Assembly: GCA_963851005.1 (NCBI GenBank)
Contig: CAWKNI010000007.1
Coordinates: 1,630,904 to 1,694,903 of the forward strand
DNA length: 64,000 nucleotides
Reading direction: 5' to 3'
Source: an uncultured delta proteobacterium
GTDB lineage: Bacteria; Desulfobacterota; Syntrophia; Syntrophales; Smithellaceae
Shown: positions 1 through 64,000 of the stretch, one piece after another
Numbering within the stretch: the stretch's first letter is position 1
Layout: each line of letters begins with the position of its first letter
Program-made: the position numbers and the translations under genes
Notes under the pieces: generated by a model
Seen by the model: only the letters and a program-made list of their open reading frames with translations
Databases searched by the model: none
What the model was told of the DNA's origin: nothing

Positions 1-27
1 TAGCGCTTTAATTTAGAATTGGTATCA
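1..27 (-). repeat. Terminal fragment of the ~129-bp TIR-bounded repeat, truncated by the window edge
   Basis: tagcgctttaatttagaattggtatca matches the last 27 nt of the copies at 29420-29548 and 30836-30964. It ends 2 bp from the stop codon of the adjacent minus-strand gene. Confidence 0.8.
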
Positions 28-29
28 TG

Positions 30-1181
30 TCATCCATAGTTCTGATCTCTCAACATCTCCCTCGCAATAACAAGCCTCTGTATTTCAGATGTGCCCTCAT
101 ATATGGAAGTGGCTCTGGCATCACGATAGAGCCTCTCTACCTTGAAGTCCTTGAGATAGCCGTACCCGCCATGGATCTGCAATGCGAGATAAGCGCTCTT
201 GTTTGCCAATTCCGAAGCGAAAAGCTTGGCCATGGAGGCTTCTTTTGTGAAAGGCATTCCCTGATCTTTTCTCCATGCAGCGGACAGTGTAAGCAAGTTC
301 GCTGCCTCAAGCCCTGTCGCCATGTCAGCGATCATCCATTGAATGGCCTCAAACGAACTGATGGTCTTGCCGAATTGTTTACGTTCCTTGGCATATCTGA
401 TACTTTCATCCAGACATGCGCGGGTAATGCCCAAAGCCTGCGATGCTATACCGATGCGGCCGCTATCTAGGGCTGTCATGGCTATTTTGAATCCTATGCC
501 TTCCCTTCCAATCAGGTTTTCTTTCGGAACCTTGCAGTCATTAAAAAGAAGTTCCACCGTATTGGAAGCCCGCAGCCCCATCTTATCTTCCCGTGAGCCT
601 ATTGAAAATCCTGGTGTGCCCTTTTCAACGATGAAAGCCGAGAGGCCTTTGCTGCCTTTTTCCGGACCGGTCCTGGTAATGAGATTTATTACATCAGCAT
701 ATTGCCCGTGGGTAATGAAAGTCTTTGTTCCGTTGATCTGATAATAGTCTCCTTTATCCTCCGCCTTTATAGAGAGGCTCCCGGGGTCCGATCCGGCGCC
801 GGGCTCAGTAAGGGCGAAACATCCCAGCAAATCTCCCTGCGCAAGCCCAACGAGATATTTTGTCTTTTGTTTTTCATCACCGAATTTGAGTAACGGCTCG
901 GTAGAGAGATTGGCCACGGACATTGTCACGGCTGTTGACGCACATGAATAGGCGATTTCCTGTAGTGCCAGGCAATAGCTTACCGCACCGGCGCCAACTC
1001 CGCCATACTCAACAGGCACCATCATGCCGAGAAGACCGAGCTGGCCCATTTTTTTCACCACATCCATCGGAAATATTTCTTCCTTGTCTCTTTTGGCAGC
1101 CGCAGGCTCTAATTCCTTCCTGGCAAAATCTTTAGCCATGAGTCTGACCATTTTCTGTTCTGCAGTCAATTGAAAAGACAT
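30..1181 (-). CDS. Acyl-CoA dehydrogenase (short/butyryl-chain type)
   Basis: 383-aa ORF with the typical ACAD layout: N-terminal FARKELEP, CFALTEPGAGSD, and C-terminal YEGTSEIQRLVIAR with the catalytic Glu context. Confidence 0.9.
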   Translation of the reverse strand: MSFQLTAEQKMVRLMAKDFARKELEPAAAKRDKEEIFPMDVVKKMGQLGLLGMMVPVEYGGVGAGAVSYCLALQEIAYSCASTAVTMSVANLSTEPLLKFGDEKQKTKYLVGLAQGDLLGCFALTEPGAGSDPGSLSIKAEDKGDYYQINGTKTFITHGQYADVINLITRTGPEKGSKGLSAFIVEKGTPGFSIGSREDKMGLRASNTVELLFNDCKVPKENLIGREGIGFKIAMTALDSGRIGIASQALGITRACLDESIRYAKERKQFGKTISSFEAIQWMIADMATGLEAANLLTLSAAWRKDQGMPFTKEASMAKLFASELANKSAYLALQIHGGYGYLKDFKVERLYRDARATSIYEGTSEIQRLVIAREMLRDQNYG

Positions 1182-1190
1182 ATTCCCTCC

Positions 1191-1736
1191 TTACGGCACA
1201 TATATGACAACCAGGAGTTCTGCCTTTTCCCGGGTTGGATTGCTGAGTTTATGGGAAATGGAGGAATCAAAGTTAATGCATTCCCCTTTCTTCAAAGTTG
1301 AAGTGTTCTGGCCCACCTGAATCGTGAGACCGCCGCGAAGAATGAAGATAAATTCTTCTCCCTCATGATGGTACTCAACACCTTTATGTTCGGTCTGGGG
1401 ATCAATTGTTACTCGATAAGCCCTTAAGTGTTTCTCCTCTCCCGGTCTGGTAAGGGGTTCATAGGCATACGAAGCAACTCTCTTTTTGTGGCTGGCTGTC
1501 CTTTTCCGTGATGCTTCTTTGTCTCGATTTTCCTGGAGTTGATCCATGTCAACCTTTAGGACTCGGCCCAATTGGAGGACTACCGCGACAGGCGGGTCTA
1601 TTTTACCTTCCTCGATCTCTTTCAGGAAGTCAACCGTATAACCGGTATCGTGCGAGAGAACCTCTATGCTGAATCCTTTTGCTTCTCTCAGTCTTCGGAT
1701 TTTCCCTCCAAAGGATTCTTCGGTTTTTTTTATCAT
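1191..1736 (-). CDS. XRE-family HTH regulator with a C-terminal cupin domain
   Basis: N-terminal GGKIRRLREAKGFSIEVLSHDTG is HTH-like. The C-terminal part (HHHEGEEFIFILRGGL...HKLSN) is a cupin metal motif. Confidence 0.75.
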   Translation of the reverse strand: MIKKTEESFGGKIRRLREAKGFSIEVLSHDTGYTVDFLKEIEEGKIDPPVAVVLQLGRVLKVDMDQLQENRDKEASRKRTASHKKRVASYAYEPLTRPGEEKHLRAYRVTIDPQTEHKGVEYHHEGEEFIFILRGGLTIQVGQNTSTLKKGECINFDSSISHKLSNPTREKAELLVVIYVP

Positions 1737-1829
1737 GTATTTTTCTCCATATCTTTTTTAAGAGCACAGTGCGCTGAAGTTAATTATCAAGGGAACATCA
1801 GCAATTAATGTGCAAATAACGCCTTTTGT

Positions 1830-2315
1830 CTACTTCGATTTAGGGCTGTTAAATTTAGCAAAAATCCAAAACGGCACACCGAGAGGATTAAGATTTTTAT
1901 ACTTCTGTTTCGATAAAATGTAATCCTCAATTTTTAGGATCGCTTCGCTGGATGTATCGACGAATTCCACTCCCGCCTCAAAAGATCCATCCTCCGTGTT
2001 GAATTCGACCCATTTTACTTTTCCGAGGGCAGTTATCTTTTGATGCAGACGCTCTAATGTTAAATCTATTCTGAGAAGGGTATCGACGGGCAAAGGAATA
2101 TTGCCTCGAATTTTAATGCCGGACTCAGAAATATCCTTACTGAATTTATAAAGGATTTTTTCTTTAAGAAGATTTTTGTCTTCGGAGAGGATAGTTATTG
2201 TGATATTGTGCTCTTCGTTCAGTCGTTGTGCCCTTCTTAGTTCATCCTCTTTTTTTTGTCCCTTCACTTTTTTTCCTCTTTTTTTCAGTTGTTTCACTTT
2301 CACTTTTTTGTTCAT
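1830..2315 (-). CDS. PilZ-domain-like protein with a lysine-rich N-terminus
   Basis: The ORF track starts at 2360, but the ATG at 2315 is preceded by aaggagga. The C-terminal half (GIKIRGN...ALGKVKWVE...FEAGVEF) resembles a PilZ beta-barrel. The N-terminus reads KKVKVKQLKKRGKKVKGQKK. Confidence 0.5.
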   Translation of the reverse strand: MNKKVKVKQLKKRGKKVKGQKKEDELRRAQRLNEEHNITITILSEDKNLLKEKILYKFSKDISESGIKIRGNIPLPVDTLLRIDLTLERLHQKITALGKVKWVEFNTEDGSFEAGVEFVDTSSEAILKIEDYILSKQKYKNLNPLGVPFWIFAKFNSPKSK

Positions 2316-2642
2316 AACGATGCATTCCTCCTTGTTTGCTCCAGAATGTCCGTTTTTCACTCTTAATTACCGAGTGATCCAAACCATGAATAGCCTTCGA
2401 GAATTATTATCTCAATAGGTTATGCAAAAGACAAGGATTTTTTGATAAAAGCGATAATCAATTTCAGGAGCAAATGTTCTTTTTAGAAGGAATTTTTTAA
2501 CTTTCTCTTATTAGGCACTTTTCTGTTATCCTCAAATCGTTAACCTTGATACATATGCAAGCTTTCAATCCGTAACAAACAAAAAATGGCTAAACTCTCA
2601 AAAAATGTATTATTATAAATCTTTTATAGAGCTGTTACTGAT

Positions 2643-2675
2643 GAATTATTCTCCATCGCAGGGGAGTTATTCCCC
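2643..2675. promoter_or_regulatory. Imperfect palindrome (TCTCCAT-N-GGGGA core), candidate regulator binding site
   Basis: gaattattctccatcgcaggggagttattcccc has a paralogous site at 3688-3720 in the same relative position upstream of the next secreted-protein cassette. Confidence 0.35.
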
Positions 2676-2822
2676 ACTTATTGTTTAAAAAAAGTGGCAT
2701 GTAATCTTAATAAAAATTATTTATCAGTTATTTTAATAACATAGATATTATTGATCTGTATTTCTTTGTTGGCATGTAAGTTGCTGTTAAGCACCATCGA
2801 AATGTTATGGAGGTGCTTCATA

Positions 2823-3203
2823 ATGAAAAAAGCTTTATGGTATGCGATTGGAACGGTTTTTCTTTTGTCAACCTTAGCTTTTGCCATTGATAAGACCGAT
2901 TCCTCTGTTAAAGTCGGTCCGGTTAAAACATATATTGTCAAGGCTGCCAAAATGCATGCTACCGGAAAAGTTATCGAGATTTCCGATGAATCAGTGAAGA
3001 TTGAACGTACCGTAAAAGGTGATGTTGAAACCATGGAGTTTGCTTTAGAAAAACCTGTAAAAAGTATTAGTGTAGGTGATTCAGTAAAAATAGCATACAT
3101 GGAAAAGGACGGTAAATTAATAGCATCAAGAGTAGCCAAAATCACTTTCAAGAAAAAAGAAATTAAGCCGGCTGAAGCAACATCTGCTTCAGGTAAAAAA
3201 TAA
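2823..3203 (+). CDS. Small secreted protein (signal peptide), function unknown
   Basis: The internal ATG at 2823 gives MKKALWYAIGTVFLLSTLAFA, a signal peptide. The upstream part of the tracked ORF (from 2751) has no RBS. Confidence 0.6.
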   Translation: MKKALWYAIGTVFLLSTLAFAIDKTDSSVKVGPVKTYIVKAAKMHATGKVIEISDESVKIERTVKGDVETMEFALEKPVKSISVGDSVKIAYMEKDGKLIASRVAKITFKKKEIKPAEATSASGKK

Positions 3204-3272
3204 TTAGTTGGAGTCCCTTAATTTTAAAGGGTAGTAATAAAATAAAACAAAATTTAGAAGGAGGATTTTAAG

Positions 3273-3491
3273 ATGAAGCGTTTAGTATTGTTTGTTGTAG
3301 CATTGGTTTTCGCATTTTGCACCACCGTAATGGCAGCCGAGCCCATGGCAGCTCCCGCAGCAGCTCCCGCCACAGAGAAGGCTGCTCCTGCGAAAGAAGT
3401 TAAGAAAGTTAAGAAAATGAAGAAAGCAAAGAAAGTAAAGAAAGAGAAGAAAGCTGAAGAAGCAGCTCCTGCTGAAACACCCGCAAAATAA
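3273..3491 (+). CDS. Small secreted Ala/Pro- and Lys-rich protein
   Basis: An aaggagg RBS lies 8 nt upstream. The signal peptide MKRLVLFVVALVFAFCTTVMA is followed by a KKVKKMKKAKKVKKEKK tract, and a strong terminator follows the gene. Confidence 0.65.
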   Translation: MKRLVLFVVALVFAFCTTVMAAEPMAAPAAAPATEKAAPAKEVKKVKKMKKAKKVKKEKKAEEAAPAETPAK

Positions 3492-3520
3492 GTTTGTAAA
3501 AACTTTATGTGGTTTAAAAG

Positions 3521-3552
3521 AAGGGACGGGTTTTACCCGTCCCTTCTTTTTT
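3521..3552 (+). terminator. Rho-independent terminator
   Basis: aagggacggg-tttta-cccgtccctt forms a 10-bp stem, followed by a T-run. Confidence 0.85.
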
Positions 3553-3576
3553 GTTTTCTATATCAAAATTCTTGAC

Positions 3577-3620
3577 TTTAAATAGTAATCCTCAATTTAG
3601 ACGACTGTCAAATACTGTGG
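3577..3620 (+). repeat. 44-bp conserved intergenic module (copy 1 of 2)
   Basis: tttaaatagtaatcctcaatttagacgactgtcaaatactgtgg matches 5054-5097 at about 40/44 positions. Both copies lie just downstream of a terminator. Confidence 0.8.
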
Positions 3621-3687
3621 TTCTGAAATCCTTAATTTTTCAATCATGACAATCATTCAAGCTCTCAATTGATAATCAATAAAATGA

Positions 3688-3720
3688 GGAATAAATCTCC
3701 ATTTGGTGGGGAAATAATTC
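3688..3720. promoter_or_regulatory. Imperfect palindrome, candidate enhancer-binding-protein site (UAS)
   Basis: ggaataaatctccatttggtggggaaataattc lies about 80-110 bp upstream of the sigma-54-type promoter at 3797. It is paralogous to 2643-2675. Confidence 0.4.
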
Positions 3721-3796
3721 TCAGTTGAGCATAATATTAATTTTTCTCTTATCATATAAATGGCTGTTTTTATGAAAGTTATTATTAATGTCGAAT

Positions 3797-3812
3797 TGGC
3801 ATATTTGTTGCT
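3797..3812 (+). promoter_or_regulatory. Sigma-54 (-24/-12) type promoter
   Basis: TGGCAT-ATTTG-TTGCT fits the TGGCAC-N5-TTGCW consensus exactly in spacing, about 90 nt upstream of the ATG at 3901. Confidence 0.65.
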
Positions 3813-3900
3813 GATTCTTTTTTAGAAATGATGAAAGGAGGTAAGATAAAAAATTTTGATAGTTCAATTATTAAAAGTTGATATTTTATCAAAAGGAGAA

Positions 3901-4260
3901 ATGAATATGAAACGTTATATGAAAATTGTAGGGATTACTTTACTCATGGCTGTTTTTTTCTTAGTAAGTCTTCCAACTGTTCAGGCTGAAACTGAGTGGC
4001 AAAAAGATCATCCACGTCGCACCCAGGTTAATAAGCGACTGAAGAATCAAAATCGCCGAATTAATCAAGGAGTGAAAAATGGGAAACTGAATAAGCAAGA
4101 AGCCGCTCAATTACACAAGAAAGACCGTCAAATTAGGCAGGAAGAACGGGATATGGCCTCACAAAATGGTGGGCATATTACCAAACAGGAACAGAAGACA
4201 TTAAATCAGCAGGAAAATGCAGCCAGCAAACAAATATACAATGAAAAACATGGTCAATAA
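3901..4260 (+). CDS. Secreted Gln/Lys/Asn-rich periplasmic protein
   Basis: The ATG at 3901 is preceded by aaaaggag. The signal peptide ends in VQA-ETEW, and the helical charged repeats end in ...SKQIYNEKHGQ. Confidence 0.65.
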   Translation: MNMKRYMKIVGITLLMAVFFLVSLPTVQAETEWQKDHPRRTQVNKRLKNQNRRINQGVKNGKLNKQEAAQLHKKDRQIRQEERDMASQNGGHITKQEQKTLNQQENAASKQIYNEKHGQ

Positions 4261-4317
4261 ATGAGTCACTGCTTACGGTATTACATAGCATAGTAGTCCG
4301 ATAAGGGAGGTAACAAA

Positions 4318-4968
4318 ATGAAAAAGTTGCTTTTTGGAACAATCGTTTTAGCGTTGATAAGTATTTTCCCTATCACGACACTGGCAGGGGTAGATGTGAG
4401 TGTTGGAATTTCTATACCGTTGCCACCGCCTATCACATTTGAAGCACCGCCAGATGTAGTTGCATTACCAGATACCAATGGTGTTTATGTTGATCCTAGT
4501 GTAAACGTAGACATTTTTTTCTGGAATGGTTTTTGGTGGCGTCCATGGGAAGGTCGCTGGTATCGTTCACCGTATTATGATCGTGGCTGGGCTTATTTCG
4601 ATAGTGTTCCAAGATTTTATTATGACGTAGACCCATATTGGAGAGGATACTATCAGAATCACAATTGGCACGGTCACATTTGGAATTATCAACCAATTCC
4701 TCATTCACAACTTCAACAGAACTGGAAGAAGTGGCAAAATAATCGATCTTCGGGCAATCAAAGAACTTGGGGTGTGCAGGGTTATACACCTAAACCTCAA
4801 CAGCAGAGACAGATCCTAAGGCAACAAAGACAAACGATATACCAACAAAAACCTGAAGTTCAAAAACATCAACAATTTCAAAAACAGCAGAGACAACAGC
4901 AGAATAAGGGTAAATCAAATCAACAGTATCGAGGGCATGAAGGCAGAGGTGAAGAACATGGAAGGTAG
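4318..4968 (+). CDS. Secreted Trp/Tyr-rich protein with a Gln-rich tail
   Basis: A gggagg RBS precedes the signal peptide MKKLLFGTIVLALISIFPITTLAG. The W/Y-rich core is FFWNGFWWRPWEGRWYRSPYY and the tail is poly-Q/R. The gene is probably co-transcribed with 3901-4260. Confidence 0.65.
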   Translation: MKKLLFGTIVLALISIFPITTLAGVDVSVGISIPLPPPITFEAPPDVVALPDTNGVYVDPSVNVDIFFWNGFWWRPWEGRWYRSPYYDRGWAYFDSVPRFYYDVDPYWRGYYQNHNWHGHIWNYQPIPHSQLQQNWKKWQNNRSSGNQRTWGVQGYTPKPQQQRQILRQQRQTIYQQKPEVQKHQQFQKQQRQQQNKGKSNQQYRGHEGRGEEHGR

Positions 4969-5012
4969 GAGGACAAGAAGTTGAACACACTATCTTTTTG
5001 ATCGGTGAGTGA

Positions 5013-5046
5013 AAGGCAGGGTCAGAAATGGCTCTGCCTTTTTTTA
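5013..5046 (+). terminator. Rho-independent terminator
   Basis: aaggcag...ctgcctt forms the stem, followed by tttttt. Confidence 0.75.
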
Positions 5047-5053
5047 TGCACCT

Positions 5054-5097
5054 TTTAAATGGTAATCCTCAATCTTGACGACTGCCAAATACTGTGG
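5054..5097 (+). repeat. 44-bp conserved intergenic module (copy 2), abutted by the intron relic
   Basis: tttaaatggtaatcctcaatcttgacgactgccaaatactgtgg. Similarity to copy 1 stops exactly at ...actgtgg, where the intron-like sequence begins. Confidence 0.8.
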
Positions 5098-5780
5098 ATT
5101 TGTAGGGTATGCCGTGTAAAACGTATGACTAGTCGGTTAAAGTCCGACGATGGGAGTTCGGTAGTTCGCCCATGTAGTTGGAGGGAGGTGTTAAGGGTAA
5201 CCTGAAGCATTAAGTTTCCTGACAAAGGCTCCTTAGGGGAGTCGAGCAAACCTGCGGGTCGCAGCGTAAGCGAACCCAGATGTAGCCTCGAAACACAAGA
5301 CGGAGTTGTCGACCCTCTCCTACACAGGGGAAGACCGTAGCATCTATCTTAACGAAAACTACCAGAACCGATAGAGGGACTTCCGGGGTAACAGGGGTGA
5401 CACGCAGGGGCAGCCATACGAGAATGAACACGGGAGACCCTTGTCGATGCTTTACAAGAGGGCAACTGGTGGATATAAGGAAACGAAATTTCACCGGGTT
5501 GGCAAGGGAGTCGGAGTTGCTCATAGTACCGCTTGTATTCCAAGGACAACATAACCTTGGGAGAGGAAAGGGGCAATACCTTCATCATGCTTCTAAAGGA
5601 GGGAAGGAAAGGAGATTACGGTAACGCTATTAACTCTGAATATTTCGAGAATTCCGGTGGAAGCTATACTGGAAGAAGATGATTGGAAAGCCGTATTCGG
5701 GAAAACCGAACGTCCGGTTTGATGAGGGGGAGCTGGAGATAGAACCATTTGGCAACTACGCCAACTCTCTACTCTACTGT
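5098..5780 (+). mobile_element. ORF-less (IEP-deleted) group II intron relic; both boundaries approximate
   Basis: About 680 bp of GC-rich sequence with no credible ORF. It ends in a canonical domain V hairpin (5688-5720) followed by a possible domain VI. Short frames resemble the leader and tail that flank intron RT ORFs (ESELLIVP...GRGKG; GKPNVRFDEGELE). No clean GUGYG 5' end was found. Confidence 0.6.
5688..5720 (+). ncRNA. Group II intron domain V
   Basis: aAGCcgtattcggGAAAaccgaACgtccggttt carries the AGC catalytic triad, a 2-nt AC bulge and a GAAA-type loop at about 34 nt. It has one U-C mismatch relative to the GAGCCGUAU...GUACGGUUC consensus. Confidence 0.7.
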
Positions 5781-5844
5781 TATCTTTGTCAAGCCAGAAT
5801 TCAATTTCTTTCTGTCCGCTAAGTCAAATATGGTTCAGAATAGA

Positions 5845-7005
5845 TTATTTTTTCTTCTTGAGCAGATCGCCCAAAGTACCCATTGTCTTGGGAGCCGGGG
5901 CGATATAATTACGAAAATCTTCTTCGTCGCCTTGGGTGGAAATTTCTTTATCACTCCCGATCATGTCCAATGAAATTCTTTTGTTTTCGCGGTCAATCTT
6001 TTCGATTTTGACCTCTATCTCCGTTCCGGTTGTAAGAACATCGCGGGCGTGTTTAATCTTCTTCCCGCGCGCCAGCTTGGAAATATGCAACAGACCATCC
6101 ACCCCGTCCTCCAATGTAATGAAAGCCCCGAAATCTGTCAGGCGGGACACTTTTCCCTTGTGCACGCTCCCCTCGGTGTATTTTCTCACGACATCATTCC
6201 ACGGATCAGGAAGCGTATCTTTGCAGGATAAGGAGACGCGATTATTTTCCCAATCCAGATTGATTATTACAGCCTCAACTTTATCGCCCGGAGAGTAGAG
6301 TGCTTTGGCGTCCTCGACTCTTCCCCAGGCCATTTCCGAAACGGGCAGCAGAGCTTGAATGCCGCCAATATCGACAAAAGCACCGAAGTTTTGCACGCTG
6401 GTCACCACACCACTTACGGTCATTCCCTTTTTCAGTGAATCTTTGAGAACATTTATTTTTTCCTGTTCAATTTTTTCGAGAAGAGGACGGCGCGACAGAA
6501 TTATTTTTCGCCCATTTTCCGCATATTCGATGATAATAAAATCCAGTTTTTTGCCGACGTAAGCAGTTACATCGTCAATTTTTTTCGTATCCATTTGCGA
6601 GTATGGACAAAAGCCGGTGGCGCTGGCGCTTATCTTGACCGAAAAACCACCCTTGATTTCTTTTTCTACGGTTGCTTCCAACGGAATTTTACTTTTGTAA
6701 GCATTGAGCAGGAAATCGTCAACGCTCCTGCTGGTCAGCAACTTGGTGGTGAAAAGTTTTTCACCATGGCGTGAAGAAAGAAAATACGCGGTGATGGTAT
6801 CGCCTTCTTTCACATTAAGATTGCCCTCTTCATTCATAAACTCATTTTTATCAAGATACCCTTCGCTTTTTGCGCCTAAATCTATGAATATCCATTCCGG
6901 TGAAATTTTTACCACAGTTGCGTCTATCTTTTCACCGGCTTCAAAATGTTTAGGTGCAAGATTTGTTTCTTCCAGCATTTCAGCAAAACTCTTTGTTTCT
7001 TCCAT
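5845..7005 (-). CDS. S1 RNA-binding-domain repeat protein (ribosomal protein S1-like, 4 S1 domains)
   Basis: 386 aa with repeated S1 OB-fold signatures (G..V.G.V..I..FGAFVD..G..GLLHIS). Confidence 0.8.
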   Translation of the reverse strand: MEETKSFAEMLEETNLAPKHFEAGEKIDATVVKISPEWIFIDLGAKSEGYLDKNEFMNEEGNLNVKEGDTITAYFLSSRHGEKLFTTKLLTSRSVDDFLLNAYKSKIPLEATVEKEIKGGFSVKISASATGFCPYSQMDTKKIDDVTAYVGKKLDFIIIEYAENGRKIILSRRPLLEKIEQEKINVLKDSLKKGMTVSGVVTSVQNFGAFVDIGGIQALLPVSEMAWGRVEDAKALYSPGDKVEAVIINLDWENNRVSLSCKDTLPDPWNDVVRKYTEGSVHKGKVSRLTDFGAFITLEDGVDGLLHISKLARGKKIKHARDVLTTGTEIEVKIEKIDRENKRISLDMIGSDKEISTQGDEEDFRNYIAPAPKTMGTLGDLLKKKK

Positions 7006-7249
7006 ATATATTCCTCGCTACTAAGTGTTGCATTTTACAAATTTTGGCCATCCGATAACATAAAATAAATATTTTGTCGCAGTGTATTTTTTAAATATTT
7101 TTGTTAAAATAAAGCACTCAGTATCCCCTGTGCTTCACGCAGAGGATAGTTTCCAACAGCTTTTGGCTATTGGATAATTCGATTAAAAAACTTCAATGCG
7201 CTTTGCTTTTGAAGTTTTAGTCTCATTACGACTAACCAATTTCAATGCA

Positions 7250-7274
7250 CCTATAGTGACCTTTAGGTTATTCG
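7250..7274. repeat. REP-like unit, family 'tagtgacctttaggttattcg'
   Basis: Also present at 38809-38827 and 51943-51970. It sits in a mosaic of further shared units (ggataattcga, gtctcatta). Confidence 0.7.
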
Positions 7275-7367
7275 TTTTTGAAATTGGAGTCTCACTAAAA
7301 TTTTCTGGATATTTGAAAAAATATGTATTATGAAACAATTAAGAATATCTAAGGAGTTAAATAAGTT

Positions 7368-8702
7368 ATGCGTTTTGAAATTTCCCGCGGCGGCAGCGGA
7401 TTAACTTACGAAATCCGCAATATCGTGCTGATCGCCAACAAGCTCAAAGAATTCGGCGTGAACATAATCTGGGAAAACATCGGTGATCCGGTGCAGAAAG
7501 GAGAAAAAATTCCCGGTTGGATGAAGGAAGTTCTCACCGAAATAATTAAGGAAGACGAATCTTACGCTTATTCGCCAACTAAAGGCGTGGATTCGACAAG
7601 AAAGTTTCTTGCCGACCGCCTCAACAAACGCGGGAAGGTGCAAATCACACCGGAAGACATAATATTTTTCAACGGTCTGGGTGATGCTATCGCGCGCGCT
7701 TACAGCTCCATTCAGGTTGACGCCCGCATGATTATGCCGGAACCAACCTATTCCACTCACTTTATGGCGGAAGTTTTGCACGCTTCTTTCCCGCCTAATA
7801 CCTACCGTTTGAATCCCTACAACGGCTGGCAGCCGGATATGCGGGAACTGGAACAAAAAGTAAGAAGCCACAAGGCGATTGTGGGAATTCTGGTTATCAA
7901 TCCCGATAATCCTACAGGTTTTGTTTATTCCGAGAAGACGCTCAAGCAAATTGTCCGGATTGCCAAAGAAAACGATCTTTTCCTCGTCTTTGATGAAACC
8001 TATATTAATATTGTTTACAATGGTAAAGATACCTTGCCGCTTTCCGATATCGTCGACAATGTTCCGGCAATCAGCATGAAAGGAATTTCCAAAGAACTGC
8101 CCTGGCCCGGCGCACGCTGTGGCTGGATGGAAGTATACAACGCCGACAAGGACCCGATTTTCGCCCGTTTCATTAACACAATATTGCATCAGAAAATGTC
8201 AGAAGTTTGTTCGACAACTCTTCCGCAGCTGGCGATTCCTAAAATAATGACACATCCTGAATATCAAAATTATCTGAATGAGCGCAAAAAGCACTACGAG
8301 AAACTTTCGAATATTGCATACAACGTTTTAAAGGATGTCCCCTGCATAATGGTCAACAAAAGCGACGGCGCTTTTTATATGACAATTGTTTTCAATGAAT
8401 CCGGCCTCAATAGCGATCAGAAACTTCATATTAAAAACAGGGACGTTAGAGAATTCGTGGAAAACCTGGTCAAGGAACCCATCGAACATGATAAGAGATT
8501 TGTTTATTATCTTCTGGCGGCAACGGGCATCTGCGTTGTGCCGCTGACGTCTTTCTTTACGCCTCTGCTTGGCTTCCGCATGACGTTGCTGGATAAGGAC
8601 GTGGCGGAATTTGAATATGTCGTTAAAACCATCGCCGAAAAAATTACCGAATATATTAATTCGTCAAATAAAAGCATCCAGACAGCTATTAATTTATCTT
8701 AA
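7368..8702 (+). CDS. Class I/II PLP-dependent aminotransferase (alanine/aspartate aminotransferase-like)
   Basis: 444 aa with NPDNPTG and SMKGISKELPWPGARCGW, the Schiff-base Lys context SxSK...GxRxG. Confidence 0.8.
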   Translation: MRFEISRGGSGLTYEIRNIVLIANKLKEFGVNIIWENIGDPVQKGEKIPGWMKEVLTEIIKEDESYAYSPTKGVDSTRKFLADRLNKRGKVQITPEDIIFFNGLGDAIARAYSSIQVDARMIMPEPTYSTHFMAEVLHASFPPNTYRLNPYNGWQPDMRELEQKVRSHKAIVGILVINPDNPTGFVYSEKTLKQIVRIAKENDLFLVFDETYINIVYNGKDTLPLSDIVDNVPAISMKGISKELPWPGARCGWMEVYNADKDPIFARFINTILHQKMSEVCSTTLPQLAIPKIMTHPEYQNYLNERKKHYEKLSNIAYNVLKDVPCIMVNKSDGAFYMTIVFNESGLNSDQKLHIKNRDVREFVENLVKEPIEHDKRFVYYLLAATGICVVPLTSFFTPLLGFRMTLLDKDVAEFEYVVKTIAEKITEYINSSNKSIQTAINLS

Positions 8703-8874
8703 AGAATGGTGCACATAGTTAAGGTGTGCGACTTTCATTCTTTACTGTTGAAATAAAAACTCGTAAGAGTCCCCAAAAATTTAAAATTGACTGGATAAAA
8801 TGTCAAGGATAGAAATTTGACCCTTTATTCTTTCGAATTCTCCCAATCCTAATAAATGAACACCAAGGCTAATA

Positions 8875-11352
8875 ATGGGCAAGAAGAGTTGTAAAAAAGG
8901 CCGAGGGAAAAAACTTGCGGCACAAAAGCAACGAGTAAAACCAGACGATTATTTTCGACATGGGCCTATTGAAATGGCCCGTTTCGGCAAATTCGTGGTG
9001 AGCCGAAATAATTTATCCAAAGATCAGTTTGAGGAAATGCAAAATAAGCTCGTAGAGCGCTACCCAGAGGTGTGTCGAGAAATTGATGGCACGATTACAA
9101 AAATTGTCAAGGTAATAAGAAAGCTCCCACCTGACGAATTGCTTAAACGGGCCTACTGGGAAATGGCAGCATGCCACATCAATATAAAAAGCGAAGTTGA
9201 TATCGGATTCGATGAGGGTTTATCTCTGAGGATGATTGATTATATACAAAGCGTAATCGTTTCGGTACAGCCAGAAGATGTGGTAACAGCAGAGGTTACA
9301 GAGGATCAATGGAGTGAACTGAAGGCTCTAGTTAAAGATTTATTTACCCAACTGAACTTTGAATATCAAATATGTTTAACGGCTTATAACCGTAGAGACC
9401 TTGCTCACAACCAGGATTTTGAAGATTATTATTTTAAAGCCCAGTTGTATTGGTGCAATATCCGTGGCCGACGCTACCTGGTTCATGAAATACCTTTTTT
9501 CAGCGACGTGCTACTGCCTCACAATGATGTTCTAAAGGAGTTGTACGGGATCAGTGCTGATGAGCTACTTGATTCGCTGAAACAAATACAGGACACACTA
9601 ACATTAGGTCTTGGTAAGCTAATGGAAGACCTGCGTGAGTTTCAGCAGGTAACAACAACGAAACTGGAAGAAAAGGTACTAGCAGATGAACGCCTCGAAT
9701 CTGCCAATTTACCTGACCTAATGGCTATGGTAATTAAAGAGAACGGTTGCGAAAATTGGAAAAATGATATTTTTGGGCGTTTCACAGGTCTTGATTTATT
9801 TGACTTAGAAAAAGTCACTAACCTCCCCAAAGGTCTTCTTGATGATTTGTCTTGGGAGCCTGGACAAGAAAAGGATTTTTTCAAAGAAGGTAAATATAAA
9901 GGGTGGCCTTTGAGAATATGGCCCGTTTTTAAACGTCCATTCATACGACTCAAGGGTCGTTATTATTGCTTTGAACTATTCAGTTTATATGACAATTTTT
10001 ATCGAACTATCCAGCAAATCATCCTTCAGAAAAGACCTAATTATCGCCAGATTTGGAATGATAAACAAAAAGAAATATCTGAAAGAATTCCTCTTCAGCT
10101 ATTAGAAAAAATTATGCCGGGTGCAAGAGTTTTGAACTCGATATATTATTTCTGGCATACTTCACCAGGGGAAAATAAAGACTGGTGCGAAGCGGATGCA
10201 CTGCTGATTTATGAAGATCATCTTTTCATTATTGAAATAAAAGCGGGAGCATTCACTTATACTTCCCCGGCTACGGACTTTCCTGCCTATATCGAATCGG
10301 TGAAAAATCTTGTCATGAAACCAGCAGATCAAGGCAAGCGATTCCTAGAGTATCTTCAAAGCGATAAAGAAGTTTTACTTTATGATTGCCAACATAAGGA
10401 AATAGGGAAAATATCAAGAGATAATTTTGATCATATAACTATTTGTGCAGTAACTCTCGACCCATTTACGGAGTTGGCAGCACAGGTGCAGCACCTAAAA
10501 CAAATTGGTATTGATGTTGGCGCACAACCTATATGGGCAATATCAATAGACGATTTGCGAGTTTATGCTGATATACTTGATAATCCGTTGATATTTTTGC
10601 ATTTTGTCGAAGAAAGAATGCGTGCATTTAAATCGGAACTTATACAAACAGAAGATGAACTTGATCATCTAGGCCTATATTTAAAACACAACATTTATAC
10701 TCAATACGTCAGAGAACTTAATCTTGATGGGGAAATTATATGGCATGGTTATAGATCAGATATAGACAGTTACTTTACAGATAAAATGCATGATCAGAAT
10801 GTCAAATGTCAGCTTAAGCAAAATATGCCGACACGATTGAAGGAAATCATAGATTTTTTATCGGTTAACAACAAACCAAATCGCAGAAAAGTTTCAAGTA
10901 TGCTTCTAGATACTGCTGGCGATTGGCGGGAAAATATCTCCTCTGGAATTGATGACATATTGAAGCAACAAGCCTTGCTTGGTAAAGTTAAACCACTCTC
11001 AACCTATGGAGGAATAAAAGTAACCCTCTTTTGCTGGCAAAAAGGTCTATTGGAACGAGATAAAAGCCTTGCCCTAGATCATGCACTGGCTTCCATGTTA
11101 ATTACAAATGATAAAGAGCGTATGCTCCTTGAACTAACATTTGACAAGGCTAACAAGATCATTGATGTCAACGCAACTTTCATTAGCCCAGAGAATATCC
11201 TTTTAACAGATATTGATAAACTAAAAATCTTAGCAGAAACCATAAGGCTTAAGCGGATTAAAAAGGCAAAAATGCTCCATGGGGAAATTGGCCGTAACGA
11301 TTTTTGTCCCTGTGGAAGTGGTAAGAAATACAAAAAGTGCTGCCTCATTTAG
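8875..11352 (+). CDS. Large uncharacterised protein with a PD-(D/E)xK-like nuclease motif and a C-terminal SEC-C zinc motif
   Basis: 825 aa. [21 protein letters not shown] (about 10183-10250) fits the D...ExK pattern. The extreme C-terminus [13 protein letters not shown] (11305-11343) is a SEC-C motif. The N-terminus is basic. Confidence 0.55.
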
Positions 11353-11815
11353 ATCTATTATTGTTAATAAATATTTTTAGTGGACAGGTCTAGTCTTTGC
11401 TTCGTTTATAAAGACAAAAATGGAACATATTGCGATAAGTCATGTGAAGAAAAAATGATATTTCAACGAACCGTTGCCAACAGATATCCATTTGAGCAGC
11501 CATTGAAAGCGTTTTGGCTAACCACGGGCAGAATGCACTCCGCTTTGCGGGATTGTTCAACTTACCAATTCCGTTACGCTACGCTTACGCAATTGGAGTT
11601 TCACATATAAAGCTTGGCGAAGCGTAAGATCAGTGATTACAACTGTCTGAGCCGAAGGCGAGTTTTGTAATCGCCTGAAGCAAGCCTTAGATTTATCCAA
11701 AACGCTTGCAGGCGGCGAAAAGGATTTTGGGGCAACGGGAAATTATCTATCAGTTTTTCCGCAAAGATAGGCAAATGAATCCAATTTTAAATTAAAACCT
11801 GTGCTATCACGAATA

Positions 11816-11852
11816 CAAAAAAAGAGCCGGAGCACCTGAGTTGCTCCGGCTC
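11816..11852 (-). terminator. Rho-independent terminator, presumably for pckG
   Basis: On the minus strand, gagccggagca-actcagg-tgctccggctc is followed by ttttttt. The 129-bp repeat separates it from the pckG stop codon. Confidence 0.8.
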
Positions 11853-11857
11853 TCTCG

Positions 11858-11986
11858 TTATACCAATTCTAAATCAAAGCGCTATTTTTGTTGGCTTCGT
11901 TGTCGGCTTCCTCAACGTATGTACAATACGCCTCATCGCCTCCACCTAGCCGCCTCAATATCATCTTTGATTTAGAAATGGTATTA
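11858..11986 (+). repeat. ~129-bp MITE-like repeat, copy B (orientation label arbitrary)
   Basis: TTA-TACCAATTCTAAATCAAAG...CTTTGATTTAGAAATGGTA-TTA has roughly 20-bp terminal inverted repeats. It is near-identical to 40631-40761 and is the reverse complement of 29420-29548 and 30836-30964. Confidence 0.9.
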
Positions 11987-11989
11987 GAC

Positions 11990-13777
11990 CTACTTAAGCC
12001 TTTCTTTAAGCGCTTCGAATTGTTTTTTCATTCTCTCAGGAAGACGATCCCCAAACTGGGCAAAGTGCTTTTCAATATCGGGAACTTCAGCCTTCCATGC
12101 TTGAACATCAACATTAAGCAATTCATTAATATCCTGCACACTGATGTTAAGCCCTTTCATATCGAGACTGTCGGCATTGGGCAGCAAACCGATAGGCGTT
12201 TTGACTGCATTGGCCTTGCCGTCCACCCGTTCACACATCCATTTCAACACGCGGCTGTTTTCTCCGAAGCCAGGCCAGAGCCACCGGCCATCCGGTGTTT
12301 TTCTAAACCAGTTTACATAAAATATTTTCGGCGCTTTATCGCCGAGTTTATCGCCCATATCCAACCAGTGCTGGAAATAATCACCCATATTGTATCCACA
12401 AAACGGCTGCATAGCGAAAGGATCACGCCTCAAATTGCCCACCGCTCCGATATTGGCGGCAGTGGTTTCCGATGATGCCGTCGCGCCCAAAAAAACGCCG
12501 TGATCAAAATTATATGCTTCGTTGACCAAAGGCACAACGCCCCCGCGGCGTCCGCCAAAAACAAAAATATCAATGGGAACACCTTCCGGCTTTTCCCAAT
12601 CAGGGCAGATGACCGGACATTGAGAAGCAGGCGCGGTGAAACGAGCATTGGCATGAGCCGCAACTTCCTTTACCTCCGTCGGCCAGTCGCGGCCTTTCCA
12701 GTCAATCGCATGCTTGGGAGGCTTGCCGTCCATTCCTTCCCACCAGATATCGCCCTTATCGGTCAAAGCGCAGTTGGTAAAAATGGTGTTTTTCTTGATA
12801 GTATCCATCGCCATGGGATTGGAACTATAAGATGTGCCCGGCGCCACACCGAAAAATCCAGCTTCGGGATTTATTGCATGAAGCCTTCCATCTGGTCCGA
12901 TTTTCATCCAGGCTATATCATCGCCGACGCATTCGCATTTCCAGCCTTCAATTGTCGGCTGCAGCATGGCGAGATTGGTCTTGCCGCAAGCGGAAGGAAA
13001 GGCTGCGGCAATGTGATACTGTTTCCCTTCAGGGCTGGTCAGCCGCAGAATCAGCATGTGCTCCGCCATCCAGCCTTCGCGTTTGGCCATGGCCGAAGCT
13101 ATGCGCAGAGCCAGACATTTCTTGCCCAAAAGCGCGTTGCCGCCGTAACCGGAACCGTAAGACCAGATTAAATTTTCATCCGGAAAATGGCTGATATATT
13201 TTTTCTCAATGGGCGCGCAGGGCCAGGAAACATCTTTTTGGCCTTCTTGCAGTGGAGCGCCGATGGAATGCAGACAGGGAATAAACTCCCCTTTCTTCCC
13301 CAGCTTCCTGAGAACTTTTTTCCCCACACGGGTCATAATGTGCATATTGCAGACGACGTATGGGCTGTCGGTTATCTCAATACCGATTTTGGCAATGGGA
13401 GATTTAATCGGTCCCATGGAAAAAGGAATTACGTACATCGTGCGTCCCTTCATGCATCCCTTATAAAGGTCTTTCATCGTTGCCTTTAATTCATCAGGCG
13501 CAATCCAGTTATTCGTTGGCCCTGCTTCAACCTGTAAGGGTGTGCTGATATAGGTTCTATTTTCCACTCTTGCCACATCCGACGGGTCGGAACGAAACAA
13601 AAAACTGTTCCTTCTCTTCTTTAATTTGATAGCCATGCCGCTTTTTTCCATCTGCGACATGAGTTCGTTGTATTCCTTCTTGGAGTCGTCACACCAATAA
13701 ACCCTATCTGGCGTGCACATCTCCTGAATCTCTTTAACCCATTTTTTCAGTTTCTCGTTTCTTACAACTATTTCCAT
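11990..13777 (-). CDS. pckG: Phosphoenolpyruvate carboxykinase (GTP)
   Basis: 595 aa with FPSACGKTN (kinase-1a), WMAEHMLIL and GTP-PEPCK-specific blocks throughout. Confidence 0.92.
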
Positions 13778-13815
13778 AAAACAAAGTTCCTTTATTAATT
13801 GCGAACGCTTCTATA

Positions 13816-14071
13816 TCCTCCGCTGGCGGAGGTGTCACGCAGTGACGGAGGTGGATAGAGAGCTTTGCACAACTTCCTTAATCGTCATACCGGCGAAGGC
13901 CGGTATCCAGGAAACCATTGATAATACTGGATTCCCGCCTTCGCGGGAATGACAATGTTGTTGGTTTTATGCCGTTGTGCAAAGGTCTCGAATAAAAACT
14001 TCCGGCCTGCAACTTATTGTAACATTACACCTGCAATAGCACTTCCACCCCCTTGCCCCCGCCAGCGGGGG
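13816..14071. repeat. Battery of GC-rich REP-like hairpins between ppdK and pckG
   Basis: Hairpins are cctccgctggcggagg (13817-13832), ataccggcgaaggccggtat (13887-13906), attcccgccttcgcgggaat (13931-13950) and cccccgccagcggggg (14056-14071). The first unit recurs inverted at 57433-57471. Confidence 0.8.
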
Positions 14072-14102
14072 ACAAAATTTCCAACCAACCAATCAGGGGT
14101 AT

Positions 14103-16898
14103 TTATTTACGTTTCTTCACTTTCACTTTCGCTTTTACTTTTGCTTTTACTTTTGCTTTTACTTTCACCTTTGCCTTCGGCTTTGCCACGGTCTTTTTCT
14201 CATTTATCACGGCCTGAGCGGCGGCCAGACGCGCTATCGGCACGCGATAGGGCGAACAACTGACGTAATTCATGCCCGCGCGGTGACAGAACATAACGCT
14301 TGACGGCTCTCCGCCATGTTCACCGCAAATGCCAACCTTTAAATCCTTGCGGGCTTTGCGTCCCCGCTCAATGCCGAGCTCTATCAACTGGCCAACGCCG
14401 GCCTGATCGAGAATCTGGAAGGGGTCAACCGGAATAATTTTCTTCTCCACGTATTCGGGAACAAAAGCGCCGACGTCGTCACGGCTAAAGCCGTAGGTCA
14501 TCTGAGTAAGATCGTTCGTTCCGTAGCTGAAAAATTCCGCTTCTTCGGCAATCCGGTCAGCCAAAAGCGCCGCGCGCGGAATTTCAATCATTGTTCCAAC
14601 CATATAAGGCAGCTTCCTCATGCCGTATTTTGCCAGCACTTCCGGATAAACCTTCTTTACTATATCCGCCTGATTTTTGAATTCGGCCACATCGCAGACA
14701 ACCGGAATCATAATTTCAGGAAGAGCTTTTTTGCCTTCTTTGATAAGTTCTGCCGCGCCTTCAAGAATAGCGCGTATCTGCATTTCGCTTACTTCGGGAT
14801 AGGTTATGCCCAGGCGTACGCCGCGATGTCCCATCATCGGATTGGTCTCGTGCAATTTTTCCGCGCGAGAGTTGAGCTTGTCTATCGAAATACCCAAACT
14901 CTCAGCGAGGCGCTGTCTTTCATCGGGATTTTCCGGCACGAATTCATGCAGAGGCGGATCAAGCAGGCGGATGGTTACCGGTCTGCCGGACATGACTTCC
15001 ATAGTCTTTTTGATATCGCTCTTGACGAACGGAAATAACTCATCCAGTGCCGCGCGGCGCTGTTCTTCATTGTCCGAAAGAATCATCTTGCGCAAAAAGA
15101 ACAACGGTTTTTCGCTGTTCTCCCCGTAGAACATGTGCTCAGTGCGGAAAAGGCCAATCCCTTCAGCTCCGAACTGCACGGCCTTGGCGGCGTCTTTTGG
15201 CGTTTCAGCGTTGGTGCGGATCTTAAGGCGCCGCAACAAATCACATAGCCTCATAAAAGCCGCGAAGTCTTTATCATCTTCAGCGCCGCTGATCATCGGC
15301 AGAGCTCCAACATAGGCGCGGCCTTTGGTTCCATTGAGCGTAATAATTTCACCTTCGCGTACTGTTTTTCCGACAACCGACATTATCTTTTGTTGCATAT
15401 CAACATGCAGAGAACCAGCACCGACAATACAGCACTTGCCCCAGCCACGGGCCACCAGTGCCGCGTGCGAGGTCATGCCGCCGCGTGCCGTAAGAATTCC
15501 CTGTGCCGCGCGCATGCCTTCTACATCTTCTGGATTGGTCTCCTCGCGCACAAGAATTACCTTCTTGCCTTCTTTCTTCAAATTGACTGCGTCTTCCGCC
15601 GTAAACACAACTTGTCCGACGGCTCCTCCCGGACCGGCAGGCAGACCCTTGACCAGAAAATCGCCTGTTGCTTCTGCTTTCGGATCCACCATCGGATGGA
15701 GCATTTCATCGAGCTGTGACGGTGTTACGCGCGAGACCGCTTCGGCGGCGCTAATTATCTTCTTTCTATACATTTCCACGGCCATGCGGACAGCGGCGGG
15801 ACCGTTGCGTTTGCCTGTTCGCGTTTGCAGCATCCAAACGCGTCCGTCCTGAATGGTAAATTCCAGATCCTGCATATCCCTGAAGTGGGCTTCCAGCTTA
15901 TTGCGAATACCCTTGATCTGAGCGTAGGCTTTAGGCATAGCTTTTTCCAGAGAGGGATGTCCTTCGGTATCGTCTACCTGGCGGGTTTCTTCATTTATCG
16001 GATTGGGCGTGCGGATTCCCGCCACAACATCTTCACCCTGCGCGTTAGGCAGCCACTCGCCGTAAAATTTGTTTTCGCCGGTGGCCGGATTGCGGGTGAA
16101 GGCAACGCCGGTGGCGGAATTATCGCCCATGTTGCCGAATACCATTGCCTGAACATTGACGGCAGTGCCCCAATCATCAGGAATGCCTTCGATTCTTCGG
16201 TAAGAAACAGCTCGTTTTCCGTTCCAGCTCTTAAAGACCGCGCCGATAGCGCCCCATAACTGTTCATTAGCGTCATCGGGGAATGGCTTGCCGAGAACCT
16301 CTTGCACTTTTGCTCTGTAAATATTAGCAAGTTCAGCGAGGTCCTTATCTGTAAGATCAACATCCGACTTGGCGTTGCGGCGTGCTTTCATTGCCGCAAG
16401 CTCACGTTCCAATTGCTGGCGCACACCCATTCCTTCTGCCGGTTCGATGCCTTCGGCCTTTTCCATAACGACATCCGAATACATCTGAATCAAACGGCGG
16501 TAGGAATCCCAGACGAAGCGGGCGTTCTTTGTTTTTTCAATCATTCCTGGAATAGTCTTCGAGGTAAGACCTATGTTCAGGACTGTTTCCATCATGCCGG
16601 GCATGCTGGAGCGCGCGCCTGATCGGGCGGAACACAAAAGAGGATTTTCCGGATCGCCGAATTTCATTTCCGCCTCCTTTTCCATCTTCTGCACCGCTTT
16701 ATTAACCTGTTCTTTTAATCCCTGAGGATAACGGCCTTTATTTTCGTAGAAGGCTGTGCAAACTTCCGTTGTAATTGTAAAACCCGGCGGAATAGGAATT
16801 CCGAGATGCGCCATTTCCGCAAGTCCGACTCCCTTGCCTCCTAAAATATTTTTGCTTTTTCCATATCCTTCCGAGAAGGAGTATACATATTTGGCCAT
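14103..16898 (-). CDS. ppdK: Pyruvate, phosphate dikinase with a Lys-rich C-terminal extension
   Basis: 931 aa with GGMTSHAALVARGWGK (phospho-His domain) and a PEP-utilising C-terminal TIM barrel. An extra tail reads AKPKAKVKVKAKVKAKVKAKVKVKKRK. Confidence 0.92.
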   Translation of the reverse strand: MAKYVYSFSEGYGKSKNILGGKGVGLAEMAHLGIPIPPGFTITTEVCTAFYENKGRYPQGLKEQVNKAVQKMEKEAEMKFGDPENPLLCSARSGARSSMPGMMETVLNIGLTSKTIPGMIEKTKNARFVWDSYRRLIQMYSDVVMEKAEGIEPAEGMGVRQQLERELAAMKARRNAKSDVDLTDKDLAELANIYRAKVQEVLGKPFPDDANEQLWGAIGAVFKSWNGKRAVSYRRIEGIPDDWGTAVNVQAMVFGNMGDNSATGVAFTRNPATGENKFYGEWLPNAQGEDVVAGIRTPNPINEETRQVDDTEGHPSLEKAMPKAYAQIKGIRNKLEAHFRDMQDLEFTIQDGRVWMLQTRTGKRNGPAAVRMAVEMYRKKIISAAEAVSRVTPSQLDEMLHPMVDPKAEATGDFLVKGLPAGPGGAVGQVVFTAEDAVNLKKEGKKVILVREETNPEDVEGMRAAQGILTARGGMTSHAALVARGWGKCCIVGAGSLHVDMQQKIMSVVGKTVREGEIITLNGTKGRAYVGALPMISGAEDDKDFAAFMRLCDLLRRLKIRTNAETPKDAAKAVQFGAEGIGLFRTEHMFYGENSEKPLFFLRKMILSDNEEQRRAALDELFPFVKSDIKKTMEVMSGRPVTIRLLDPPLHEFVPENPDERQRLAESLGISIDKLNSRAEKLHETNPMMGHRGVRLGITYPEVSEMQIRAILEGAAELIKEGKKALPEIMIPVVCDVAEFKNQADIVKKVYPEVLAKYGMRKLPYMVGTMIEIPRAALLADRIAEEAEFFSYGTNDLTQMTYGFSRDDVGAFVPEYVEKKIIPVDPFQILDQAGVGQLIELGIERGRKARKDLKVGICGEHGGEPSSVMFCHRAGMNYVSCSPYRVPIARLAAAQAVINEKKTVAKPKAKVKVKAKVKAKVKAKVKVKKRK
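14113..14190. repeat. Tandem 6/12-nt repeat encoding the (KAKV)n tail of PpdK
   Basis: gcttttactttt occurs three times in tandem, flanked by degenerate units, and lies in frame with the ppdK 3' end. Confidence 0.85.
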
Positions 16899-17107
16899 AA
16901 CTCTGCTTTTTAACCTCCTTGATTAATCCATTAATTTATAATGCGTTATATCGGCACAAGATTATGCTCATTGTCAAGATAAAATTGCATCAATGTCATC
17001 AGCCACAAACATTCTTAAATTGCAAATTATAATAATAACTTATCCTTTTCTTTAGAGATAAAAATCCGGAATGCTCATATAAACAATTTGATGATTTTTT
17101 TATAGTT

Positions 17108-17291
17108 CAATCCCGCAAGATTTGTAATCCTCCGGCTCCAGCCGGTGGAAGAATACGGTGTAACTCGCGGGAGGTAGCGTTATCCTCTGCTTCGCGGGAT
17201 AATTCGACTAACGCTTCAAACTTTACTTCATTTAATTTAGCTGGTCTCATTAATACATGGAGCCTTCGGCTCCTGCCAAAGGAGGCTCCAC
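17108..17291. repeat. Composite of REP-like units (families 'aatcccgc...ggctncagccgg...cgcgggagg' and 'ggagcc...ggctccac')
   Basis: 17108-17182 matches 61482-61553 and, inverted, 43264-43313. 17259-17291 matches 33344-33375, 43104-43137, 59097-59128 and 61557-61592. Confidence 0.8.
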
Positions 17292-17317
17292 TGCGGTTAA
17301 CAAAACGAAATAAAAGG

Positions 17318-18394
17318 TCAATGTTTTTTAATCACAAAATTATTAAGCATCTTTTCTACGGCATCCTGCACTTGGGCAACAGATAAATTATCGAGACATT
17401 TACTCCAACCTTTTCCATCACAACCTTTTTTATTGCATGGTGAGCAATCCATATCAGGCAAGACAACCATGTTTCTATCGCCTGTTGGAGCCCAATCACG
17501 CCAATCGGAAGGTCCGTATATTGTAATTGTCGGAGTACCAACAGCCGCGGCAATATGCGGCGCAGCGCTATCCACACCAACATGCATACTGCTCATTTGC
17601 AAAAGAGCCGCCATTTCGCGTAGCGTGGTTTTTCCGGCAAAACTATACAGCGCAGAACGACTATCAACGGCCAATTCATCGGCGCGCTTTTTCTCCGCCG
17701 CTGAACCTGTAATTATCACCGGCATTTTATATTTTTGCCAGATAAAAGATGCAAGCTGTTTCCATTTATCAATATCCCATTCTTTATAAGACCAGCGCGA
17801 GAAAGGATTGATGCTGATCCATCCATTTTTTGTCTCAACTTTTTCTTCAGTTAACAATTTTGACATTTTATCTTTCAGCTTTTCATCAACGAATATTTGC
17901 GGAATGGACGTTGTTTCTTTTATTCCGAATCCGCGAATAATTTTGAGAGATTGTTCCGTCGCTCCCAATATTCTTTCCTTTATGGGAGGAGGATCAACCA
18001 AATGAGTAAAAGCCCTGTTGCGCCATCGTAAAGTGGGTAAATATAACGCCGCTCTCATTTTCGCGCCGCTCAGGAAAGACAGAAATCCTCCGCGGTCATC
18101 AGCGCGCAAATCAAAGAGCAAATCGAATTTTTCGAGGCGCAGCTTTCTTACTAATTGAATCCCGCCGAATGCGCTTTCTCGCTCGACTGTAAATACCTTA
18201 TCTATATGAGAATCGTCCAAAAGGAAATCTCCGTGATATTTTCTAAACAGCACCGAAAGGCTGGCCTGCGGAAACGCCGTTTTCAATGCCCAGAAAGAAG
18301 GAATGGCCCAGACAACATCACCGATATCGCCTAATTGAATAACAAGTATTTTCCTTACAGTAATATCTATTTTATGCTGAGCGGAAATAAGCAT
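17318..18394 (-). CDS. Glycosyltransferase family 9 (LPS heptosyltransferase-like)
   Basis: ILVIQLGDIGDVV and a C-terminal GVDSAAPHIAAAVGTPTITIYG are typical of the GT9/RfaF-WaaC family. The ATG at 18394 is preferred over the TTG at 18415. Confidence 0.8.
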   Translation of the reverse strand: MLISAQHKIDITVRKILVIQLGDIGDVVWAIPSFWALKTAFPQASLSVLFRKYHGDFLLDDSHIDKVFTVERESAFGGIQLVRKLRLEKFDLLFDLRADDRGGFLSFLSGAKMRAALYLPTLRWRNRAFTHLVDPPPIKERILGATEQSLKIIRGFGIKETTSIPQIFVDEKLKDKMSKLLTEEKVETKNGWISINPFSRWSYKEWDIDKWKQLASFIWQKYKMPVIITGSAAEKKRADELAVDSRSALYSFAGKTTLREMAALLQMSSMHVGVDSAAPHIAAAVGTPTITIYGPSDWRDWAPTGDRNMVVLPDMDCSPCNKKGCDGKGWSKCLDNLSVAQVQDAVEKMLNNFVIKKH

Positions 18395-18431
18395 TTTGAA
18401 ACCTTTGTACGACAAATCTGCCGCTTAATAA

Positions 18432-19187
18432 TTATTTCAACCGGTACCATAATTGAGCGACAATTTCCCTAAAAGCAACGGATGTTTTATAAAGCTCTGC
18501 TGATTGGGGCATGTACCGGACAACGACATTTCCCTCGGGCGAAGAATACAGGTAATGAGCGGGCAGGGGCAGCACGTTGTTAAAATATCTTTGAAATTCC
18601 CGTTCGCTTCTCTTCATGTGAAAAGCCGAGGTAACCAGACCGATATTAACATTTTTATTGTTAAACATTTTATTTACCTCGCGGGCATTCTGGCTTGTAT
18701 TTCTTGAATTTGGTTCTATTTTTATTTTTCCCCGGGGAACGCCCAAGCTTTCCGCCAGTTTTGCCATTGCCTCCGCCTGCGATGTTTTTCCGTCACCTTT
18801 GCCGGAACAAACAAAATATTTCGCACCAGTTTTATTATAAACCGCTACAGCGTGAAGAACCCGGAGAGACTCTATTTCCGTATTAAAAGTCTTCTTCACG
18901 GAATTTATCTCTTTCGTTCCGGAACCCAATACAACAATGGCATCAATATTATTTTTAACACCGACGGCAGGTTTATCGATATAATCCTTTTCCAAATAAT
19001 AGCAAAAATGATTGGATACGGGGGCAATGCTCGCTCCATAAACAAAAATAATGCACATCAGCAGAATCAAAGAATCGCTTTTTTTCTTGCAGTTAAACAA
19101 AAAAACGACGAAAGATATTATAAGCAAAACAAAGGTGATAAAAAGAGGATCAAGAAATCCTTTCAAAATAGTAAATACTTCATCCAT
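18432..19187 (-). CDS. DUF218/YdcF (ElyC-like) family membrane-anchored protein
   Basis: An N-terminal TM segment plus IVVLGSG...VTSAFHMKRS, the hallmarks of DUF218. Confidence 0.7.
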   Translation of the reverse strand: MDEVFTILKGFLDPLFITFVLLIISFVVFLFNCKKKSDSLILLMCIIFVYGASIAPVSNHFCYYLEKDYIDKPAVGVKNNIDAIVVLGSGTKEINSVKKTFNTEIESLRVLHAVAVYNKTGAKYFVCSGKGDGKTSQAEAMAKLAESLGVPRGKIKIEPNSRNTSQNAREVNKMFNNKNVNIGLVTSAFHMKRSEREFQRYFNNVLPLPAHYLYSSPEGNVVVRYMPQSAELYKTSVAFREIVAQLWYRLK

Positions 19188-19350
19188 AAATTCATCTGCC
19201 TCCCTTTTTATGTTTTTATTTAAATAAAAAATTTTTGCCGATGTGTTTTTTTACAGCTCCACTCTCTCGGTTACACCGGCAAACATATGTAACTTATCGA
19301 AGAAACTATTGATTACTACTAAAATCATATTATAGTGTCAACATATTACT

Positions 19351-20322
19351 TTAGCTGTATTGGTCTTGCAGATAATTACTTTTTTGAAAATGCCGGCTGA
19401 TTAATTTGGAATAGATAATGAATTTACGCCGCGCTTTTTTATTCAATCCCAAAGTAAGAAAAATAAATATGAGGCAGGAAACTTCATCAACCAGTAAACG
19501 AAAAAATATTATGCTCTTAGCCAGAAGGAAATAAGGAGATTTGTGCCATTTTCTTAAAAATTGATATCTTGAGCGATAAAATTCGATACGTGATCTTGCT
19601 TTGTGTCCTATGCTTTGTCCCTGCAAGTGATAAATGAAGGCATCCGGCACTTGATAGATTTTCCAACCCTGAAGCCGCATTTTGTAAGCCAAATCAGTTT
19701 CTTCAAAAAAGAAAAAATAACGTTCATCAAAAGCGCCCGTTTCTTCCAGCGCTTTTTTTCTGATCATCATGCAAGCGCCGACGATCGAATCAACTTCGAG
19801 AGGCGATGTGTGCTTGTATCTCTTACTGGGATACCGGCGGGGAAACAAATATTCCAGAAGAGAGTTATTGACGGCAAGAGTAAGCAAAGACGGGAAAGAC
19901 GCAATTGAGTTCTGCATGCTGCCGTCGGCATTCAATAACTGTCCGCAAACAATTGCAGCCTTTTCATTAGACTCACAAAAATCCCATAATTTGTTTACCG
20001 CCCCCATAGTCAATACAGCGTCGGAATTTATCAGAAGAGCATATCTGCCTTTCATTATCTTTAGCGCCTGATTATTAGCCGCGCCAAAACCTTTATTCTC
20101 TTTATTGACTATTCTGATGACGGAAGGAAATTCCTTTTCCAGCATTGCGACAGAACCGTCGGATGAAAAATTATCAACGACAATAATTTCAAAAATCAGA
20201 TCGGAAACCGTTTCAGATACTGAGTTCAAACAATCTCTCAAAAGGTCTCTTGTGTTCCAGTTGACAACAATAACCGATAGATCAATTCTATCAGCCTGAT
20301 GGTCACCATAGCGCTCATCCAT
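19351..20322 (-). CDS. Glycosyltransferase family 2
   Basis: LSVIVVNWNTRDLL...VDNFSSDGS...NKGFGAANN...NSDA fits the GT-A fold with a DxD-like motif. Confidence 0.85.
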   Translation of the reverse strand: MDERYGDHQADRIDLSVIVVNWNTRDLLRDCLNSVSETVSDLIFEIIVVDNFSSDGSVAMLEKEFPSVIRIVNKENKGFGAANNQALKIMKGRYALLINSDAVLTMGAVNKLWDFCESNEKAAIVCGQLLNADGSMQNSIASFPSLLTLAVNNSLLEYLFPRRYPSKRYKHTSPLEVDSIVGACMMIRKKALEETGAFDERYFFFFEETDLAYKMRLQGWKIYQVPDAFIYHLQGQSIGHKARSRIEFYRSRYQFLRKWHKSPYFLLAKSIIFFRLLVDEVSCLIFIFLTLGLNKKARRKFIIYSKLISRHFQKSNYLQDQYS

Positions 20323-20325
20323 GGG

Positions 20326-21096
20326 TCATGCACCCCCACGGTTCTTTTTGTTAAGCTCGCTCAATTTAATGTACTTAAAAAATTTATTAACAGAATCCGT
20401 GACCGCCAATGTCAATCCGGGCATGCCGTCCAGAATACCCAAACGAAAAAAGTAATCCTGAATGAAAGTGAAGAAAGCTCGCAGAAAAGCGCCGGCGCAA
20501 CTGGATTTTTTCCCCTCCCTAAAAGCGGCTTCGGCGCCTAGAGTTGAATATTTGTCAATTTTCTGAATTATTTTTCCCAATCGGCTTTCTGTGTAATGCT
20601 CGATGACTGCATCCAAAGCCCCAATTATTCCCTGAACTTCCACGGATTCATGGACAATTGCCGCGCTCATCCGTCCAGCCTCTTTGCGGAATAAACGAAC
20701 AATTCTATCCGGCCACCAGCCGGCATGTTTAATCCATCGACCCTGAAAAAAATTTTTGCGGGGAAAGCTGAATCCAACTTCCTTTACTTGTGGATCATTC
20801 ACAACTTTTTTTATGATGGCGGCCGTATCGGCAGGAACACGCTCATCGGCGTCCAAAACCAGTATCCAGGACTCACTGCATTTGTCAATTGCCGATTGTT
20901 TCTGCGGGCCGAAACCACGCCATTCTTCAGAGTAAATTTCACAGCCAAGTTCCCTGACAATACTCAATGTCGCATCAGTGCTTCCGGAATCCACAACAAC
21001 AATCTGTCGAGCAAACGCAACGCTTTGCAGACACTGGCGAATATTTTCTTCTTCATTTTTAGTAATGATCGCAACCGAGAGCGGAATCTTTTCCAA
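20326..21096 (-). CDS. Glycosyltransferase family 2 (LPS core KdtX/WaaE-like)
   Basis: LSVAIITKNEEENIRQCLQSV...VVVDSGSTDAT...LDADE. Confidence 0.8.
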   Translation of the reverse strand: MEKIPLSVAIITKNEEENIRQCLQSVAFARQIVVVDSGSTDATLSIVRELGCEIYSEEWRGFGPQKQSAIDKCSESWILVLDADERVPADTAAIIKKVVNDPQVKEVGFSFPRKNFFQGRWIKHAGWWPDRIVRLFRKEAGRMSAAIVHESVEVQGIIGALDAVIEHYTESRLGKIIQKIDKYSTLGAEAAFREGKKSSCAGAFLRAFFTFIQDYFFRLGILDGMPGLTLAVTDSVNKFFKYIKLSELNKKNRGGA

Positions 21097-21594
21097 CAGC
21101 CTCTCCTTTAAAAACAGTTCCCTTAATTATTTCAGCCATAATATGGCTGCTAAGAAAGTATTTATCTTATTCGCTGTTTAAAATATGCTTATCTTGTTTA
21201 TCATTTCTTCCTTTTGGAATCTATAATTTATTTGACTATTCAACAGTCCTTTTAAGATAAGAAGGAACGAATGATTTTAGACAAAATTTGGACTGCACCC
21301 TCGAAGTTGGACAAAACATTTTAGCGTAGTTGGCAGTAACCCTAGTCCCGCAAAACGGAAGAAAGGAACTTGCCATGAAGAACCGATTGAGAAATAAATA
21401 TTTGCTCGTAATCTAACATAACATATGGTAGAAGCACTCGGCGCAAACAATAAGAAGGAACTAATCAATTGATAATGTAGCCGTTGGGATTAATGTGATT
21501 TCAAAGAATTGTTCGTTGGAGTATTATCTGCAAAAGGAACATGGAAGCGGGTCTATTTTGGAATCATCTAAACATTAGTAAATTCAGCCTTTAC

Positions 21595-22755
21595 ATGAGA
21601 TACCACATACTACCACCTAGACGATTTTATTCTCTCGATATAATACGTGGAGTAGCAGCGCTCAGCATAGTGCTTTGGCACTGGCAACATTTCTTTTCCC
21701 CCCTCAATAAACAGAGAGTATTGCTTTCCATTGATAAGCTACCCCTATTTAATGCGCTTTTTATTTTTTATAAGCATGGCGATTCCGCTGTCCAATTGTT
21801 TTTCTGCCTTTCCGGCTTCATCTTCTTCTGGTTATATTCGAAACGCATCGCTGAGAAAACAATAACACTGAGATATTTCTCAGTTCTCAAGCTGTCAAGA
21901 CTTTATCCGCTTCATTTTATAACCCTTATTGTTGTTGCTGTTGGTCAACTTATTTATATTAACGTAACAAAGTATTATTTTATTTACCAATACAACAACA
22001 TCTACCATTTTTTTCTCAACTTGTTCTTTGCATCCTCATGGGGTCTTGAAAAAGGCTCTTCATTCAATGGGCCAATATGGTCAGTTTCTGTTGAGGTGAT
22101 CTTGTATTTGACATTCTTTGTATTCTGTCTGATATTTCATCGAAATATAATCAATGTTCTTTTTGCCATTATTATTGGAGTTGTGTTGGGAAACAATTTT
22201 AATTATTTTATTGGAATGGGTGTAGAGTGTTTCTTTATTGGTGGATTTGTTTTTATTGTTTATGAACACATTATAAAAACAGGCGATACTTGGAAAGTTT
22301 CTATATGGTTGCCTGTTGCGGCTTCCATCGCATGGTTGGTGACAATAGGCGCGATAAGTCCCAACTATGGGTTCACTCATATAGGACCTTCTTGGCTTCT
22401 TAAGATGAAGATGATCATTTCCGTTTGGGCGGCTTTTGTACTATTTCCCTTGACTATTATGTCTTTGGCATTAATAGAAACAAAAAGAGGAACTTTGGGC
22501 AAAAGATTGTCTATTGTTGGTGATATTTCTTATTCTTCGTATCTTCTTCACTTTCCTTTACAGTTGATAGTGGTTACGGTTACAGCTAAACTAGCCATAA
22601 ATCAGCAATTGTTCTACGCTCATTGGTTCATGGCCTTATTTTTCTTTGTTCTTATTATTATGTCTTTTGCCAGCCACCGTTATTTTGAGGTTCCAATACA
22701 ACGTTTCCTGAGGTTACAGCTTAACCCGAAGGTCGGCACAAATGCTGCGCAATAA
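21595..22755 (+). CDS. Acyltransferase family 3 (integral-membrane O-acyltransferase)
   Basis: LDIIRGVAALSIVLWHWQHF plus about 10 predicted TM segments. The start is uncertain (21541 or 21595). Confidence 0.75.
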   Translation: MRYHILPPRRFYSLDIIRGVAALSIVLWHWQHFFSPLNKQRVLLSIDKLPLFNALFIFYKHGDSAVQLFFCLSGFIFFWLYSKRIAEKTITLRYFSVLKLSRLYPLHFITLIVVAVGQLIYINVTKYYFIYQYNNIYHFFLNLFFASSWGLEKGSSFNGPIWSVSVEVILYLTFFVFCLIFHRNIINVLFAIIIGVVLGNNFNYFIGMGVECFFIGGFVFIVYEHIIKTGDTWKVSIWLPVAASIAWLVTIGAISPNYGFTHIGPSWLLKMKMIISVWAAFVLFPLTIMSLALIETKRGTLGKRLSIVGDISYSSYLLHFPLQLIVVTVTAKLAINQQLFYAHWFMALFFFVLIIMSFASHRYFEVPIQRFLRLQLNPKVGTNAAQ

Positions 22756-23105
22756 GACCATGAAGCGCTGATTACCTCAACATTATGCCCGCTTTCAATC
22801 TATATTCTTCTTCAATTACCGAATATGTAGATTTTCAGGTAATATAAACAGTTTTTAAATGAGTTTCAAGAATAACGACATCGGAACAAAATGAAAGGGA
22901 TGAGAGATATACTCAAAATATTCCGTCACGCCCCTATTGCTAACTCTGATCATTTCAACCTTCGCCGTTGCGCCGTTTTATCTGACTAATATATATCCAT
23001 CGTTAAATACGCAAATAGATAATAACGCATCGCAAAAAGGCCTTCTGAAAATGTGTCATAAATTCCCGTCTTGATGAGTGACCCAATCAAAAATTGTCTG
23101 ATTCT

Positions 23106-23241
23106 TCAAAAGTGTCTGCTTTTTAGGGCTATTGTTTGCCTGCCACTCACCAATATTTCGTATCCTTCCGCCAACAGAACAAGCAAAAGTAATCGCCCTT
23201 TGCCGCCATTTCCAATATCAGTATCATCAATAATAATATTA
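23106..23241 (-). pseudogene. Detached 3' end of the methyltransferase gene split by the IS1595-family element
   Basis: Reading the minus strand from the target duplication gives IIDDTDIGNGGKGRLLLLVLLAEGYEILVSGRQTIALKSRHF-stop. This is in frame with ...KLNDNNI at 27519+ once the insertion and one TSD copy are removed. Confidence 0.7.
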
Positions 23242-23314
23242 GGCGATTATCGGCTTGACAAAAGTAAAATTAAGTATTATATTATAGTCAAATACTGAAA
23301 CAAGGAGTTTCGCC

Positions 23315-24022
23315 ATGAAAGAAAAACAACCTTCCCTTTTTGATATTGTTGATAAATTCAACACCGAAGAAAAATGTATCGCCCACTTTGAAAGAGTGCG
23401 CTGGCCTAAAGAACTTACCTGTATTCGCTGTAATGGCAATCATATTGTAAGAATCAAAGCGCAAGGGAAAACAGGCAAGGAACGCTCTCTTTATTGGTGC
23501 GCAGATTGCCAATATCAATTTTCTGTTACTACAGGAACTATTTTTCATAATTCTCATTTGCCTTTAACTAAATGGTTCTTGGCGATCTATTTAATTTGTT
23601 CATCGAAAAAAGGCGTTTCCGCCAAACAATTACAACGTCAACTTTCTACAAGCTATGAAACAGCTTGGTATATGGCGCACCGCATCCGCATTGCTATGCA
23701 GGAAGATGAGGATTTTTGTCAAAAGTTCGCCGGTGTTTGCGAAGTTGACGAGACTTATATAGGTGGCAAAGGAAAAGGTCCGCGCGGGCGCGGAGCCGCC
23801 AATAAAATTCCCGTAGTTGCGATAAAAGAACGGACATCAGGTAAAATCCTCATGCAAGCGGTTAATAATGTGAAAACAAGTACATTGAAAGAGTTCATAC
23901 GTGCTAATGCTATCCCGGGTTCTAACATCAATACTGACGAGTTTACTTCTTATTTGTGGCTCGATAGTTCTGAATTTGTTCATAGCACTGTCAACCATTC
24001 TGAAACCTATGTTAAATACGAT
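23315..24022 (+). pseudogene. IS1595-family transposase, N-terminal 236 codons (interrupted)
   Basis: A zinc ribbon (CIRCNG...CADCQYQF) and DETYIGGKGKG identify the transposase. The frame is broken at 24022/24023 by the IS21 end. Confidence 0.85.
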
Positions 24023-24136
24023 TGTGAATCGGCATGCAATAATGACCCACCAATAGGCAAAATCGGCATTCAAAGTTGACCCAGGCCTGCAAGCCTTCTA
24101 TTCTGCCATAAATATGGGAGAAGGAGGCAGAAAGGG

Positions 24137-25651
24137 ATGCTCACGGTGGAAACTATTCGGAAGATACGGTTATCAGTACATAGAGATGGCAAATCGATTC
24201 GTCAAACGTCAAAAGATCTTCATCTATCACGGAACACAGTCAGAAGAGCAATCAGGAGTGGAGAGACCCTTTTCCAGTACGAGCGCCAGAAACAGCCAAT
24301 TCCTAAGCTGGGACCGTTTATAGAAATGCTTGACGGTAAACTGGATGAGGACGAGAAACTGCCGAAGAAACTAAGGAGAACGGCACAGATTCTTTTTGAG
24401 GATATTCAACTGAACGGTTATGAGGGCGGCTATGACAGTGTAAGGCGGTATATTCAGCGATGGCGCAATGAGCGGAAGATCTCAACGGGAGGTGTATATA
24501 TACCGCTGAGATTTGAACCAGGGGAAGCATTTCAGTTTGACTGGAGCCATGAATGGGTAGAGATAGGCGGGGCGAGTTTAAAGGTAAAGGTTGCCCATCT
24601 GCGGTTATGCTACAGTCGCTATTTTCTTTGCATAGCCTACCCCAGAGAAACCCAGGAGATGGTTTTTGATGCCCATATAAAGGCTTTTGAGTTCTTCGGA
24701 GGCGTGTGCAGGAGAGGCATCTATGACAACCTCAAGACGGTTGTTAACAAGATCATCGGAGGAAAAGAAAGGAACTTCAACAGCCGTTTCGTCCAATTCA
24801 GCTCCCATTATCTTTTTGATCCTGTAAGCTGCACACCGGGTGCGGGCTGGGAAAAGGGTCAGGTTGAAAACCAGGTAGGCTTAGCCAGAAGGAGATTTTT
24901 CATTCCCAAGATCAAGGCCAGGGACTTCAAGGAGCTCAACGATACATTAAAAGGACAATGTATCAACTGGGCAAAGAGCCATAAGCATCCGACATTTTCC
25001 GACAAGACGGTTTGGGAGGTGTACGAAGAAGAGAAGCCTTGCATGATCAGTCTGCCTCCCCCTTTCGATGGGTATGGGGAACGTCCTGCCAGGGTTACAT
25101 CCAGTTCGCTTGTGACCTATGATCGTAACAGATACAGTGTTGATTGCAGTCAGACAGGCAGAATCGTACAAATAAGAGTATATGCCGATCGAATAATGAT
25201 CGTCAGTGATGGCCGCGTCGTAGGAGAACACGAGAGGCACTTTGGAGAAAATAAGACGGTTTTTAATCCATGGCATTATGTTTCTGCCCTTGAACGGAAA
25301 CCAGGCGCTTTACGCAACGGAGCTCCTTTCAAAGACTGGGATCTTCCCACGGGCATGGGAAACGTCCTCAACGGATTGCAAAACCGTTTTACCGACTGGG
25401 ATCGTCAATTTGTGGCAATTCTTAATGCCGTACCTCTTTACGGTCTTGATGCCGTTGACAAGGCATGCGAAGACGCCTTGAAGATGAGAGCTGTGAGTAA
25501 GGAGGTTGTTATCAATCTTCTCAACAGGAATCAGGAAAAGGACTTTGCCGCGGATGTAGGCATTCCTCCCCACCTGATTCTGAAACAGGAACCAATAGCA
25601 GATTGCCGACGATATGAATCTTTAATGAGGGGGGACTGCAATGTTGCGTAA
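24137..25651 (+). CDS. istA: IS21-family transposase IstA
   Basis: 504 aa with an N-terminal HTH, a DDE integrase core (FQFDWS...) and an overlap with istB typical of IS21. Confidence 0.9.
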
Positions 25652-26372
25652 TGAGATCATGGAGCTTATGGGAAAGCTGAAATTACAGGGCATGCAGTCC
25701 GTTTATGATGAAGCGTTGTCAAATGGACGAAAGAGCCGGTCAACTCCTGAGAAGATGATCTTAGAAATGCTTAAAGCCGAGGCCACTGAAAGGCATATAA
25801 GAAGCATCCGCTATCGAATGGGGCAGGCCAGGTTTCCTGCGCCCAAAGATATCGACAGTTTTGATTTCAAAGGGAGTTCGGTTGATAAAAACCAGATTCA
25901 ATCATTGTATCAGGGGGATTTTATTGAACAGCATATCAATCTGATTTTCGTAGGCGGCACCGGTACCGGCAAGACACATTTGGCAACTGCAATAGCGGCG
26001 CAGGCCGTCAGGGATGGGAAAAAGTGCAAATTTTATAACCTGGTGGATTTGGCAAATGAGTTGGAACAGGAGAAAATGGCCGGATTTGCAGGAAAAATAT
26101 CTGCACGACTGATTCGGTTTGATATGGTGCTGCTTGATGAACTGGGCTATCTGCCCTTCTCAAAAAACGGAAGCCAACTGCTCTTCCATCTCATATCCAA
26201 GCTCTACGAACAAACATCTATCGTCATGACAACAAACTTAACCTTTGGTGAATGGCCTCAAGTGTTTGGTGATGCCAAAATGACTACCGCAATGCTGGAT
26301 CGCCTTACTCATCATTGTGAAATCATAGAAACCGGGAATGAAAGCTGGAGGATGAAACACAGGTCTTCATAA
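25641..26372 (+). CDS. istB: IS21 helper ATPase IstB
   Basis: 243 aa with Walker A ([11 protein letters not shown]) and Walker B (VLLDELGY). Confidence 0.9.
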
Positions 26373-26451
26373 ACATATATTTTTTACTCAGGGGTGGGTC
26401 AGTTTTGGACGCCGATGCTGGGTCTATTTTCAATGCCTATTGACATACGAT

Positions 26452-26637
26452 AAAGACGGCATTGTTCACACTAACGGTGTTGAAAATGTTTGGTCGTTAT
26501 TTAAACGCGCCATCTATGGAACTTTTCATAAAGTATCTGCTAAATATCTTCCTCTCTATCTCAATGAGTTCGCCTACCGTTTTAATAACCGTGACCACCT
26601 TGATATGATGGATAGGGTTTTAGAAACGAGCTGCTAA
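26452..26637 (+). pseudogene. IS1595-family transposase, C-terminal 61 codons
   Basis: KDGIVHTNGVENVWSLFKRAIYGTFHKVSAKYLPLYLNEFAYRFNNR joins in frame to ...SETYVKYD at 24022 after removal of IS21 plus one TSD copy. The restored protein is about 297 aa. Confidence 0.85.
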
Positions 26638-27485
26638 AATTCCGAAGAATTCAATTCGGTAAAATCTTGAAGTTCTGGCATTATAGAATCACATACTCCC
26701 CTAAGCATCTCTTCATTCCAAAAAGAGTAAAGGTGGTTTTTTGTTAAAATTCTATGAATGGGTTCAAATCCGTTCTTTAATTCACCTGTATTTTGTATTC
26801 TTCGTACTCCCCAAGATATAATATCCGCAGCTTGTAATGCAGATATTTTTTCATCATCATCAAAAAGAAGACCTGCTACATGAAAAAAATTTTTGCCTTT
26901 TTGCAACCTTTTTATTGCAGTATAGGAATGAAGAATATATTGTTTAAACTCATTACCATCATCTAAAATATACGCTATGCCATCTTCTAACTTTTCTTTG
27001 AATGAATAACGATGGATTGACTGAACAAAAAGCTGAAAACAAAAACCGTAAAATCCCCCCATATGCTTTGCAATTACTTGTGGAACACAAGTATCAAATT
27101 GTTTTTTGTTAAGACTTACATCAAAACTTTGTATTTTATATCGATTAATAATATTAGCTGCTTCTGTAAGAAGAGCTCTTTTGCCTTCTTCGCTAAAATG
27201 CCCAAGCCTTCCATGTAGGCCAAATTCTTTCATGTGAATTGCTTTGATGTCTTGATTGTCTCGCAATAACTTTTGCCATTTTCTATCAAAAGCAAAAATC
27301 CCGCCCTTATCTAAAACTATACCCCCCATAACGGTAGTTATATTATTAGGGTCGTTATTTTTATCAGTGCCGCTTTCATCTATATAGCAATGTAAAGCTA
27401 AAGCCTTTTTATTTGGATCTTCTGAATGGTGCATAGCAAACCAAATGTGTTCCAAATATTTATTATTTATGTTAGTATTAATCAT
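26634..27485 (-). CDS. DUF3800-like protein (passenger gene inside the IS1595-family element)
   Basis: 283 aa. The N-terminal CYIDESGT motif is characteristic of DUF3800. The gene lies between the transposase stop and the right IR. Confidence 0.55.
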   Translation of the reverse strand: MINTNINNKYLEHIWFAMHHSEDPNKKALALHCYIDESGTDKNNDPNNITTVMGGIVLDKGGIFAFDRKWQKLLRDNQDIKAIHMKEFGLHGRLGHFSEEGKRALLTEAANIINRYKIQSFDVSLNKKQFDTCVPQVIAKHMGGFYGFCFQLFVQSIHRYSFKEKLEDGIAYILDDGNEFKQYILHSYTAIKRLQKGKNFFHVAGLLFDDDEKISALQAADIISWGVRRIQNTGELKNGFEPIHRILTKNHLYSFWNEEMLRGVCDSIMPELQDFTELNSSEF

Positions 27486-27500
27486 GATCGGCTCCTTTTG

Positions 27501-28028
27501 TCAAGCCGATAATCGCCTAATATTATTATCGTTTAATTTATCTTTTGCCGCCAAATAAGCCAAAAGATGATTTTCTGCATATTGACTGCTGGGCAATACA
27601 TCCCAAGCGTCAAGGAAAAGTAAATCGATTTTGCGTTTAAATTTTTTTAGAAACTTAAGTCCATCGCCCCATAAAACCTTGCCGTTTTTAAATTTCCGGA
27701 TGCTATTTCTTGCAATTTTCACAGCCTTGAAATCTATATCTACCGAAAAAACCTGTGCGCCCGTCATACACCAGAAATACGTTGAATGACCATCGTTGCA
27801 ACATTTATGCATCTCGGATATGGGATGGGTCATTGGCTGCCGCATACAGCCGATTTCAACAATTGTTTTTCCGGACATCTCAGAAAAAAGCTCTATAGCC
27901 GCCTCCAGATATTTCTTGGGTTTTCCTCTTTCCTGTTGTTCATCGAGTGTCAAATTGGCATGCTTGAATACTTTCTCTTCTTGATTAAGCATTCTATTTT
28001 TTTCTTTTAATTTTTGTATTTTTTCCAT
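27501..28028 (-). pseudogene. SAM-dependent (O-methyltransferase family 3-like) methyltransferase, 3'-truncated by IS insertion
   Basis: TIVEIGC and DLLFLDAWD are the motifs. The last codons (RRLSA-stop) are read from the IS inverted repeat, and the true C-terminus lies at 23106-23241. Confidence 0.65.
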
Positions 28029-28252
28029 GAATGTTATTTTAATTAATTTCTTCTTTTTTCTTCTTTCAATAAATCACATACAGGGTAATTCTGTCAAAAC
28101 TATTTCTTCAAATTTTCTACTGAACCAAAAGACAGAGATGAAACAGCAAAAACTTAATGTTAATTTCATTCTGTTCACATTTTATCATTTATGGTAAGTA
28201 ATGGACAAAATACTAAAATTATTTCTATAAACATTAAACGGTGGAACAAATC

Positions 28253-29272
28253 ATGTTTGATGTGATTATGCCTGTAAGTACTAAACACAACAATATTGCA
28301 TTATTATCTATCACTTCGCTCATGCAATATGTCATGCCTCATAATATTTATGTTATTACATCTAAAGATAACTTTCATTTTTTTGAAAGATTACAAAAGA
28401 ATTATCCTATCATCACATTAGATGAAAATTATTTAATCTCTACCGTAAATTTGCAGTCTATAGAGGAATATATTGAAAATAAAGGACAGGATCGGCAAAG
28501 AGCCGGCTGGTATCTTCAGCAATTTTTAAAAATGGCTGCTTGTTTCTTACCCGATATCAGTGATTATTATTTAATATGGGATGCAGACACTATTATGTTA
28601 AAATACATAAGATTTTTGAATGACAAAAATCAAATTTTGATCAAACCTTCTTCAGAATACCATTATCCTTACTTCGATACTTATTCCAAAATTACCGGAA
28701 AAACCCGAAGTGTTAATTTCTCTTTCATCAGCGAGCATTTTTTTATCAATAAAAATTATATGAAGGAATTAATTACTGCTATTGAAGAACATACATCTAC
28801 GGAGCAGAATTGGGCTTGGAAAATAATGAATGCTGTCGATAAAAAATATTTATCCGGCTCCGGATTCAGCGAATATGAAACATACGGAAACTTTGTTGAA
28901 ACAGTACATCCCGGTACTTTTGCATTAAGACCATTAAAAACGACCAGGTACGCCTCAAAAAAGTTCGGACCAGTACCTAGTAAATATGATCTGTACAGAT
29001 TATCATTATCATGTTCATACGCTTCTTTTGAAAACTGGAACAATGATGGAAAACTTGTTAGAATATTGATAGAAAAATTATTATCCGCGTTAATTTATTA
29101 TGCCAATCCAGGACGTTATTTAAACAAAGAATCTTGTGTAGTTGTAAATTCTCGTACTTTGCCTGCTCATATTTATACTGACACTGCCCAAAGATATAAA
29201 GTTTGGGAAGCAGATAAACTAGTTTATAAAGAAATTGGCGAAACAATTGGCCAGCTGGATGGTAACACCTGA
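28253..29272 (+). CDS. Hypothetical protein, possibly a nucleotide-diphospho-sugar transferase-like enzyme
   Basis: About 339 aa from the ATG at 28253. It has AGWYLQQFLKMA and a DxD-like LIWDADT, is AT-rich, and sits in the glycan locus. Confidence 0.35.
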   Translation: MFDVIMPVSTKHNNIALLSITSLMQYVMPHNIYVITSKDNFHFFERLQKNYPIITLDENYLISTVNLQSIEEYIENKGQDRQRAGWYLQQFLKMAACFLPDISDYYLIWDADTIMLKYIRFLNDKNQILIKPSSEYHYPYFDTYSKITGKTRSVNFSFISEHFFINKNYMKELITAIEEHTSTEQNWAWKIMNAVDKKYLSGSGFSEYETYGNFVETVHPGTFALRPLKTTRYASKKFGPVPSKYDLYRLSLSCSYASFENWNNDGKLVRILIEKLLSALIYYANPGRYLNKESCVVVNSRTLPAHIYTDTAQRYKVWEADKLVYKEIGETIGQLDGNT

Positions 29273-29419
29273 GTTATTGGAATGATTACTCTCGGGTAAA
29301 CTTTTTATAATGCATACTGCCGAATGATTTGATTAAATTGAAAGAATAGAGTCATAAAAATACAGTAATAATCATCCTTTATGAAGTTTTCTATCATAAT
29401 AGAGGTTGCAAATCGATTT

Positions 29420-29548
29420 TTATACCATTTCTAAATCAAAGATGATATTGAGGCGGCTAGGCGGAGGCGACGAGGCGTATTATAGATACGTTGAGGAAGC
29501 CGACAACAACGCCAATAAAAATAGCGCTTTGATTTAGAATTGGTATTA
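29420..29548 (-). repeat. ~129-bp MITE-like repeat, copy C
   Basis: TTA-TACCATTTCTAAATCAAAG...CTTTGATTTAGAATTGGTA-TTA is the reverse complement of copies B and E. Confidence 0.9.
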
Positions 29549-29581
29549 CATCTTGTAACAGAGATTAAGAGTTCACCGGTT

Positions 29582-30619
29582 TTAACTAGTCTGCCCCCAA
29601 AATAGTACTTTAGTGATTTTAAAACGCCTGAGCAACAGGAACGATAGAGCTAGAGAGAAAAATAATGACACCACGGCAGCGGAAAAATACCACCATATAG
29701 CATTACTGAATTTAAATAAAAAATAACTATGACAAGCGTAGATATCCAAAGTCCACATTCCCAACCAACTGAGAAAATAATATAATCGAGACTGTTTAAT
29801 TCGTTCCAAGATAAAAGAACATAAAGCTATTCCTCCAAAGGATATGGCGTATTTATAGATGGAAACAACCAGTCGAGCAATGTCTTCGTTATGTAGAGAG
29901 CTTAAAAGCACGGGATAAAAAGTTGGAAATGCATTTCTTTCCCAACCCAGAACCAAAACAGGAAAGGTTACGATGGCCACTGCATAAATGATCTTGCGTT
30001 TGGCTTTCAGTACATCGAGATATTTGCATACAAAAAAACCCGCCGCGTAATAGGGGAAATATTGTTTAACATCGGCTAAAGCAAGAAAATTAGCAGAGGC
30101 GGTCATGGAAAGCAGAATCGCTGCTAATACAAAATAGTTTTCTCTGTGCTGCCGTTTTTTATAACGTGCGAGTTTCAGCGCGCCAAACAGAAGCGCGCTG
30201 TTTAAAAATAGTATCCACAAAAACCATAATCCGCGCGCAGGCGATTTCATCAGATCAAATAAATAGGCGGGCAGACTGATGTCCGTTTGAAAACGGACAA
30301 AAATATAGTTGATGATGTACCAAACAATGAAAGGCACCAACAGCCGGACGGCATTTTTTTTCAGATAATTCAAAAGAGAATATCCAAACTGTGTGGACAA
30401 GATAAAACCGCTCAAAAACATGAGCATCGGCATATGAAATGAATAGATAATCCGAAACAGGAGATTGTTGTCATAATTGGGATCATTGATCTGGATTGAA
30501 TGTCCCCAAACGACCAGGATAATGGCCAATCCCTTCAATGCGTCAATATGTTGATTGCGCCTCTGCGCCAATATCCCGTCTATTTTCAGCCAACTTTTAA
30601 TCTTGTCCAAAAAATTCAT
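29582..30619 (-). CDS. Acyltransferase family 3 (O-acyltransferase)
   Basis: 345 aa with HIDALKGLAIILVVWGHS and a multi-TM profile. It is bracketed by repeat copies C and D in direct orientation. Confidence 0.75.
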   Translation of the reverse strand: MNFLDKIKSWLKIDGILAQRRNQHIDALKGLAIILVVWGHSIQINDPNYDNNLLFRIIYSFHMPMLMFLSGFILSTQFGYSLLNYLKKNAVRLLVPFIVWYIINYIFVRFQTDISLPAYLFDLMKSPARGLWFLWILFLNSALLFGALKLARYKKRQHRENYFVLAAILLSMTASANFLALADVKQYFPYYAAGFFVCKYLDVLKAKRKIIYAVAIVTFPVLVLGWERNAFPTFYPVLLSSLHNEDIARLVVSIYKYAISFGGIALCSFILERIKQSRLYYFLSWLGMWTLDIYACHSYFLFKFSNAIWWYFSAAVVSLFFSLALSFLLLRRFKITKVLFWGQTS

Positions 30620-30835
30620 TATATTTTTCTTTTGTTAAACAATTACACACGCCATGCCCACAGCATGGCGACAGGTCTCTGCCTGGTGATGAATCCCTAT
30701 TTTTTAGAAAAATGTTCCATGCCTTCAATATTCTGATTTTCTTCTTCTTCGCCGCAATGAACCTCTATTGTAATTTGATCCATCTGCTGCAAATACTCTG
30801 ACGGGTAATTATATAAAATATCGTATTTTGCTACG

Positions 30836-30964
30836 TTATACCATTTCTAAATCAAAGATGATATTGAGGCGGCTAGGCGGAGGCGACGAGGCGTATTGTA
30901 CATACGTTGAGGAAGCCGACAACGAAGCCAACAAAAATAGCGCTTTGATTTAGATATGGTATTA
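30836..30964 (-). repeat. ~129-bp MITE-like repeat, copy D
   Basis: Near-identical to copy C, in the same orientation, and flanked by TTA on both sides. Confidence 0.9.
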
Positions 30965-31075
30965 TAATAAATCTCCGTGGTGTTTGCTATCATATATACA
31001 AAGTTATTAAAACATGATTTTTTCTTTTTTCTGTGTTATTTAGTTCTCTAAAAAAGAAGAACGATACTAAAATTT

Positions 31076-32234
31076 ATGCAAAAAATTGCGGTAGTTATAC
31101 CCAAATACGGCTTGCTTGGCGGAGCTGAACAATTCTCTTCCGAATTAACCGGAAGACTCGTTTCTTCAACAGGATATAAATTTCATGTGTACGCTAATCG
31201 CCGGCAAAAATCAGCGGCCCCTATAACTTTTCACCAAATGCCGATTATCTCTTTTCCTAAATTTCTGACCACACCCAGCTTCGCTTATTTTGTTCAACGC
31301 AAGATCAATCATGGCAATTTTTCTCTCGTTCATAGCCATGAAAGAATTTTTGCCGCTGATATCTTTACTATGCACGGCATTCCTCACCGATACTGGATTC
31401 ATAATGTTCGCCACAAGCAGATGAGCCTCTATGATTCAGCAACAGCTTGGGTCGAAAGAAAACTTGTTTATGAAGGTAACTGTAAAAAATTTATCGCCGT
31501 CTCCAGTCTGACTAAAGATATTTTTTTACAGGAATACAATATCAACCCCGATAAAGTTGCTGTTGTTAACCCCGGTGTGGATTTAAATGATTATTGCGAA
31601 CTGGACAAAGATTCCGTCCGTAACAGTGTTCGCAGTGAATTGGGAATTAACATCTCTGATACGGTAATTTTGTTTGCATCAATGAATTTTGAGATTAAAG
31701 GTCTCTGATAACGTTTTATTTTCTTTGGCCAAATTAAAAGCTCAAAATCGAAAATTCAAGCTCATCGTTGCCGGTAAAGGGAATATAAAGAAATATGCAA
31801 AAATGGCCCAAGAAGCTCAAATCATCTCCGATGTCATTTTTACCGGTCCTGTAAGCAAAGAAAAATTAATCAGAATATATTTGGCCGGTGATTTTTATAT
31901 TATGCTCTCCAAATTTGATACATTCGGCATGGTTGTTCTTGAGGCAATGGCAGCCGGTTTACCTGTACTTATAAGTAGCAATGTCGGCGCTAAAGATATT
32001 GTACAGGAAAATAAAAACGGATTTATTGTCAATGATACATCCGACATCGATTATATCGCGGCAAAAATAGCTCTGCTGCTCGATGAAAATATCCGTCGGA
32101 GGATGGCTGCCGTTGCGTGGCAAACAGCAGCGCAAAACACATGGGATAATGTAACAAAAAAATATGCGGCCATCTACGAGAATATAATGGCAGAAAAAAG
32201 CTTAATATCAGGAATAAAAAAAGGAAAATTATAA
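31076..32234 (+). pseudogene. Glycosyltransferase family 4 (GT-B), split by a 1-nt frameshift near 31704-31707
   Basis: ORF 31076-31708 ends ...MNFEIKGL-stop. ORF 31689-32234 continues ...DNVLFSLAKLK...FGMVVLEAMAAGLPV. Removing one nt from ggtctcTgataac gives a continuous FEIKGLDNVLF. Confidence 0.75.
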
Positions 32235-32251
32235 CACAAAAAAGCTAAAGA

Positions 32252-33109
32252 ATGGATATCTCTATTATCATTGTTTCTTACAATACCGCTGATTTTCTAA
32301 AAAGTTGTCTTGCTTCACTTCAACTGACAAGTGGAGTAACAAAAGAAATTTTTGTTGTTGATAACTGTTCAATTGATAACAGCGCGCAAATCGTAGCAGA
32401 AAGTTTTCCTGAAGTCAGAATTATCGCCAACAGCGAAAACAAAGGGTTTAGCGCGGCCAATAATCAGGCGCTAAAAGAATGCAAGGGCCGTTACGTTATT
32501 TTTCTAAATCCTGATACAACTATCAAAGAAAATACCCTACAAAAAGCCATTGCTTTCATGGATACCAATCGACAGATCGGACTGGCTGGAGCGAAAATTA
32601 TGAATCCGGATGGAACATCGCAGGAATCGGTATCTTATAGATATCCGGGAGAAAAATTCACATCCGGTGAAACAGCTAATCTACAAGGAAATATCGCCTG
32701 CGTTCTGGGGGCTTTCATAATCGCCCACAAACAACTGCTCGACGAACTACGTGGATTTGACGAAGACTTTTTTTTGTATGGAGAAGACCAGGATTTAGCC
32801 TGGCGCGTCAGAGAAAAAGGTTTTTCTATCGGGTATATTGAAGACGCCGAAGTATTCCACTGGGGCGGAAGAAGCGAAATTAACACGTCGCATGTGATTC
32901 TTTTTGAGAAAAAGCTTCGGGCCGAATATCTTTTTTATGCAAAACACTACAAGCCTCAAACCATCGCCCGAATCAAGTGTTCACAAAAACGAAAAGCAAA
33001 ATTCCGATTGATCATCCTTAAAATGACAGCCTCTTTTGTGCGCGATAAATATGCCCATTACAACAAAACGAAGTGTTACCAGATTGCCTTAGAAATGGCA
33101 CAGACATAA
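32252..33109 (+). CDS. Glycosyltransferase family 2
   Basis: ISIIIVSYNTADFL...VDNCSIDNS...NKGFSAANN...NPDT...GEDQDLAWR. Confidence 0.85.
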   Translation: MDISIIIVSYNTADFLKSCLASLQLTSGVTKEIFVVDNCSIDNSAQIVAESFPEVRIIANSENKGFSAANNQALKECKGRYVIFLNPDTTIKENTLQKAIAFMDTNRQIGLAGAKIMNPDGTSQESVSYRYPGEKFTSGETANLQGNIACVLGAFIIAHKQLLDELRGFDEDFFLYGEDQDLAWRVREKGFSIGYIEDAEVFHWGGRSEINTSHVILFEKKLRAEYLFYAKHYKPQTIARIKCSQKRKAKFRLIILKMTASFVRDKYAHYNKTKCYQIALEMAQT

Positions 33110-33343
33110 AAAACGATTATGACGACAATTATATTAATCGCCTTTATTATCATTGTAATTTTATTTTTACTGGAAACGGGACTGTATTTTTTGACCCATC
33201 ATCCAGCGTTTTTGAGATTACTTTCCCGAAAACTGCAAAACAGTATCGGCTATTTATATACATGGTGACATAGTTAAAATAATAAAAGTTGTCTTAATAG
33301 GAAAATTATTATAGCTTTAACACCCATTATTATAGATTGAATA

Positions 33344-33375
33344 GTGGAGCCCCTCCGGCAGGAGTTGGAGGCTCC
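33344..33375. repeat. REP-like hairpin, family 'gtggagcc...ggctcc'
   Basis: gtggagcccctccggcaggagttggaggctcc. Related copies lie at 17259, 43104, 59097 and 61557. Confidence 0.75.
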
Positions 33376-33535
33376 TTTCCAAAACGCGACATCCCGCGAT
33401 TGGCAGAAAGTATTCAACCCCCAGCGGGAACTGGGGGCTTTCTGCAACGGGGTAAAAGCCCTTATGAAATCTTGAAGCAAAAAAGGGGAACTGCTACTTA
33501 ATGTCAACGTAGGTTTATTTCGTCACAGATTATCC

Positions 33536-34738
33536 ATGCTTAATGAAAATATTAAAAAAGTTTCCAAACGAGAATATATTTACCGTATAGCTCTTGTACT
33601 CGGTTCTATCTTTATTGCCCTAGTACTTGCCGAATTGAGTATTCGGGCTTATTTTGCCATTAAAGACAAAAATCACAAATATTACGTTTGGCCTCCCAAT
33701 TTACACAGAGTTTCCAAGCCAATTCCCGGAACAATGGCCGGAGTTAGCGGCCCAGCGCATTTTAATGTCAATTCCGACGGCATAAGGGGGGACGAGATTT
33801 CTGCAGAGCAGCAATACAGGATATTAACAATTGGTGGAAGCACCACAGAGTGTCTTTTCCTCGATCAGGAAAAATCCTGGCCATATGCCCTGCAGAATAA
33901 ATTAAATTCTCTTAATAAATTTAAAGTCTGGGTAGGTAATGTCGGCAAATCAGGGCTCAGTACCAGGGAGCATTTCATGCATATGAAATATCTACTGCCG
34001 CAATATTCCGGCATTGACGCTGTTATCATCCTAGTTGGCTGTAATGATTTAAATAGAAGGCTAATAGAAGATAAGGATTACGATCCTTATTTTTTAGACC
34101 ATTATGAATACTGGAAACAGCGACTCATTCGTGGGGCGTTTTCAGAGACACCGTATTTCCAGGGTAAATATCGATTTCATAGCGGTTATTATGATGAATT
34201 AGCCACTGTTAGCCTTATTAAACAAGTGATAGATATGTATTCTAAACGGGAAATGATTCAGGATGAAGCAGGTGGTATATTTGTTAATTTAAGGAATCTC
34301 CGGAAGGGAGCATCAGTCATTGTTGATGATTTACCAGATCTATCTTCTGGATTGGAAGAATATAAACGGAACATTAATGCCATAATTGATATTGCGCAAC
34401 ATCGATCTATTCGAATTATCTTTATGACCCAGCCTTCATTGTGGAAAAAAGACTTAACTGAACAGGAAAAGAATCTTCTCTGGTATGGTTGGATAGGAAG
34501 CTTTAATTCAAAAAGATACTATTCTGTAAGTGCCCTGATGAAGGGAATGCAGGCATATAATGATGCCTTGCTTCAAGTATGCCGTGATCGCGGTGTGGAA
34601 TGTATTGATTTGGCGAGGATATTGCCCCAAAATAGCACAATGTTTTATGATGATGTTCACTTCACAGACAAGGCGTCATTAATGACAGCTGATATACTCT
34701 GCAATTATCTTAGCAAGAAAAAACCTTTTACAAATTGA
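33536..34738 (+). CDS. Membrane-anchored SGNH/GDSL-type hydrolase
   Basis: An N-terminal TM segment, ILTIGGSTTEC (block I Ser) and DDVHFTDKAS (block V D-x-x-H). Confidence 0.7.
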   Translation: MLNENIKKVSKREYIYRIALVLGSIFIALVLAELSIRAYFAIKDKNHKYYVWPPNLHRVSKPIPGTMAGVSGPAHFNVNSDGIRGDEISAEQQYRILTIGGSTTECLFLDQEKSWPYALQNKLNSLNKFKVWVGNVGKSGLSTREHFMHMKYLLPQYSGIDAVIILVGCNDLNRRLIEDKDYDPYFLDHYEYWKQRLIRGAFSETPYFQGKYRFHSGYYDELATVSLIKQVIDMYSKREMIQDEAGGIFVNLRNLRKGASVIVDDLPDLSSGLEEYKRNINAIIDIAQHRSIRIIFMTQPSLWKKDLTEQEKNLLWYGWIGSFNSKRYYSVSALMKGMQAYNDALLQVCRDRGVECIDLARILPQNSTMFYDDVHFTDKASLMTADILCNYLSKKKPFTN

Positions 34739-34886
34739 ACTGTATCGATTATTTTTATAATGGCAGTCGTCCTCAAATTATGAGAAAAGACAAGCATTTT
34801 TATATTCTTGATGGACATTTGAACGCCGCCGGTCACGGCATTGTTGCCGACGTTCTTCATCAAACCATTTCACGGACGGGCATTTT

Positions 34887-35717
34887 ATGACATCTTCTTC
34901 CGAACAAACATGCATTATCTGCGGTCATTCAGAACGCCGTTTTCTTTTCAACGAAAACAATTGGTATGTTTATAAATGCACGATCTGCGGCCTGGGCGTA
35001 CTTGACCCACGACCGAAACATGATCAATTATCCGATTTATATAATCAGGCATATTTTAAAAGCCACTACCATGAAGAATTGAATCCGGAATCCGACGAGA
35101 TGACCCAGCGGCTTAAACAGGAAAATCATCGTCTGCGTTTTTTTCGTAAATACAAAAAAAAAGGAAGAATTCTTGACATCGGCTGCGGACGCGGTTATTT
35201 TCTACTGGCCTGCCGAAGGCAAGGCTATGAAGTAGAAGGTATCGACGTTTCTGCCGATGCGGCGGCTTATGTCAATTCGACGCTCAATATTCCGGTGCAT
35301 GTCGGTCATATCAATTCCATCACACTTACCGAAAAAACCTATGATGTTGTCACGCTATGGCATTCTCTTGAACATACGGCTGATCCCAATGTATATATTA
35401 AAATGGCTAGCCGCTGGCTAAAAGATGACGGTATTTTGGTGGTTGACGTGCCAAATTATGAAGGGTACGATGCACGTAAGATCTGGCGCCAGTGGCCTCA
35501 ATGGGATTTGCCTTTTCATTTTTACCACTTCAGTCCTAAGTCGCTTTCGGCTCTTCTAGAAAAACATGGTTTTGAAATTATCCGCCGGAAAAGTTATTTG
35601 TCGGAATATATAAAAGAGAAACTGCAAAAAAACGCAATACCGAGTGCTCTGGCCAGAATCATCGCCAGGTTTTACTCCGGAGGCAGTTATGCTGTCATCG
35701 CTAAGAAAAGGATGTAA
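34887..35717 (+). CDS. Class I SAM-dependent methyltransferase with an N-terminal zinc ribbon
   Basis: CIICG...CTICG form the ribbon, and ILDIGCGRGYF is motif I. It is a paralogue of 39725-40567. Confidence 0.8.
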   Translation: MTSSSEQTCIICGHSERRFLFNENNWYVYKCTICGLGVLDPRPKHDQLSDLYNQAYFKSHYHEELNPESDEMTQRLKQENHRLRFFRKYKKKGRILDIGCGRGYFLLACRRQGYEVEGIDVSADAAAYVNSTLNIPVHVGHINSITLTEKTYDVVTLWHSLEHTADPNVYIKMASRWLKDDGILVVDVPNYEGYDARKIWRQWPQWDLPFHFYHFSPKSLSALLEKHGFEIIRRKSYLSEYIKEKLQKNAIPSALARIIARFYSGGSYAVIAKKRM

Positions 35718-35720
35718 TCC

Positions 35721-36638
35721 ATGAACAAAAAACGTTATATAGATCATTTGATATCCGACCAATCATTTCATTTCAGCCGTCTGGTCATTTCCGGCATTGA
35801 TAACACACCGGTAGCTGAAATTTTCTCCGACACGGTTTTAGAACAGGAATTTTGTCTGTTTGCTCATCATATTCAGACCGGTGACTCATACTGTGAATTT
35901 CTGCATCAGCGAGTTGTTCATTCTCTTCAGAATAGACAACCTCTCCCTGTGGCACGATTTGCCGACGGTGAATACGCTTTTTATAACTATACACTGGATT
36001 GTAACGGACTTTATAAACAGGCGAAATCTATTGAAGCGATCAGGAACGTTATGCCCCAACATATTTCAGCTATGCAATATCTTGCCAATCATGGCCTGTT
36101 GGCTCCTCTTGTTTATCCGGGAAATTCAAACATCTCTGCAGCGGGGTTTTTATCTTTTTTAAAAACAAAACCGGACTCAACCGGTGCTGATTTCCTGGAT
36201 TTTTTACACACTCACCATATCAGTTTGACTGCGGAAAACTATGTTCCTTTCTATGTTATCTATGCTTACTTAACCTCGGAAGATTTTGCCTTCGCGATGA
36301 ACGGCAAAAATCTTACCATCTTGAATTCCGACTACAACGAAAATAGTTGCAAAGAATGGTTTGCCCGATTCAACAGCTATCCAAATATAGAATTTGTTAA
36401 CATACCAGCCCAATACATAGCCACTCGCTGGGAAGATGTCAAAAATCCGATTCTGAACAAAATCCCTCAAGGGGCAGACCTGTGTCTTATAGGCGCAGGC
36501 GTGGGCGCGCTGCTGGTCTGCAAAGATGTCGCGCAAATATTTTCCATTCCTGCCATTGATGCCGGACATGTTTTGAATATGATGAATGACCGCGTAGACA
36601 AATCCAATGGTATGAGGTTATATACCCTAAGAAAATAA
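35721..36638 (+). CDS. Hypothetical protein (possibly a GT-D/DUF1792-like glycosyltransferase)
   Basis: 305 aa. ARFADGEYAFY resembles the RFGDGE motif of DUF1792. It is translationally packed between the methyltransferase and glycosyltransferase genes. Confidence 0.3.
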   Translation: MNKKRYIDHLISDQSFHFSRLVISGIDNTPVAEIFSDTVLEQEFCLFAHHIQTGDSYCEFLHQRVVHSLQNRQPLPVARFADGEYAFYNYTLDCNGLYKQAKSIEAIRNVMPQHISAMQYLANHGLLAPLVYPGNSNISAAGFLSFLKTKPDSTGADFLDFLHTHHISLTAENYVPFYVIYAYLTSEDFAFAMNGKNLTILNSDYNENSCKEWFARFNSYPNIEFVNIPAQYIATRWEDVKNPILNKIPQGADLCLIGAGVGALLVCKDVAQIFSIPAIDAGHVLNMMNDRVDKSNGMRLYTLRK

Positions 36639-36640
36639 CT

Positions 36641-37804
36641 ATGAACGATCCTTTAAAAAAATATCGTCAACAATTACGTGCATGGAGTAACTACCGCAGG
36701 CTTCAACGGGAAAAAGAATACTATTTACAGAAATTAACTCGGCAAAAATTAAGCATCCCCGATGACGATAACGTGAGACGGGAGATGAAAAAACGATTTC
36801 CTAACATACTGCCCAAAGCCAAAGGTGAACTAAACATCATTGCGATCTACCATAATTACAACTGGGAAAATGAAGCGCTGAAACCGTCTTTAGAAAAATT
36901 CGGCCGAGTTCGCCACTATGATTGGTTTGACCTGTTCAACCACCAACGTAAAGACTGGCACAAATCACTAAAATCCCAAATGAACAAAGATATGATTAAT
37001 CGGATAAATAGTTGGCTGGCGGATGAAAAAGCAGATTTAATATTTTCATACTTATCGGGAGAGATTATCAATTCGGAAACATTGCAATCAATTCGTAAGC
37101 ATAAAATACCGCTAATCAATCTGGCTCTTAATGATAAGGAATATTTTGTCGGAAAAGTTAAAGACGGCCGCGCATGGGGTGCTCGTGATATTTGCCGTTA
37201 TTTTGATATTTGCTGGACGAGCACGGAAGATGCTCTGGTCAAATACTGTGCTGAAGGCGCAGTGCCTGTTTATCTTCCGGAAGGCGCCAATCCGCAAATT
37301 CATAAACCTTATAATATAGAAAAAACGATTGATGTATCTTTTATCGGACAATGTTACGGCAATCGCGCAACAATAATTAACGAATTGAAAAAACGGGAAA
37401 TCAATGTGGAAACCTATGGAATTGGCTGGCCTCGCGGCCATCTCTCGACAGAGGAAATGATCAAGATGTATTCAAAAAGTAAAATCAACCTAGGCTTTGG
37501 CGGTATAGCCGGACATAAAAACACTTTTTGTCTCAAAGGTCGTGATTTTGAGATTCCCATGAGCGGCGGTCTTTATCTAACCGAAGATCATCCGGAACTT
37601 GGCAAAGTTTTTCGGCCGGGGGAAGAGATATTAACTTATTCCGGTATTAATGATCTTGTTCAAAAGATAAAGTATTATCTGGCTCATCCTGACGAAGCGG
37701 AATTCATAAGAATAAAAGGCTATGAACGTGCCTTGTGTGAACATACATGGGAGGCACGATTCAGCAAAATCTTTAGTTTATTGGATTTGCTCAATTTGAA
37801 ATGA
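36641..37804 (+). CDS. CgeB-family / Glyco_trans_1_2-type glycosyltransferase
   Basis: VSFIGQCYGNR...INLGFGG...LKGRDFEIPMSGGLYLTE...EHTWEARF matches the CgeB-like C-terminal domain pattern. Confidence 0.6.
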   Translation: MNDPLKKYRQQLRAWSNYRRLQREKEYYLQKLTRQKLSIPDDDNVRREMKKRFPNILPKAKGELNIIAIYHNYNWENEALKPSLEKFGRVRHYDWFDLFNHQRKDWHKSLKSQMNKDMINRINSWLADEKADLIFSYLSGEIINSETLQSIRKHKIPLINLALNDKEYFVGKVKDGRAWGARDICRYFDICWTSTEDALVKYCAEGAVPVYLPEGANPQIHKPYNIEKTIDVSFIGQCYGNRATIINELKKREINVETYGIGWPRGHLSTEEMIKMYSKSKINLGFGGIAGHKNTFCLKGRDFEIPMSGGLYLTEDHPELGKVFRPGEEILTYSGINDLVQKIKYYLAHPDEAEFIRIKGYERALCEHTWEARFSKIFSLLDLLNLK

Positions 37805-37833
37805 TATAATGCATAAGACAGCGGGTGATAAAA

Positions 37834-38694
37834 CTAAACTGTCATTTTTGCCGCGTCCAGTGTGTTTTTCATCAGCATGGCAATCGTCATCGGCCCGACA
37901 CCGCCGGGAACAGGAGTAATGTAGGATGCTTTGGCCGCAACTTCATCGAAAGCGACATCGCCGACTAATTTGCCGTTTTCCGAACGATTTACACCAACAT
38001 CAATGACTATCGCGCCATCTTTAACCATATCCGCTTTAACCATTTGAGGTTTACCGACGGCTGCAATTAGAATATCAGCCCGGCGTGTAATAGATGGCAA
38101 ATCTTTTGTCCGTGAGTGACAAATAGTGACCGTGGCATGTTGCGCCAAAAGTAACAGGGCTATTGGCTTTCCTACTATATTGCTGCGTCCGATCACAACT
38201 GCTTCTTTACCTTTCAGGTCGATACCGGTGCGGGCGATTAATTCCATGATTCCCCGGGGCGTGCAGGGAACAAACAGCGGCGAGCCGGTTACGAGGCCAC
38301 CCACATTGTAGGGATGAAAACCGTCCACGTCTTTGTGAGGATCGATGGCGGCAATGATTTTATCCGTAGAAATATTTTTAGGCAGAGGAAGTTGAACCAG
38401 AATGCCGTGAATAAGTTGATCCTTATTTAACTCGGCAATAATTTCCAGCAGTCTGTTCTCACTGGTGTCGGCAGGCAGCTTATACTCGCGGGAGAGAAAG
38501 CCAACCTCTGCGCATGCCTTTGCTTTCTTCCCAACATATACCTGCGAGGCGGGATCTTCGCCGACGAGCACGACAGCCAAGCCAGGAATAATTCCCTTTT
38601 GCTCTTTCAGCGAAATAGCACTTTGGCGCACTTCATTGCGAATATCCTGTGCTATTTTATTACCGTCTATAATACTGACCATGAATGGCTTCAC
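37834..38694 (-). CDS. folD: Bifunctional methylenetetrahydrofolate dehydrogenase/methenyl-THF cyclohydrolase
   Basis: 286 aa with [29 protein letters not shown] and [12 protein letters not shown]. Confidence 0.93.
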
Positions 38695-38808
38695 CTCAAA
38701 TCACTGGCATTATATAAAAGCACTTTGTTTTGTAAATTTGGGATTCATTACAATAGTCCCACTTAGCTTTGCACGTGGGATAATTCGACCAGCAAGCTTC
38801 AGTCGAAG

Positions 38809-38827
38809 ATGACCTTTAGGTTATGCA
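38809..38827. repeat. REP-like unit 'gacctttaggttat' within a mosaic repeat block (about 38740-38860)
   Basis: It shares units with 7130-7300 and 50850-51130; for example, cacttcgtttctgaagcttgggtctcattaaag is the inverse of 51007-51038. Confidence 0.7.
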
Positions 38828-38931
38828 CTTCGTTTCTGAAGCTTGGGTCTCATTAAAGTATCACAATAAAAGATTCCCCCTCGAATCCTATTGGGAAAAT
38901 CGAGGGGGAATATTGCTAAACGACAGGCAAT

Positions 38932-39477
38932 TTACTTTTCTTCTGAATATTTCTTTATTAAGTCAATAATTTGGGGAATATTCTCCATAGGAGTTTTACC
39001 TGAATAAATGTAACGAACAATCCTATTCTTATCAACAAGGATTGATGTTGCGATTTTGTGCGGAGCCCCCGCGATATCGCCGAATGCAAAATCCGGATCG
39101 AGCAGGATGATGGCGCCGGTCTTCTTCTGCTTGCGCTTGGCGATCATCTTAATCATGAAATTAGGCACCGGACTATCCTTCTGGTTTCCTATACCCAGTC
39201 CAGCATATTTATTTTCTTTTTTCAGACGCTCGACATCCATGTCTGCTTTTATTGCGTCAGATACATGATCATTATCATCTGCCGAACTCGAACTGGCATA
39301 TACGATATAAAGAACTCTGTTTGCTAATTCCGGCGAACTGAGGGTATATTCCTTATCACTAAGAGCATCGTTCAGTTTGAAGTCACCTATTTTGTCCCCC
39401 ACTTTTAACCCAGCCGCATAAGATGTAACGACACCCAACAATAAAACAAGAAAAACCACAGCAATTACTTTTTTCAT
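38932..39477 (-). CDS. Secreted thioredoxin-fold-like protein (YtfJ-like), uncertain
   Basis: 181 aa with the signal peptide MKKVIAVVFLVLLLGVVTSYA. The overall pattern recalls the YtfJ/HI0045 family, and there is no CxxC. Confidence 0.35.
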   Translation of the reverse strand: MKKVIAVVFLVLLLGVVTSYAAGLKVGDKIGDFKLNDALSDKEYTLSSPELANRVLYIVYASSSSADDNDHVSDAIKADMDVERLKKENKYAGLGIGNQKDSPVPNFMIKMIAKRKQKKTGAIILLDPDFAFGDIAGAPHKIATSILVDKNRIVRYIYSGKTPMENIPQIIDLIKKYSEEK

Positions 39478-39724
39478 TTTTTCCTCCTTTTTAAAATTAA
39501 GTAAATTATCTCATTAATGCTGACTTTGTGATAACTGACGAATGGTTAGTTATCTATATTTACAACAGTGCGGGAGAGTATAGAACAAAAAAAAGGCGTA
39601 GGCAAGCAAAAAAACTCTTTCCCAAAGCGAATTATTATAAGAAAAAAGGTTGAAACCCATGACTAGTTGTGTAAGAATTTCCCCTAATTTATTCGCTTGT
39701 TTAATATTATATAGATAAGAGAAA

Positions 39725-40567
39725 ATGATGGTGCAACAATCAGAATCTATAGCCAATAATGGCATTTATCGATCGTGTCCTCTATGCGGCAAAAAAAATG
39801 CGGATATAAAACCTTCGATATATTCAAAGAACCCATGGATAATAAAAAAGTGCGCCCAGTGCTGTTTTGTTTATCTGGAAAATCCTCCTGCCTATGAAGA
39901 ACTCGAAGAAACCTATGCCTGGGAAAAGACATCGCATCAGGTCGCTGAGGAAAAAAAGAAAAAGGAATCCGCACTGCGTCGCGGCGTGCGCGTCATTGAA
40001 CATTATAAGGACAGGCTTATTCGCCGGGATAAGCTCCTTGATCTGATCAAACTGTACTTCCCCACAGGGCCGGTGATAGATGTGGGATGCGGAGGAGGTG
40101 AAGTCATGGCGCGTCTGGATAAAAAATACACTCCCTTCGGAATTGAAGTATCCAGACAACTGGCCGAAGTCGCTCAAAAAATCGCGGTAACCAGGGGAGG
40201 CAGTGTTTTCTGCGGTAACGCTCTTCTGGGATTGAGTAGTTTCGAAAAAGATTTCTTTGTCGCGGCAATTATGTCCGCCTATTTAGAACATGAATCCGCG
40301 CCCCGTGAAGTTCTTCAGAAAATTCTGCAAATCTTGCAACCCGGCGCTCATCTCATTATTAAGGTGCCTAATTACGGTTGTGTTAATCGCATCGTCATGG
40401 GACAAAAATGGTGCGGGTTCCGGTACCCGGACCACGTTAATTACTGGACGCCGAAAACTCTTATCAAAATTATAAAGGATACGGGATTCCAGATCGTCCG
40501 ATTCAATATCTGGGATCGTTTCCCTACCAGTGATAACATGTGGCTTGTAGTTCGCAAACCACTTTGA
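39725..40567 (+). CDS. Class I SAM-dependent methyltransferase with an N-terminal zinc ribbon
   Basis: CPLCG...CAQCC form the ribbon, and VIDVGCGGGEV is motif I. Confidence 0.8.
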   Translation: MMVQQSESIANNGIYRSCPLCGKKNADIKPSIYSKNPWIIKKCAQCCFVYLENPPAYEELEETYAWEKTSHQVAEEKKKKESALRRGVRVIEHYKDRLIRRDKLLDLIKLYFPTGPVIDVGCGGGEVMARLDKKYTPFGIEVSRQLAEVAQKIAVTRGGSVFCGNALLGLSSFEKDFFVAAIMSAYLEHESAPREVLQKILQILQPGAHLIIKVPNYGCVNRIVMGQKWCGFRYPDHVNYWTPKTLIKIIKDTGFQIVRFNIWDRFPTSDNMWLVVRKPL

Positions 40568-40630
40568 TGAATTAGAAATGCTCTCCATCGCTGATTCCGC
40601 TGCATACTCATTTGGAGACACAAATATATG

Positions 40631-40761
40631 TTATACCAATTTTAAATCAAAGCGCTATTTTTGTTGGCTTCGTTGTCGGCTTCCTCAACGTATGTATACA
40701 ATACGCCTCGTCGCCTCCGCCTAGCCGCCTCAATATCATCTTTAATTTAGAAATGGTATTA
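40631..40761 (+). repeat. ~129-bp MITE-like repeat, copy E
   Basis: Same orientation and near-identity to copy B, with TTA on both flanks. Confidence 0.9.
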
Positions 40762-40861
40762 CTTGCCGGCATTAACAATCATAAATAATTATATTTTAAT
40801 AATTGTTTGAATGTGTTACTCAAATATTTATATTTTAGAGGGGACAAAAAGTAATTTTAAC

Positions 40862-42679
40862 ATGAACATATTAGGAATATCTGCATTCTATCACGACAGC
40901 GCTGCTTGCCTGGTGCGTGACGGCGACATTATCGCGGCGGCGCAGGAGGAGCGCTTTACCAGAAAAAAACATGATTTTTCTTTTCCGGCGAAGGCGATAG
41001 ATTATTGTCTGGAAACAGGAAAAATAAGCAGCGAATCATTAGATTATATTGCTTTTTATGACAAGCCTTTTATTAAATTCGAGCGTATTTTGGAAACTTA
41101 TCTGGCATTTGCTCCCTACGGCATTCAATCATTTATCATGGCAATTCCTCTCTGGATAAAACAAAAGCTGTGGATGAAGGAATTCATTAAGAAGCAGTTG
41201 GGCTATGAAGGAAAAATAATTTTCCCGGAGCATCATGAATCTCATGCTGCTTCAGCTTTTTTTGCTTCGCCTTTTCCCGAAGCGGCATTTCTTACAATAG
41301 ACGGCGTCGGCGAATGGACGACCACCAGTTACGGTATCGGGAAAAATAATCAAATTCAAATACTTTCCGAAATTCATTTTCCACACTCGCTGGGACTTTT
41401 CTATTCGGCATTTACTTATTATACCGGGTTTAAAGTTAATTCCGGGGAATATAAGGTTATGGGACTTGCACCATACGGAACACCTAAATATAAGGATTTG
41501 ATACTCTCTGAATTGATGGATTTAAAAGAGGACGGCTCCTTTAAGTTAAACATGAAATACTTTGACTATTGCGCTGGCCTAACCATGACCAACAGGAAAT
41601 TTGACAAGCTTTTCGGCGGGCCGCCCCGTAAACCTGAATCAGATGTTACCCAAAGAGATATGGATCTGGCTCGTTCCGTTCAGGATGTGACAGAAGAAGT
41701 GATGCTGCGCATGGCCCGTCATATTCATAGCGAAACGAAGCAGAAGAACCTTTGTCTAGCGGGAGGAGTGGCTCTTAATTGTGTGGGAAACGGAAAAATT
41801 CTACGGGAAGGACCCTTTGATAATATATGGATACAACCGGCAGCCGGTGACGCCGGGGGTGCTCTTGGGGCCGCTCTTTTTGTCTGGTATCAGTATCTGG
41901 ATAATCAGCGAACGGCAAATAACCGAAAAGATTTTATGAAGGCGTCACTTCTCGGACCTGAATATAGCAATGAGCAGATCTTTCAATATCTGAATGCCAA
42001 CAACATCGCTTACACCGAATTATCCCCGGAGGAAATACCTGCCGGAATTGCCGATCTGATAGCCCAGCAAAAGACAATCGGATGGTTTCAGGGAAGGATG
42101 GAATTTGGACCGCGCGCCTTAGGTGCCCGTTCAATTATTGGTGACGCCCGGTCTCCTAAAATGCAGGAAATCATGAACCTCAAAATAAAATTTCGGGAAA
42201 GTTTCCGTCCTTTCGCTCCCAGCGTTCTTCAGGAAAAAGCCGCCGATTTCTTCGATATTGACAGGGAAAGTCCCTATATGCTATTAGTCGCGCCGGTTAA
42301 AGAAAACATCCGCAGAGCAATGACCAGACAGGAACAGGAATACTTCGGACTGGATAAATTGCATGTTGTTCGTTCCAGCATTCCGGCGGTAACACACGTG
42401 GACTACTCAGCTAGAATACAAACCGTGACCAGTGAAGACAATCCCATATACTACGAAATGATTGACAAATTTGCAGAGAAACACAAATGTCCGGTAATCA
42501 TTAATACATCCTTCAATGTTCGCGGAGAACCTATTGTCTGCACACCCCAAGACGCGTATCTGTGTTTTATGAGAACAAATATGGATTATCTTATTATGGG
42601 CAATTATCTATTAAACAAAGAAAATCAAAAACCACTGAGTAATGATATCAACTGGCTGAAGAAGTACGAAAACGACTAG
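40862..42679 (+). CDS. Carbamoyltransferase (NodU/CmcH family)
   Basis: The start at MNILGISAFYHDSAA is typical of the family. Other matches are HHESHAASAF and NTSFNVRGEPIVCTP. Confidence 0.9.
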   Translation: MNILGISAFYHDSAACLVRDGDIIAAAQEERFTRKKHDFSFPAKAIDYCLETGKISSESLDYIAFYDKPFIKFERILETYLAFAPYGIQSFIMAIPLWIKQKLWMKEFIKKQLGYEGKIIFPEHHESHAASAFFASPFPEAAFLTIDGVGEWTTTSYGIGKNNQIQILSEIHFPHSLGLFYSAFTYYTGFKVNSGEYKVMGLAPYGTPKYKDLILSELMDLKEDGSFKLNMKYFDYCAGLTMTNRKFDKLFGGPPRKPESDVTQRDMDLARSVQDVTEEVMLRMARHIHSETKQKNLCLAGGVALNCVGNGKILREGPFDNIWIQPAAGDAGGALGAALFVWYQYLDNQRTANNRKDFMKASLLGPEYSNEQIFQYLNANNIAYTELSPEEIPAGIADLIAQQKTIGWFQGRMEFGPRALGARSIIGDARSPKMQEIMNLKIKFRESFRPFAPSVLQEKAADFFDIDRESPYMLLVAPVKENIRRAMTRQEQEYFGLDKLHVVRSSIPAVTHVDYSARIQTVTSEDNPIYYEMIDKFAEKHKCPVIINTSFNVRGEPIVCTPQDAYLCFMRTNMDYLIMGNYLLNKENQKPLSNDINWLKKYEND

Positions 42680-42683
42680 CAAA

Positions 42684-43103
42684 ATGGCGATTAGCGAAGA
42701 AATCAAAAATATTAAAGGCAATAAATCCGAATGGAAAAAATTCGGAATTACAATGGGTACAATCTTGACTATTATCGGATTTTTTTTGCTTTGGAAAAAA
42801 AATGATAATTACGACTATATTTTATATTTGGCTGCAGCTTTTTTTATCATAGGTTTATTTTCCCCCTCCGTATTGAAACCCGTTTACAAAGTATGGATGG
42901 TTCTGTCTGTGGTTATGAGCTTTATTATGACCAGAGTAATCATGGTTGTTATCTTCTATCTGATAGTAACACCCGCCGGGCTAATAGCTTCCCTGACAGG
43001 AAAGAAATTTCTGGATATGAAGATTGACAAGAGCGTAAAAAGCTACTGGATTGCCAGAGAAAAAACTCTAAAGGTAAAATCTGACTATGAAAGACAGTTT
43101 TAA
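42684..43103 (+). CDS. SxtJ-like small membrane protein
   Basis: 139 aa with 3 TM segments, immediately downstream of the carbamoyltransferase as in the conserved NodU-SxtJ-DUF5989 arrangement. Confidence 0.55.
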   Translation: MAISEEIKNIKGNKSEWKKFGITMGTILTIIGFFLLWKKNDNYDYILYLAAAFFIIGLFSPSVLKPVYKVWMVLSVVMSFIMTRVIMVVIFYLIVTPAGLIASLTGKKFLDMKIDKSVKSYWIAREKTLKVKSDYERQF

Positions 43104-43313
43104 GTGGAGCTCCCTCCGACAGGAGCCGGAGGCTCCCTATAGTGAAACTCCCCGCGGCAAGCCGCGGGGCATCTTTAACAGCAAGGAGGGGGATTGCATC
43201 CCCCTTACCCCTGCACCGCATTCATCCCCGCCATTAATGGCGGGGTATTCTGCGGAAGTTTCATAAACGCGACCTCCCACGGCTGAAGCCGGGAGATTCC
43301 AAGACGCGGGATT
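43104..43313. repeat. Block of REP-like hairpins inserted between the SxtJ-like and DUF5989-like genes
   Basis: The block contains gtggagctccctccgacaggagccggaggctccc, ccccgcggcaagccgcgggg, gggggattgcatccccc, ccccgccattaatggcgggg, and an inverted copy of the 17108/61482 unit. Confidence 0.8.
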
Positions 43314-43342
43314 AAAAATAATTTAGCGAGGTATTAGAAGGC

Positions 43343-43501
43343 ATGAGTAAATTATCAATATTATCAGAGTTATGGGACTTTTTAAAAGTCAGAAAGAAAT
43401 GGTGGATTGTTCCTATTATTTTTTTTCTGCTGATAATCGGCATAATGCTGTTTTTGGCAGAAGGATCAGCCGTGGCTCCGTTTATCTATACATTATTTTA
43501 A
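43343..43501 (+). CDS. DUF5989-like 52-aa membrane peptide (not in the ORF track)
   Basis: MSKLSILSELWDFLKVRKKWWIVPIIFFLLIIGIMLFLAEGSAVAPFIYTLF matches the characteristic ELW.FL...KKWW...P.IYTLF pattern. Confidence 0.7.
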   Translation: MSKLSILSELWDFLKVRKKWWIVPIIFFLLIIGIMLFLAEGSAVAPFIYTLF

Positions 43502-43532
43502 TTTTCCGAAAAAGAAAAGAAAGAACGTGCCT

Positions 43533-44720
43533 ATGCTAGATCCGGAAAAATTATCGGCTCAAAAAAGAATAGTAAATTTTTTAATCAATATACTGTTGTT
43601 AATCGTATCTCTTTGTGTTGCCGTTATCATTGTAGAAATAACTCTGCCCCTGCTGAAAATTCGTAATATTGAAGAAGCTGTTTATCAGGTAAGAAGGCCT
43701 GTGGTTCAAGGCATCTACGGCGCTTATCATCCTCAACTCGGATATGTTCTGCAAAAAAATCTGCATAACATTAGGTTATATTATCCGGGGCAACTCGACT
43801 ATACAGTGGACACAAACGCCTACGGTTTCCGCGGCCCGGACTGGGATTTATCTGCAAGCAGAAAAAATATAGTTATCTTGGGAGATTCATTTGCTTTTGG
43901 TTGGGGCGTCCAATGGGAGCAAACCATGGGCGAAATTCTGGAAAAGAAGTTACGGAAAATTGATCCTGCTTATCAAATTATAAATCTGGCCATACCGGGC
44001 AGGGATATAGATATGGTTGTCCGTTCTTTTGAGTTATATAAAGATTTATTAAAGCCCGTCGCAGTTATTTATGTTTTTTGTCCCAATGATTTATTATGCG
44101 GCATTAAGAAAATATCAGCAACCAATTATGATATAGAATATCATCCGCAGCCCAATGATGAAAAAAATTTTCAGGCAATGGTTGCACGCCAGCAACCAAG
44201 TTACTGGTCATGGGATAAGTTTTTTCGTCGTTCTTACGTTAAAGCTTATCATGCCCGCGTTCTTAGGCGTTTATTTGACAGGAGAATTCGCGCTTCTCTC
44301 AGCATGGACAAGGCCCCAACTGGTTTTGATTTTCCCCCGCCCATTGATGCGCCCAAAAAAAGTACTCTGGACGAGGAACATAAACAGTTCGGATTATATT
44401 GCCTTAACCGTCTCCGCAAGGATGCAGGCAATACCCATCTTTATATAATAGATACTTCAGACAAGTCCATTTTATATCTTAAAGATAAGCCCGATAACCG
44501 AAGGTGGGTTTTACTTGAGTTTAGCGAGAAAAACAAAAATAGAGTTTCATTTATTGACTTTGAAAGTTTTGTCCGCAACACACCGGACGGACGGAAATTT
44601 TATCAGGATTATGACGACCATTGGTCTGCCGCAGGACACGCGGCTGCAGCTAATATGCTTTTGAAAGAAATAATCCTTAAACAGGGTTTAAAAAATATTT
44701 CGACACGAGAAAGGAGTTAA
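43533..44720 (+). CDS. Membrane-anchored SGNH/GDSL-type hydrolase (AlgX/AlgJ-like)
   Basis: An N-terminal TM segment, VILGDSFAFGWG (block I) and DDHWSAAGH (block V). Confidence 0.7.
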   Translation: MLDPEKLSAQKRIVNFLINILLLIVSLCVAVIIVEITLPLLKIRNIEEAVYQVRRPVVQGIYGAYHPQLGYVLQKNLHNIRLYYPGQLDYTVDTNAYGFRGPDWDLSASRKNIVILGDSFAFGWGVQWEQTMGEILEKKLRKIDPAYQIINLAIPGRDIDMVVRSFELYKDLLKPVAVIYVFCPNDLLCGIKKISATNYDIEYHPQPNDEKNFQAMVARQQPSYWSWDKFFRRSYVKAYHARVLRRLFDRRIRASLSMDKAPTGFDFPPPIDAPKKSTLDEEHKQFGLYCLNRLRKDAGNTHLYIIDTSDKSILYLKDKPDNRRWVLLEFSEKNKNRVSFIDFESFVRNTPDGRKFYQDYDDHWSAAGHAAAANMLLKEIILKQGLKNISTRERS

Positions 44721-44722
44721 AA

Positions 44723-46012
44723 ATGAAAGATGTTGTAATTGTAAGCGGAGCCCGAACGGCAATAGGCGAATTCGGTGGATCATTAAAAGACATAAGAACC
44801 GTTGATATCGGAGCATTGGTCATCAAGGAAGCGCTCAAACGCGCTGGACTTCGACCGTCAATCGATGATTTTTCCAAAAGCTGCCGCGCTGACGCTCTGG
44901 GCAGTTTTGAAATGACGGAAATCAATAAAAAATATTATGACTATGATAAATCCCTGCAACCTGTTTACGTGGATGAAGTAATCATGGGCAATGTTTTACA
45001 GGGGGGACTGGGACAAAATGCCGCTCGGCAGGCCTGCATTTTCGCCGGAATGCCGGAAGAAACCAACGCCTATACAGTAAATAAAGTATGCGCCTCCGGA
45101 ATGAAAGCCATTGCCCTAGCCGCGCAGGCAATTCAGTCCGGCAACGCTGATATTATTGTCGCCGGCGGAATGGAAGTAATGAGCAATGCACCCTTTGCCT
45201 TACCACAGGCTCGCTGGGGATACCGTATGAGCATGCCCTTTTCCCAAATTACCGACTTGATGGTCTATGACGGCCTTTATGAAATTTTCAACGGTTATCA
45301 CATGGGCATGACCGCGGAAAATATCGCGGCCCTTTACAAAATTTCACGCCAGAAGCAGGACGAATTTGCTTTTCAAAGTCACCAAAGAGCCAGAACGGCC
45401 AACGCCTCCGGCGCGGTAGCCGATGAAATTGTATCTGTTGTCATCCCGCAGAAAAAAGGCGATCCCAAAATATTTAAAGTTGATGAACGTCCAATGGATA
45501 CTTCGCTGGAAAAGATGAGCAAATTGGCTACCGTTTTCAAAAAAGATGGCACAGTAACGGCGGGAAACGCGTCCGGCATTAATGACGGCGCAGCGGCTGT
45601 GGTTGTCATGAGCGCCGAAAAGGCCAAGGAGCTAAAACTTCAACCTCTGGCCAAAATCAGCGGCTTTGCCAGTGGCGGAGTTGATCCGGCATATATGGGT
45701 CTTGGGCCGATTCCGGCAACACGCAAACTTTTCAAAAAACTTAATCTAACAGTAAAGGATATTGACCTTTTTGAATTAAATGAAGCTTTTGCCGTGCAGG
45801 CGCTGGCCTGCATGAAAGAACTGGCAGTTGATGTGGACAAATGCAATCTCAACGGCGGCGCGGTTTCTCTGGGACATCCCATCGGCTGTTCAGGAGCCCG
45901 TATTACCTACACACTGGCCATGCAGATGAAAAAGAAAAATTTAAAACGCGGTCTTGCCTCACTGTGCATCGGCGGCGGTCAGGGCATGTCCATGATTCTG
46001 GAAAATATTTAA
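44723..46012 (+). CDS. Acetyl-CoA C-acetyltransferase (thiolase)
   Basis: 429 aa with VNKVCASGMKA (active-site Cys), NLNGGAVSLGHPIGCSGARI and CIGGGQG. Confidence 0.9.
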   Translation: MKDVVIVSGARTAIGEFGGSLKDIRTVDIGALVIKEALKRAGLRPSIDDFSKSCRADALGSFEMTEINKKYYDYDKSLQPVYVDEVIMGNVLQGGLGQNAARQACIFAGMPEETNAYTVNKVCASGMKAIALAAQAIQSGNADIIVAGGMEVMSNAPFALPQARWGYRMSMPFSQITDLMVYDGLYEIFNGYHMGMTAENIAALYKISRQKQDEFAFQSHQRARTANASGAVADEIVSVVIPQKKGDPKIFKVDERPMDTSLEKMSKLATVFKKDGTVTAGNASGINDGAAAVVVMSAEKAKELKLQPLAKISGFASGGVDPAYMGLGPIPATRKLFKKLNLTVKDIDLFELNEAFAVQALACMKELAVDVDKCNLNGGAVSLGHPIGCSGARITYTLAMQMKKKNLKRGLASLCIGGGQGMSMILENI

Positions 46013-46026
46013 TAAATAAATTTTAA

Positions 46027-46056
46027 AAGAGGGTGGATTATTCCACCCTCTTTTTT
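46027..46056 (+). terminator. Rho-independent terminator
   Basis: aagagggtgga-tta-ttccaccctctt forms the stem-loop, followed by tttt. Confidence 0.85.
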
Positions 46057-46120
46057 GTCCGATTTTTAAGTTTTGAGCGATTGTTTTGAGTCTCTCAATA
46101 AGTAACCAAGGAGCACATCA

Positions 46121-47764
46121 ATGTCATTACATCTCAATAAACTGCAGTCCTTTCACGGGAGAAAAGGCCCCGTTCTGTTAATTATCATGGACGGCATAGG
46201 GATAGGAAAACCGGATGAAACAAACGCTGTTCACATGGCCAGTACACCCAACCTCGATCAGTTATTCAAATCCGATTTATACACTCAATTGAATGCCCAC
46301 GGCACGGCAGTTGGATTGCCCTCAGATGATGATATGGGAAACAGCGAGGTGGGACACAATGCTATCGGTGCCGGCAGGGTCTTTGATCAGGGCGCTCGGC
46401 TTGTAAATACAGCGCTCAAGACAGGAAGTATCTTTCAGTCGGCGGTTTGGGATAATATCGCCAAGCGTGCCCAAAAAGGAGGAACTATCCATTTCATTGG
46501 GTTATTGTCGGATGGGAATGTCCATTCGCATATTGAGCAGTTGTTCATCATGATTGACAAGTGCGCTGAGCTAAATTTCAAGAGGGTCAGGATTCATGTC
46601 CTTCTTGATGGGAGGGATGTGGGAGAGAAGACGGCGCTGGATTATGTTATTCCTACGGAGGAAAAACTGAAAAAAATTTCAGAGGAAAAAGGTATTGATT
46701 ACGCCATAGCGTCAGGAGGCGGACGCATGAAGGTAACCATGGACCGGTACAATTCCGACTGGAATATCGTCAAAAAAGGATGGGATGCCCATGTTCTGGG
46801 GATAGGCAGAACGTTTTCATCCGCTTCCGAGGCGGTAAAAACTTTCTACGCGGAAGATCCGCAAGCAACGGATCAGTATCTGCCCGCGTTTGTTATAACC
46901 GATAGTTCGGGGATGCCTATTGGGACTATCCATGACGGAGATGCCGTGATCTTTTTCAACTTCCGGGGTGACCGCGCCATCGAGATATCAAGAGCATTCA
47001 CCGAAAAGGAATTCGCTGAATTCGAGAGGGGACCTCTTCCTGATATATTTTATGCGGGAATGATGGAGTATGACGGGGATGCTCATATCCCCCCCAATTT
47101 TCTTGTACAACCTCCGGCTATCGACCGTACTATCAGCGAATACCTCTGCGCGGAAAAGGTAAAAACCTTTGCCGTATCTGAAACTCAGAAGTTCGGCCAT
47201 GTTACTTACTTCTGGAACGGCAACCGTTCCGGTTATATTGATGAATCGCTGGAAAAATATGTGGAGATACCTTCCGACAGGATTGAGTTTGACAAGGTCC
47301 CGAAGATGAAGGCCAAAGAGATAACGGATACGGTTATAGACTTGCTGAAAAGTGGTGATTACAGATTCGGACGGCTCAATTATCCGAACGGTGATATGGT
47401 CGGGCACACTGGTATGATGGATGCAGCCATTATTGCCGTGGAGACAGTGGATAAGTGCGTCGGCAAACTGCTGGCTGTTATCAAGAAGATAGGGGGGATT
47501 GCCGTTATTACAGCGGATCATGGCAACGCGGATGAGATGTTCACCATAGACAAAAAGGGTGCAAAATCAGTAAAGACAGCACATTCCCTGAATCCTGTGC
47601 CTTTTATCATCTTTGATCCCCTGTATCAGGGTGAATACCGGATGGCTAATCTTAAAGAAAAAGGTCTGTCCAATATTGCAGCAACTCTTTTGAATCTTCT
47701 GGGGTACGATAAACCTGAAGACTATGACCAGTCATTGATAGAAATAGTGTCCACCGGAAATTAA
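46121..47764 (+). CDS. gpmI: 2,3-bisphosphoglycerate-independent phosphoglycerate mutase
   Basis: 547 aa with MGNSEVGHNAIGAGR (catalytic Ser), LLSDGNVHSH and TADHGNA. Confidence 0.9.
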   Translation: MSLHLNKLQSFHGRKGPVLLIIMDGIGIGKPDETNAVHMASTPNLDQLFKSDLYTQLNAHGTAVGLPSDDDMGNSEVGHNAIGAGRVFDQGARLVNTALKTGSIFQSAVWDNIAKRAQKGGTIHFIGLLSDGNVHSHIEQLFIMIDKCAELNFKRVRIHVLLDGRDVGEKTALDYVIPTEEKLKKISEEKGIDYAIASGGGRMKVTMDRYNSDWNIVKKGWDAHVLGIGRTFSSASEAVKTFYAEDPQATDQYLPAFVITDSSGMPIGTIHDGDAVIFFNFRGDRAIEISRAFTEKEFAEFERGPLPDIFYAGMMEYDGDAHIPPNFLVQPPAIDRTISEYLCAEKVKTFAVSETQKFGHVTYFWNGNRSGYIDESLEKYVEIPSDRIEFDKVPKMKAKEITDTVIDLLKSGDYRFGRLNYPNGDMVGHTGMMDAAIIAVETVDKCVGKLLAVIKKIGGIAVITADHGNADEMFTIDKKGAKSVKTAHSLNPVPFIIFDPLYQGEYRMANLKEKGLSNIAATLLNLLGYDKPEDYDQSLIEIVSTGN

Positions 47765-47767
47765 TGA

Positions 47768-47789
47768 GTGGAGCCCCCTCCACTTTTTC
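47768..47789 (+). terminator. Rho-independent terminator
   Basis: gtggag-cccc-ctccac forms the stem-loop, followed by ttttt. Confidence 0.7.
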
Positions 47790-47875
47790 CTGTATGAAAG
47801 GATTGACAATAATCAGCATTCCCGTATATATTGACAAAGAAGAAATATTTCAAAATACTATTGGAGGTAAAGCAC

Positions 47876-48004
47876 ATGGCTGAGGAAATAAAAAATAAAC
47901 CGCCTATAACCCTGACGGAGAAAATAGCCACGGCACTCCTGATAGCTTATGTGATCTCGCTTATCTGGTTGGCGGGAAGCTCACACTGGCTAGGAATCTG
48001 GTAA
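47876..48004 (+). CDS. Possible 42-aa membrane peptide (not in the ORF track)
   Basis: A ggaggt RBS lies 7 nt upstream. The peptide is MAEEIKNKPPITLTEKIATALLIAYVISLIWLAGSSHWLGIW, with a TTGACA-N16-TATATA promoter-like pair at 47803-47830. Confidence 0.35.
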   Translation: MAEEIKNKPPITLTEKIATALLIAYVISLIWLAGSSHWLGIW

Positions 48005-48094
48005 ATCTTTTTTACCCTCATGGGGATTTAAAAGTCCTACGTTCTACGTTCTAGGTTTAATAACTTTGACCCTTGAACGTAGAACAGTGAACTT

Positions 48095-48877
48095 TTACTT
48101 TCCTGTAAACGTCGGTTTTCTCTTTTCCAAAAACGCCTTCATGCCTTCTTTCTGATCCTGCGTGCTGAAGCACTGCGCACAGCATTCTATTTCCAGCTTA
48201 TTGGCGTTATCCAGCGCCAGGTCATAACCATAATTAATGCTGTATTTGGCCATCTTTAAAGCAAAAGCCGGCATGGACGCCAGTTTCTTGGCGAATTTTT
48301 TAGTTTCCTCCATAAGTGACGCCACGGGAAGCACTCTGTTGACCAGTCCGATTTCATATGCTCTCTGCGCGTTTATTTGTCCGCCTCCTAAAATTAGCTC
48401 TTTAGCAACGCCCGAACCAACCAGTCGCGACAGGCGCTGAGTTCCTCCCCATCCCGGAATAAGGCCGATTAATATTTCCGGCTGGCCAAAAACTGCATTT
48501 TCGGCGGCAAAGCGCATATCACAAGCCAATGATATTTCCGTTCCACCACCTAAAGCAAAACCATTAACAGCAGCAATGGAAGGCTTCGGCATAGTTTCGA
48601 TCAAACGCAATGTGTCATGGCCGGACTCCATAAATTTGAAGGCTTCCGGAGCAGAAAGATTTTGCATCTGAGCAATATCTGCTCCCGCCACAAAAGCCTT
48701 ATCCCCTGAACCGGTTAAAATCACTACTTTAATGTCTTCATCATTTTTACAGATTGTCGCCGCGTCAAAAAGCTCGGACATGGTTTCCGAATTCATTGCA
48801 TTTAAAGCTTTGGGCCGGTTAAAAGTTATTGTCGCGATTCCTTCTTCAACGTTAAATATAATATTTTTGTAATCCAT
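48095..48877 (-). CDS. Enoyl-CoA hydratase (crotonase family)
   Basis: The ATG at 48877 has an aaggagcc RBS. Motifs are FVAGADI and GFALGGGTEISLACD. Confidence 0.88.
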   Translation of the reverse strand: MDYKNIIFNVEEGIATITFNRPKALNAMNSETMSELFDAATICKNDEDIKVVILTGSGDKAFVAGADIAQMQNLSAPEAFKFMESGHDTLRLIETMPKPSIAAVNGFALGGGTEISLACDMRFAAENAVFGQPEILIGLIPGWGGTQRLSRLVGSGVAKELILGGGQINAQRAYEIGLVNRVLPVASLMEETKKFAKKLASMPAFALKMAKYSINYGYDLALDNANKLEIECCAQCFSTQDQKEGMKAFLEKRKPTFTGK

Positions 48878-49085
48878 TGGCTCCTTCTTTCTTCCGGTAG
48901 AGTGAAAATACAATATCCGTGTACCCTCACGACCGACTAATTATTAATGGTCCCATATTAGAAACGACATTTACTTCATAAAATCCCTCCTAACCTCCCT
49001 TTTGTAAAGGGAGGTACTCCCCTCTTTTCTAAAGAGGGGGTGGGGGAGATTTCTTTACCATGTCTATTTTATCCTGAGACTGTTA

Positions 49086-50774
49086 TTAACCTTTTCTTTT
49101 CTTTAATTCCTCCGCGCGTAATTCTTTGCGTAGTACTTTTCCTACAGTGCTCTTGGGCAATTCTTTGCGGAACTCAACTTCCGTCGGCAGTTTATAAGCT
49201 GCCAGATGAGCCTTGCCGTATTCAATCATATCCTGCGCCGTAGCCGTCTCACCCTCCTTGAGAACGACAAAGAGTTTCACGTTCTCTCCGCGTTTCGCAT
49301 CGGGGATACCGATAGAACACGCTTCCTGAACTTTTGGATTTCCATAATAGACTTCGTCGATATCACGGGGATAGACGTTGTAGCCGCCGGAAATGATCAT
49401 GTCTTTCTTACGATCAACGATATAGAAATAACCGTCTTCATCCATTGTGGCGATGTCGCCCGTATACATCCAGCCATCCTTTAGAACATTGGCCGTTTCT
49501 TCAGGCTTTCCCTTGTACCCCCTCATTATCTGAGGCCCCTTGACGATCAATTCACCGGGTTTGCCGAAGGGTATGTCCGTCACACCGTCATCAAGATCGA
49601 CGATTCGGGACAGGGTATCGGAAATGGGAAGACCAACACTGCCAACCTTCTGTTTCCCATTGAAAGGATTAGTATGAGTGACCGGACTTGTTTCCGTCAT
49701 ACCAAAACCTTCGGAGATGTAAGCCCCTGTCAGTTTCTGGAATTCATGAATGACCTCCACGGGAAGAGGCGCGCTTCCGGAAAAAGCTCCCTTTATACAG
49801 CTCATGTCCGTTTTCTTCAGATCGGGATGGTTCAGCATGCCGATATACATGGTCGGCACAAGAGGTGTAAAGGTCGGTCTGTAGGTTCGGATTGCCTCCA
49901 GCAGCGGTTCCGGCTGGGGACGGGGGATGAGGATCTGATTCCACCCATCGTAAACGGCCAGGTTCATGGAACAGGAAAGTCCGAATACATGGAAATAGGG
50001 CAGAGCACCAAGTATGGTTTCATTCCCTCTTCCAAAGGTCGGGAACCAAGCGGCAATTTGCTGGATTTGCTTGCTGAGATTTCCATGGGTCAGCATAACC
50101 CCCTTGGATACTCCAGTTGTTCCTCCGGTATACTGATACATGGCAATATCGTCGAAGGTGAGTTTTACTTTCGGCGGATTGGGCTGGTACTTGGAGATGC
50201 AATCCATCCAACGATAGACGTCCGGAGCAGCCTTCACATCAGCGAAGGGGAATTTCTTCAGTTTTTTTCCGAGAAACCTTTTAATAGGATTAAGGAAGTC
50301 GCCGATACCCATGTAAACGATCTGTTTGATCTTAGTTTTGGGCCGCAGATCGATCATGCGATTGCCGAGGGCATCAAGAGTGATGAGGACTTTGGAATCG
50401 GAATCCTTAAACTGATGTTCCAACTCCGGATCCGAATAAAGAGGATTATTCATGACAACGATGGCGCCTATCTTCAAAATAGAATAGTAGGCGACAACGC
50501 AAGAAATACTATTGGGCAGGAGAATCGATACCGCATCCCCTTTCTTGATACCGAATTCCGTCAGACAGGTAGCGAAACGATCCACCTGATCCTTGAACTG
50601 GCGGTATGTCAGCTTATAGCCGACAAACACCATCGCTGTATTATCGGGAAAATCTTTTGCCGATCGTTCGAGATAGTCCGGCATGGTGAGTTCTTCGTAT
50701 TTGATGCTTTCCGGAACACCTTTATCGTACGATTTCAACCAAGGCTTACTTTCATAACTTAGATTTGTCGCCAT
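49086..50774 (-). CDS. Long-chain-fatty-acid--CoA ligase (AMP-dependent synthetase)
   Basis: 562 aa with YTGGTTGVSKGVMLTH (AMP-binding motif), GYGMTE-like EGFGMTET, YTGDIA and PKSTVGKVLRKEL. Confidence 0.9.
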   Translation of the reverse strand: MATNLSYESKPWLKSYDKGVPESIKYEELTMPDYLERSAKDFPDNTAMVFVGYKLTYRQFKDQVDRFATCLTEFGIKKGDAVSILLPNSISCVVAYYSILKIGAIVVMNNPLYSDPELEHQFKDSDSKVLITLDALGNRMIDLRPKTKIKQIVYMGIGDFLNPIKRFLGKKLKKFPFADVKAAPDVYRWMDCISKYQPNPPKVKLTFDDIAMYQYTGGTTGVSKGVMLTHGNLSKQIQQIAAWFPTFGRGNETILGALPYFHVFGLSCSMNLAVYDGWNQILIPRPQPEPLLEAIRTYRPTFTPLVPTMYIGMLNHPDLKKTDMSCIKGAFSGSAPLPVEVIHEFQKLTGAYISEGFGMTETSPVTHTNPFNGKQKVGSVGLPISDTLSRIVDLDDGVTDIPFGKPGELIVKGPQIMRGYKGKPEETANVLKDGWMYTGDIATMDEDGYFYIVDRKKDMIISGGYNVYPRDIDEVYYGNPKVQEACSIGIPDAKRGENVKLFVVLKEGETATAQDMIEYGKAHLAAYKLPTEVEFRKELPKSTVGKVLRKELRAEELKKRKG

Positions 50775-50849
50775 TGTTTACTACCCTCCCTTTCTTAATT
50801 TTTTATATCGAGTCTTATACTCCGTTGTGAGAAAAAATAAAACAAATTT

Positions 50850-51130
50850 TTAATGAGACTCACTGACAATAGAAAGCGTTAGTTGTAGTGAGACTCAAAT
50901 TTCATAAGTGCAGTATAATGAAATTTGTAAGTCGAACTATCCAATAGCCAAAGGCTATTGGAAACAATCCCGCGAAGCAGAGTGGGATTGAGACTCGCCG
51001 ATAATGAGACCCAAGCTTCAGAAACAAAGTGAACTGAAGCTTGCTGGACGAATTATACCAGGCGCATAGCGCCGTGGTAAAATGAGTGTAACGAATTACC
51101 AAATACCCTAAAGGGCACCATGGGGTTAAC
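50850..51130. repeat. Mosaic block of REP-like units
   Basis: It contains taatgagact/tagtgagactc/attgagactc reiterations, the palindrome ccaatagccaaaggctattgg, and units shared with 7130-7300 and 38740-38860. Confidence 0.75.
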
Positions 51131-51312
51131 CTACCACAATAGTTGGCAGGGAAGCGTAGGGGGATAATTTACACCCTTCGCTCGTCTCTTTTTCCCGGCG
51201 ACCGGTCCAAAAAAATAATTGAAATAAAATAAATTAGGCATATATTTAAGCACACAGTTTTAAAATACATTGTTTGCCGAGTGATCCATAAAATAAAAAT
51301 TCGAGGTGAACT

Positions 51313-51813
51313 ATGAAGAAGAAAGATTATCTTCGGCTGGTATTGATTCTGGCCATCTTTTTTTTAGCCTTGGGTGGTTGGCTGCTTCATCTGCGGATAC
51401 ATCCACTTGTCAAAGACGCGGGGAATTACATACCCTTCGTGGCAGGGTTTATCAGCATAATCGTCATTCCTATCTTATTTATTTTTCGATCAACAATTCC
51501 TTTTGCTTATCTTCTTAATGGCATGACGGTAATCATCGGCTCAATCACTATGGCTCATTTTTCCATTAAACATCCACCGCAAATATGGACTCTGCAGACA
51601 ATCTTCATGGGAACGCTTCTGGCTGATATAATTCTTCTTTGGGGTAAATTTGCCGTGGGCATAGCCCTTTTTGATCTTGATCCTGTGATAAGCCGACCTG
51701 ACGCGCCGATGCGCAGCGGTAGACTTTTCCGTTTTCCTAATATGGGCTTTTGGTTTGCGCATCTCGTCACGTTAACTGCCGTTTACATTATCGGCAGTTA
51801 TTTATGGAAATAG
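51313..51813 (+). CDS. Integral membrane protein, function unknown
   Basis: 166 aa with 4-5 hydrophobic segments. Confidence 0.55.
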   Translation: MKKKDYLRLVLILAIFFLALGGWLLHLRIHPLVKDAGNYIPFVAGFISIIVIPILFIFRSTIPFAYLLNGMTVIIGSITMAHFSIKHPPQIWTLQTIFMGTLLADIILLWGKFAVGIALFDLDPVISRPDAPMRSGRLFRFPNMGFWFAHLVTLTAVYIIGSYLWK

Positions 51814-51825
51814 GAGGAGGGCGTC

Positions 51826-51912
51826 ATGAAATATTTTATGTTATTCCAGCCGGGCTGGTGGATATTACATGTTCTGGCAATTTTACTGCTGCTCCTAATC
51901 GGTCATCTATAA
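51826..51912 (+). CDS. Possible 28-aa hydrophobic peptide (not in the ORF track)
   Basis: An aggaggagg RBS lies 5 nt upstream. The peptide is MKYFMLFQPGWWILHVLAILLLLLIGHL, and the gene is coupled to the preceding membrane-protein gene. Confidence 0.35.
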   Translation: MKYFMLFQPGWWILHVLAILLLLLIGHL

Positions 51913-51942
51913 ACGGCTAAGTCGTGGATGCCCTCGCGTGAC

Positions 51943-51970
51943 CCCTATAGTGACCTTTAGGTTATTCGCC
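51943..51970. repeat. REP-like unit 'cccctatagtgacctttaggttattcgcc'
   Basis: Matches 7250-7274 and partially 38809-38827. Confidence 0.7.
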
Positions 51971-52091
51971 GGGTGCTACTCCGAAAGAAATTTTTTCTTG
52001 TCCTGCGCCCCTTTCACCTTGTTCCCTGCTCATTATATTCAAAAATTTATCTTGCTAAATATATAAAAACTTATATAATTGACGCGTGACT

Positions 52092-52406
52092 ATGAAATTA
52101 TTAAAATTTGTCGGCTCTAGTTTGGATGATCTACGGGATTTCCCGGAAGAAGCACGTCGTGCTACAGGTTTTGAACTTCGTGCCCTTCAGGATGGATTCG
52201 AACCACGAGATTGTAAGTTTGTTAGAGTTGTCGGGACTGGTGCAAAAGAAATCCGCATTCATGTTCTGGGCGAATGGCGGGTAATTTATGTCGCCAAGAT
52301 TCGTTATGCTATTTATGTATTACATGCATTTCAAAAGAAAACTCAAAAAACGAACCAATGTGATATCGAACTGGCTCGTAAAAGATACAAGCAAATTGGA
52401 GAGTAA
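52092..52406 (+). CDS. Type II toxin, RelE/HigB superfamily (Gp49-like)
   Basis: About 104 aa. LDDLRDFPEEARR...G.KEIRI...EWRVIYVAK....IYVLHAFQKKTQKT is the Gp49/HigB-type pattern. The toxin gene lies upstream of the HTH partner. Confidence 0.75.
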   Translation: MKLLKFVGSSLDDLRDFPEEARRATGFELRALQDGFEPRDCKFVRVVGTGAKEIRIHVLGEWRVIYVAKIRYAIYVLHAFQKKTQKTNQCDIELARKRYKQIGE

Positions 52407-52409
52407 TTT

Positions 52410-52694
52410 ATGAAAAAATCAATTACAGAATCATCGGGCAATGTATTTATTGATTTAGGATACTCACAGGATGAGGCCTCGATTTTGCAAATGCGAGCCG
52501 ATTTGATGGCTGATATCCGAAAATTTATTAAAACAAAAAAACTCACACAAGCCACAGCGGCAAAGATTTTCGGTGTCAGTCAATCGCGTGTTTCAGATTT
52601 AATTACAGGCAAATGGGAAAAGTTCAGCCTTGAAATGCTGATTTCGCTTGTAACCAAAACCGGCATGCATGTTAAGTTGAAGATAGCCGCATAG
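52410..52694 (+). CDS. XRE-family HTH antitoxin (HigA-like)
   Basis: 94 aa with LTQATAAKIFGVSQSRVSDLITGK as the HTH. It starts 3 nt after the toxin stop codon. Confidence 0.75.
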   Translation: MKKSITESSGNVFIDLGYSQDEASILQMRADLMADIRKFIKTKKLTQATAAKIFGVSQSRVSDLITGKWEKFSLEMLISLVTKTGMHVKLKIAA

Positions 52695-52884
52695 GTTTAT
52701 GTAGAGCCTCGTCTGTCATTGCGAGGAGCGCCTTGCGCTCCGTGGCAATCAAATATTTATCTTTTTACTCTTCACCCTTCACCTCTGCCCTGACACATTT
52801 AACTCTTGAACTATTCTCAATAAATTGCTAAGGAATCTAAAGCTTCTAAAAAACAAACCAACACTCCTTTTGTAAGATTTGCCT

Positions 52885-53274
52885 ATGATTGAAAATACCA
52901 TAGCAGTATGGCACAAACTGATTGAAACGAAGGATGCAGCCGGATTGGAAAATATTCTGGCTGATAATGTTGTCTTCCATTCTCCGATTGTTCATACACC
53001 GCAAGAGGGAAAGCCAATCACCAAACTTTATCTTACCGCGGCATTTTATGTTTTCAATAACGACAGCTTTAAATATTTAAGAGAAGTCATTTCCGGCAAC
53101 AATGCCGTTCTGGAATTTACCACAGTGATAGACGGAATCACCGTTAATGGCGTGGACATGATTACCTGGGGCGCTGATGGCAGAATTACCGAATTTAAGG
53201 TAATGGTTCGCCCGCTCAAAGCCATCAACCTAATCCATCGCATGATGGGCGAGATGCTGGAGAAGATTAAATGA
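52885..53274 (+). CDS. NTF2/SnoaL-like fold protein
   Basis: About 129 aa. The pattern W..L......L..ILADNVVFHSP fits SnoaL-like proteins. Confidence 0.5.
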   Translation: MIENTIAVWHKLIETKDAAGLENILADNVVFHSPIVHTPQEGKPITKLYLTAAFYVFNNDSFKYLREVISGNNAVLEFTTVIDGITVNGVDMITWGADGRITEFKVMVRPLKAINLIHRMMGEMLEKIK

Positions 53275-53396
53275 ACATTGCGAGTATATTTAACGTGATT
53301 TTAAAAATGTATTTTAAAAATAGGGTACTGTCTCTATTTAACAACTTCACCAGTCATGTAATTTACTGCATAATAATATATTTTTAGGAGGAAGCT

Positions 53397-54731
53397 ATGA
53401 GCCCCCAAAATGAAGCTCACTCAAATATTGTACAGGGAAGACCAAGCAAAGAGTTATTCATTAATATGTTAATTCGTGATATCTCTTTAATTGATGCAAT
53501 AAGTGATTTAGTTGATAACTGTGTGGATGGAGCTGTTAACTTACGTGGGAAGAAGAAATTTACAGGTTTAGAAATTGATATTACTGTAAAAGACAATTGC
53601 TTCAAGATAAAAGATAATTGCGGTGGAATAGATAAAGAATTGGCACAGAACTATGCTTTTCGTTTCGGTAGACCGTCAAAAACCCCTCAAATAGATTATT
53701 CAGTTGGTCAATTTGGAATCGGCATGAAAAGAGCATTGTTTAAAATGGGTAAGCATTTTGAAATAAAATCCACTTCTGCTAAAACATCTTTTACTATTGA
53801 AATTCCCGTTAAAAAATGGAGTGAAAAAGAAAATGAGTGGGATTTTGAATTTAAAACTGTTACAGAAAAAAGTGCTTTATTATCAGAATGTGGAACAGAA
53901 ATAATAGTAACTTCATTAAAAGAGGATGTAATAGAAAGATTCAAGCAGCAAAATTTCCTATCTGAATTAAAAAACAAATTAGAGCTTCAGCATTTAATTA
54001 ATCTTTCAAAGGGATTAATAATAAAAATTAACAACTATTCTGTCAAGTCAAATCGATTGGAATTATACGATGGCAATAAATTTACAACTGCATATTGGGA
54101 AAAAAAATTTAAAATATATGGTCATACGGATGTTAAGATATATGCTGGGATAGGCACACAAAAGCTTGATAGGGGTGGATGGTATATTTTTTGTAATAAC
54201 AGACTTATACAAGGTCCTGAACAGACGGAGATTAGTGGATGGGGTGCAAAAACTCCAGTAAAAATACCTGAATATCATAGCCAGTTTAATGGATTTAGAG
54301 GTATCGTTCTTTTTGAATCAAAAGAACCATCCTTTTTGCCATGGAACACCTCAAAAACCAGCGTGGATATTGATTCGCAATTATATCAGAATGTAAAACA
54401 TGAAATGATTTGTCTAATGAGGCCTGTAATTGATTTTCTTAATGAAGTCCACAAGGAGAGCACGGCATTTCATAATAAGAAATTAGCAGATAAATATTTG
54501 CAAAATGAAATAGATTCAGCCCCTTTAAAAAACTATATAGATGTTAAAACATCCTCGGTATTTTCAGCGCCATCTCAAAAACAAAAGACCAAAGAAAAAA
54601 ATGAAGTTAAAATAAGCTATCTTAGAAGCGAAGGCAAAGTTGAAAAGTTGAAAATATTCTTTAATGTCTCATCACCAAAACAAGTTGGAGAAAAAACATT
54701 TGATTATGTTTATGATCGGGAGTGCAAATAA
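53397..54731 (+). CDS. GHKL-superfamily ATPase (HATPase_c_3 / MORC-MutL-like)
   Basis: The Bergerat-fold boxes are an N-box DLVDNCVDGA, G1 KDNCGGI and G2 VGQFGIGMKRALF. The protein is 444 aa and the gene is AT-rich. Confidence 0.75.
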   Translation: MSPQNEAHSNIVQGRPSKELFINMLIRDISLIDAISDLVDNCVDGAVNLRGKKKFTGLEIDITVKDNCFKIKDNCGGIDKELAQNYAFRFGRPSKTPQIDYSVGQFGIGMKRALFKMGKHFEIKSTSAKTSFTIEIPVKKWSEKENEWDFEFKTVTEKSALLSECGTEIIVTSLKEDVIERFKQQNFLSELKNKLELQHLINLSKGLIIKINNYSVKSNRLELYDGNKFTTAYWEKKFKIYGHTDVKIYAGIGTQKLDRGGWYIFCNNRLIQGPEQTEISGWGAKTPVKIPEYHSQFNGFRGIVLFESKEPSFLPWNTSKTSVDIDSQLYQNVKHEMICLMRPVIDFLNEVHKESTAFHNKKLADKYLQNEIDSAPLKNYIDVKTSSVFSAPSQKQKTKEKNEVKISYLRSEGKVEKLKIFFNVSSPKQVGEKTFDYVYDRECK

Positions 54732-54733
54732 TA

Positions 54734-55717
54734 ATGACCACAAGTTACGACAGAATTAATTATAATCTACGCCCGGCTAAAACAATTGAACGCAAAATGC
54801 TATGTGAAGCATTCAGGAAATTATTAAATTTTTCTGATTTGACCAAGTATAGATATGTTGGGTTTGGCTCCACATTTTTTACAGATTTCTCCCTTATACA
54901 TAAATCTCTCGGATTAAATGATTTGATAAGTATCGAAAAAGAAATTAAAGACAAAAACAGGTTTAGATTCAATTGCCCTTATAAGTGTATTCGCTTGCTT
55001 TTTGGAGATGCAAATGACGTACTGCCCACGATTGGTTGGGCAAAGAAAATTATTCTTTGGCTTGATTACGATTATTCATTGAGAGAAAGCATGATTACTG
55101 ATGTCGGCACCTTTATATCGCGAGCACAAACAGGGAGCATTATATTATTAACGATGGATGTTAGCCCCGATAAATTGCCGAATAAACATGACGAAAAAAC
55201 AAGATACGAGCAATTAGAAGACCGAATTAATAAATCAAAAATACCAATTGATGTTGAAGAAAAGGATTTAGATAAAGAAAATTATCCGAGAGTTTGTTAT
55301 AATATAGTAAATAACGAAATTGATCAAGTTCTAGCAAGAAGAAACTGGGGACTTGGTAAAAAATACAAATTAAAATATAAGCAACTTTTTAATTTTTTAT
55401 ATAAAGATGGATCTTCTCCAATGCTAAGCATTGGTGGTATCGTTTATTCAAACAATGATGAGGATAAAATAAAGAAATGTAATTTTGAAGGATTAGCTTT
55501 TACTAAATGCAAAAAAGATAAATATGAACCCTATAAAATTGTTGTACCTATTCTTACTTTTGGAGAAATGCGTTATTTAGATAAAAATTTAACATTGCAT
55601 AGAATATCGAAATTAGGAAAAAATAAAAATTTAAAATTTCTATCAAAAGAAATGGTGGAAGAATATAGTAAAATACATAGATATTTTCCAAATTTTGTGG
55701 AAGCAGAAATGCATTAA
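54734..55717 (+). CDS. Uncharacterised 327-aa protein, middle gene of the ATPase-methylase operon
   Basis: The ATG lies 2 nt after the upstream stop codon (TAATAATG). No family is recognised. The motif series YVGFGS / ISIEKE / FGDANDV / LWLDYDY resembles a Rossmann/methyltransferase-like fold. Confidence 0.6.
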   Translation: MTTSYDRINYNLRPAKTIERKMLCEAFRKLLNFSDLTKYRYVGFGSTFFTDFSLIHKSLGLNDLISIEKEIKDKNRFRFNCPYKCIRLLFGDANDVLPTIGWAKKIILWLDYDYSLRESMITDVGTFISRAQTGSIILLTMDVSPDKLPNKHDEKTRYEQLEDRINKSKIPIDVEEKDLDKENYPRVCYNIVNNEIDQVLARRNWGLGKKYKLKYKQLFNFLYKDGSSPMLSIGGIVYSNNDEDKIKKCNFEGLAFTKCKKDKYEPYKIVVPILTFGEMRYLDKNLTLHRISKLGKNKNLKFLSKEMVEEYSKIHRYFPNFVEAEMH

Positions 55718-55721
55718 TAAG

Positions 55722-56909
55722 ATGACTAAAACAAGTAAACATAAAGTTATTGATTTGTTTTCTGGCGCTGGAGGTTTTGGTTTGGGATTCAAAATGTCCG
55801 GATATGATGTGTTTTTTTCTCTAGAAATAGATAAATGGGCAACAGATACATTGCTAGAAAATCAAGACGATGGGATGATAATACTTCAAGACGACATTAG
55901 AAAGTATAAAACAAAAAATGATATTTTAGATGTTTGTAAAAAAATTCCCGATATTATAATAGGTGGCCCACCTTGCCAAGGATTCAGTAATGCTGGGTCA
56001 TTTAAGCGAGACTCAAATGACCCAAGAAATTTGCTTTTTAAGGATTTTGCCAATTGGGTTCAAAACTTGGAGCCCACCGTTTTTATAATGGAGAATGTGA
56101 AAGGAATATTATCAAGATATAATTCAGAAGGTGTTAAGATGATTGAAGTGATAAAAGAAACATTTTCCGACATAGGATATAGTAATTTAAACATCTGGAC
56201 TTTAAATGCAGCAGAATATGGTGTTCCACAATTGAGAGAACGTGTATTTATTGTTGGGCACAAGAAAAATTTAACCATAGAAGCCCCGCTCAAAACACAT
56301 TATATAGATAAGAAAATAAAAGGCTTAAAAAAAGCGGTTACCGTTAAAGCAGCAATTTCTGATTTACCAAAAATCAATGCATCTGAAGGTCAAGAAGTCC
56401 AACGTTATGAGAAGAAGCCAGCATCTGAATATCAAGTTTGGGCAAGAGGAAATCAAAGAATGATATACAATCACATTGCTATGAAGCATACTAAGCGTAT
56501 TATTGAAAGATTTAGTCATATTAATATTGGAGAATCGGTTTCTCGTGTTTCCATAGAATATAAAGAACGAAAGAGAAATGGCAATGGCGAAATTTCCGAA
56601 CAGTCATATAATATGAATAATCGTAGGCTTGATCCTAATAAACCATCTTATACTATTCCAGCATCATTTTATTCTAGTTTTATTCATCCTAACCAAAACA
56701 GAAATATAACTGCAAGAGAAGCGGCGCGTTTACAATCTTTTCCTGATAAATATAGATTTATGGGGAAAAGGACTCTTATATCCTCTAAGTTATCAAAAAA
56801 AAATGGGCATTCTGATTACAACTGTTTATCTCAATATAATCAAATTGGTAATGCGGTCCCGCCTATTTTATCTAAAGTTATTGCCGAACATATAAGTTTG
56901 TTTCTATAG
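55722..56909 (+). CDS. dcm: DNA (cytosine-5)-methyltransferase
   Basis: Motif I DLFSGAGGFGLGF, IV GGPPCQGFS, VI ENVKG, VIII QLRERVFIVG, IX REAARLQSFPD and X GNAVPP. Confidence 0.92.
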   Translation: MTKTSKHKVIDLFSGAGGFGLGFKMSGYDVFFSLEIDKWATDTLLENQDDGMIILQDDIRKYKTKNDILDVCKKIPDIIIGGPPCQGFSNAGSFKRDSNDPRNLLFKDFANWVQNLEPTVFIMENVKGILSRYNSEGVKMIEVIKETFSDIGYSNLNIWTLNAAEYGVPQLRERVFIVGHKKNLTIEAPLKTHYIDKKIKGLKKAVTVKAAISDLPKINASEGQEVQRYEKKPASEYQVWARGNQRMIYNHIAMKHTKRIIERFSHINIGESVSRVSIEYKERKRNGNGEISEQSYNMNNRRLDPNKPSYTIPASFYSSFIHPNQNRNITAREAARLQSFPDKYRFMGKRTLISSKLSKKNGHSDYNCLSQYNQIGNAVPPILSKVIAEHISLFL

Positions 56910-57065
56910 AACTAAAACTTGGCATCAAATATTTTTTTAATAATCACAATCGACGAACCACGCAAGCTCTTGTCAGTAACTGGATTCCCTAGTCAAGCTA
57001 GGGAATGACAGGAATAAAAAGTTAATAGATGCCCAGTTGGCAGCCGGTGGAAAACTAGCACATGG

Positions 57066-57186
57066 GGCTGTTCAAAAATGTCCAGATGCAAGACGCGCAA
57101 AAAACCGAACCGCGAAGCGTATATTAACATACGTTGAGCGGTGCGATTTGCAGCGCAACACAGCAGAAGAGCGTTTTTCAGCAGCC
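57066..57186. repeat. ~121-bp TIR-bounded element related to the 129-bp family
   Basis: The ends are ggctgttcaaaaatg...cgtttttcagcagcc, with 12/15 positions inverted. The central gcgtatattaacatacgttgag parallels gcgtattgtacatacgttgag of the 129-bp repeat. Confidence 0.55.
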
Positions 57187-57219
57187 CTACAGTGCCTAAT
57201 TTAATTTAGGAGGATCAAC

Positions 57220-57411
57220 ATGACAACAACTTCCGTAACAGAAAAAGATAAGAAAATGGCCCAGCGTTGTGTTGAATGTAAGGTATGCACACGCGCAAGA
57301 AAGAAGCAGCGAGGGTTCGCATACTGGTTTGTCAAGACTATCGAGCATGGCATATGCCCATACTGCGCGGCGTATGAAAGGGTTTACGGGAAGAAGGCCC
57401 ATGAGGCTTGA
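57220..57411 (+). CDS. Small Cys-rich (zinc-ribbon-like) protein
   Basis: An aggagg RBS lies 6 nt upstream. The 63-aa protein contains CVECKVC...CPYC. Confidence 0.5.
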   Translation: MTTTSVTEKDKKMAQRCVECKVCTRARKKQRGFAYWFVKTIEHGICPYCAAYERVYGKKAHEA

Positions 57412-57432
57412 TAGAAGAGTTGTAAAAGGTAT

Positions 57433-57471
57433 CCACCTCCGTCATGGCGTGACACCTCCGCCAGCGGAGGA
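57433..57471. repeat. REP-like unit, inverted copy of 13816-13854
   Basis: ccacctccgtcatggcgtgacacctccgccagcggagga versus tcctccgctggcggaggtgtcacgcagtgacggaggtgg. Confidence 0.8.
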
Positions 57472-57521
57472 CAGGGAATGACAGAGGAATGATTTAACAG
57501 GCGCGTAAGGCGGCGCTGGTT

Positions 57522-58379
57522 ATGGTAAGTTTTCCCGAAAAATTAATCGATTTTCATGTGCATCTGTTTCCGGATAAGCTTTTTGACGCCATCTGGGATT
57601 CCTTTAATAAAATTTACAACTGGAACATAATTCACCGATATTATTACAAGGAGTGCATCGCACGTCTGAGGCAATCAGGCGTCGGTACCATCGTGTATTC
57701 CAACTATGCTCACCGTGCCGGTATCGCAGAAGGACTGAACCGGTGGAACATAAAAATCCTTGAGGAATATGAAGATATTTATTGTTTCGCGGCGTATCAT
57801 CCGAACGATGATAACGCGCTGGAAATGGCAGAAAGGCTTCTTGAAAATCCGAAGATACTTGGGTTCAAGCTTCATCATCTTGTCCAGAATTTTTATCCGT
57901 GCGACGCGCGTCTTTTTCCCCTGTACGAAATGGTAATCAGAAAAAATAAACACATGTTGTTTCACACGGGAACGGGACCGGTGGGTAATAAATATGTTGG
58001 CCTGGAGCATTTCATGAAGGTGGTAAAAAAATTACCGGAACTTCCCGCAACTGTTGCCCATCTGGGGGCTTATGAATTCGCCGGTTTCTTCGAGCTTCTG
58101 GACTGGTGTCCGCGATTGTACCTTGACACCGCCTTCTGTTTTATGTCGCCGCCTTACGAGGGATATAATCTGGGCGCTGATTATCTGGAAAAATATAAAT
58201 CAAGAATTTTATACGGGTCGGATTATCCGAACCTGATAATGCAGCGGGAGGAAGAGATTGAAAACCTCCTGAAAATGGGCCTCTCGCAGGAATTTTATGA
58301 TAAAATATTTTATGATAATGGCACTGCCCTTATCCGTTCTCTGACTGGAAAAATTCAGTCAAAACGTGGGGGCATTTAA
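57522..58379 (+). CDS. Amidohydrolase-2 family metal-dependent hydrolase (TIM barrel)
   Basis: IDFHVHLFP (HxH metal site), HTGTG and YGSDYP. Confidence 0.7.
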   Translation: MVSFPEKLIDFHVHLFPDKLFDAIWDSFNKIYNWNIIHRYYYKECIARLRQSGVGTIVYSNYAHRAGIAEGLNRWNIKILEEYEDIYCFAAYHPNDDNALEMAERLLENPKILGFKLHHLVQNFYPCDARLFPLYEMVIRKNKHMLFHTGTGPVGNKYVGLEHFMKVVKKLPELPATVAHLGAYEFAGFFELLDWCPRLYLDTAFCFMSPPYEGYNLGADYLEKYKSRILYGSDYPNLIMQREEEIENLLKMGLSQEFYDKIFYDNGTALIRSLTGKIQSKRGGI

Positions 58380-58776
58380 ACTGACGATAGCCGCTTGTTT
58401 TCCATTAATATTATCCACTTATCATAAGTAGTGAACCATTTATATTCTCTGATTGATGTTTTTTTAAAAAGAGGTATAATAGCAACTAAATAAACGAATT
58501 TTTATTCCTGTTATTATTATTTCCTTCTCTGATTTATGTTGAAATTCAACGGCATTAAATGATTTCAAAATAGATATTCTCATCACGATATTGTTTTTTA
58601 ACCTTTTTCATTTGCTTTAAGTCGGATTTTGCAATAGTGCCGTTTATATAATTCTAATTCTGTTTTTTTTACATTGATCGTTTAATGAACTGCTTGCGTT
58701 ATTTGTTATTATCGGCTGAAAAGCTGGTGTGAAACGTTTTTTCTTTTAAACTCGTTAACAAGAAAGGAGAAGGATT

Positions 58777-58983
58777 ATGGCCAGCATTTATAAAGTCATC
58801 GAAATTATCGGGGGCAGTGAAAAATCATGGGAAGACGCTGCTAAAAAAGCTGTTGAAACGGCTGCAAAAAGTCTGAAGGAAATAAGGGTTGCGGAAGTCA
58901 AAGAACTCGATATGCGAGTTGAAGCAGGCAAAGTAGTAGAATATCGAGTGAAAATGAGAGTATCGTTTAAGTATACTCCTTAG
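58777..58983 (+). CDS. Dodecin-family flavin-binding protein
   Basis: 68 aa. YKVIEIIGGSEKSWEDAAKKAVETAAKSLKEIRVAEV...YRVKMRVSFK is the typical dodecin pattern. Confidence 0.85.
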   Translation: MASIYKVIEIIGGSEKSWEDAAKKAVETAAKSLKEIRVAEVKELDMRVEAGKVVEYRVKMRVSFKYTP

Positions 58984-59266
58984 TAGACTTTCAGCTCTTA
59001 AGCGTCAGTGTCGCGCCGAACGCGGAAGATAATCCATAATTAACTCCTTTACAGCGGCGGAAATATTTCCGCCGCTTGCGAGGATAGGGCTGTGCGGTGG
59101 AGCCCCGCCGACAGGAGTCGGCGGCCCCAAAATCTCCCTTCGGCTCAAAGAGCCGAAGGATACTTATGCGACATCCCGTAGTAGAAGGCGCATTCATTCC
59201 CGGACAAAATCGGGAGCCTTCTGCGTAGTGGGTAAATCATAATTTTGTCATTGTCGAGGGGAAAAG

Positions 59267-59722
59267 CTAATAGATGCCCATCTGACAGCCGCCGGCAATC
59301 GTAGCGCCCAATTCATGGCATTGACGTATAATTTCTTCCGTAATGGCGCCCTTGGCGATAACCGGCTGATAAACGGTTTTGAATTTATAGCCCAGAGCGA
59401 TGCGTTCGACTGCTCTTAGCGCTCCTGTTCCGTCGTTTCCCGCGCTGATGAAAACGACAAAAGGTTTGCGGAAAGCTTTTTCCTGCGCGTCGTAATAAGT
59501 GCGGTCAAAAAAATCCTTCACCATCCCGGACATGTAACCGAAATTTTCCGGCGTGCCGAGAGCAAATCCGTCAGCCGTCAAAAGATCTTCCAGTGTGGCA
59601 TCCACTGCCTTCTTCAAAATTACTTCCACGCTCTCAATGGATTTCGCTCCTTCGGCTATGGCATTTGCCATCTTTTCGGTTTTTCCTGTCTGAGAATGAT
59701 AAACGATTAATATTTTAGCCAT
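59267..59722 (-). CDS. Flavodoxin-fold FMN protein (WrbA/flavodoxin-like)
   Basis: KILIVYHSQTGKTEKMA is the FMN phosphate loop; 151 aa. Confidence 0.75.
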   Translation of the reverse strand: MAKILIVYHSQTGKTEKMANAIAEGAKSIESVEVILKKAVDATLEDLLTADGFALGTPENFGYMSGMVKDFFDRTYYDAQEKAFRKPFVVFISAGNDGTGALRAVERIALGYKFKTVYQPVIAKGAITEEIIRQCHELGATIAGGCQMGIY

Positions 59723-59799
59723 TATTTTCCCGCCAAATTATTAGTGATGATATATTAAAATATAAATGGCCGTCAATGATATTCTCAGTATGTAATACT

Positions 59800-59960
59800 G
59801 GATTACCCAGTCAAGAGACTGTGTCATAATTAACTTTTATGTCATTTCGAAGCGAAGCGAGAAATCTTGTTTTTAAGATTTCCACTCCGTCTGAGAGACT
59901 GCTCACAATGACATTTTTTCTATTATGACACAGTCTCCAAGCCGGGTAATGACAGAGTGG
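59800..59960. repeat. REP hairpin carrying a nested small inverted-repeat element
   Basis: ctggattacccagtcaag [gagactgtgtcataat ...~100 bp... attatgacacagtctc] caagccgggtaatgac. The uninterrupted hairpin type is seen at 56981-57012. Confidence 0.55.
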
Positions 59961-60059
59961 ATGATTTTATACAGGTGGCAATGACAAAGAGTAATAATTT
60001 GTTCTTGATATTTATGGCTATTTGGCTATATTGCCAAACAACATAATGGAGAGATCAAA

Positions 60060-60392
60060 ATGAAAAGCATGGTAAAAACTCGGCATGAAGCGCGGGCAAA
60101 AATCATCAAGGCTATGGCGCATCCCAGCAGGCTGTTTATCATTGAGGAACTAAGCAAGCATGAACGCTGCGTCAATAAACTGACCGAAATGATCGGAGCC
60201 GATGCTTCGACAGTTTCCAAACATTTGAGCATTTTAAAAAATGCCGGTTTGGTGGCCGATGAAAAAAGGGGAAATTCAATTTTCTACAGTCTGCGTTGCC
60301 CTTGCATCATGGACTTTTTCGGCTGCGTGGAAGATATATTGTCGGCCAACGCTAAGGAACACAATAAAATTGTAAAATCTTATAAAAGATAA
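60060..60392 (+). CDS. arsR: ArsR/SmtB-family metalloregulator
   Basis: KAMAHPSRLFIIEELSKHERCVNKLTEMIGADASTVSKHLSILKNAGLV is a winged HTH with a Cys in the metal site. Confidence 0.85.
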   Translation: MKSMVKTRHEARAKIIKAMAHPSRLFIIEELSKHERCVNKLTEMIGADASTVSKHLSILKNAGLVADEKRGNSIFYSLRCPCIMDFFGCVEDILSANAKEHNKIVKSYKR

Positions 60393-60405
60393 TTAAAGGA
60401 AATTT

Positions 60406-61446
60406 ATGTCAGAACATGTCGCAGATAAATTGTCGTTTCTGGATCGTTTTTTAACTCTATGGATTTTCACAGCCATGATTCTGGGTGTCGGGTTTGGTTA
60501 TTTTATTCCCGGCGTGGAAAGTTTCATTAATAAATTTCAGGCGGGAACAACCAATATTCCCATTGCGGTGGGCCTAATTTTGATGATGTATCCGCCTTTT
60601 GCCAAGGTAAAATACGAGGATTTGCCGGAAGTATTCCATAACGGGAAAGTACTGGGACTTTCACTTGTCCAAAACTGGCTGATCGGACCGATCTTGATGT
60701 TCATTCTGGCGATTGTGTTTTTACCAGATAAGCCTGAATACATGGTGGGCTTGATCATGATTGGCCTGGCACGCTGCATCGCGATGGTCATTGTCTGGAA
60801 TGAACTGGCAAAAGGCAACAGAGAATATGCCGCCGGCCTTGTTGCTTTCAACAGTATTTTTCAGGTTCTTTTTTATAGCGCTTTCGCCTGGTTTTTTATT
60901 ACTGTCCTGCCGCCCTATTTTGGATTTTCCGGCAGCATCGTTGAGGTTAGTATCGCACAAATCGCAAAAAGTGTTTTCATCTATCTGGGTATTCCCTGCA
61001 TTGCCGGGGCATTAACGCGATTTATCGGCGTAAGGCACATGGGAAAAGAGAGGTATCATTCGCGCTTTGTACCGCTGATCTCGCCGCTCACACTTATAGC
61101 GCTTCTTTTCACCATCGTAGTAATGTTCAGTCTGAAGGGCAATTTGATTATTACGCTACCTCTCGATGTCTTGCGAATCGCTATCCCGCTTCTCATCTAT
61201 TTTGTGGTTATGTTTTTAGTGTCGTTCTATCTGGGGAAAAAAATGGGCGCAGATTACTCCAAAACAACAACACTGGCTTTCACCGCAGCGAGCAACAATT
61301 TTGAGCTGGCGATTGCTGTGGCCATTGCCGTTTTCGGCATTAATTCAGGCGCGGCCTTTGCCGCAGTTATCGGCCCTCTGGTTGAGGTACCGGTTATGAT
61401 CGCTCTGGTAAATGTGGCTTTAAAATTTAGAAAGAATTTTTTTTAA
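60406..61446 (+). CDS. acr3: ACR3-family arsenite efflux permease
   Basis: 346 aa with [13 protein letters not shown] and [13 protein letters not shown] (conserved Cys) across 10 TM segments. Confidence 0.88.
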
Positions 61447-61481
61447 AGATGAGATATAGAAAAACACTATGAGGATATATC

Positions 61482-61592
61482 AATCCCGCGGTTTGGAATC
61501 CACCGGCTTCAGCCGGGGGAGGAATGCGGTGTAATCCGCGGGAGGTCGCGTTATTTTGGGGAGCCTGCGGCTCCCGCCGGAGGAGGCTCCAC
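61482..61592. repeat. Composite REP-like units abutting the start codon of the next gene
   Basis: 61482-61553 matches 17108-17182. 61557-61592 (ggggagcctgcggctcccgccggaggaggctccac) ends 3 nt before the ATG at 61596. Confidence 0.8.
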
Positions 61593-61595
61593 TAA

Positions 61596-62636
61596 ATGAT
61601 CATAAAAGATCTCATAAAAAAAAATCGCAACCTTATTACAATCGCGCTTTCACTAATCGGCATCGGTATTATGGCGTATTACGACTACTGCGACTCGGCA
61701 TGCAGTTATCTGAAAGGTGATATCTGGGGCATTGATCTCAAATGGGTCGGCATTGCTTATATGACGGCTATCATTGTCTTCGCCACTTTCAGACAATCTT
61801 CTTTTGTGAGGGCGCTTTTGGCCGCGGGCATAGGCGTGGAAATCCATCTCTACACTTTTCAGATACAACATGACGTTTATTGTCCCTTTTGTCTTGCATT
61901 TTCGGTAATATTGATTTTATCATTTATAATTAACTACGAAGTTCCCTCCACGTGGCGTGAAAACCGCCGCCGGATGTGGCTATATTTTCTAGGGGAGGTT
62001 GATTTTCCTATGTTCAAGATTAATAAACTGCCATTGTTATTTTTTAGTTTGTTGGGATATTTAACTATTTTATTTACTTTTTCCGGTTCGGTCGCACCGG
62101 CCTACGGGCAGGACGCTATCAATAGCGTCCCAACTCTGGGCAAAGGAACATATGAAATTACTATATTTGCTGACTATTTCTGTCCGCCCTGCAAACGTAT
62201 TGATACAAAAGCAGAACCTTTATTGAAGGAATTGCTGGCTACCGGCCAGGTAAACCTAACATTCGTTGATGTTCCCTTTCATAGCGCCACACCTATTTAC
62301 GCAAAGTATTACCTTTACGCGGCAAATGCCGAATCTGACACTGACAACATTCTTCATGTTCGCAAAATGCTTTTTGACGCGGCACAGGCCAAACACATCC
62401 AGACGGAGAAAGCTCTGGTTGCTTATCTGAAAGAACAGAAAATTTCATGGAAAATAATGGACGAAAAATCTATTTTCGTAAAGCTCAGCACCATCATTAA
62501 AGAAAATAATGTCAAAGCCACGCCCACCTGCGTCATCAGGTATTCAATCACGGATGTTAAAAAATTAGTTGGTGATGACGAAATTTGGAATGGGCTGGCT
62601 GCATTGAAGACTCATATATCAGCAGTAAAGAAGTAA
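61596..62636 (+). CDS. VKOR-like membrane domain fused to a DsbA/thioredoxin-like domain
   Basis: The N-terminal 4-TM part carries CDSAC and CPFC. The C-terminal soluble part carries FADYFCPPCKRID (CxxC). Confidence 0.6.
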   Translation: MIIKDLIKKNRNLITIALSLIGIGIMAYYDYCDSACSYLKGDIWGIDLKWVGIAYMTAIIVFATFRQSSFVRALLAAGIGVEIHLYTFQIQHDVYCPFCLAFSVILILSFIINYEVPSTWRENRRRMWLYFLGEVDFPMFKINKLPLLFFSLLGYLTILFTFSGSVAPAYGQDAINSVPTLGKGTYEITIFADYFCPPCKRIDTKAEPLLKELLATGQVNLTFVDVPFHSATPIYAKYYLYAANAESDTDNILHVRKMLFDAAQAKHIQTEKALVAYLKEQKISWKIMDEKSIFVKLSTIIKENNVKATPTCVIRYSITDVKKLVGDDEIWNGLAALKTHISAVKK

Positions 62637-62769
62637 TCTCCGAAGAAGCGGCAATTGCTTTCGACCAGTTTTTTGCCTCTGGGCAAAAACTGCATTGCTT
62701 TGCCCATGACCTTTCCACATCAATACAAATGTGAGGAGGGATCGATATTGCTGAAAGAGATATAGGAAA

Positions 62770-63975
62770 ATGAGCTTAAGGGGGAAAATCGCTGAATTTT
62801 TCGGCCTGAAAAAAAGCATGGTGGCCTTGCTCGCCATGGTCATTCTGGTCGGCCTGGGAGAAAAAATGGCCGAACGCTTTTTGCCGATTTACCTTATGGC
62901 ACTGGGCGGTGGCGCAATCACCATCGGCCTGCTTAATGCCATGACCAATCTTCTTTCCGCACTCTATTCCTTCCCCGGCGGCTATTTGAGCGACCGTCTA
63001 GGCTACAAAAAAGCGTTGCTTGTTTTCAACCTTATTGCCTTGTTTGGTTACACCATTGTAATTTTCTTTCCCTACTGGCAGGCAGTGCTTGTCGGCGCAA
63101 TATTTTTCCTTTCCTGGTCGGCAATATCGCTTCCCGCGACCATGAGCCTTGTTTCCCGCGTCTTGCCGCCGGATAAACGCACCATGGGCGTTTCACTGCA
63201 TTCGCTTGTCCGGCGTCTGCCAATGGCACTGGGACCAATTATAGGCGGAGTTTTAATCGGCATCTATGGAGAAAAATCGGGCGTGCGACTGGCCTTCGTG
63301 GGGGCTTTCCTTCTGGGTATCGTTTCCCTTCTGCTGCAGCAAATTATGATCGAGGATGATAAAGGCGCGGGGGGGAAAGCGGAGAAGCGTCCTTCACGCC
63401 TCTGGCGGTTCATGAACCCCTCACTGCGCAATTTGCTTGTTTCCGATATTCTTATCCGTTTTGCCGAACAGATTCCTTATGCCTTTGTGGTTGTCTGGTG
63501 CATAAAATATAATGGCATCACTGCTACCGAATTTGGAATTCTTACCGCTATTGAAATGACTACAGCCTTGTTGATCTATTTGCCGGTGGCCTATATGGCC
63601 GACCGTTCCGCGAAAAAACCTTTCGTCGTAATTACTTTTTTCAATTTTACTATTTTCCCGCTGGTCATTTTTTTTGCGCACTCTTTCTGGATGATGGTTG
63701 CGGCTTTTATAATCCGCGGTCTCAAGGAATTTGGCGAACCGACGCGCAAAGCGTTGATTATGGATCTGGCGCCGGAAAACAAAAAGGCCGGAATGTTTGG
63801 ATTATACTATTTGATTCGTGATATTATTGTCTCCATCGGCGCTTTTGGCGGAGCCTTTCTCTGGCAAATGTCGCCAGAGATAAACTTCTTTACTGCCTTC
63901 GCTTGCGGACTTATTGGGACTATATATTTCTGGATATTCGGGAAAGGTCTTGTTTCTTCAGCATTGGGAAACTAA
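62770..63975 (+). CDS. MFS transporter
   Basis: 401 aa with about 12 TM segments and GYLSDRLGYKK (the MFS motif A region). Confidence 0.8.
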   Translation: MSLRGKIAEFFGLKKSMVALLAMVILVGLGEKMAERFLPIYLMALGGGAITIGLLNAMTNLLSALYSFPGGYLSDRLGYKKALLVFNLIALFGYTIVIFFPYWQAVLVGAIFFLSWSAISLPATMSLVSRVLPPDKRTMGVSLHSLVRRLPMALGPIIGGVLIGIYGEKSGVRLAFVGAFLLGIVSLLLQQIMIEDDKGAGGKAEKRPSRLWRFMNPSLRNLLVSDILIRFAEQIPYAFVVVWCIKYNGITATEFGILTAIEMTTALLIYLPVAYMADRSAKKPFVVITFFNFTIFPLVIFFAHSFWMMVAAFIIRGLKEFGEPTRKALIMDLAPENKKAGMFGLYYLIRDIIVSIGAFGGAFLWQMSPEINFFTAFACGLIGTIYFWIFGKGLVSSALGN

Positions 63976-64000
63976 ATTTCACATCTCAACAAAAGTGGAG

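Follow-up and report, generated by a model that had tools for sequence, protein, structure and literature searches.

A short intergenic repeat of Smithellaceae genomes, very probably a non-autonomous DNA transposon that duplicates T-W-A triplets

The window analyzed here, a 64,000-nt stretch of DNA from an uncultured delta proteobacterium of the Smithellaceae, carries several copies of a short repeat, which is real small non-coding mobile DNA of an ordinary kind, a MITE. Taken together, the results make it very probable that the repeat is a non-autonomous DNA transposon of about 123 nt with 19-nt terminal inverted repeats (TIRs), and that it is specific to Smithella and related Smithellaceae. 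The element inserts at T-W-A triplets, duplicates the triplet, and can do so in either orientation. The MITE interpretation put forward in the original prediction was thus borne out by the multiple copies, their occurrence in both orientations, the TIRs, the duplication and the existence of empty sites. The element has every structural feature of a bacterial MITE (PMC2229807), apart from a partner insertion sequence (IS), of which none was found in the sequences searched. No prior description of it was found in the literature searched.

Copies, insertion sites and distribution of the element

Four full copies and one truncated copy were located in the window, in both orientations and all in intergenic regions, with an element length of 123–125 nt. 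Their coordinates are as follows:

11861–11983, + strand: MITE copy 1, 123 nt, C-rich strand on the + strand
11858–11860, no strand: left TTA target-site duplication of copy 1, from the triplet and the empty-site comparison
11984–11986, no strand: right TTA target-site duplication of copy 1, from the triplet and the empty-site comparison
29423–29545, - strand: MITE copy 2, 123 nt, C-rich strand on the - strand, TTA at 29420–29422 and 29546–29548
30839–30961, - strand: MITE copy 3, 123 nt, C-rich strand on the - strand, TTA at 30836–30838 and 30962–30964
40634–40758, + strand: MITE copy 4, 125 nt, C-rich strand on the + strand, TTA at 40631–40633 and 40759–40761
1–24, - strand: partial copy 5, final 24 nt (3' end) only, the rest cut off by the window edge; the flank at 25–27 is TCA

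The four full copies lie where the original prediction had placed them. Since its intervals took in the 3-bp flanks on each side, the elements proper are shorter than the ~129 bp first given. Copy 4 measures 125 nt because of a 2-nt insertion in its central loop. As had been proposed, the copies are near-identical and occur in both orientations, with pairwise identities of 93.6–96.7% and copies 1 and 4 opposite to copies 2 and 3. The TIRs, previously put at roughly 20 bp, measure 19 nt (TACCAWTTCTAAATCAAAG), with 18 of the 19 positions complementary and position 6 often mismatched. This 19-nt terminal pattern occurs nine times in the window, compared with 0.10 occurrences expected, and none of 100 shuffled sequences reached nine. 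Neither BLAST nor a search with an nhmmer profile of 46 family members detected additional copies in the window. The MITE has no coding capacity. On the + strand, TTA is present on either side of all four full copies; the claim that every copy is flanked in this way therefore held for these, while it failed for the truncated copy with its TCA.

The window has a G+C content of 41.5%, and its genes serve polysaccharide synthesis and central metabolism. Among named relatives, the PEPCK protein is closest to those of Smithella sp. MAGs (89% identity), Smithella being a member of the Smithellaceae, order Syntrophales, phylum Thermodesulfobacteriota. A census of the element, suggested along with the original prediction, was performed by scanning species-representative genomes with the terminal pattern, and it returned at least 102 loci. 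Among those listed, 97 loci from about 29 assemblies are labeled Smithella, Syntrophaceae, Smithellaceae or uncultured delta proteobacterium. Five listed loci from other taxa match the terminal 19-mer only or little more, and the matches in Flavobacterium, Lactiplantibacillus, Bacteroidales and Cloacimonadota were on this account regarded as chance and rejected as family members.

A BLAST search with copy 1 yielded 73 alignments with a length of 100 nt or more (in the loci among the matches listed, the L001 contig and the window), and the pairing of termini gave 72 complete copies, those of the window included, among the matches listed. As the loci were fetched by an exact terminal-repeat match, the conservation of the terminal repeats in this set is partly built in. 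In the window and the matches listed, the modal length is 123 nt (25/72), and 34 of the 72 copies measure 122–127 nt. Shorter forms have arisen by internal deletion, and forms of 150–291 nt by nested insertion of other small hairpin repeats. The long variants were also considered as carriers of a transposase remnant, a possibility that was rejected because their extra DNA consists of nested small repeats with no such remnant.

Several distinct small repeat families are carried by these genomes. A second small-hairpin family, with ends like TAATGAGAC...GTCTCATTA, stands free in intergenic regions at window positions 38735–38860, 50855–51080 and 7144–7236. The same module was found nested inside 150–291 nt MITE variants (L012, L022, L028, L037, L039, L058 and L098), so that the repeats stack into mosaics. 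Further short G+C-rich hairpin repeats are shared by distant sites of the window (13809–13857 and 57430–57478; 43273–43313 and 61482–61522; 17243–17292 and 61544–61593). In addition, the flanks of L023 and L039 match the window at 11538–11572, 49016–49052 and 50888–50942, and repeats of this type are present in many Smithellaceae loci. Rfam models also recognized group II intron domains (D1–D4 and the catalytic core) at window positions 5130–5269 and 5686–5777. A 49-nt direct repeat (88% identity; 3577–3625 and 5054–5102, 1.5 kb apart) adjoins these pieces. No reverse-transcriptase open reading frame (ORF) was recognized near them, the ORFs at 3856–4260 and 4318–4968 being without a Pfam match.

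With regard to the flanking triplet, + strand flanks across the window and the matches listed are TTA/TTA in 34 copies and TAA/TAA in 11, that is, identical in 45 of 72, and the inverted TTA/TAA arrangement was not seen in any of the 72. In the same set, 122 of 144 single flanks fit TNA and 111 of 144 fit TWA, and TGA or TCA occur as occasional target triplets. Relative to the element, the triplet reads TAA in 23 cases and TTA in 21, which indicates that insertion orientation is random; a wider target consensus was not seen. Along the + strand of the records, TTA outnumbers TAA by 34 to 11 (4/4 in the window), though contig orientation should be arbitrary and the element-relative ratio is 21:23 among the matches listed. 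A post-hoc binomial estimate, which is rough, gives p of about 0.001 for this excess, and it may be a fluke.

Two empty sites document the duplication directly. At the locus of the closest PEPCK orthologue (L193, 92% amino acid identity), the sequence is '...AAGTAGGTA TAA CAAAAAAGCCGGAGC...', with a single TAA and no element; it reads AAGTAGGTA TAA CAAAAAAGCCGGAGCAATGATTTTGCTCCGGCTTTTTTT, in which the stop codon is followed by three bases, a single TAA and then the terminator. At the same point of the window, the element stands between two TAA triplets, and once the element and one TAA are removed, both sequences are colinear (84% over 88 nt). The second site is filled in Smithella sp. SCADC (L038), '...CAATAC TTA (element) TTA TACTAAATTGCC...', and empty in Syntrophaceae fen_1165 (L054), '...CAATAC TTA TACTAATTTGCT...', which is colinear with the former minus the element and one TTA. 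The direct repetition of the triplet in 45 of 72 copies among the matches listed, with no inverted case, and the single TWA at each of the two empty sites confirmed that the TTA flanks are a 3-bp target-site duplication. By the same observation, the opposite possibility, raised with the original prediction, that TTA is part of the element itself, was not upheld, since a single TWA remains where the element is absent.

The PEPCK loci of more distant Smithella (89–90% identity) also lack the element, their 3' regions being too diverged for alignment. A metagenome scan with PEPCK gave full-length relatives of at most 79% identity and one partial relative at 92% (L144, 407 residues), and the element was present in none of these loci. 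Copy 1 is hence missing at the PEPCK locus of 92% identity as well as at those of 89–90%, so that relatives differ in its presence, and its absence from the closest relative marks it as a fairly recent insertion. Other copies are shared by different species, with identical site, orientation and triplet, and are therefore older than the splits between these species. Insertion has thus taken place both before and after species splits.

These data bear on two other modes of movement. Transposases of the IS630/Tc1 type have been put forward as movers of many bacterial MITEs with TA at their ends, such as Correia, ERIC and RUP. The element would then be a TA-duplicating MITE moved by an IS630/Tc1-mariner-type transposase, with the extra base of the triplet belonging to the element, a reading that we consider very improbable. 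It is favored by the TA with which the element starts and ends, like most bacterial MITEs (PMC2229807), and by the fact that any 3-bp direct repeat contains a possible 2-bp parse. Against it, the middle base of the triplet is directly repeated in 45 of 72 copies and never inverted, among the matches listed, and the 2-bp TA parse was rejected because the element would need a variable extra A at one end or a variable extra T at the other.

REP/REPIN and IS200/IS605-type elements insert without target duplication and have no long terminal inverted repeats. That the repeat is a palindrome of this type, moved by a single-strand Y1/RAYT-type transposase, would be in line with its abundance, its intergenic location and the fact that the whole element is an imperfect palindrome able to fold as single-stranded DNA. 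Its verified 3-bp duplication and 19-nt terminal repeats, however, make this the least probable of the readings considered.

Search for a mobilizing enzyme

A duplication of 3 bp is the hallmark of PIF/Harbinger and IS5 elements, and TA that of Tc1/mariner (PMC4122938); a 3-bp duplication at A+T-rich TWA (TTA/TAA) is typical of the PIF/Harbinger superfamily (PMC4122938, PMC2213677). Since duplication length reflects the stagger of the transposase cut, 3 bp at an A+T-rich site points to a DDE enzyme of the IS5/Harbinger type. We infer with moderate confidence, and from the duplication alone as no parent IS was found, that the mobilizing enzyme is most likely of the IS5/PIF-Harbinger rather than of the IS630/Tc1 kind. 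The suggestion of IS5-like enzymes made with the original prediction agrees with the TWA duplication of 3 bp. Such a DDE transposase, acting in trans, would bind the terminal repeats and cut the TWA target with a 3-nt stagger, and gap repair would then give rise to the duplication.

A full-length IS with the same termini, which the original prediction had proposed to look for, did not emerge: the window, about 0.8 Mb of Smithellaceae loci, viral contigs and plasmids were all searched, and none of them yielded an autonomous IS with these ends. In the Smithellaceae loci, the relaxed terminal pattern at spacings of 500–3500 bp gave no credible candidate, and a search for any inverted repeat accompanied by a TNA duplication gave no matches. 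Inverted repeats enclosing a long ORF yielded 79 crude candidates, of which the sole true IS is an IS1182-like element in L089 with different ends. The scan of viral contigs returned no matches, and that of the plasmid collection only chance-level ones (E of at least 1). The L089 element is IS1182/IS5-like, spans 1.6 kb (5316–6913) and contains a 512-codon open frame beginning ...MGYQPDAQPKLFYHSFNLDERIPANSVLRKI; its inverted repeats of 19 bp (TGTTGCCCAAATA...) bear no relation to the ends of the MITE.

One candidate for an IS630 parent was provided by L103, in which the terminal 19-mer lies 125 nt upstream of a frameshifted IS630-family transposase gene (HTH_32 + DDE_3). It was rejected, and with it the remaining point in favor of IS630/Tc1-type mobilization, as the match is a chance one, located inside a GT2 glycosyltransferase coding sequence (...FDLELVVADDCSTNG..., FDLELVVADD) and lacking a right end. 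Further, tblastn with the L103 transposase detected no IS630-like gene in any of the Smithellaceae loci examined.

The window does contain transposase genes, located together with a DUF3800 gene:

23315–24079: IS1595-family transposase gene
24137–25651: IS21 istA
25641–26372: IS21 istB
26634–27485, - strand: DUF3800 gene

Both the IS1595 and the IS21 genes were dismissed as movers of the MITE because the inverted repeats that go with them are unrelated to its termini, and the earlier statement that the window holds no cognate transposase therefore stands. The IS1595 and IS21 families make target duplications longer than 3 bp. Around the IS1595, IS21 and DUF3800 genes, perfect 35-bp inverted repeats (ATAATAATATTAGGCGATTATCGGCTTGACAAAAG) delimit a 4.3-kb segment (23230–27529), which resembles an IS inserted within a second one; its ends show no obvious target duplication.

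Genomic context, fold and divergence of the copies

Copy 1 is situated in the 3' region of the PEPCK gene, between its stop codon (11990–11992) and a strong intrinsic terminator (11856–11820, - strand), and would therefore be part of the PEPCK transcript. Copy 2 lies between the convergent genes 28241–29272 (+) and 29582–30619 (-), copy 3 between the divergent genes 29582–30619 (-) and 31076–31708 (+), and copy 4 between the co-directional genes 39725–40567 (+) and 40811–42679 (+), at distances of 64 and 50 nt. The truncated copy 5 is separated by 2 nt from the stop codon (30–32) of an acyl-CoA dehydrogenase gene, and translation showed that its TCA flank is not that stop. Copies 2 and 3, which share the same orientation, bracket a single acyltransferase gene (29582–30619) in the geometry of a composite transposon (window 29420–30964); since separate TTA duplications accompany the two copies, they appear to have inserted independently.

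In the window and the matches listed, 70 of the 72 copies are intergenic, and in 11 of the 72 a long open frame ends with the flanking TAA or TGA as its stop codon. Stop codons at this position are the expected residue of a TWA-seeking element if selection removes insertions inside genes. With respect to transcription, the 72 copies among the matches listed showed no orientation bias: the ratio of C-rich to G-rich strand as the sense strand is 29:26 for copies up to 200 nt downstream of a gene, 21:19 for those located upstream and 18:12 for those between genes running in the same direction.

Each copy folds as one long imperfect hairpin whose stability exceeds that of shuffled sequence (z = -3 to -7). 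Folding is about 10 kcal/mol more favorable for the G-rich than for the C-rich strand because of three conserved G-U pairs. In an alignment of 46 copies, 93% of the hairpin cells are paired. Nine stem pairs show double changes, compared with 4.7 in shuffles (0/500 reaching that number), the clearest being U-A in 31 and C-G in 15 of the 46 copies; these compensatory changes separate two subfamilies and hence may represent only a few events. Copies inside transcription units, namely copy 1 and copy 4 between its co-directional genes, would be transcribed as a long imperfect hairpin, and by analogy with reports on ERIC and Correia such a hairpin could alter mRNA stability or processing.

A stable long hairpin, the better fold of the G-rich strand with its three conserved G-U pairs and some covariation are also what a family of structured non-coding RNA genes or cis-regulatory RNA motifs might display. 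We nevertheless judge this reading even less probable than IS630/Tc1-type mobilization. Empty sites and target duplications speak for insertion, either strand serves as sense with equal frequency, and other repeats are found inserted inside copies. Rfam returned no family at the gathering score and nothing convincing up to an E of 10. A built-in promoter was considered on the basis of a sigma-70-like motif, TTGTCG-N16-TAnnnT, on the C-rich strand of copy 1, and it was discarded given that the motif occurs in only 15 of the 46 copies. Likewise, a strand-specific RNA role was set aside owing to the absence of orientation bias relative to genes. The alternative that had been named alongside the original prediction, a conserved RNA gene family with covarying structure, was thus not upheld, given the lack of orientation bias and of an Rfam match and the limited covariation. 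Random orientation relative to both triplet and genes, together with the negative Rfam search, identifies the element as mobile DNA rather than an RNA gene family: it behaves as inserted DNA and not as a gene.

Several copies found at the same site in different species have diverged less than their surroundings:

L018 and L060: element 122/123 nt identical (99.2%), flanks about 76% over 200 nt and about 85% close by
L017 and L092: element 93.5%, flanks 74–77%
L071 and L092: element 94%, flanks 75–77%

Part of the compared flanks is coding sequence. In two of the six orthologous pairs, both with nested insertions, the element is no better conserved than its flanks. Among the matches listed, the closest relative of a copy resides in another species for 37 of 46 copies, with identities of up to 98–99%, while the PEPCK proteins of these species are about 85–92% identical. 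The excess conservation of same-site copies, along with the compensatory pairs, hints at constraint or homogenization and would not be expected of purely neutral junk. Possible causes are host-level selection acting on the hairpin, homogenization of the hundreds of copies by gene conversion together with selection for transposability, and recent interspecies spread.

The first of these would correspond to an exapted MITE, whose insertions are now under purifying selection as ERIC-like hairpin modules for mRNA stability or processing or for protein binding. Exaptation of this kind is compatible with a MITE origin, and we regard it as rather unlikely, though clearly less so than the other alternatives discussed. 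In its favor are the identities of same-site copies (93.5–99.2%, versus 74–85% for the partly coding flanks), the close relatives in other species, the nine double-change stem pairs and a fold far more stable than that of shuffled sequence, with z-scores of -5 to -7. Nonetheless, the lack of orientation bias argues against a strand-specific RNA role, the compensatory changes may be few events, two of the six orthologous pairs show no excess conservation over their flanks, and gene conversion or selection for transposability could also slow divergence. Moreover, conservation driven by structure was not upheld, as paired and unpaired positions in the interior of the element are equally variable across the 46 copies (0.096 versus 0.118, p = 0.33).

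Members of Smithella and related groups are syntrophs that break down propionate and alkanes in methanogenic environments; they are either hard to grow or uncultured, and nearly all genomes of the group are metagenome bins. Two Logan short-read contigs from the same strain end inside the MITE (L184, 2546–2595; L185, 1955–2002), which indicates that the repeat breaks short-read assemblies. Further, an 'archaeon' MAG includes a 2.8-kb contig (L083) that bears a copy with 97% identity, its placement there probably reflecting a binning error. With one copy per 13 kb or so, the repeat thus breaks assemblies and can cause misbinning, and it also constitutes a ready lineage marker for Smithellaceae. 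The element adds a well-documented bacterial case of a MITE duplicating TWA. The slow divergence of its old copies is the least ordinary aspect of an otherwise modest finding; if due to selection, it would offer a further system, beside ERIC, in which to ask why some MITEs evolve slowly.

Comparison with known systems

Many IS5-family ends start with GG or GA, unlike the termini of the Smithella element, which start with TACC. The element shares with Tourist-type (PIF/Harbinger) and IS5-derived bacterial MITEs the 3-bp TWA duplication (PMC4122938, PMC2213677), and the link is made by this feature alone, the searches described above having yielded no partner of the IS5 or Harbinger type whose ends match. 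It has no sequence in common with these MITEs.

The closest parallel in size and architecture is offered by ERIC/IRU, the enterobacterial repetitive intergenic consensus of 127 bp (PMC2229807). Both elements are imperfect palindromes from end to end, with terminal inverted repeats, TA termini and a target duplication (PMC2229807). ERIC is likewise intergenic, found in either orientation, co-transcribed with its neighbors (as predicted for the Smithella element) and unusually conserved between species (PMC2229807). In contrast, the two share no sequence similarity, and the Smithella element belongs to a different phylum, the Thermodesulfobacteriota; its TIRs extend over 19 nt, as against about 7 contiguous pairs in ERIC, and its duplication is TWA. 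An orientation-dependent effect on mRNA decay has been demonstrated experimentally for ERIC.

Correia/NEMIS elements of Neisseria (about 107 and 155 bp) are also small MITEs with TIRs of 20-odd nt and a high copy number (PMC2229807). They resemble the Smithella element in having no identified parent transposase, in being transcribed as hairpins (expected for the latter from its context) and in their length variants affecting internal blocks (PMC2229807). They differ from it in their sequence, with which it has nothing in common, and in their TA duplication, IHF site and promoter elements; the Smithella element duplicates TWA, carries only a partial IHF-like core (AATCAA) at its ends and has a promoter-like motif in a minority of copies.

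Finally, RUP, BOX and SPRITE of pneumococcus and bcr1 of the Bacillus cereus group are unrelated to the Smithella element in sequence, host and duplication, and RUP has a proposed IS630-type partner (TA). Like it, they are small intergenic hairpin repeats that occur by the hundred, some of them with a target duplication and a candidate IS partner.

Follow-up and report, generated by a model that had tools for sequence, protein, structure and literature searches.

A three-gene operon in which a MORC-family ATPase, a protein of the PF20553 (Methyltransf_35) family and a Dcm-type cytosine methyltransferase form one horizontally acquired unit, without a recognizable nuclease, was found in a 64,000-nucleotide stretch of DNA from an uncultured delta proteobacterium (hereafter the window; Table 1). 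We read this operon as a restriction-modification (R-M)-like self/non-self module that operates without a nuclease, and give this reading a probability of about one half. Comparison with related loci showed that the first two genes are inseparable, that their modification partner alternates between Dcm and the dnd phosphorothioation genes, and that two residues of the MORC protein follow this alternation.

Table 1 Features of the operon, in window coordinates
Feature	Position	Strand	Remark
Shine-Dalgarno AGGAGG	53386-53391	+	5 nt upstream of the gene 1 ATG
Gene 1, MORC-family ATPase	53397-54731	+	444 aa
MORC signature GWYIFCNNRLI in the S5 domain	54177-54209	+	Fits GhXhhpXXRhl; starts at G261
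Q296 codon of MORC (YHSQF)	54282-54284	+	Q in 90/90 Dcm-linked cassettes
N349 codon of MORC (FLN)	54441-54443	+	N/D/Y/Q in Dcm-linked, R/K/S/T/G in Dnd-linked cassettes
Gene 2, PF20553 (Methyltransf_35) protein	54734-55717	+	327 aa from ATG
Gene 3, Dcm	55722-56909	+	395 aa from ATG

The genes are separated by 2 nt (TAATAATG, gene 1/gene 2) and 4 nt (TAATAAGATG, gene 2/gene 3), and the GC content of the operon (0.316) is well below that of the upstream (0.435) and downstream (0.424) flanks and of the whole window (0.415). Searches of Pfam, NCBIfam and PADLOC returned no nuclease family for the three proteins, nor for those of the neighboring genes. The tight spacing, the AT-richness and the missing nuclease partner had all been noted in the preliminary description and are borne out here. 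Hence the operon does not have the composition of a classical Type II (or I/III) R-M system, in which a PD-(D/E)xK, HNH, GIY-YIG or PLD nuclease accompanies the methylase; this also fits the predicted folds of gene 1 (an ATPase) and gene 2 (a methyltransferase). A promoter and terminator scan at the operon gave nothing above chance, a weak sigma-70-like site at 53346-53374 scoring at chance level. The low-GC island adjoins a HigB/HigA-like pair, and the operon's neighbors comprise Gp49/HTH TA, SnoaL_2, Amidohydro_2 and dodecin genes. Neither flanking repeats nor a tRNA was found at the island borders.

Gene 1 encodes a true prokaryotic MORC. The protein contains a GHKL domain, an S5 transducer and a C-terminal helical extension, matches PF13589 with E = 1.5e-11 (44.9 bits; cutoff 25), and yielded an AF2 model (pLDDT 84.8) that Foldseek matched to the ATPase modules of Hsp90/TRAP1, MORC2, SMCHD1 and Topo IV over ~410 columns. 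The three Bergerat boxes listed in the preliminary description (DLVDNCVDG, DNCGGI and GQFGIGMK) are all present in the translation, and GHKL motifs I-IV (D37LVDN41CVD44, D73NCGG77, G104QFGIG109 and T167) show little or no variation among 134 homologues. N41, D44, D73, G77, G107, G109, K111 and K320 are invariant in all 134 sequences, the last of these, within LPWNTSK, being the conserved basic residue of the S5 domain that follows GHKL in the MORC family. The S5 motif GhXhhpXXRhl distinguishes MORC from paraMORC1-5 (Iyer 2008, PMC2292703). Moreover, the top PDB match of the gene 1 family profile is MORC4 (E = 4.6e-5), whose GIMMYHNNRLI is aligned with GWYIFCNNRLI of gene 1. By this signature and profile match, the earlier assignment to MutL/MORC-like GHKL ATPases is right as to GHKL but too generic in its label. 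Neither PADLOC nor NCBIfam has a family for gene 1. The general base is Asp (D37) where Glu is usual, and it may make ATP hydrolysis slow and switch-like.

The product of gene 2, previously described as matching nothing recognizable, is a full-length match to PF20553 (329.6 bits against a threshold of 27, E = 2.7e-98, model positions 2-309 of 309), a family that Pfam names "putative O-methyltransferase". Its AF2 model (pLDDT 87.8) has the strand order expected for the class I SAM-methyltransferase fold, and Foldseek returned many SAM-dependent methyltransferases at probability 1.00, with modest TM scores of 0.3-0.5; the closest folds include TrmR, MnmM and Trm1 (tRNA-modifying/small-molecule O-methyltransferases) and COMT-like enzymes. 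With COMT-like and TrmR-type enzymes the protein shares the seven-strand Rossmann-like SAM fold, the G-x-G loop (G43xG45) and the acidic residue after strand 2 (E68), and its D-x-D after strand 4 recalls a metal-binding motif, whereas a helical insert and C-terminal regions are additional. Across 166 sequences D51, N80, D111, Y112 and E278 do not vary, and G43 and E68 are each conserved in 165. Gene 2 is therefore a putative SAM-dependent enzyme whose SAM site appears intact, and, judged from their conserved site residues, it and MORC both look active. A DNA base methyltransferase is not indicated, as there is no (D/N/S)PP(Y/F/W) motif, strand 4 ending in W-L-D-Y-D, and no conserved Cys. The SIEKE segment was also considered as a PD-(D/E)xK motif, an interpretation rejected because E68 occupies the acidic, SAM-ribose-binding position of the methyltransferase fold. 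Searches of the PDB with the single sequence and with a profile gave no meaningful match, none of 27 members showed even a weak Pfam match to other methyltransferase families, Foldseek against viral structures found generic methyltransferases only, and PADLOC and NCBIfam have no family for gene 2. No domain fusions were found among the best 150 of 2,293 PF20553 representatives, all of which are stand-alone proteins of ~300-350 aa.

Gene 3 carries all ten m5C methyltransferase motifs, as had been read from its translation, including motifs I, IV, VI, VIII, IX and X; FSGAGG, GGPPCQGFS, ENV, QLRERVF, TAREAARLQSFPD and GNAVPP are among them. It scores 232.6 bits against PF00145, 194.3 bits against TIGR00675 and 414 bits against PADLOC MTase_II. 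A tblastn search with the Vsr consensus and the Vsr proteins of close relatives as queries found no Vsr in the whole window (best E = 0.5), and no Vsr remnant was found 3' of Dcm, which is thus not half of a Dcm-Vsr very-short-patch repair pair.

The census comprised 168 related loci (80 genome loci and 88 independent loci). MORC lies directly upstream of the PF20553 gene in 79 of the 80 genome loci and 82 of the 88 independent loci, and all exceptions are loci cut by a contig end; the pairing is obligatory. In 75 of 79 loci the PF20553 start lies between -11 and +7 nt from the MORC stop, which makes the two genes translationally coupled, and pairwise identity of one protein correlates with that of the other (r = 0.80). 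Between roughly one half and two thirds of the loci have Dcm next to the pair. In about one third of the cassettes, dnd phosphorothioation genes are found instead of Dcm, in arrangements such as dndB-MORC-MT35-dndC-dndD and dndC-dndD-dndE::herA-MORC-MT35, and Dcm and a dnd module never occur together (0/168 loci). The census called for in the preliminary description was positive, for the ATPase wherever the contig allows, and for Dcm in the stated fraction. A Dcm-MORC-MT35 arrangement with overlapping genes also occurs, and four to five loci with full flanks are free of modification genes over a distance of 4.5 kb. The PF20553 family as a whole forms ~2,300 clusters at 50% identity in many bacterial phyla and some archaea. 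Copies of the cassette are found, for example, on Sinorhizobium pSymA and in Paenibacillus humicus and Variovorax. Vsr lies next to the cassette in ~8 of the first 80 loci, as it does in many of the window's close relatives, and is absent from most loci. Its presence there, and the relationship of MORC to MutL, would suit a MutL-like role in repairing what the modification itself damages, for instance T:G mismatches arising through deamination of m5C or lesions associated with PT. However, such a role leaves PF20553 with no function, is at odds with most loci and the window being free of Vsr, and does not explain why the pair is patchy, mobile and prophage-borne in its distribution; we regard it as very improbable.

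Residues 296 and 349 of MORC together predict the partner chemistry without exception in 90 Dcm-linked and 31 Dnd-linked cassettes. Q296 occurs in none of the 31 Dnd-linked proteins, all of which have D, N, T or I at this position. NJ trees, which are rough, imply three or more switches of partner type in 100 of 100 bootstraps for each protein, and the two MORC residues changed along with every partner switch. No PF20553 position separates the Dcm-linked from the Dnd-linked class. Since two MORC residues track the choice between Dcm and dnd, these results point to MORC as the sensor, with the PF20553 protein serving as a generic enzyme for the output. Instead of DNA, the two residues could be in contact with partner proteins.

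These patterns also bear on a different role, in which the pair would assist the modification machinery instead of forming a restriction half. It might serve as a second, clamp-loaded epigenetic writer, or else as a factor for regulation or maintenance that recognizes hemi-modified DNA once replication has passed and controls where or when Dcm or DndCDE act. Because the cassette can be nested in modification operons, as between dndB and dndC or in the overlapping Dcm-MORC-MT35 arrangement, such a role fits its position equally well. A reader of hemi-modified DNA would need MORC residues that follow the modification chemistry, and the apparently intact SAM site of PF20553 and an operon free of nucleases are also in keeping with it. 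Nevertheless, according to the literature, Dcm and Dnd modules work without the pair in most genomes, PF20553 has neither of the motifs found in DNA base methyltransferases, (D/N/S)PP(Y/F/W) and the catalytic Cys, and carriage with Dcm in the moron slot of Pf prophages is typical of defense cargo. On balance an accessory role appears rather unlikely.

For the R-M-like module the following division of labor is proposed. Dcm would mark the host genome as self with 5-methylcytosine, and MORC would act as an ATP-gated dimeric DNA clamp that detects the state of modification with a site in the S5 domain and the following helix, formed by Q296/N349 in m5C-linked forms and by D296 with R/K/S349 in phosphorothioate-linked forms. 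As the translationally coupled partner of MORC, the PF20553 protein is taken as the output of the system, and would transfer methyl groups onto unmarked DNA or onto a target reached through unmarked DNA; MORC-driven entrapment or compaction possibly joins this action, with no cleavage involved. As the operon encodes neither a nuclease nor any other domain known as an effector, the way in which non-self DNA would be harmed is a guess. Speaking for an R-M-like module are the obligatory, coupled pair, the single modification module that is never of both kinds, the two-residue code, the conserved active sites, carriage in the Pf moron slot, the HigB/HigA-like neighbor and the known R-M contexts of MORCs. 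Speaking against it are the scant precedent for a methyltransferase as effector, the Asp base, the cassettes without a nearby modification gene and the position inside modification operons.

The output could also be directed at the host. In an abortive-infection (Abi) or toxin module, MORC would sense unmodified or replicating foreign DNA and activate PF20553, which would methylate host tRNA, rRNA or protein and so arrest growth. The nearest folds of gene 2 (TrmR, MnmM, Trm1 and COMT-like enzymes), its want of a DNA-methyltransferase motif and the prophage-borne cassettes agree with this. However, the strict one-to-one link to a modification module and the modification-specific MORC residues would be superfluous for pure Abi, and there is no antitoxin-like gene, which leaves this alternative quite unlikely. 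Within the R-M-like reading, a more specific version holds that MORC distinguishes the type of modification (m5C or phosphorothioate) by the two-residue site and, with a SAM-dependent methyltransferase, inactivates unmarked DNA without cutting it, as the prokaryotic forerunner of the methylation-linked silencing of foreign DNA by eukaryotic MORCs; this version is tentative and, in our estimate, doubtful.

Eukaryotic MORC proteins are tied to DNA methylation and to the silencing of foreign and repeat DNA through ATP-dependent DNA entrapment. They have a key part in silencing transposons in plants and animals, and their link to DNA methylation is still unclear. To our knowledge, bacterial MORC relatives have never been studied experimentally. 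MORC2/3/4 and plant MORCs share the ATPase module and signature of gene 1, but have CW, chromo or coiled-coil readers and no PF20553 partner, and their catalytic base is Glu rather than Asp. The Mza/Dcm-HATPase_c_3-Z1-AIPR clusters reportedly combine Dcm with a MutL-like HATPase_c_3 ATPase in a defense island; here Z1, AIPR and the remaining components are missing, there being no such adjacent ORFs and no PADLOC match for genes 1 and 2. BREX and DISARM resemble the proposed module in methylation-marked self, ATPases and exclusion without a classical restriction endonuclease, whereas PglZ, BrxC, BrxL, DrmA and DrmB are absent here; Dcm alone resembles DrmMII/DruM-type methylases, at the family level. 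Prokaryotic MORCs have already been placed in R-M contexts (Iyer, Abhiman and Aravind 2008, PMC2292703), where MORC/paraMORC operons likewise combine a GHKL+S5 ATPase bearing the MORC signature with a cytosine methylase, sometimes with Vsr, on mobile, sporadic islands. Those systems add SF2 helicases and nucleases of the RE-fold, HNH or HKD type, a minority of MORC neighborhoods having methylases but no helicase (PMC2292703); here the partner is PF20553, with no nuclease or helicase, and neither Dnd linkage nor the two-residue code is part of that account. Most Dnd modification modules are without DndFGH and have other partners instead (2024 reappraisal, PMC10853773). Relatives of the cassette occupy, in dnd operons, the position expected for a restriction partner, whereas the window has Dcm and no dnd, and MORC-PF20553 is unrelated to the DndFGH, PbeABCD, SspE and DndI components of Dnd/Pbe/Ssp defense. 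The reappraisal (PMC10853773) makes no mention of MORC-PF20553, GHKL, MORC or MutL. We found no paper mentioning PF20553 or Methyltransf_35 and none describing the pair, the MADS- and GHKL-defense literature gave nothing relevant, and the pair is absent from PADLOC.

The cassette is a minimal three-gene bacterial system that genetically ties MORC to a defined DNA mark, and its two-residue signature, which can be tested, tells m5C-linked from phosphorothioate-linked forms. The pair is a candidate partner for many orphan Dcm and Dnd modules that have no known restriction component. If the PF20553 protein is the effector, it would offer a new biochemical route to restricting DNA. The more specific version given above would, if true, amount to restriction without a nuclease.

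In Pseudomonas Pf prophages, two variants of the triad occupy the moron (accessory) slot, which in sister phages holds TA, Avs and IetAS systems, and the MORC and PF20553 proteins both fall in PHROG families. A published annotation of the homologous PfAC20 locus, ORF1-3 from P. aeruginosa 20-0447, names the cytosine methyltransferase alone, as an incomplete R-M system, which would agree with an orphan Dcm lying by chance beside two unrelated genes. This is scarcely credible, being contradicted by the census, with its cross-phylum synteny in 168 loci, overlapping gene ends and MORC residues that co-vary with the partner module. The family is missed by current defense-finding tools, and the Pf prophage copy is an example.

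The operon at 53397-56909 proved real and is best read as an R-M-like module (probability about 0.5), composed of a MORC ATPase, a PF20553 protein (MT35, Methyltransf_35) and a complete Dcm with every m5C methyltransferase motif. The gaps between the genes measure 2 nt (TAATAATG) and 4 nt (TAATAAGATG), and AGGAGG lies 5 nt upstream of the gene 1 ATG. The preliminary description had called the operon AT-rich, with Bergerat boxes in gene 1, complete m5C motifs in gene 3 and no recognizable nuclease or Vsr, and these points held. The operon has a GC content of 0.316, lower than its flanks (0.435 and 0.424) and the window (0.415), which fits horizontal acquisition; all boxes and motifs are present; none of the three proteins contains a nuclease according to Pfam, NCBIfam and PADLOC, and tblastn found no Vsr in the whole 64-kb window. 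The absence of a nuclease is the main weakness of the R-M-like reading. On metagenome contigs the three genes were found again with identical protein sequences. Neighbors of the operon encode a toxin-antitoxin pair (Gp49/HigB-like and HTH), a SnoaL-like protein, an amidohydrolase and dodecin. The toxin-antitoxin-SnoaL_2 stretch has an intermediate GC content (about 0.39-0.40) and may belong to the same island. The structured element 3' of Dcm (RNA MFE -58.1 kcal/mol, z = -6.05 vs shuffles), which has one copy in the window and no Rfam family, could be an island border, a terminator or a mobile-element remnant.

Features of the operon and of other parts of the window
Feature	Position	Strand	Remarks
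Group II intron	5130-5777	+	Rfam RF02003 domains D1-D4, 79 bits; catalytic domain RF00029, 43 bits
HigB/Gp49-like toxin (106 aa) and HTH_37/XRE antitoxin (94 aa)	52086-52694	+	~700 nt 5' of operon
SnoaL_2 protein	52879-53274	+	After the antitoxin gene
Gene 1 (MORC)	53397-54731	+	ORF, 444 aa
Gene 2 (PF20553)	54734-55717	+	ORF, 327 aa
Gene 3 (Dcm)	55722-56909	+	ORF, 395 aa
Long, near-perfect hairpin-like element	57050-57200	+	In 310-nt gap 3' of Dcm
63-aa ORF with two CxxC pairs (zinc-ribbon-like)	57220-57411	+	Own AGGAGG; host-like GC; directly 3' of structured element
ArsR-like regulator, then ACR3-type arsenite efflux permease	60060-61446	+	

Gene 1 matches HATPase_c_3 (Pfam), and Foldseek superposed its AlphaFold model (pLDDT 84.8) on Hsp90/TRAP1, MORC2, SMCHD1 and topoisomerase IV across their GHKL-plus-transducer modules (~410 columns). 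The best solved relative of the family profile is human MORC4 (E = 4.6e-5), with GGWYIFCNxRLI aligned to GIMMYHNNRLI; this segment corresponds to the GhXhhpXXRhl motif by which Iyer et al. 2008 (PMC2292703) tell MORCs apart from paraMORCs and the rest of the GHKL proteins, so gene 1 is a prokaryotic MORC. All 134 homologues share the ATP-site residues N41, D44, D73, G77, G107, G109 and K111 as well as the transducer lysine K320, and C75 (in DNCGG) and C266 (in the MORC motif) are nearly invariant in the family. The motif I general base at position 37 (window 53505-53507) is Asp in 133 of the 134 members; in MutL, Hsp90 and MORC the general base of GHKL motif I is typically Glu. A role of the cassette in MutL-like repair of damage induced by the modification is very improbable.

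The middle protein, previously said to match nothing recognized, is not an orphan: gene 2 is a full-length PF20553 member ("Methyltransf_35, putative O-methyltransferase"; 329.6 bits), and its AlphaFold model (pLDDT 87.8) has the seven-strand topology of class I methyltransferases. Foldseek matched it to many SAM-dependent methyltransferases with probability 1.00 at modest TM (0.3-0.5), among them COMT-like Rv0187, TrmR, MnmM, Trm1 and EgtD; at sequence level, neither a PDB chain nor any further Pfam methyltransferase family was matched. A G43-x-G45 loop, E68 (after strand 2) and D111 (after strand 4) occupy the positions expected of a SAM site. These residues, along with D51, N80, Y112, D225 and E278, show little or no variation across 166 PF20553 sequences, which argues for a working enzyme. 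The DNA base methyltransferase motifs (D/N/S)PP(Y/F/W) and Pro-Cys are both missing from gene 2. That the cassette is an abortive-infection toxin with RNA or protein as its target is improbable. The family comprises 2,293 clusters at 50% identity (E ≤ 1e-3), of which the best 150 are all stand-alone proteins. Both the MORC and the PF20553 protein belong to PHROG families without an assigned function there, and PADLOC has no model for either.

A neighborhood census of PF20553 homologues took in 80 genome loci, which span many bacterial phyla and include some archaeal ones. In 79 of them a homologue of the window's MORC is the gene directly upstream, in the same orientation, and the exception is a 1.1-kb contig. 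The distance from MORC stop to PF20553 start is -11 to +7 nt in 75 of these 79 loci, most frequently an overlap of 1 or 4 nt, and the pairwise identities of the two proteins are correlated (r = 0.80). MORC and the PF20553 gene make up one unit. The pattern recurred in 88 further, independent loci (80 metagenome contigs, 6 IMG/VR contigs, one plasmid and one phage): MORC is upstream in 82, and the other six have <200 nt of upstream sequence. Clustering and Pfam annotation of the neighbors revealed two alternative, mutually exclusive contexts, Dcm (about 42 genome loci) and Dnd (about 29); only 4-5 genome loci with full flanks had neither, and Dcm/Vsr and Dnd never adjoined the same cassette (0/168 loci overall). 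These results rule out a chance neighborhood. A second, fragmented MORC-PF20553 pair lies directly 3' of the first in a Planctomycetia locus (L061:5641-9589), either a tandem duplication or a decaying copy.

The Dcm genes belong to clearly different lineages, accompanied by Vsr in some loci, and lie upstream in the same orientation (19 loci), downstream in the same orientation, the window's arrangement (12, including locus L015), or downstream in the opposite orientation (4). The metagenome loci L086-L102, which are the window operon's closest relatives (57-77% identity), are arranged MORC-MT35-Dcm, and in many of them a Vsr gene of either orientation directly follows Dcm; no such Vsr is present in the window, suggesting that it was lost or replaced at the 3' border. 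The Dnd arrangements include dndC-dndD-dndE::herA-MORC-MT35 with a divergent dndA, dndB-MORC-MT35-dndC-dndD, and MORC-MT35 between a CxC-ABC/SF2-helicase module and dndEDC. This placement within dnd operons favors a rival reading of the cassette as an accessory or regulator of modification, which we regard as possible and distinctly less likely than an R-M-like module. In two Paenibacillus genomes (L070:~3970-5240 and L071:1449-2720) a SIR2_2-domain protein, a possible add-on effector, lies directly 5' of MORC-PF20553, with dnd genes nearby.

Scoring of alignment columns by mutual information (MI) with context showed that MORC positions 296 and 349 are perfect classifiers, also in the independent set. 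Among full-length proteins of both sets combined, position 296 (Y-H-x-Q) is Q in 90/90 Dcm-linked and 0/31 Dnd-linked proteins (D24, N4, T2, I1), and position 349 (F-L-N) is N83, D5, Y1, Q1 in the former and R13, S8, K4, T4, G2 in the latter. The sole discordant observation is Dnd-linked L128, with N at 349, a metagenome contig whose MORC is truncated at the contig start, leaving 296 uncovered and the upstream region missing. On NJ trees built without these two columns, partner type switched at least three times in 100/100 bootstraps (3-8 switches on the MORC tree and 6-9 on the PF20553 tree, versus about 20 with shuffled labels), and for most Dnd-linked cassettes the best Dcm-linked match is at least as close as a typical Dnd-linked relative. 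Phylogeny by itself does not account for the code. The compensating-looking paired change from Q/N to D with R/K/S suggests that the two residues touch. No PF20553 position separates the contexts (maximum MI 0.52 vs 0.97), which points to MORC as the modification-adapting part and to a generic methyltransferase-fold partner. Among loci with no modification gene within reach, L044, L068, L103, L112 and L119 carry Dcm-type MORC residues, and L039, L053, L057, L060, L124 and L131 carry Dnd-type D296 with R/S349, which predicts a phosphorothioation module elsewhere in the genomes of the latter group.

In an R-M-like module, Dcm would mark self DNA, MORC, as an ATP-gated clamp, would read the mark through the 296/349 site, and the PF20553 enzyme would be the output; the parts allow two ways of harming non-self DNA, methyl transfer to nucleic acid and MORC-type entrapment or compaction. 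The interpretation in the preliminary description is partly supported: a nuclease-free ATPase-Dcm operon stands, and the unmatched middle protein does not. Among described systems, the MORC/paraMORC-containing R-M operon comes nearest, a minority of MORC neighborhoods having methylases and no helicase (Iyer et al. 2008, PMC2292703). The constant PF20553 partner, the nuclease-free state, the alternative Dnd coupling and the residue code were not found described in the literature searched. The module is uncharacterized, widespread and tractable by experiment, and the code offers a specific, falsifiable prediction of how MORC tells DNA marks apart.

The triad is also carried by mobile elements. 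ORF1-3 of the Pseudomonas filamentous phage PfAC20 encode an ATP-binding protein, a hypothetical protein with 30% identity to the window's PF20553 protein and a cytosine methyltransferase, at the accessory end adjoining the repressor and excisionase. The PfAC20 paper lists the methyltransferase alone, as an incomplete defence system, and reports TA, Avs, IetAS and PfsE in the same slot of sister Pf phages. The Pf backbone also occurs in two IMG/VR contigs, where the triad is arranged differently, and a Sinorhizobium conjugative megaplasmid carries MORC-MT35 with a convergent Dcm-Vsr.

Follow-up and report, generated by a model that had tools for sequence, protein, structure and literature searches.

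A conserved pair of a MORC-like ATPase and a Methyltransf_35 protein linked to DNA modification genes, a candidate restriction-like effector arm

Introduction

Bacterial MORC-like ATPases are the presumed ancestors of the eukaryotic MORC silencers. Iyer et al. 2008 (PMC2292703) predicted that proteins combining GHKL and S5 domains ("paraMORC" proteins) work in restriction-modification operons, and in the sections of that study covered here their partners are superfamily II helicases and restriction-endonuclease-fold, HNH, TIR, and other predicted nuclease domains. A gene order analogous to the one that we report was described by Bellieny-Rabelo et al. 2021 (PMC8011034), with a Dcm, a paraMORC-like GHKL protein (HATPase_c_3 plus HEF_HK), and a small alpha/beta partner (Response_reg_2). 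The restriction partners of DNA phosphorothioation systems (DndFGH, DndI, SspE, and SspFGH) are encoded beside or inside dnd modification clusters, and are described as Walker A and translocase-like proteins or as NTPase/nickase proteins. Our literature search found no paper on a GHKL ATPase paired with a protein of Pfam family PF20553 and none on the PF20553 family itself, and for MORC proteins and anti-phage activity it returned only papers on eukaryotic MORC proteins.

Here we describe a cassette of three genes spanning 3.5 kb, all on the forward strand of a 64-kb stretch of bacterial DNA (the window), which encodes a MORC-like ATPase, a PF20553 protein (the middle protein), and a complete cytosine methyltransferase.

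Results and Discussion

A Dcm cassette resembling paraMORC operons

The last gene of the cassette (positions 55722 to 56909, forward strand) encodes a complete C5 cytosine DNA methyltransferase (Dcm) of 395 aa, which matches Pfam DNA_methylase (E = 1.1e-68), NCBIfam TIGR00675 (E = 4.6e-57), and PADLOC MTase_II (E = 1.5e-124), and the motifs FSGAGG, GGPPCQGFS, ENV, QLRERVF, and GNAVPP are all present in its translation. Its ATG start at 55722, which public gene calls use, lies 5 nt past the stop of the middle gene; the mechanical open reading frame begins at a TTG at 55695. Matches in PADLOC-DB are limited to Dcm and are to generic MTase_II, DrmMII, or DruM models. Neither the ATPase nor the middle protein matches any PADLOC-DB 2.0 family at E ≤ 1, which shows that the pair goes unrecognised and says nothing on its role in defence.

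As far as the sections of PMC2292703 covered here describe them, the paraMORC operons and the cassette share a GHKL+S5 ATPase with intact ATP motifs, an operonic cytosine methylase, and sometimes a Vsr; both are laterally mobile, and in both the ATPase is predicted to manipulate DNA in a restriction-modification-like setting. The cassette differs from those operons in that the sole constant partner of the ATPase is a methyltransferase-fold protein, with no nuclease or helicase; although operon linkage to a DNA methyltransferase is evident, neither an endonuclease nor a superfamily II helicase is found among the three cassette proteins. The same sections mention neither a methyltransferase-fold partner nor a link to dnd genes. 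The pair of PMC8011034 is set apart by its CheY-like receiver-fold partner and by an ATPase with extra HEF_HK and HATPase_c domains, both of which are absent in the cassette.

The cassette has a GC content of 27 to 35%, compared with 38 to 47% in its flanks. The 64-kb window contains no tRNA gene and short repeats around the cassette occur only at chance level, and on these grounds the placing of island boundaries around the cassette was rejected.

An intact MORC-like ATPase

The first gene (53397 to 54731, forward strand) encodes a MORC/MutL-type GHKL plus S5 (transducer) ATPase of 444 aa (Pfam HATPase_c_3, E = 1.5e-11), the domain combination of paraMORC-type operons. Its ATP-binding motifs are intact: the Bergerat motifs are invariant (D37/D40/N41/D44, D73-N-C-G-G77, G104xFG107xG109, and GT166-167), and NTxK320 corresponds to a QTK-like loop. 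In a Foldseek search with the AlphaFold2 (AF2) model (pLDDT 85.5), the MORC2 ATPase with DNA ranks first (9cdj, E = 1.6e-13), and the next matches are Hsp90/TRAP1, the MutL N-terminal domain, and MORC3. A hidden nuclease was considered and rejected, as the structure search gives only GHKL+S5 relatives along the whole length. Pfam searches found no nuclease, helicase, or DNA-recognition domain in either the ATPase or the middle protein, and for the ATPase the structure search likewise found none. Residues C266/N267/R269 and Y293/H294 of the ATPase are also invariant.

The middle protein and the PF20553 family

The middle gene (54734 to 55717, forward strand; ATG start, with an alternative GTG start at 54722) encodes a protein of 327 aa belonging to Pfam PF20553 (Methyltransf_35). 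The match is far above chance, at 329.6 bits and E = 2.7e-98 against a curated gathering cut-off of 27 bits, and aligns protein residues 4 to 326 with positions 2 to 309 of the 309-position profile. The middle protein does not differ from other members in length or architecture and is typical of the family. The family is thus already catalogued, as "Methyltransf_35, putative O-methyltransferase", of which the O-methyltransferase label is a putative name only. It comprises 2301 clusters (50% identity) at E ≤ 1e-3, and nearly all of the best 150 of these have lengths of 300 to 350 aa.

The initial annotation had seen a methyltransferase-like order of motifs in this protein and proposed structure prediction with a fold search as a check. 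The AF2 model (mean pLDDT 88.3, pTM 0.87) is a single 327-aa domain with strands at residues 40-43, 63-68, 86-90, 106-115, 135-142, 213-225, and 228-239, which form the class I topology of a seven-stranded sheet with strands 1 to 5 parallel and a strand 6/7 hairpin; there is a helical insertion between strand 5 and the hairpin. All 50 of the PDB Foldseek matches listed (best E = 3e-6) belong to class I methyltransferases or their close relatives, as do most of the named matches in BFVD (best E = 1.6e-6). The predicted structure thus supports a Rossmann-type class I SAM-methyltransferase fold, bearing out the initial reading, and no sign of a non-Rossmann fold emerged. The individual matches are weak, with TM scores of 0.3 to 0.5, and come from every kind of class I methyltransferase.

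Searching the PDB by sequence and by profile with the middle protein gave no matches at E ≤ 10, so there is no solved relative from which function could be transferred. There are likewise no NCBIfam matches at E ≤ 1, and a named dnd-associated or TcmP-type NCBI family was therefore rejected as the identity of the protein. Thirty PF20553 members matched no other Pfam methyltransferase family even at E ≤ 10, N6_N4_Mtase and MethyltransfD12 included. Taken with the modelled fold, these results show PF20553 to be a large, sequence-isolated, stand-alone family of predicted class I SAM methyltransferases.

The middle protein does not resemble a DNA amino-methyltransferase. As the initial annotation had noted, (D/N)PPY is not present: there is no (D/N/S)PP(Y/F/W) motif, the motif IV position being occupied by W-L-D-Y-D, and there is no target-recognition domain. 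We considered whether the "DxD" in WLDYD might signal a TOPRIM-like protein or a nuclease, and rejected this in view of the modelled seven-strand methyltransferase topology, glycine loop, and strand-2 acid; the idea is also undercut by loss of the D-x-D spacing in the second PF20553 subfamily.

The class I fold is shared with the cation-dependent O-methyltransferases, and Rv0187, TrmR, and COMT are among the Foldseek matches, as are natural-product O-methyltransferases. By eye, COMT-like enzymes and the middle protein both have a G-x-S/A after strand 3 and an Asp ending strand 4. These likenesses, with the name carried by PF20553 and by NCBI annotation, speak for an ordinary small-molecule or natural-product O-methyltransferase with no role on DNA, but we think this highly improbable. 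Cation-dependent O-methyltransferases have a catalytic Lys three residues past the strand-4 Asp, which by eye is absent in the middle protein, and no conserved Lys stands three residues past D111 in the family. There is no sequence match at E ≤ 10 to the COMT/CCoAOMT/TrmR families (Methyltransf_3/24) or to any O-methyltransferase family, the structural matches are as weak and scattered as noted above, and the genomic contexts are unrelated. Moreover, the PF20553 genes show strict linkage to genes for a MORC-like ATPase and for DNA modification, with no recurring biosynthetic neighbours across 80 loci.

Conserved residues and the putative SAM pocket

Conservation was assessed in a close set of 35 homologues with 41 to 80% identity to the middle protein, and in a wide set covering both deep PF20553 subfamilies, which share about 20% identity. 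The initial annotation had picked out four segments, RYVGFGSTF (residues 40-48), LISIEKE (64-70), FGDANDVL (90-97), and ILWLDYDYSL (107-116), and in the AF2 model these occupy the expected class I positions, with GFGS after strand 1, E68 ending strand 2, FGD after strand 3, and WLDYD within strand 4. The alignment of homologues that it had proposed largely upholds them: VGFGS, SIE, and WLDYD are conserved, and only FGDANDVL fails, having no conservation across the two subfamilies. Residues Y41, G43, S66, I67, E68, L97, W109, L110, D111, and Y112 are invariant in the 35 homologues, and G45, S46, and D113 are kept in at least 90%. Across both subfamilies Y41, E68, W109, and D111 are invariant and G45, S66, L110, and Y112 nearly so, whereas G43, D113 (shifted to DYAD), and Y114 vary.

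Motif I, comprising strand 1 and the glycine loop (Y39-R-Y41-V-G43-F-G45-S46), is encoded at 54848 to 54871; motif II, with the acid ending strand 2 (L-I-S66-I-E68, S66 in at least 90%), at 54923 to 54937; and motif IV (I107-L-W109-L-D111-Y112-D113, which reads WLDYAD in the second subfamily) at 55052 to 55072, all on the forward strand. Upstream of these, at 54761 to 54799 on the same strand, is an N-terminal basic motif (Y10-x-L-R13-P-x-K16-x-x-E-R20-K-M) with Y10, R13, K16, and R20 invariant in both subfamilies, which is a putative lid or substrate-binding (phosphate-binding) element.

The C-terminal half, which the initial annotation had described as free of motifs, proves to be well conserved. 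In the 35 homologues QLFNFxYxD (Y223, D225), M230, GG234-235, I269/P272/T275/E278, and Y311/YRYFP/E323 are invariant or nearly so. These include the strand-6 motif (Q217-L-F-N-F-x-Y223-x-D225; 55382 to 55408, forward strand), with Y223 and D225 invariant in both subfamilies, and a C-terminal motif (Y311...Y315-R316-Y-F-P319-x-F-x-E323; 55664 to 55702, forward strand), with P319 invariant and Y311, Y315, and R316 near-invariant. The Lys richness remarked on in this half is real in the middle protein (15%) but is not a family trait, the homologues averaging 8.8% (range 3 to 19%); it reflects the AT-rich composition of the gene.

Invariant polar residues (R13, K16, R20, D51, N80, Y112, Y223, D225, and E278) surround the predicted pocket. 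The middle protein had been suspected of having a degenerate fold, and the strong version of this idea is that it is a pseudo-methyltransferase, a subunit of the ATPase that has lost SAM chemistry and does no more than bind DNA or provide a scaffold. The lack of DPPY, of PCQ, and of the COMT-type Asp/Asp/Asn plus Lys, and the failure to match any other Pfam methyltransferase family, would suit such a protein. Pseudo-enzymes usually lose cofactor-pocket residues, but here G45 is near-invariant and E68 and D111 are invariant between subfamilies only about 20% identical, and we consider the loss of SAM chemistry very unlikely. Judged from sequence, the SAM pocket has probably not degenerated and is probably intact. 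The conservation of G45, E68, and D111 across a family of 2301 clusters speaks for a protein that still binds SAM and is probably catalytic.

Genomic context of the pair

To place the cassette among its relatives we used a sample of 80 PF20553 loci, 79 of them with upstream sequence. At all 79 the PF20553 gene is immediately preceded by a GHKL ATPase gene, which abuts or overlaps it, and the same arrangement recurs in the divergent PF20553 subfamily, in the Pseudomonas filamentous phage PfAC20, and on a Microvirga plasmid. Because the genes abut or overlap at every one of these 79 loci, the middle protein is very probably a subunit that works with the GHKL ATPase, in agreement with the role initially proposed for it.

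A Dcm partner is present at 40 of the 80 loci, mostly within 60 bp on either side and always within 170 bp. Far from being unusual, as first supposed, the company of a complete Dcm is thus the commonest arrangement, and it is also seen in the filamentous phage and in the divergent subfamily (about 20% identity), where the Dcm-GHKL-PF20553 trio recurs. A Vsr or an HhH-GPD glycosylase often accompanies the Dcm-linked loci, and apart from these optional genes there is no fourth conserved gene. At 30 of the 80 loci the pair is beside or within a dnd phosphorothioation cluster, in most of them within about 150 bp of dnd genes, and in dnd-linked loci DndE-AAA open reading frames overlap the start of the GHKL gene. 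In this position the pair resembles the phosphorothioation restriction partners, but its domain content differs and, unlike them, it is also found in Dcm and DISARM operons and is without PADLOC-DB matches; the DISARM operon, which embeds one pair, is on the Microvirga plasmid and is outside the 80-locus counts. Among neighbour clusters with at least three members, all of the annotated ones are DNA modification or mismatch-repair genes. About 5 of the 80 pairs (loci L038, L039, L044, L057, and L060) have no modification gene within 6 kb; these stand-alone pairs include a cyanobacterial clade adjoining glmS and one pair beside an integrase and Mrr.

Partner-specific clades would point to a reader of the modification, but these were rejected, as the PF20553 clustering does not separate Dcm-linked from dnd-linked proteins but intermixes them, and the closest proteins across the two partner types are 57% identical.

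A possible restriction-like effector arm

The explanation that we favour, holding it with about as much belief as doubt, is that the MORC-like ATPase and the PF20553 protein form an obligate complex acting as a modification-linked restriction or effector arm, with Dcm providing the self-mark. The ATPase dimer would clamp DNA in an ATP-dependent manner, by analogy with MORC2 and MutL, and the methyltransferase-fold protein would be its stoichiometric partner, either a catalytic or a licensing subunit; together they would constitute the restriction-like effector arm of the three-gene cassette, while self DNA would be marked by Dcm methylation. No nuclease domain is recognisable in either protein, so the effector may work by SAM-dependent modification of DNA that lacks the mark, or of a protein bound to it, or by ATP-driven entrapment gated by SAM binding. 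Against this explanation, one conserved pair occurs with three chemically different marks, 5mC, phosphorothioate, and m6A, which a complex that reads the mark directly could hardly accommodate.

A bolder form of this explanation, which we offer tentatively and regard as doubtful, is that the pair is a nuclease-free "restriction" module, interchangeable across three self-marks and acting by SAM-dependent chemistry or by SAM-gated clamping and silencing, not cleavage. The marks would be 5-methylcytosine, phosphorothioate, and the adenine methylation expected from the MmeI/Eco57I-type methylase of the DISARM operon, and the methyltransferase-fold subunit would perform aberrant or damaging methylation of unmarked DNA, or gate its clamping and silencing through SAM. 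If true, prokaryotes would have in such a module their own equivalent of the silencing of foreign DNA by MORC proteins.

The same variety of partners could instead mean that the pair is an autonomous defence or abortive-infection module, perhaps a guard that senses phage interference with SAM or with the DNA modification machinery, and that it is merely co-transcribed with modification systems whose mark gives no protection from it. PrrC, whose gene lies within a type I restriction-modification locus, offers an analogy. The stand-alone pairs, about 5 of the 80, fit an autonomous module at least as well, and the case for such a module is helped by the three unrelated modification chemistries and by the interspersed partner types. 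Nonetheless, 70 of the 80 pairs share an operon with modification genes, and in many the reading frames overlap. The Dcm-GHKL-PF20553 trio persists between the distant subfamilies, and a Dcm and pair with no endonuclease would leave a guard nothing to guard; we consider an autonomous module unlikely.

The mismatch-repair connection raises a further possibility, that the pair is accessory to modification, and targets, maintains, or regulates Dcm, Dnd, or DrmMI, or repairs modification-induced damage. MutL stimulates Vsr in very-short-patch repair, and the MutL/MORC-like nature of the ATPase, the Vsr or G:T-type HhH-GPD glycosylase at many Dcm-linked loci, and the location of the pair between dnd modification genes at some loci are all in keeping with such a role. 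Yet Vsr and glycosylase are absent from the window cassette and from many others, and it is well established that Dcm and dnd clusters on their own function without such a pair, many orphan modification modules having been reported separately (PMC8092258). An accessory role would also be purposeless for the stand-alone pairs, and the mobility of the cassette on a phage better fits a defence or addiction module, making this possibility, in our judgement, distinctly unlikely.

If the pair is indeed an effector arm, it would represent a common immunity module, present in 2301 clusters (50% identity) across bacteria and archaea and also on a filamentous phage and on plasmids, and missed by current defence-system catalogues, PADLOC-DB having no model for either protein. 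This would bear both on the means by which the many "orphan" Dcm and dnd clusters restrict foreign DNA and on what bacterial MORC-like ATPases do. Were the pair only an accessory factor the interest would be modest, as it would add just a further member to a Pfam family that has no characterised one.

Mobility and decay of the cassette

Phage PfAC20 carries the whole three-gene cassette (GHKL, PF20553, and Dcm) in the accessory region of Pf phages, which in other Pf phages is a site of defence genes, and the published PfAC20 analysis scored it as an "incomplete RM system". Both members of the pair are matched by PHROG families of no assigned function. On pSymA of S. meliloti, an IS-like insertion lies between the GHKL and PF20553 genes and has cut the latter short, with Dcm-Vsr left intact, the pattern of decay expected of a restriction arm.

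A PF20553 protein with a class I methyltransferase fold

The 327-residue protein encoded at 54734-55717 (+ strand; an alternative GTG start lies at 54722) matches Pfam PF20553 (Methyltransf_35, 'putative O-methyltransferase') across the entire profile (329.6 bits, E 2.7e-98). Its resemblance to methyltransferases, which the initial annotation had proposed from the order of four short motifs, is not fortuitous, and the family was catalogued previously. Searches of NCBIfam and PADLOC-DB gave no match, nor did PDB sequences with either a single-sequence or a profile query. An AlphaFold2 model built with 35 homologues as input (pLDDT 88.3, pTM 0.87) has the strand order of a class I methyltransferase; helices are inserted between strands 5 and 6 and extend the C terminus. 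Among the Foldseek matches listed in the PDB there are only class I SAM methyltransferases (EgtD, Trm1, COMT-like Rv0187, TrmR, COMT, NovO, CouO, and others; E 3e-6 to 1e-4, with TM scores of only 0.3-0.5), none of them a close structural relative, and a viral structure library gave the same outcome. The model and its matches in both libraries confirm the predicted class I fold, and with it the original observation; SAM binding is a prediction.

A DNA amino-methyltransferase was ruled out, as the protein has neither a DPPY motif nor a target-recognition domain. A small-molecule O-methyltransferase is a rival identity, but by sequence the protein falls outside the COMT-like families. PF20553 is large, with 2301 clusters (50% identity) at E ≤1e-3; of the best 150 listed, almost every one is a stand-alone protein of 300-350 aa. 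The copy described here is typical of this known but uncharacterised family, and ordinary in that sense.

Residue conservation was assessed by aligning the protein with 35 homologues at 41-80% identity. Invariant positions are Y41, G43, D51, F52, H56, S66, I67, E68, N80, P82, L97, W109, L110, D111, Y112, D123, G134, and S135, together with Y223, D225, M230, G234, G235, I269, P272, T275, E278, Y311, P319, and E323 in the C-terminal half. A second PF20553 subfamily is far more distant (~20% identity), and the alignment of both retains an invariant core of Y10, R13, K16, R20, Y41, D51, E68, N80, W109, and D111, and, in the C-terminal half, Y223, D225, M230, P272, E278, and P319, with G45, S66, L110, Y112, Y315, and R316 near-invariant. 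All four strings originally quoted (RYVGFGSTF, LISIEKE, FGDANDVL, and ILWLDYDYSL) are present in the protein; the Gly loop, SIE, and WLDY persist across this deep divergence and FGDANDVL does not, and within DYDY the second Asp and second Tyr are not fixed across subfamilies. The C-terminal half had been described as Lys-rich and devoid of motifs; the second description is wrong in view of the invariant residues there, and the first is true here (15% Lys) but compositional, the homologue mean being 8.8%. Motifs I, II, and IV of class I methyltransferases define the cofactor pocket. That these pocket residues in particular are retained argues against the proposal that the protein is a degenerate pseudo-enzyme.

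The adjacent ATPase and the cassette

Three co-oriented ORFs occupy 53.4-56.9 kb. The first (53397-54731, 444 aa) matches Pfam HATPase_c_3, with invariant Bergerat-fold ATP motifs and an NTxK loop that corresponds to the QTK loop in GyrB and MutL. The top structural match of its model (pLDDT 85.5) is the MORC2 ATPase bound to DNA (E 1.6e-13), followed by Hsp90/TRAP1, MutL-NTD, MORC3, and the ATPase domains of type II topoisomerases. The protein is a clamp-type ATPase of GHKL+S5 architecture in which no nuclease domain is recognisable. We note that residues 261-302, in the S5-like domain, carry invariant GGWYxFCNxR, GW, and YHxQxxRxRG motifs, which may serve to bind a metal, DNA, or a partner. 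Both the ATPase and the PF20553 protein match PHROG families of unknown function. The third gene, a C5 cytosine methyltransferase (Dcm; 55722-56909), starts according to public gene calls with an ATG 5 nt past the stop of the PF20553 gene.

The cassette was probably acquired horizontally; its GC content (53400-57000) is 27-35%, compared with 38-47% in both flanks. It is flanked upstream by a Gp49/HigB-like and HTH toxin-antitoxin pair with a SnoaL-like gene, and downstream by an amidohydrolase gene; the combination of toxin-antitoxin pair and low-GC cassette points to a small islet of accessory or defence genes. The window has no tRNA gene that would mark the cassette borders, no convincing repeats flank the cassette, and there is no integrase among the ORFs listed for 48-62 kb. 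The toxin (PF05973, E 3e-24) and its HTH_37 antitoxin are at 52086-52694, with the SnoaL_2 gene between them and the cassette. Just 3' of dcm, in a higher-GC stretch, a 63-aa ORF (57220-57411) with CxxCxxC and CxxC cysteine motifs has no Pfam match and may not be a real gene.

Modification partners and mobility of the pair

From 184 relatives found by scanning one genome per species, 80 loci were retained, and neighbours were classified with phmmer and jackhmmer from seeds annotated by Pfam. The adjacency is obligate: at all 79 loci with upstream sequence, an ATPase homologue lies directly upstream on the same strand, abutting or overlapping the PF20553 gene. Half of the loci (40/80) are linked to a Dcm no more than 170 bp away, either as GHKL-PF20553-Dcm, as here, with Dcm orthologues at E ~1e-130, or as [HhH-GPD]-Dcm-GHKL-PF20553 with another Dcm family. 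A Vsr or HhH-GPD glycosylase is frequent at Dcm-linked loci. At a further 30 loci the pair adjoins or sits amid phosphorothioation genes (DndA/IscS, DndB, DndC, DndD, and DndE or a DndE-AAA fusion). Ten are unclassified: among them are several truncated contigs, a locus with a Dcm fragment, and about five pairs that truly stand alone. Partner types are interspersed in the PF20553 clustering; identity between a Dcm-linked and a dnd-linked protein reaches 57%, higher than that of the window protein to most of the Dcm-linked set.

At dnd-linked loci, three kinds of neighbour recur beside the pair. At L018 (3002-4633) and ten similar loci it is a fusion of a DndE domain with a P-loop/AAA NTPase, ~495-545 aa long, and this ORF overlaps the start of the ATPase. 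At L013 (6986-7453) and eight others like it there is a ~155-aa protein without a Pfam match, and in Paenibacillus (L070, 3378-4649) a SIR2_2 protein lies directly upstream of the pair.

The distant subfamily also occurs in Dcm-GHKL-PF20553 operons (L061, 7052-9719; L083, 4377-8143; L085, 4464-8008). It was first met at L061, where members of both subfamilies occur in tandem and a frameshift or an assembly error has broken the second ATPase into three ORFs.

The pair is laterally mobile. The filamentous Pseudomonas phage PfAC20 (PP058144.1, 280-3711) opens with the ATPase, PF20553, and Dcm cassette, at its accessory end. The paper describing PfAC20 reports a PADLOC run in which this cassette counted as an incomplete restriction-modification system with only the cytosine methyltransferase; the pair is thus currently unrecognised. 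In Microvirga terrae plasmid pR24_2 (NZ_CP102847.1, 1-12504), the single such case seen, the pair is inside a DISARM operon of overlapping or abutting genes (drmD, an MmeI/Eco57I-like methylase, GHKL, PF20553, drmA, and DUF1998). In S. meliloti pSymA KH46 (NZ_CP021824.1, 2767-13071, unannotated across this stretch), a putative IS-like insertion of ~3 kb, holding 260- and 560-aa ORFs, parts the ATPase gene from its partner and leaves a shortened PF20553 ORF of 253 aa; an intact Dcm and Vsr lie a few kb away.

Proposed function and related systems

What is out of the ordinary is a nuclease-free pair of MORC-like ATPase and methyltransferase-fold protein built into operons of Dcm, dnd, and DISARM type, a system-level pattern for which we found no prior description in the open-access literature. 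Neither protein has a recognisable nuclease or helicase domain. From their abutting or overlapping genes we infer that the two form a complex, in which the ATPase would clamp DNA in a manner analogous to MORC2 and MutL. A restriction-modification-like or addiction unit makes most sense for a mobile three-gene cassette whose sole other gene is a complete Dcm; the Dcm would supply the self-mark, and the pair would be the restriction-like effector arm. We favour a catalytic or licensing function for the methyltransferase-fold subunit, dependent on SAM and exerted on unmarked DNA. Direct reading of the mark by this subunit is unlikely, given the three chemistries with which the pair is associated and the interspersion of partner types. 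Less favoured rival readings are that the pair is an autonomous module or that it assists modification or repair. The initial interpretation, of a degenerate or SAM-sensing fold recruited for DNA recognition or as an effector, is partly supported.

The cassette belongs with GHKL-containing modification-linked systems, as a variant with a putative mechanism. On the evidence of gene neighbourhoods, Iyer et al. 2008 (PMC2292703) argued for a role of paraMORC ATPases in restriction-modification systems; the cassette resembles the operons described there, but without the nucleases or helicases that accompany them. It is also similar to the Dcm / HATPase_c_3-HEF_HK / Response_reg_2 trios of Bellieny-Rabelo et al. 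2021 (PMC8011034), but differs in the fold of the partner. The phosphorothioate-dependent restriction modules DndFGH, DndI, SspE, and SspFGH have domain contents other than those of the pair.
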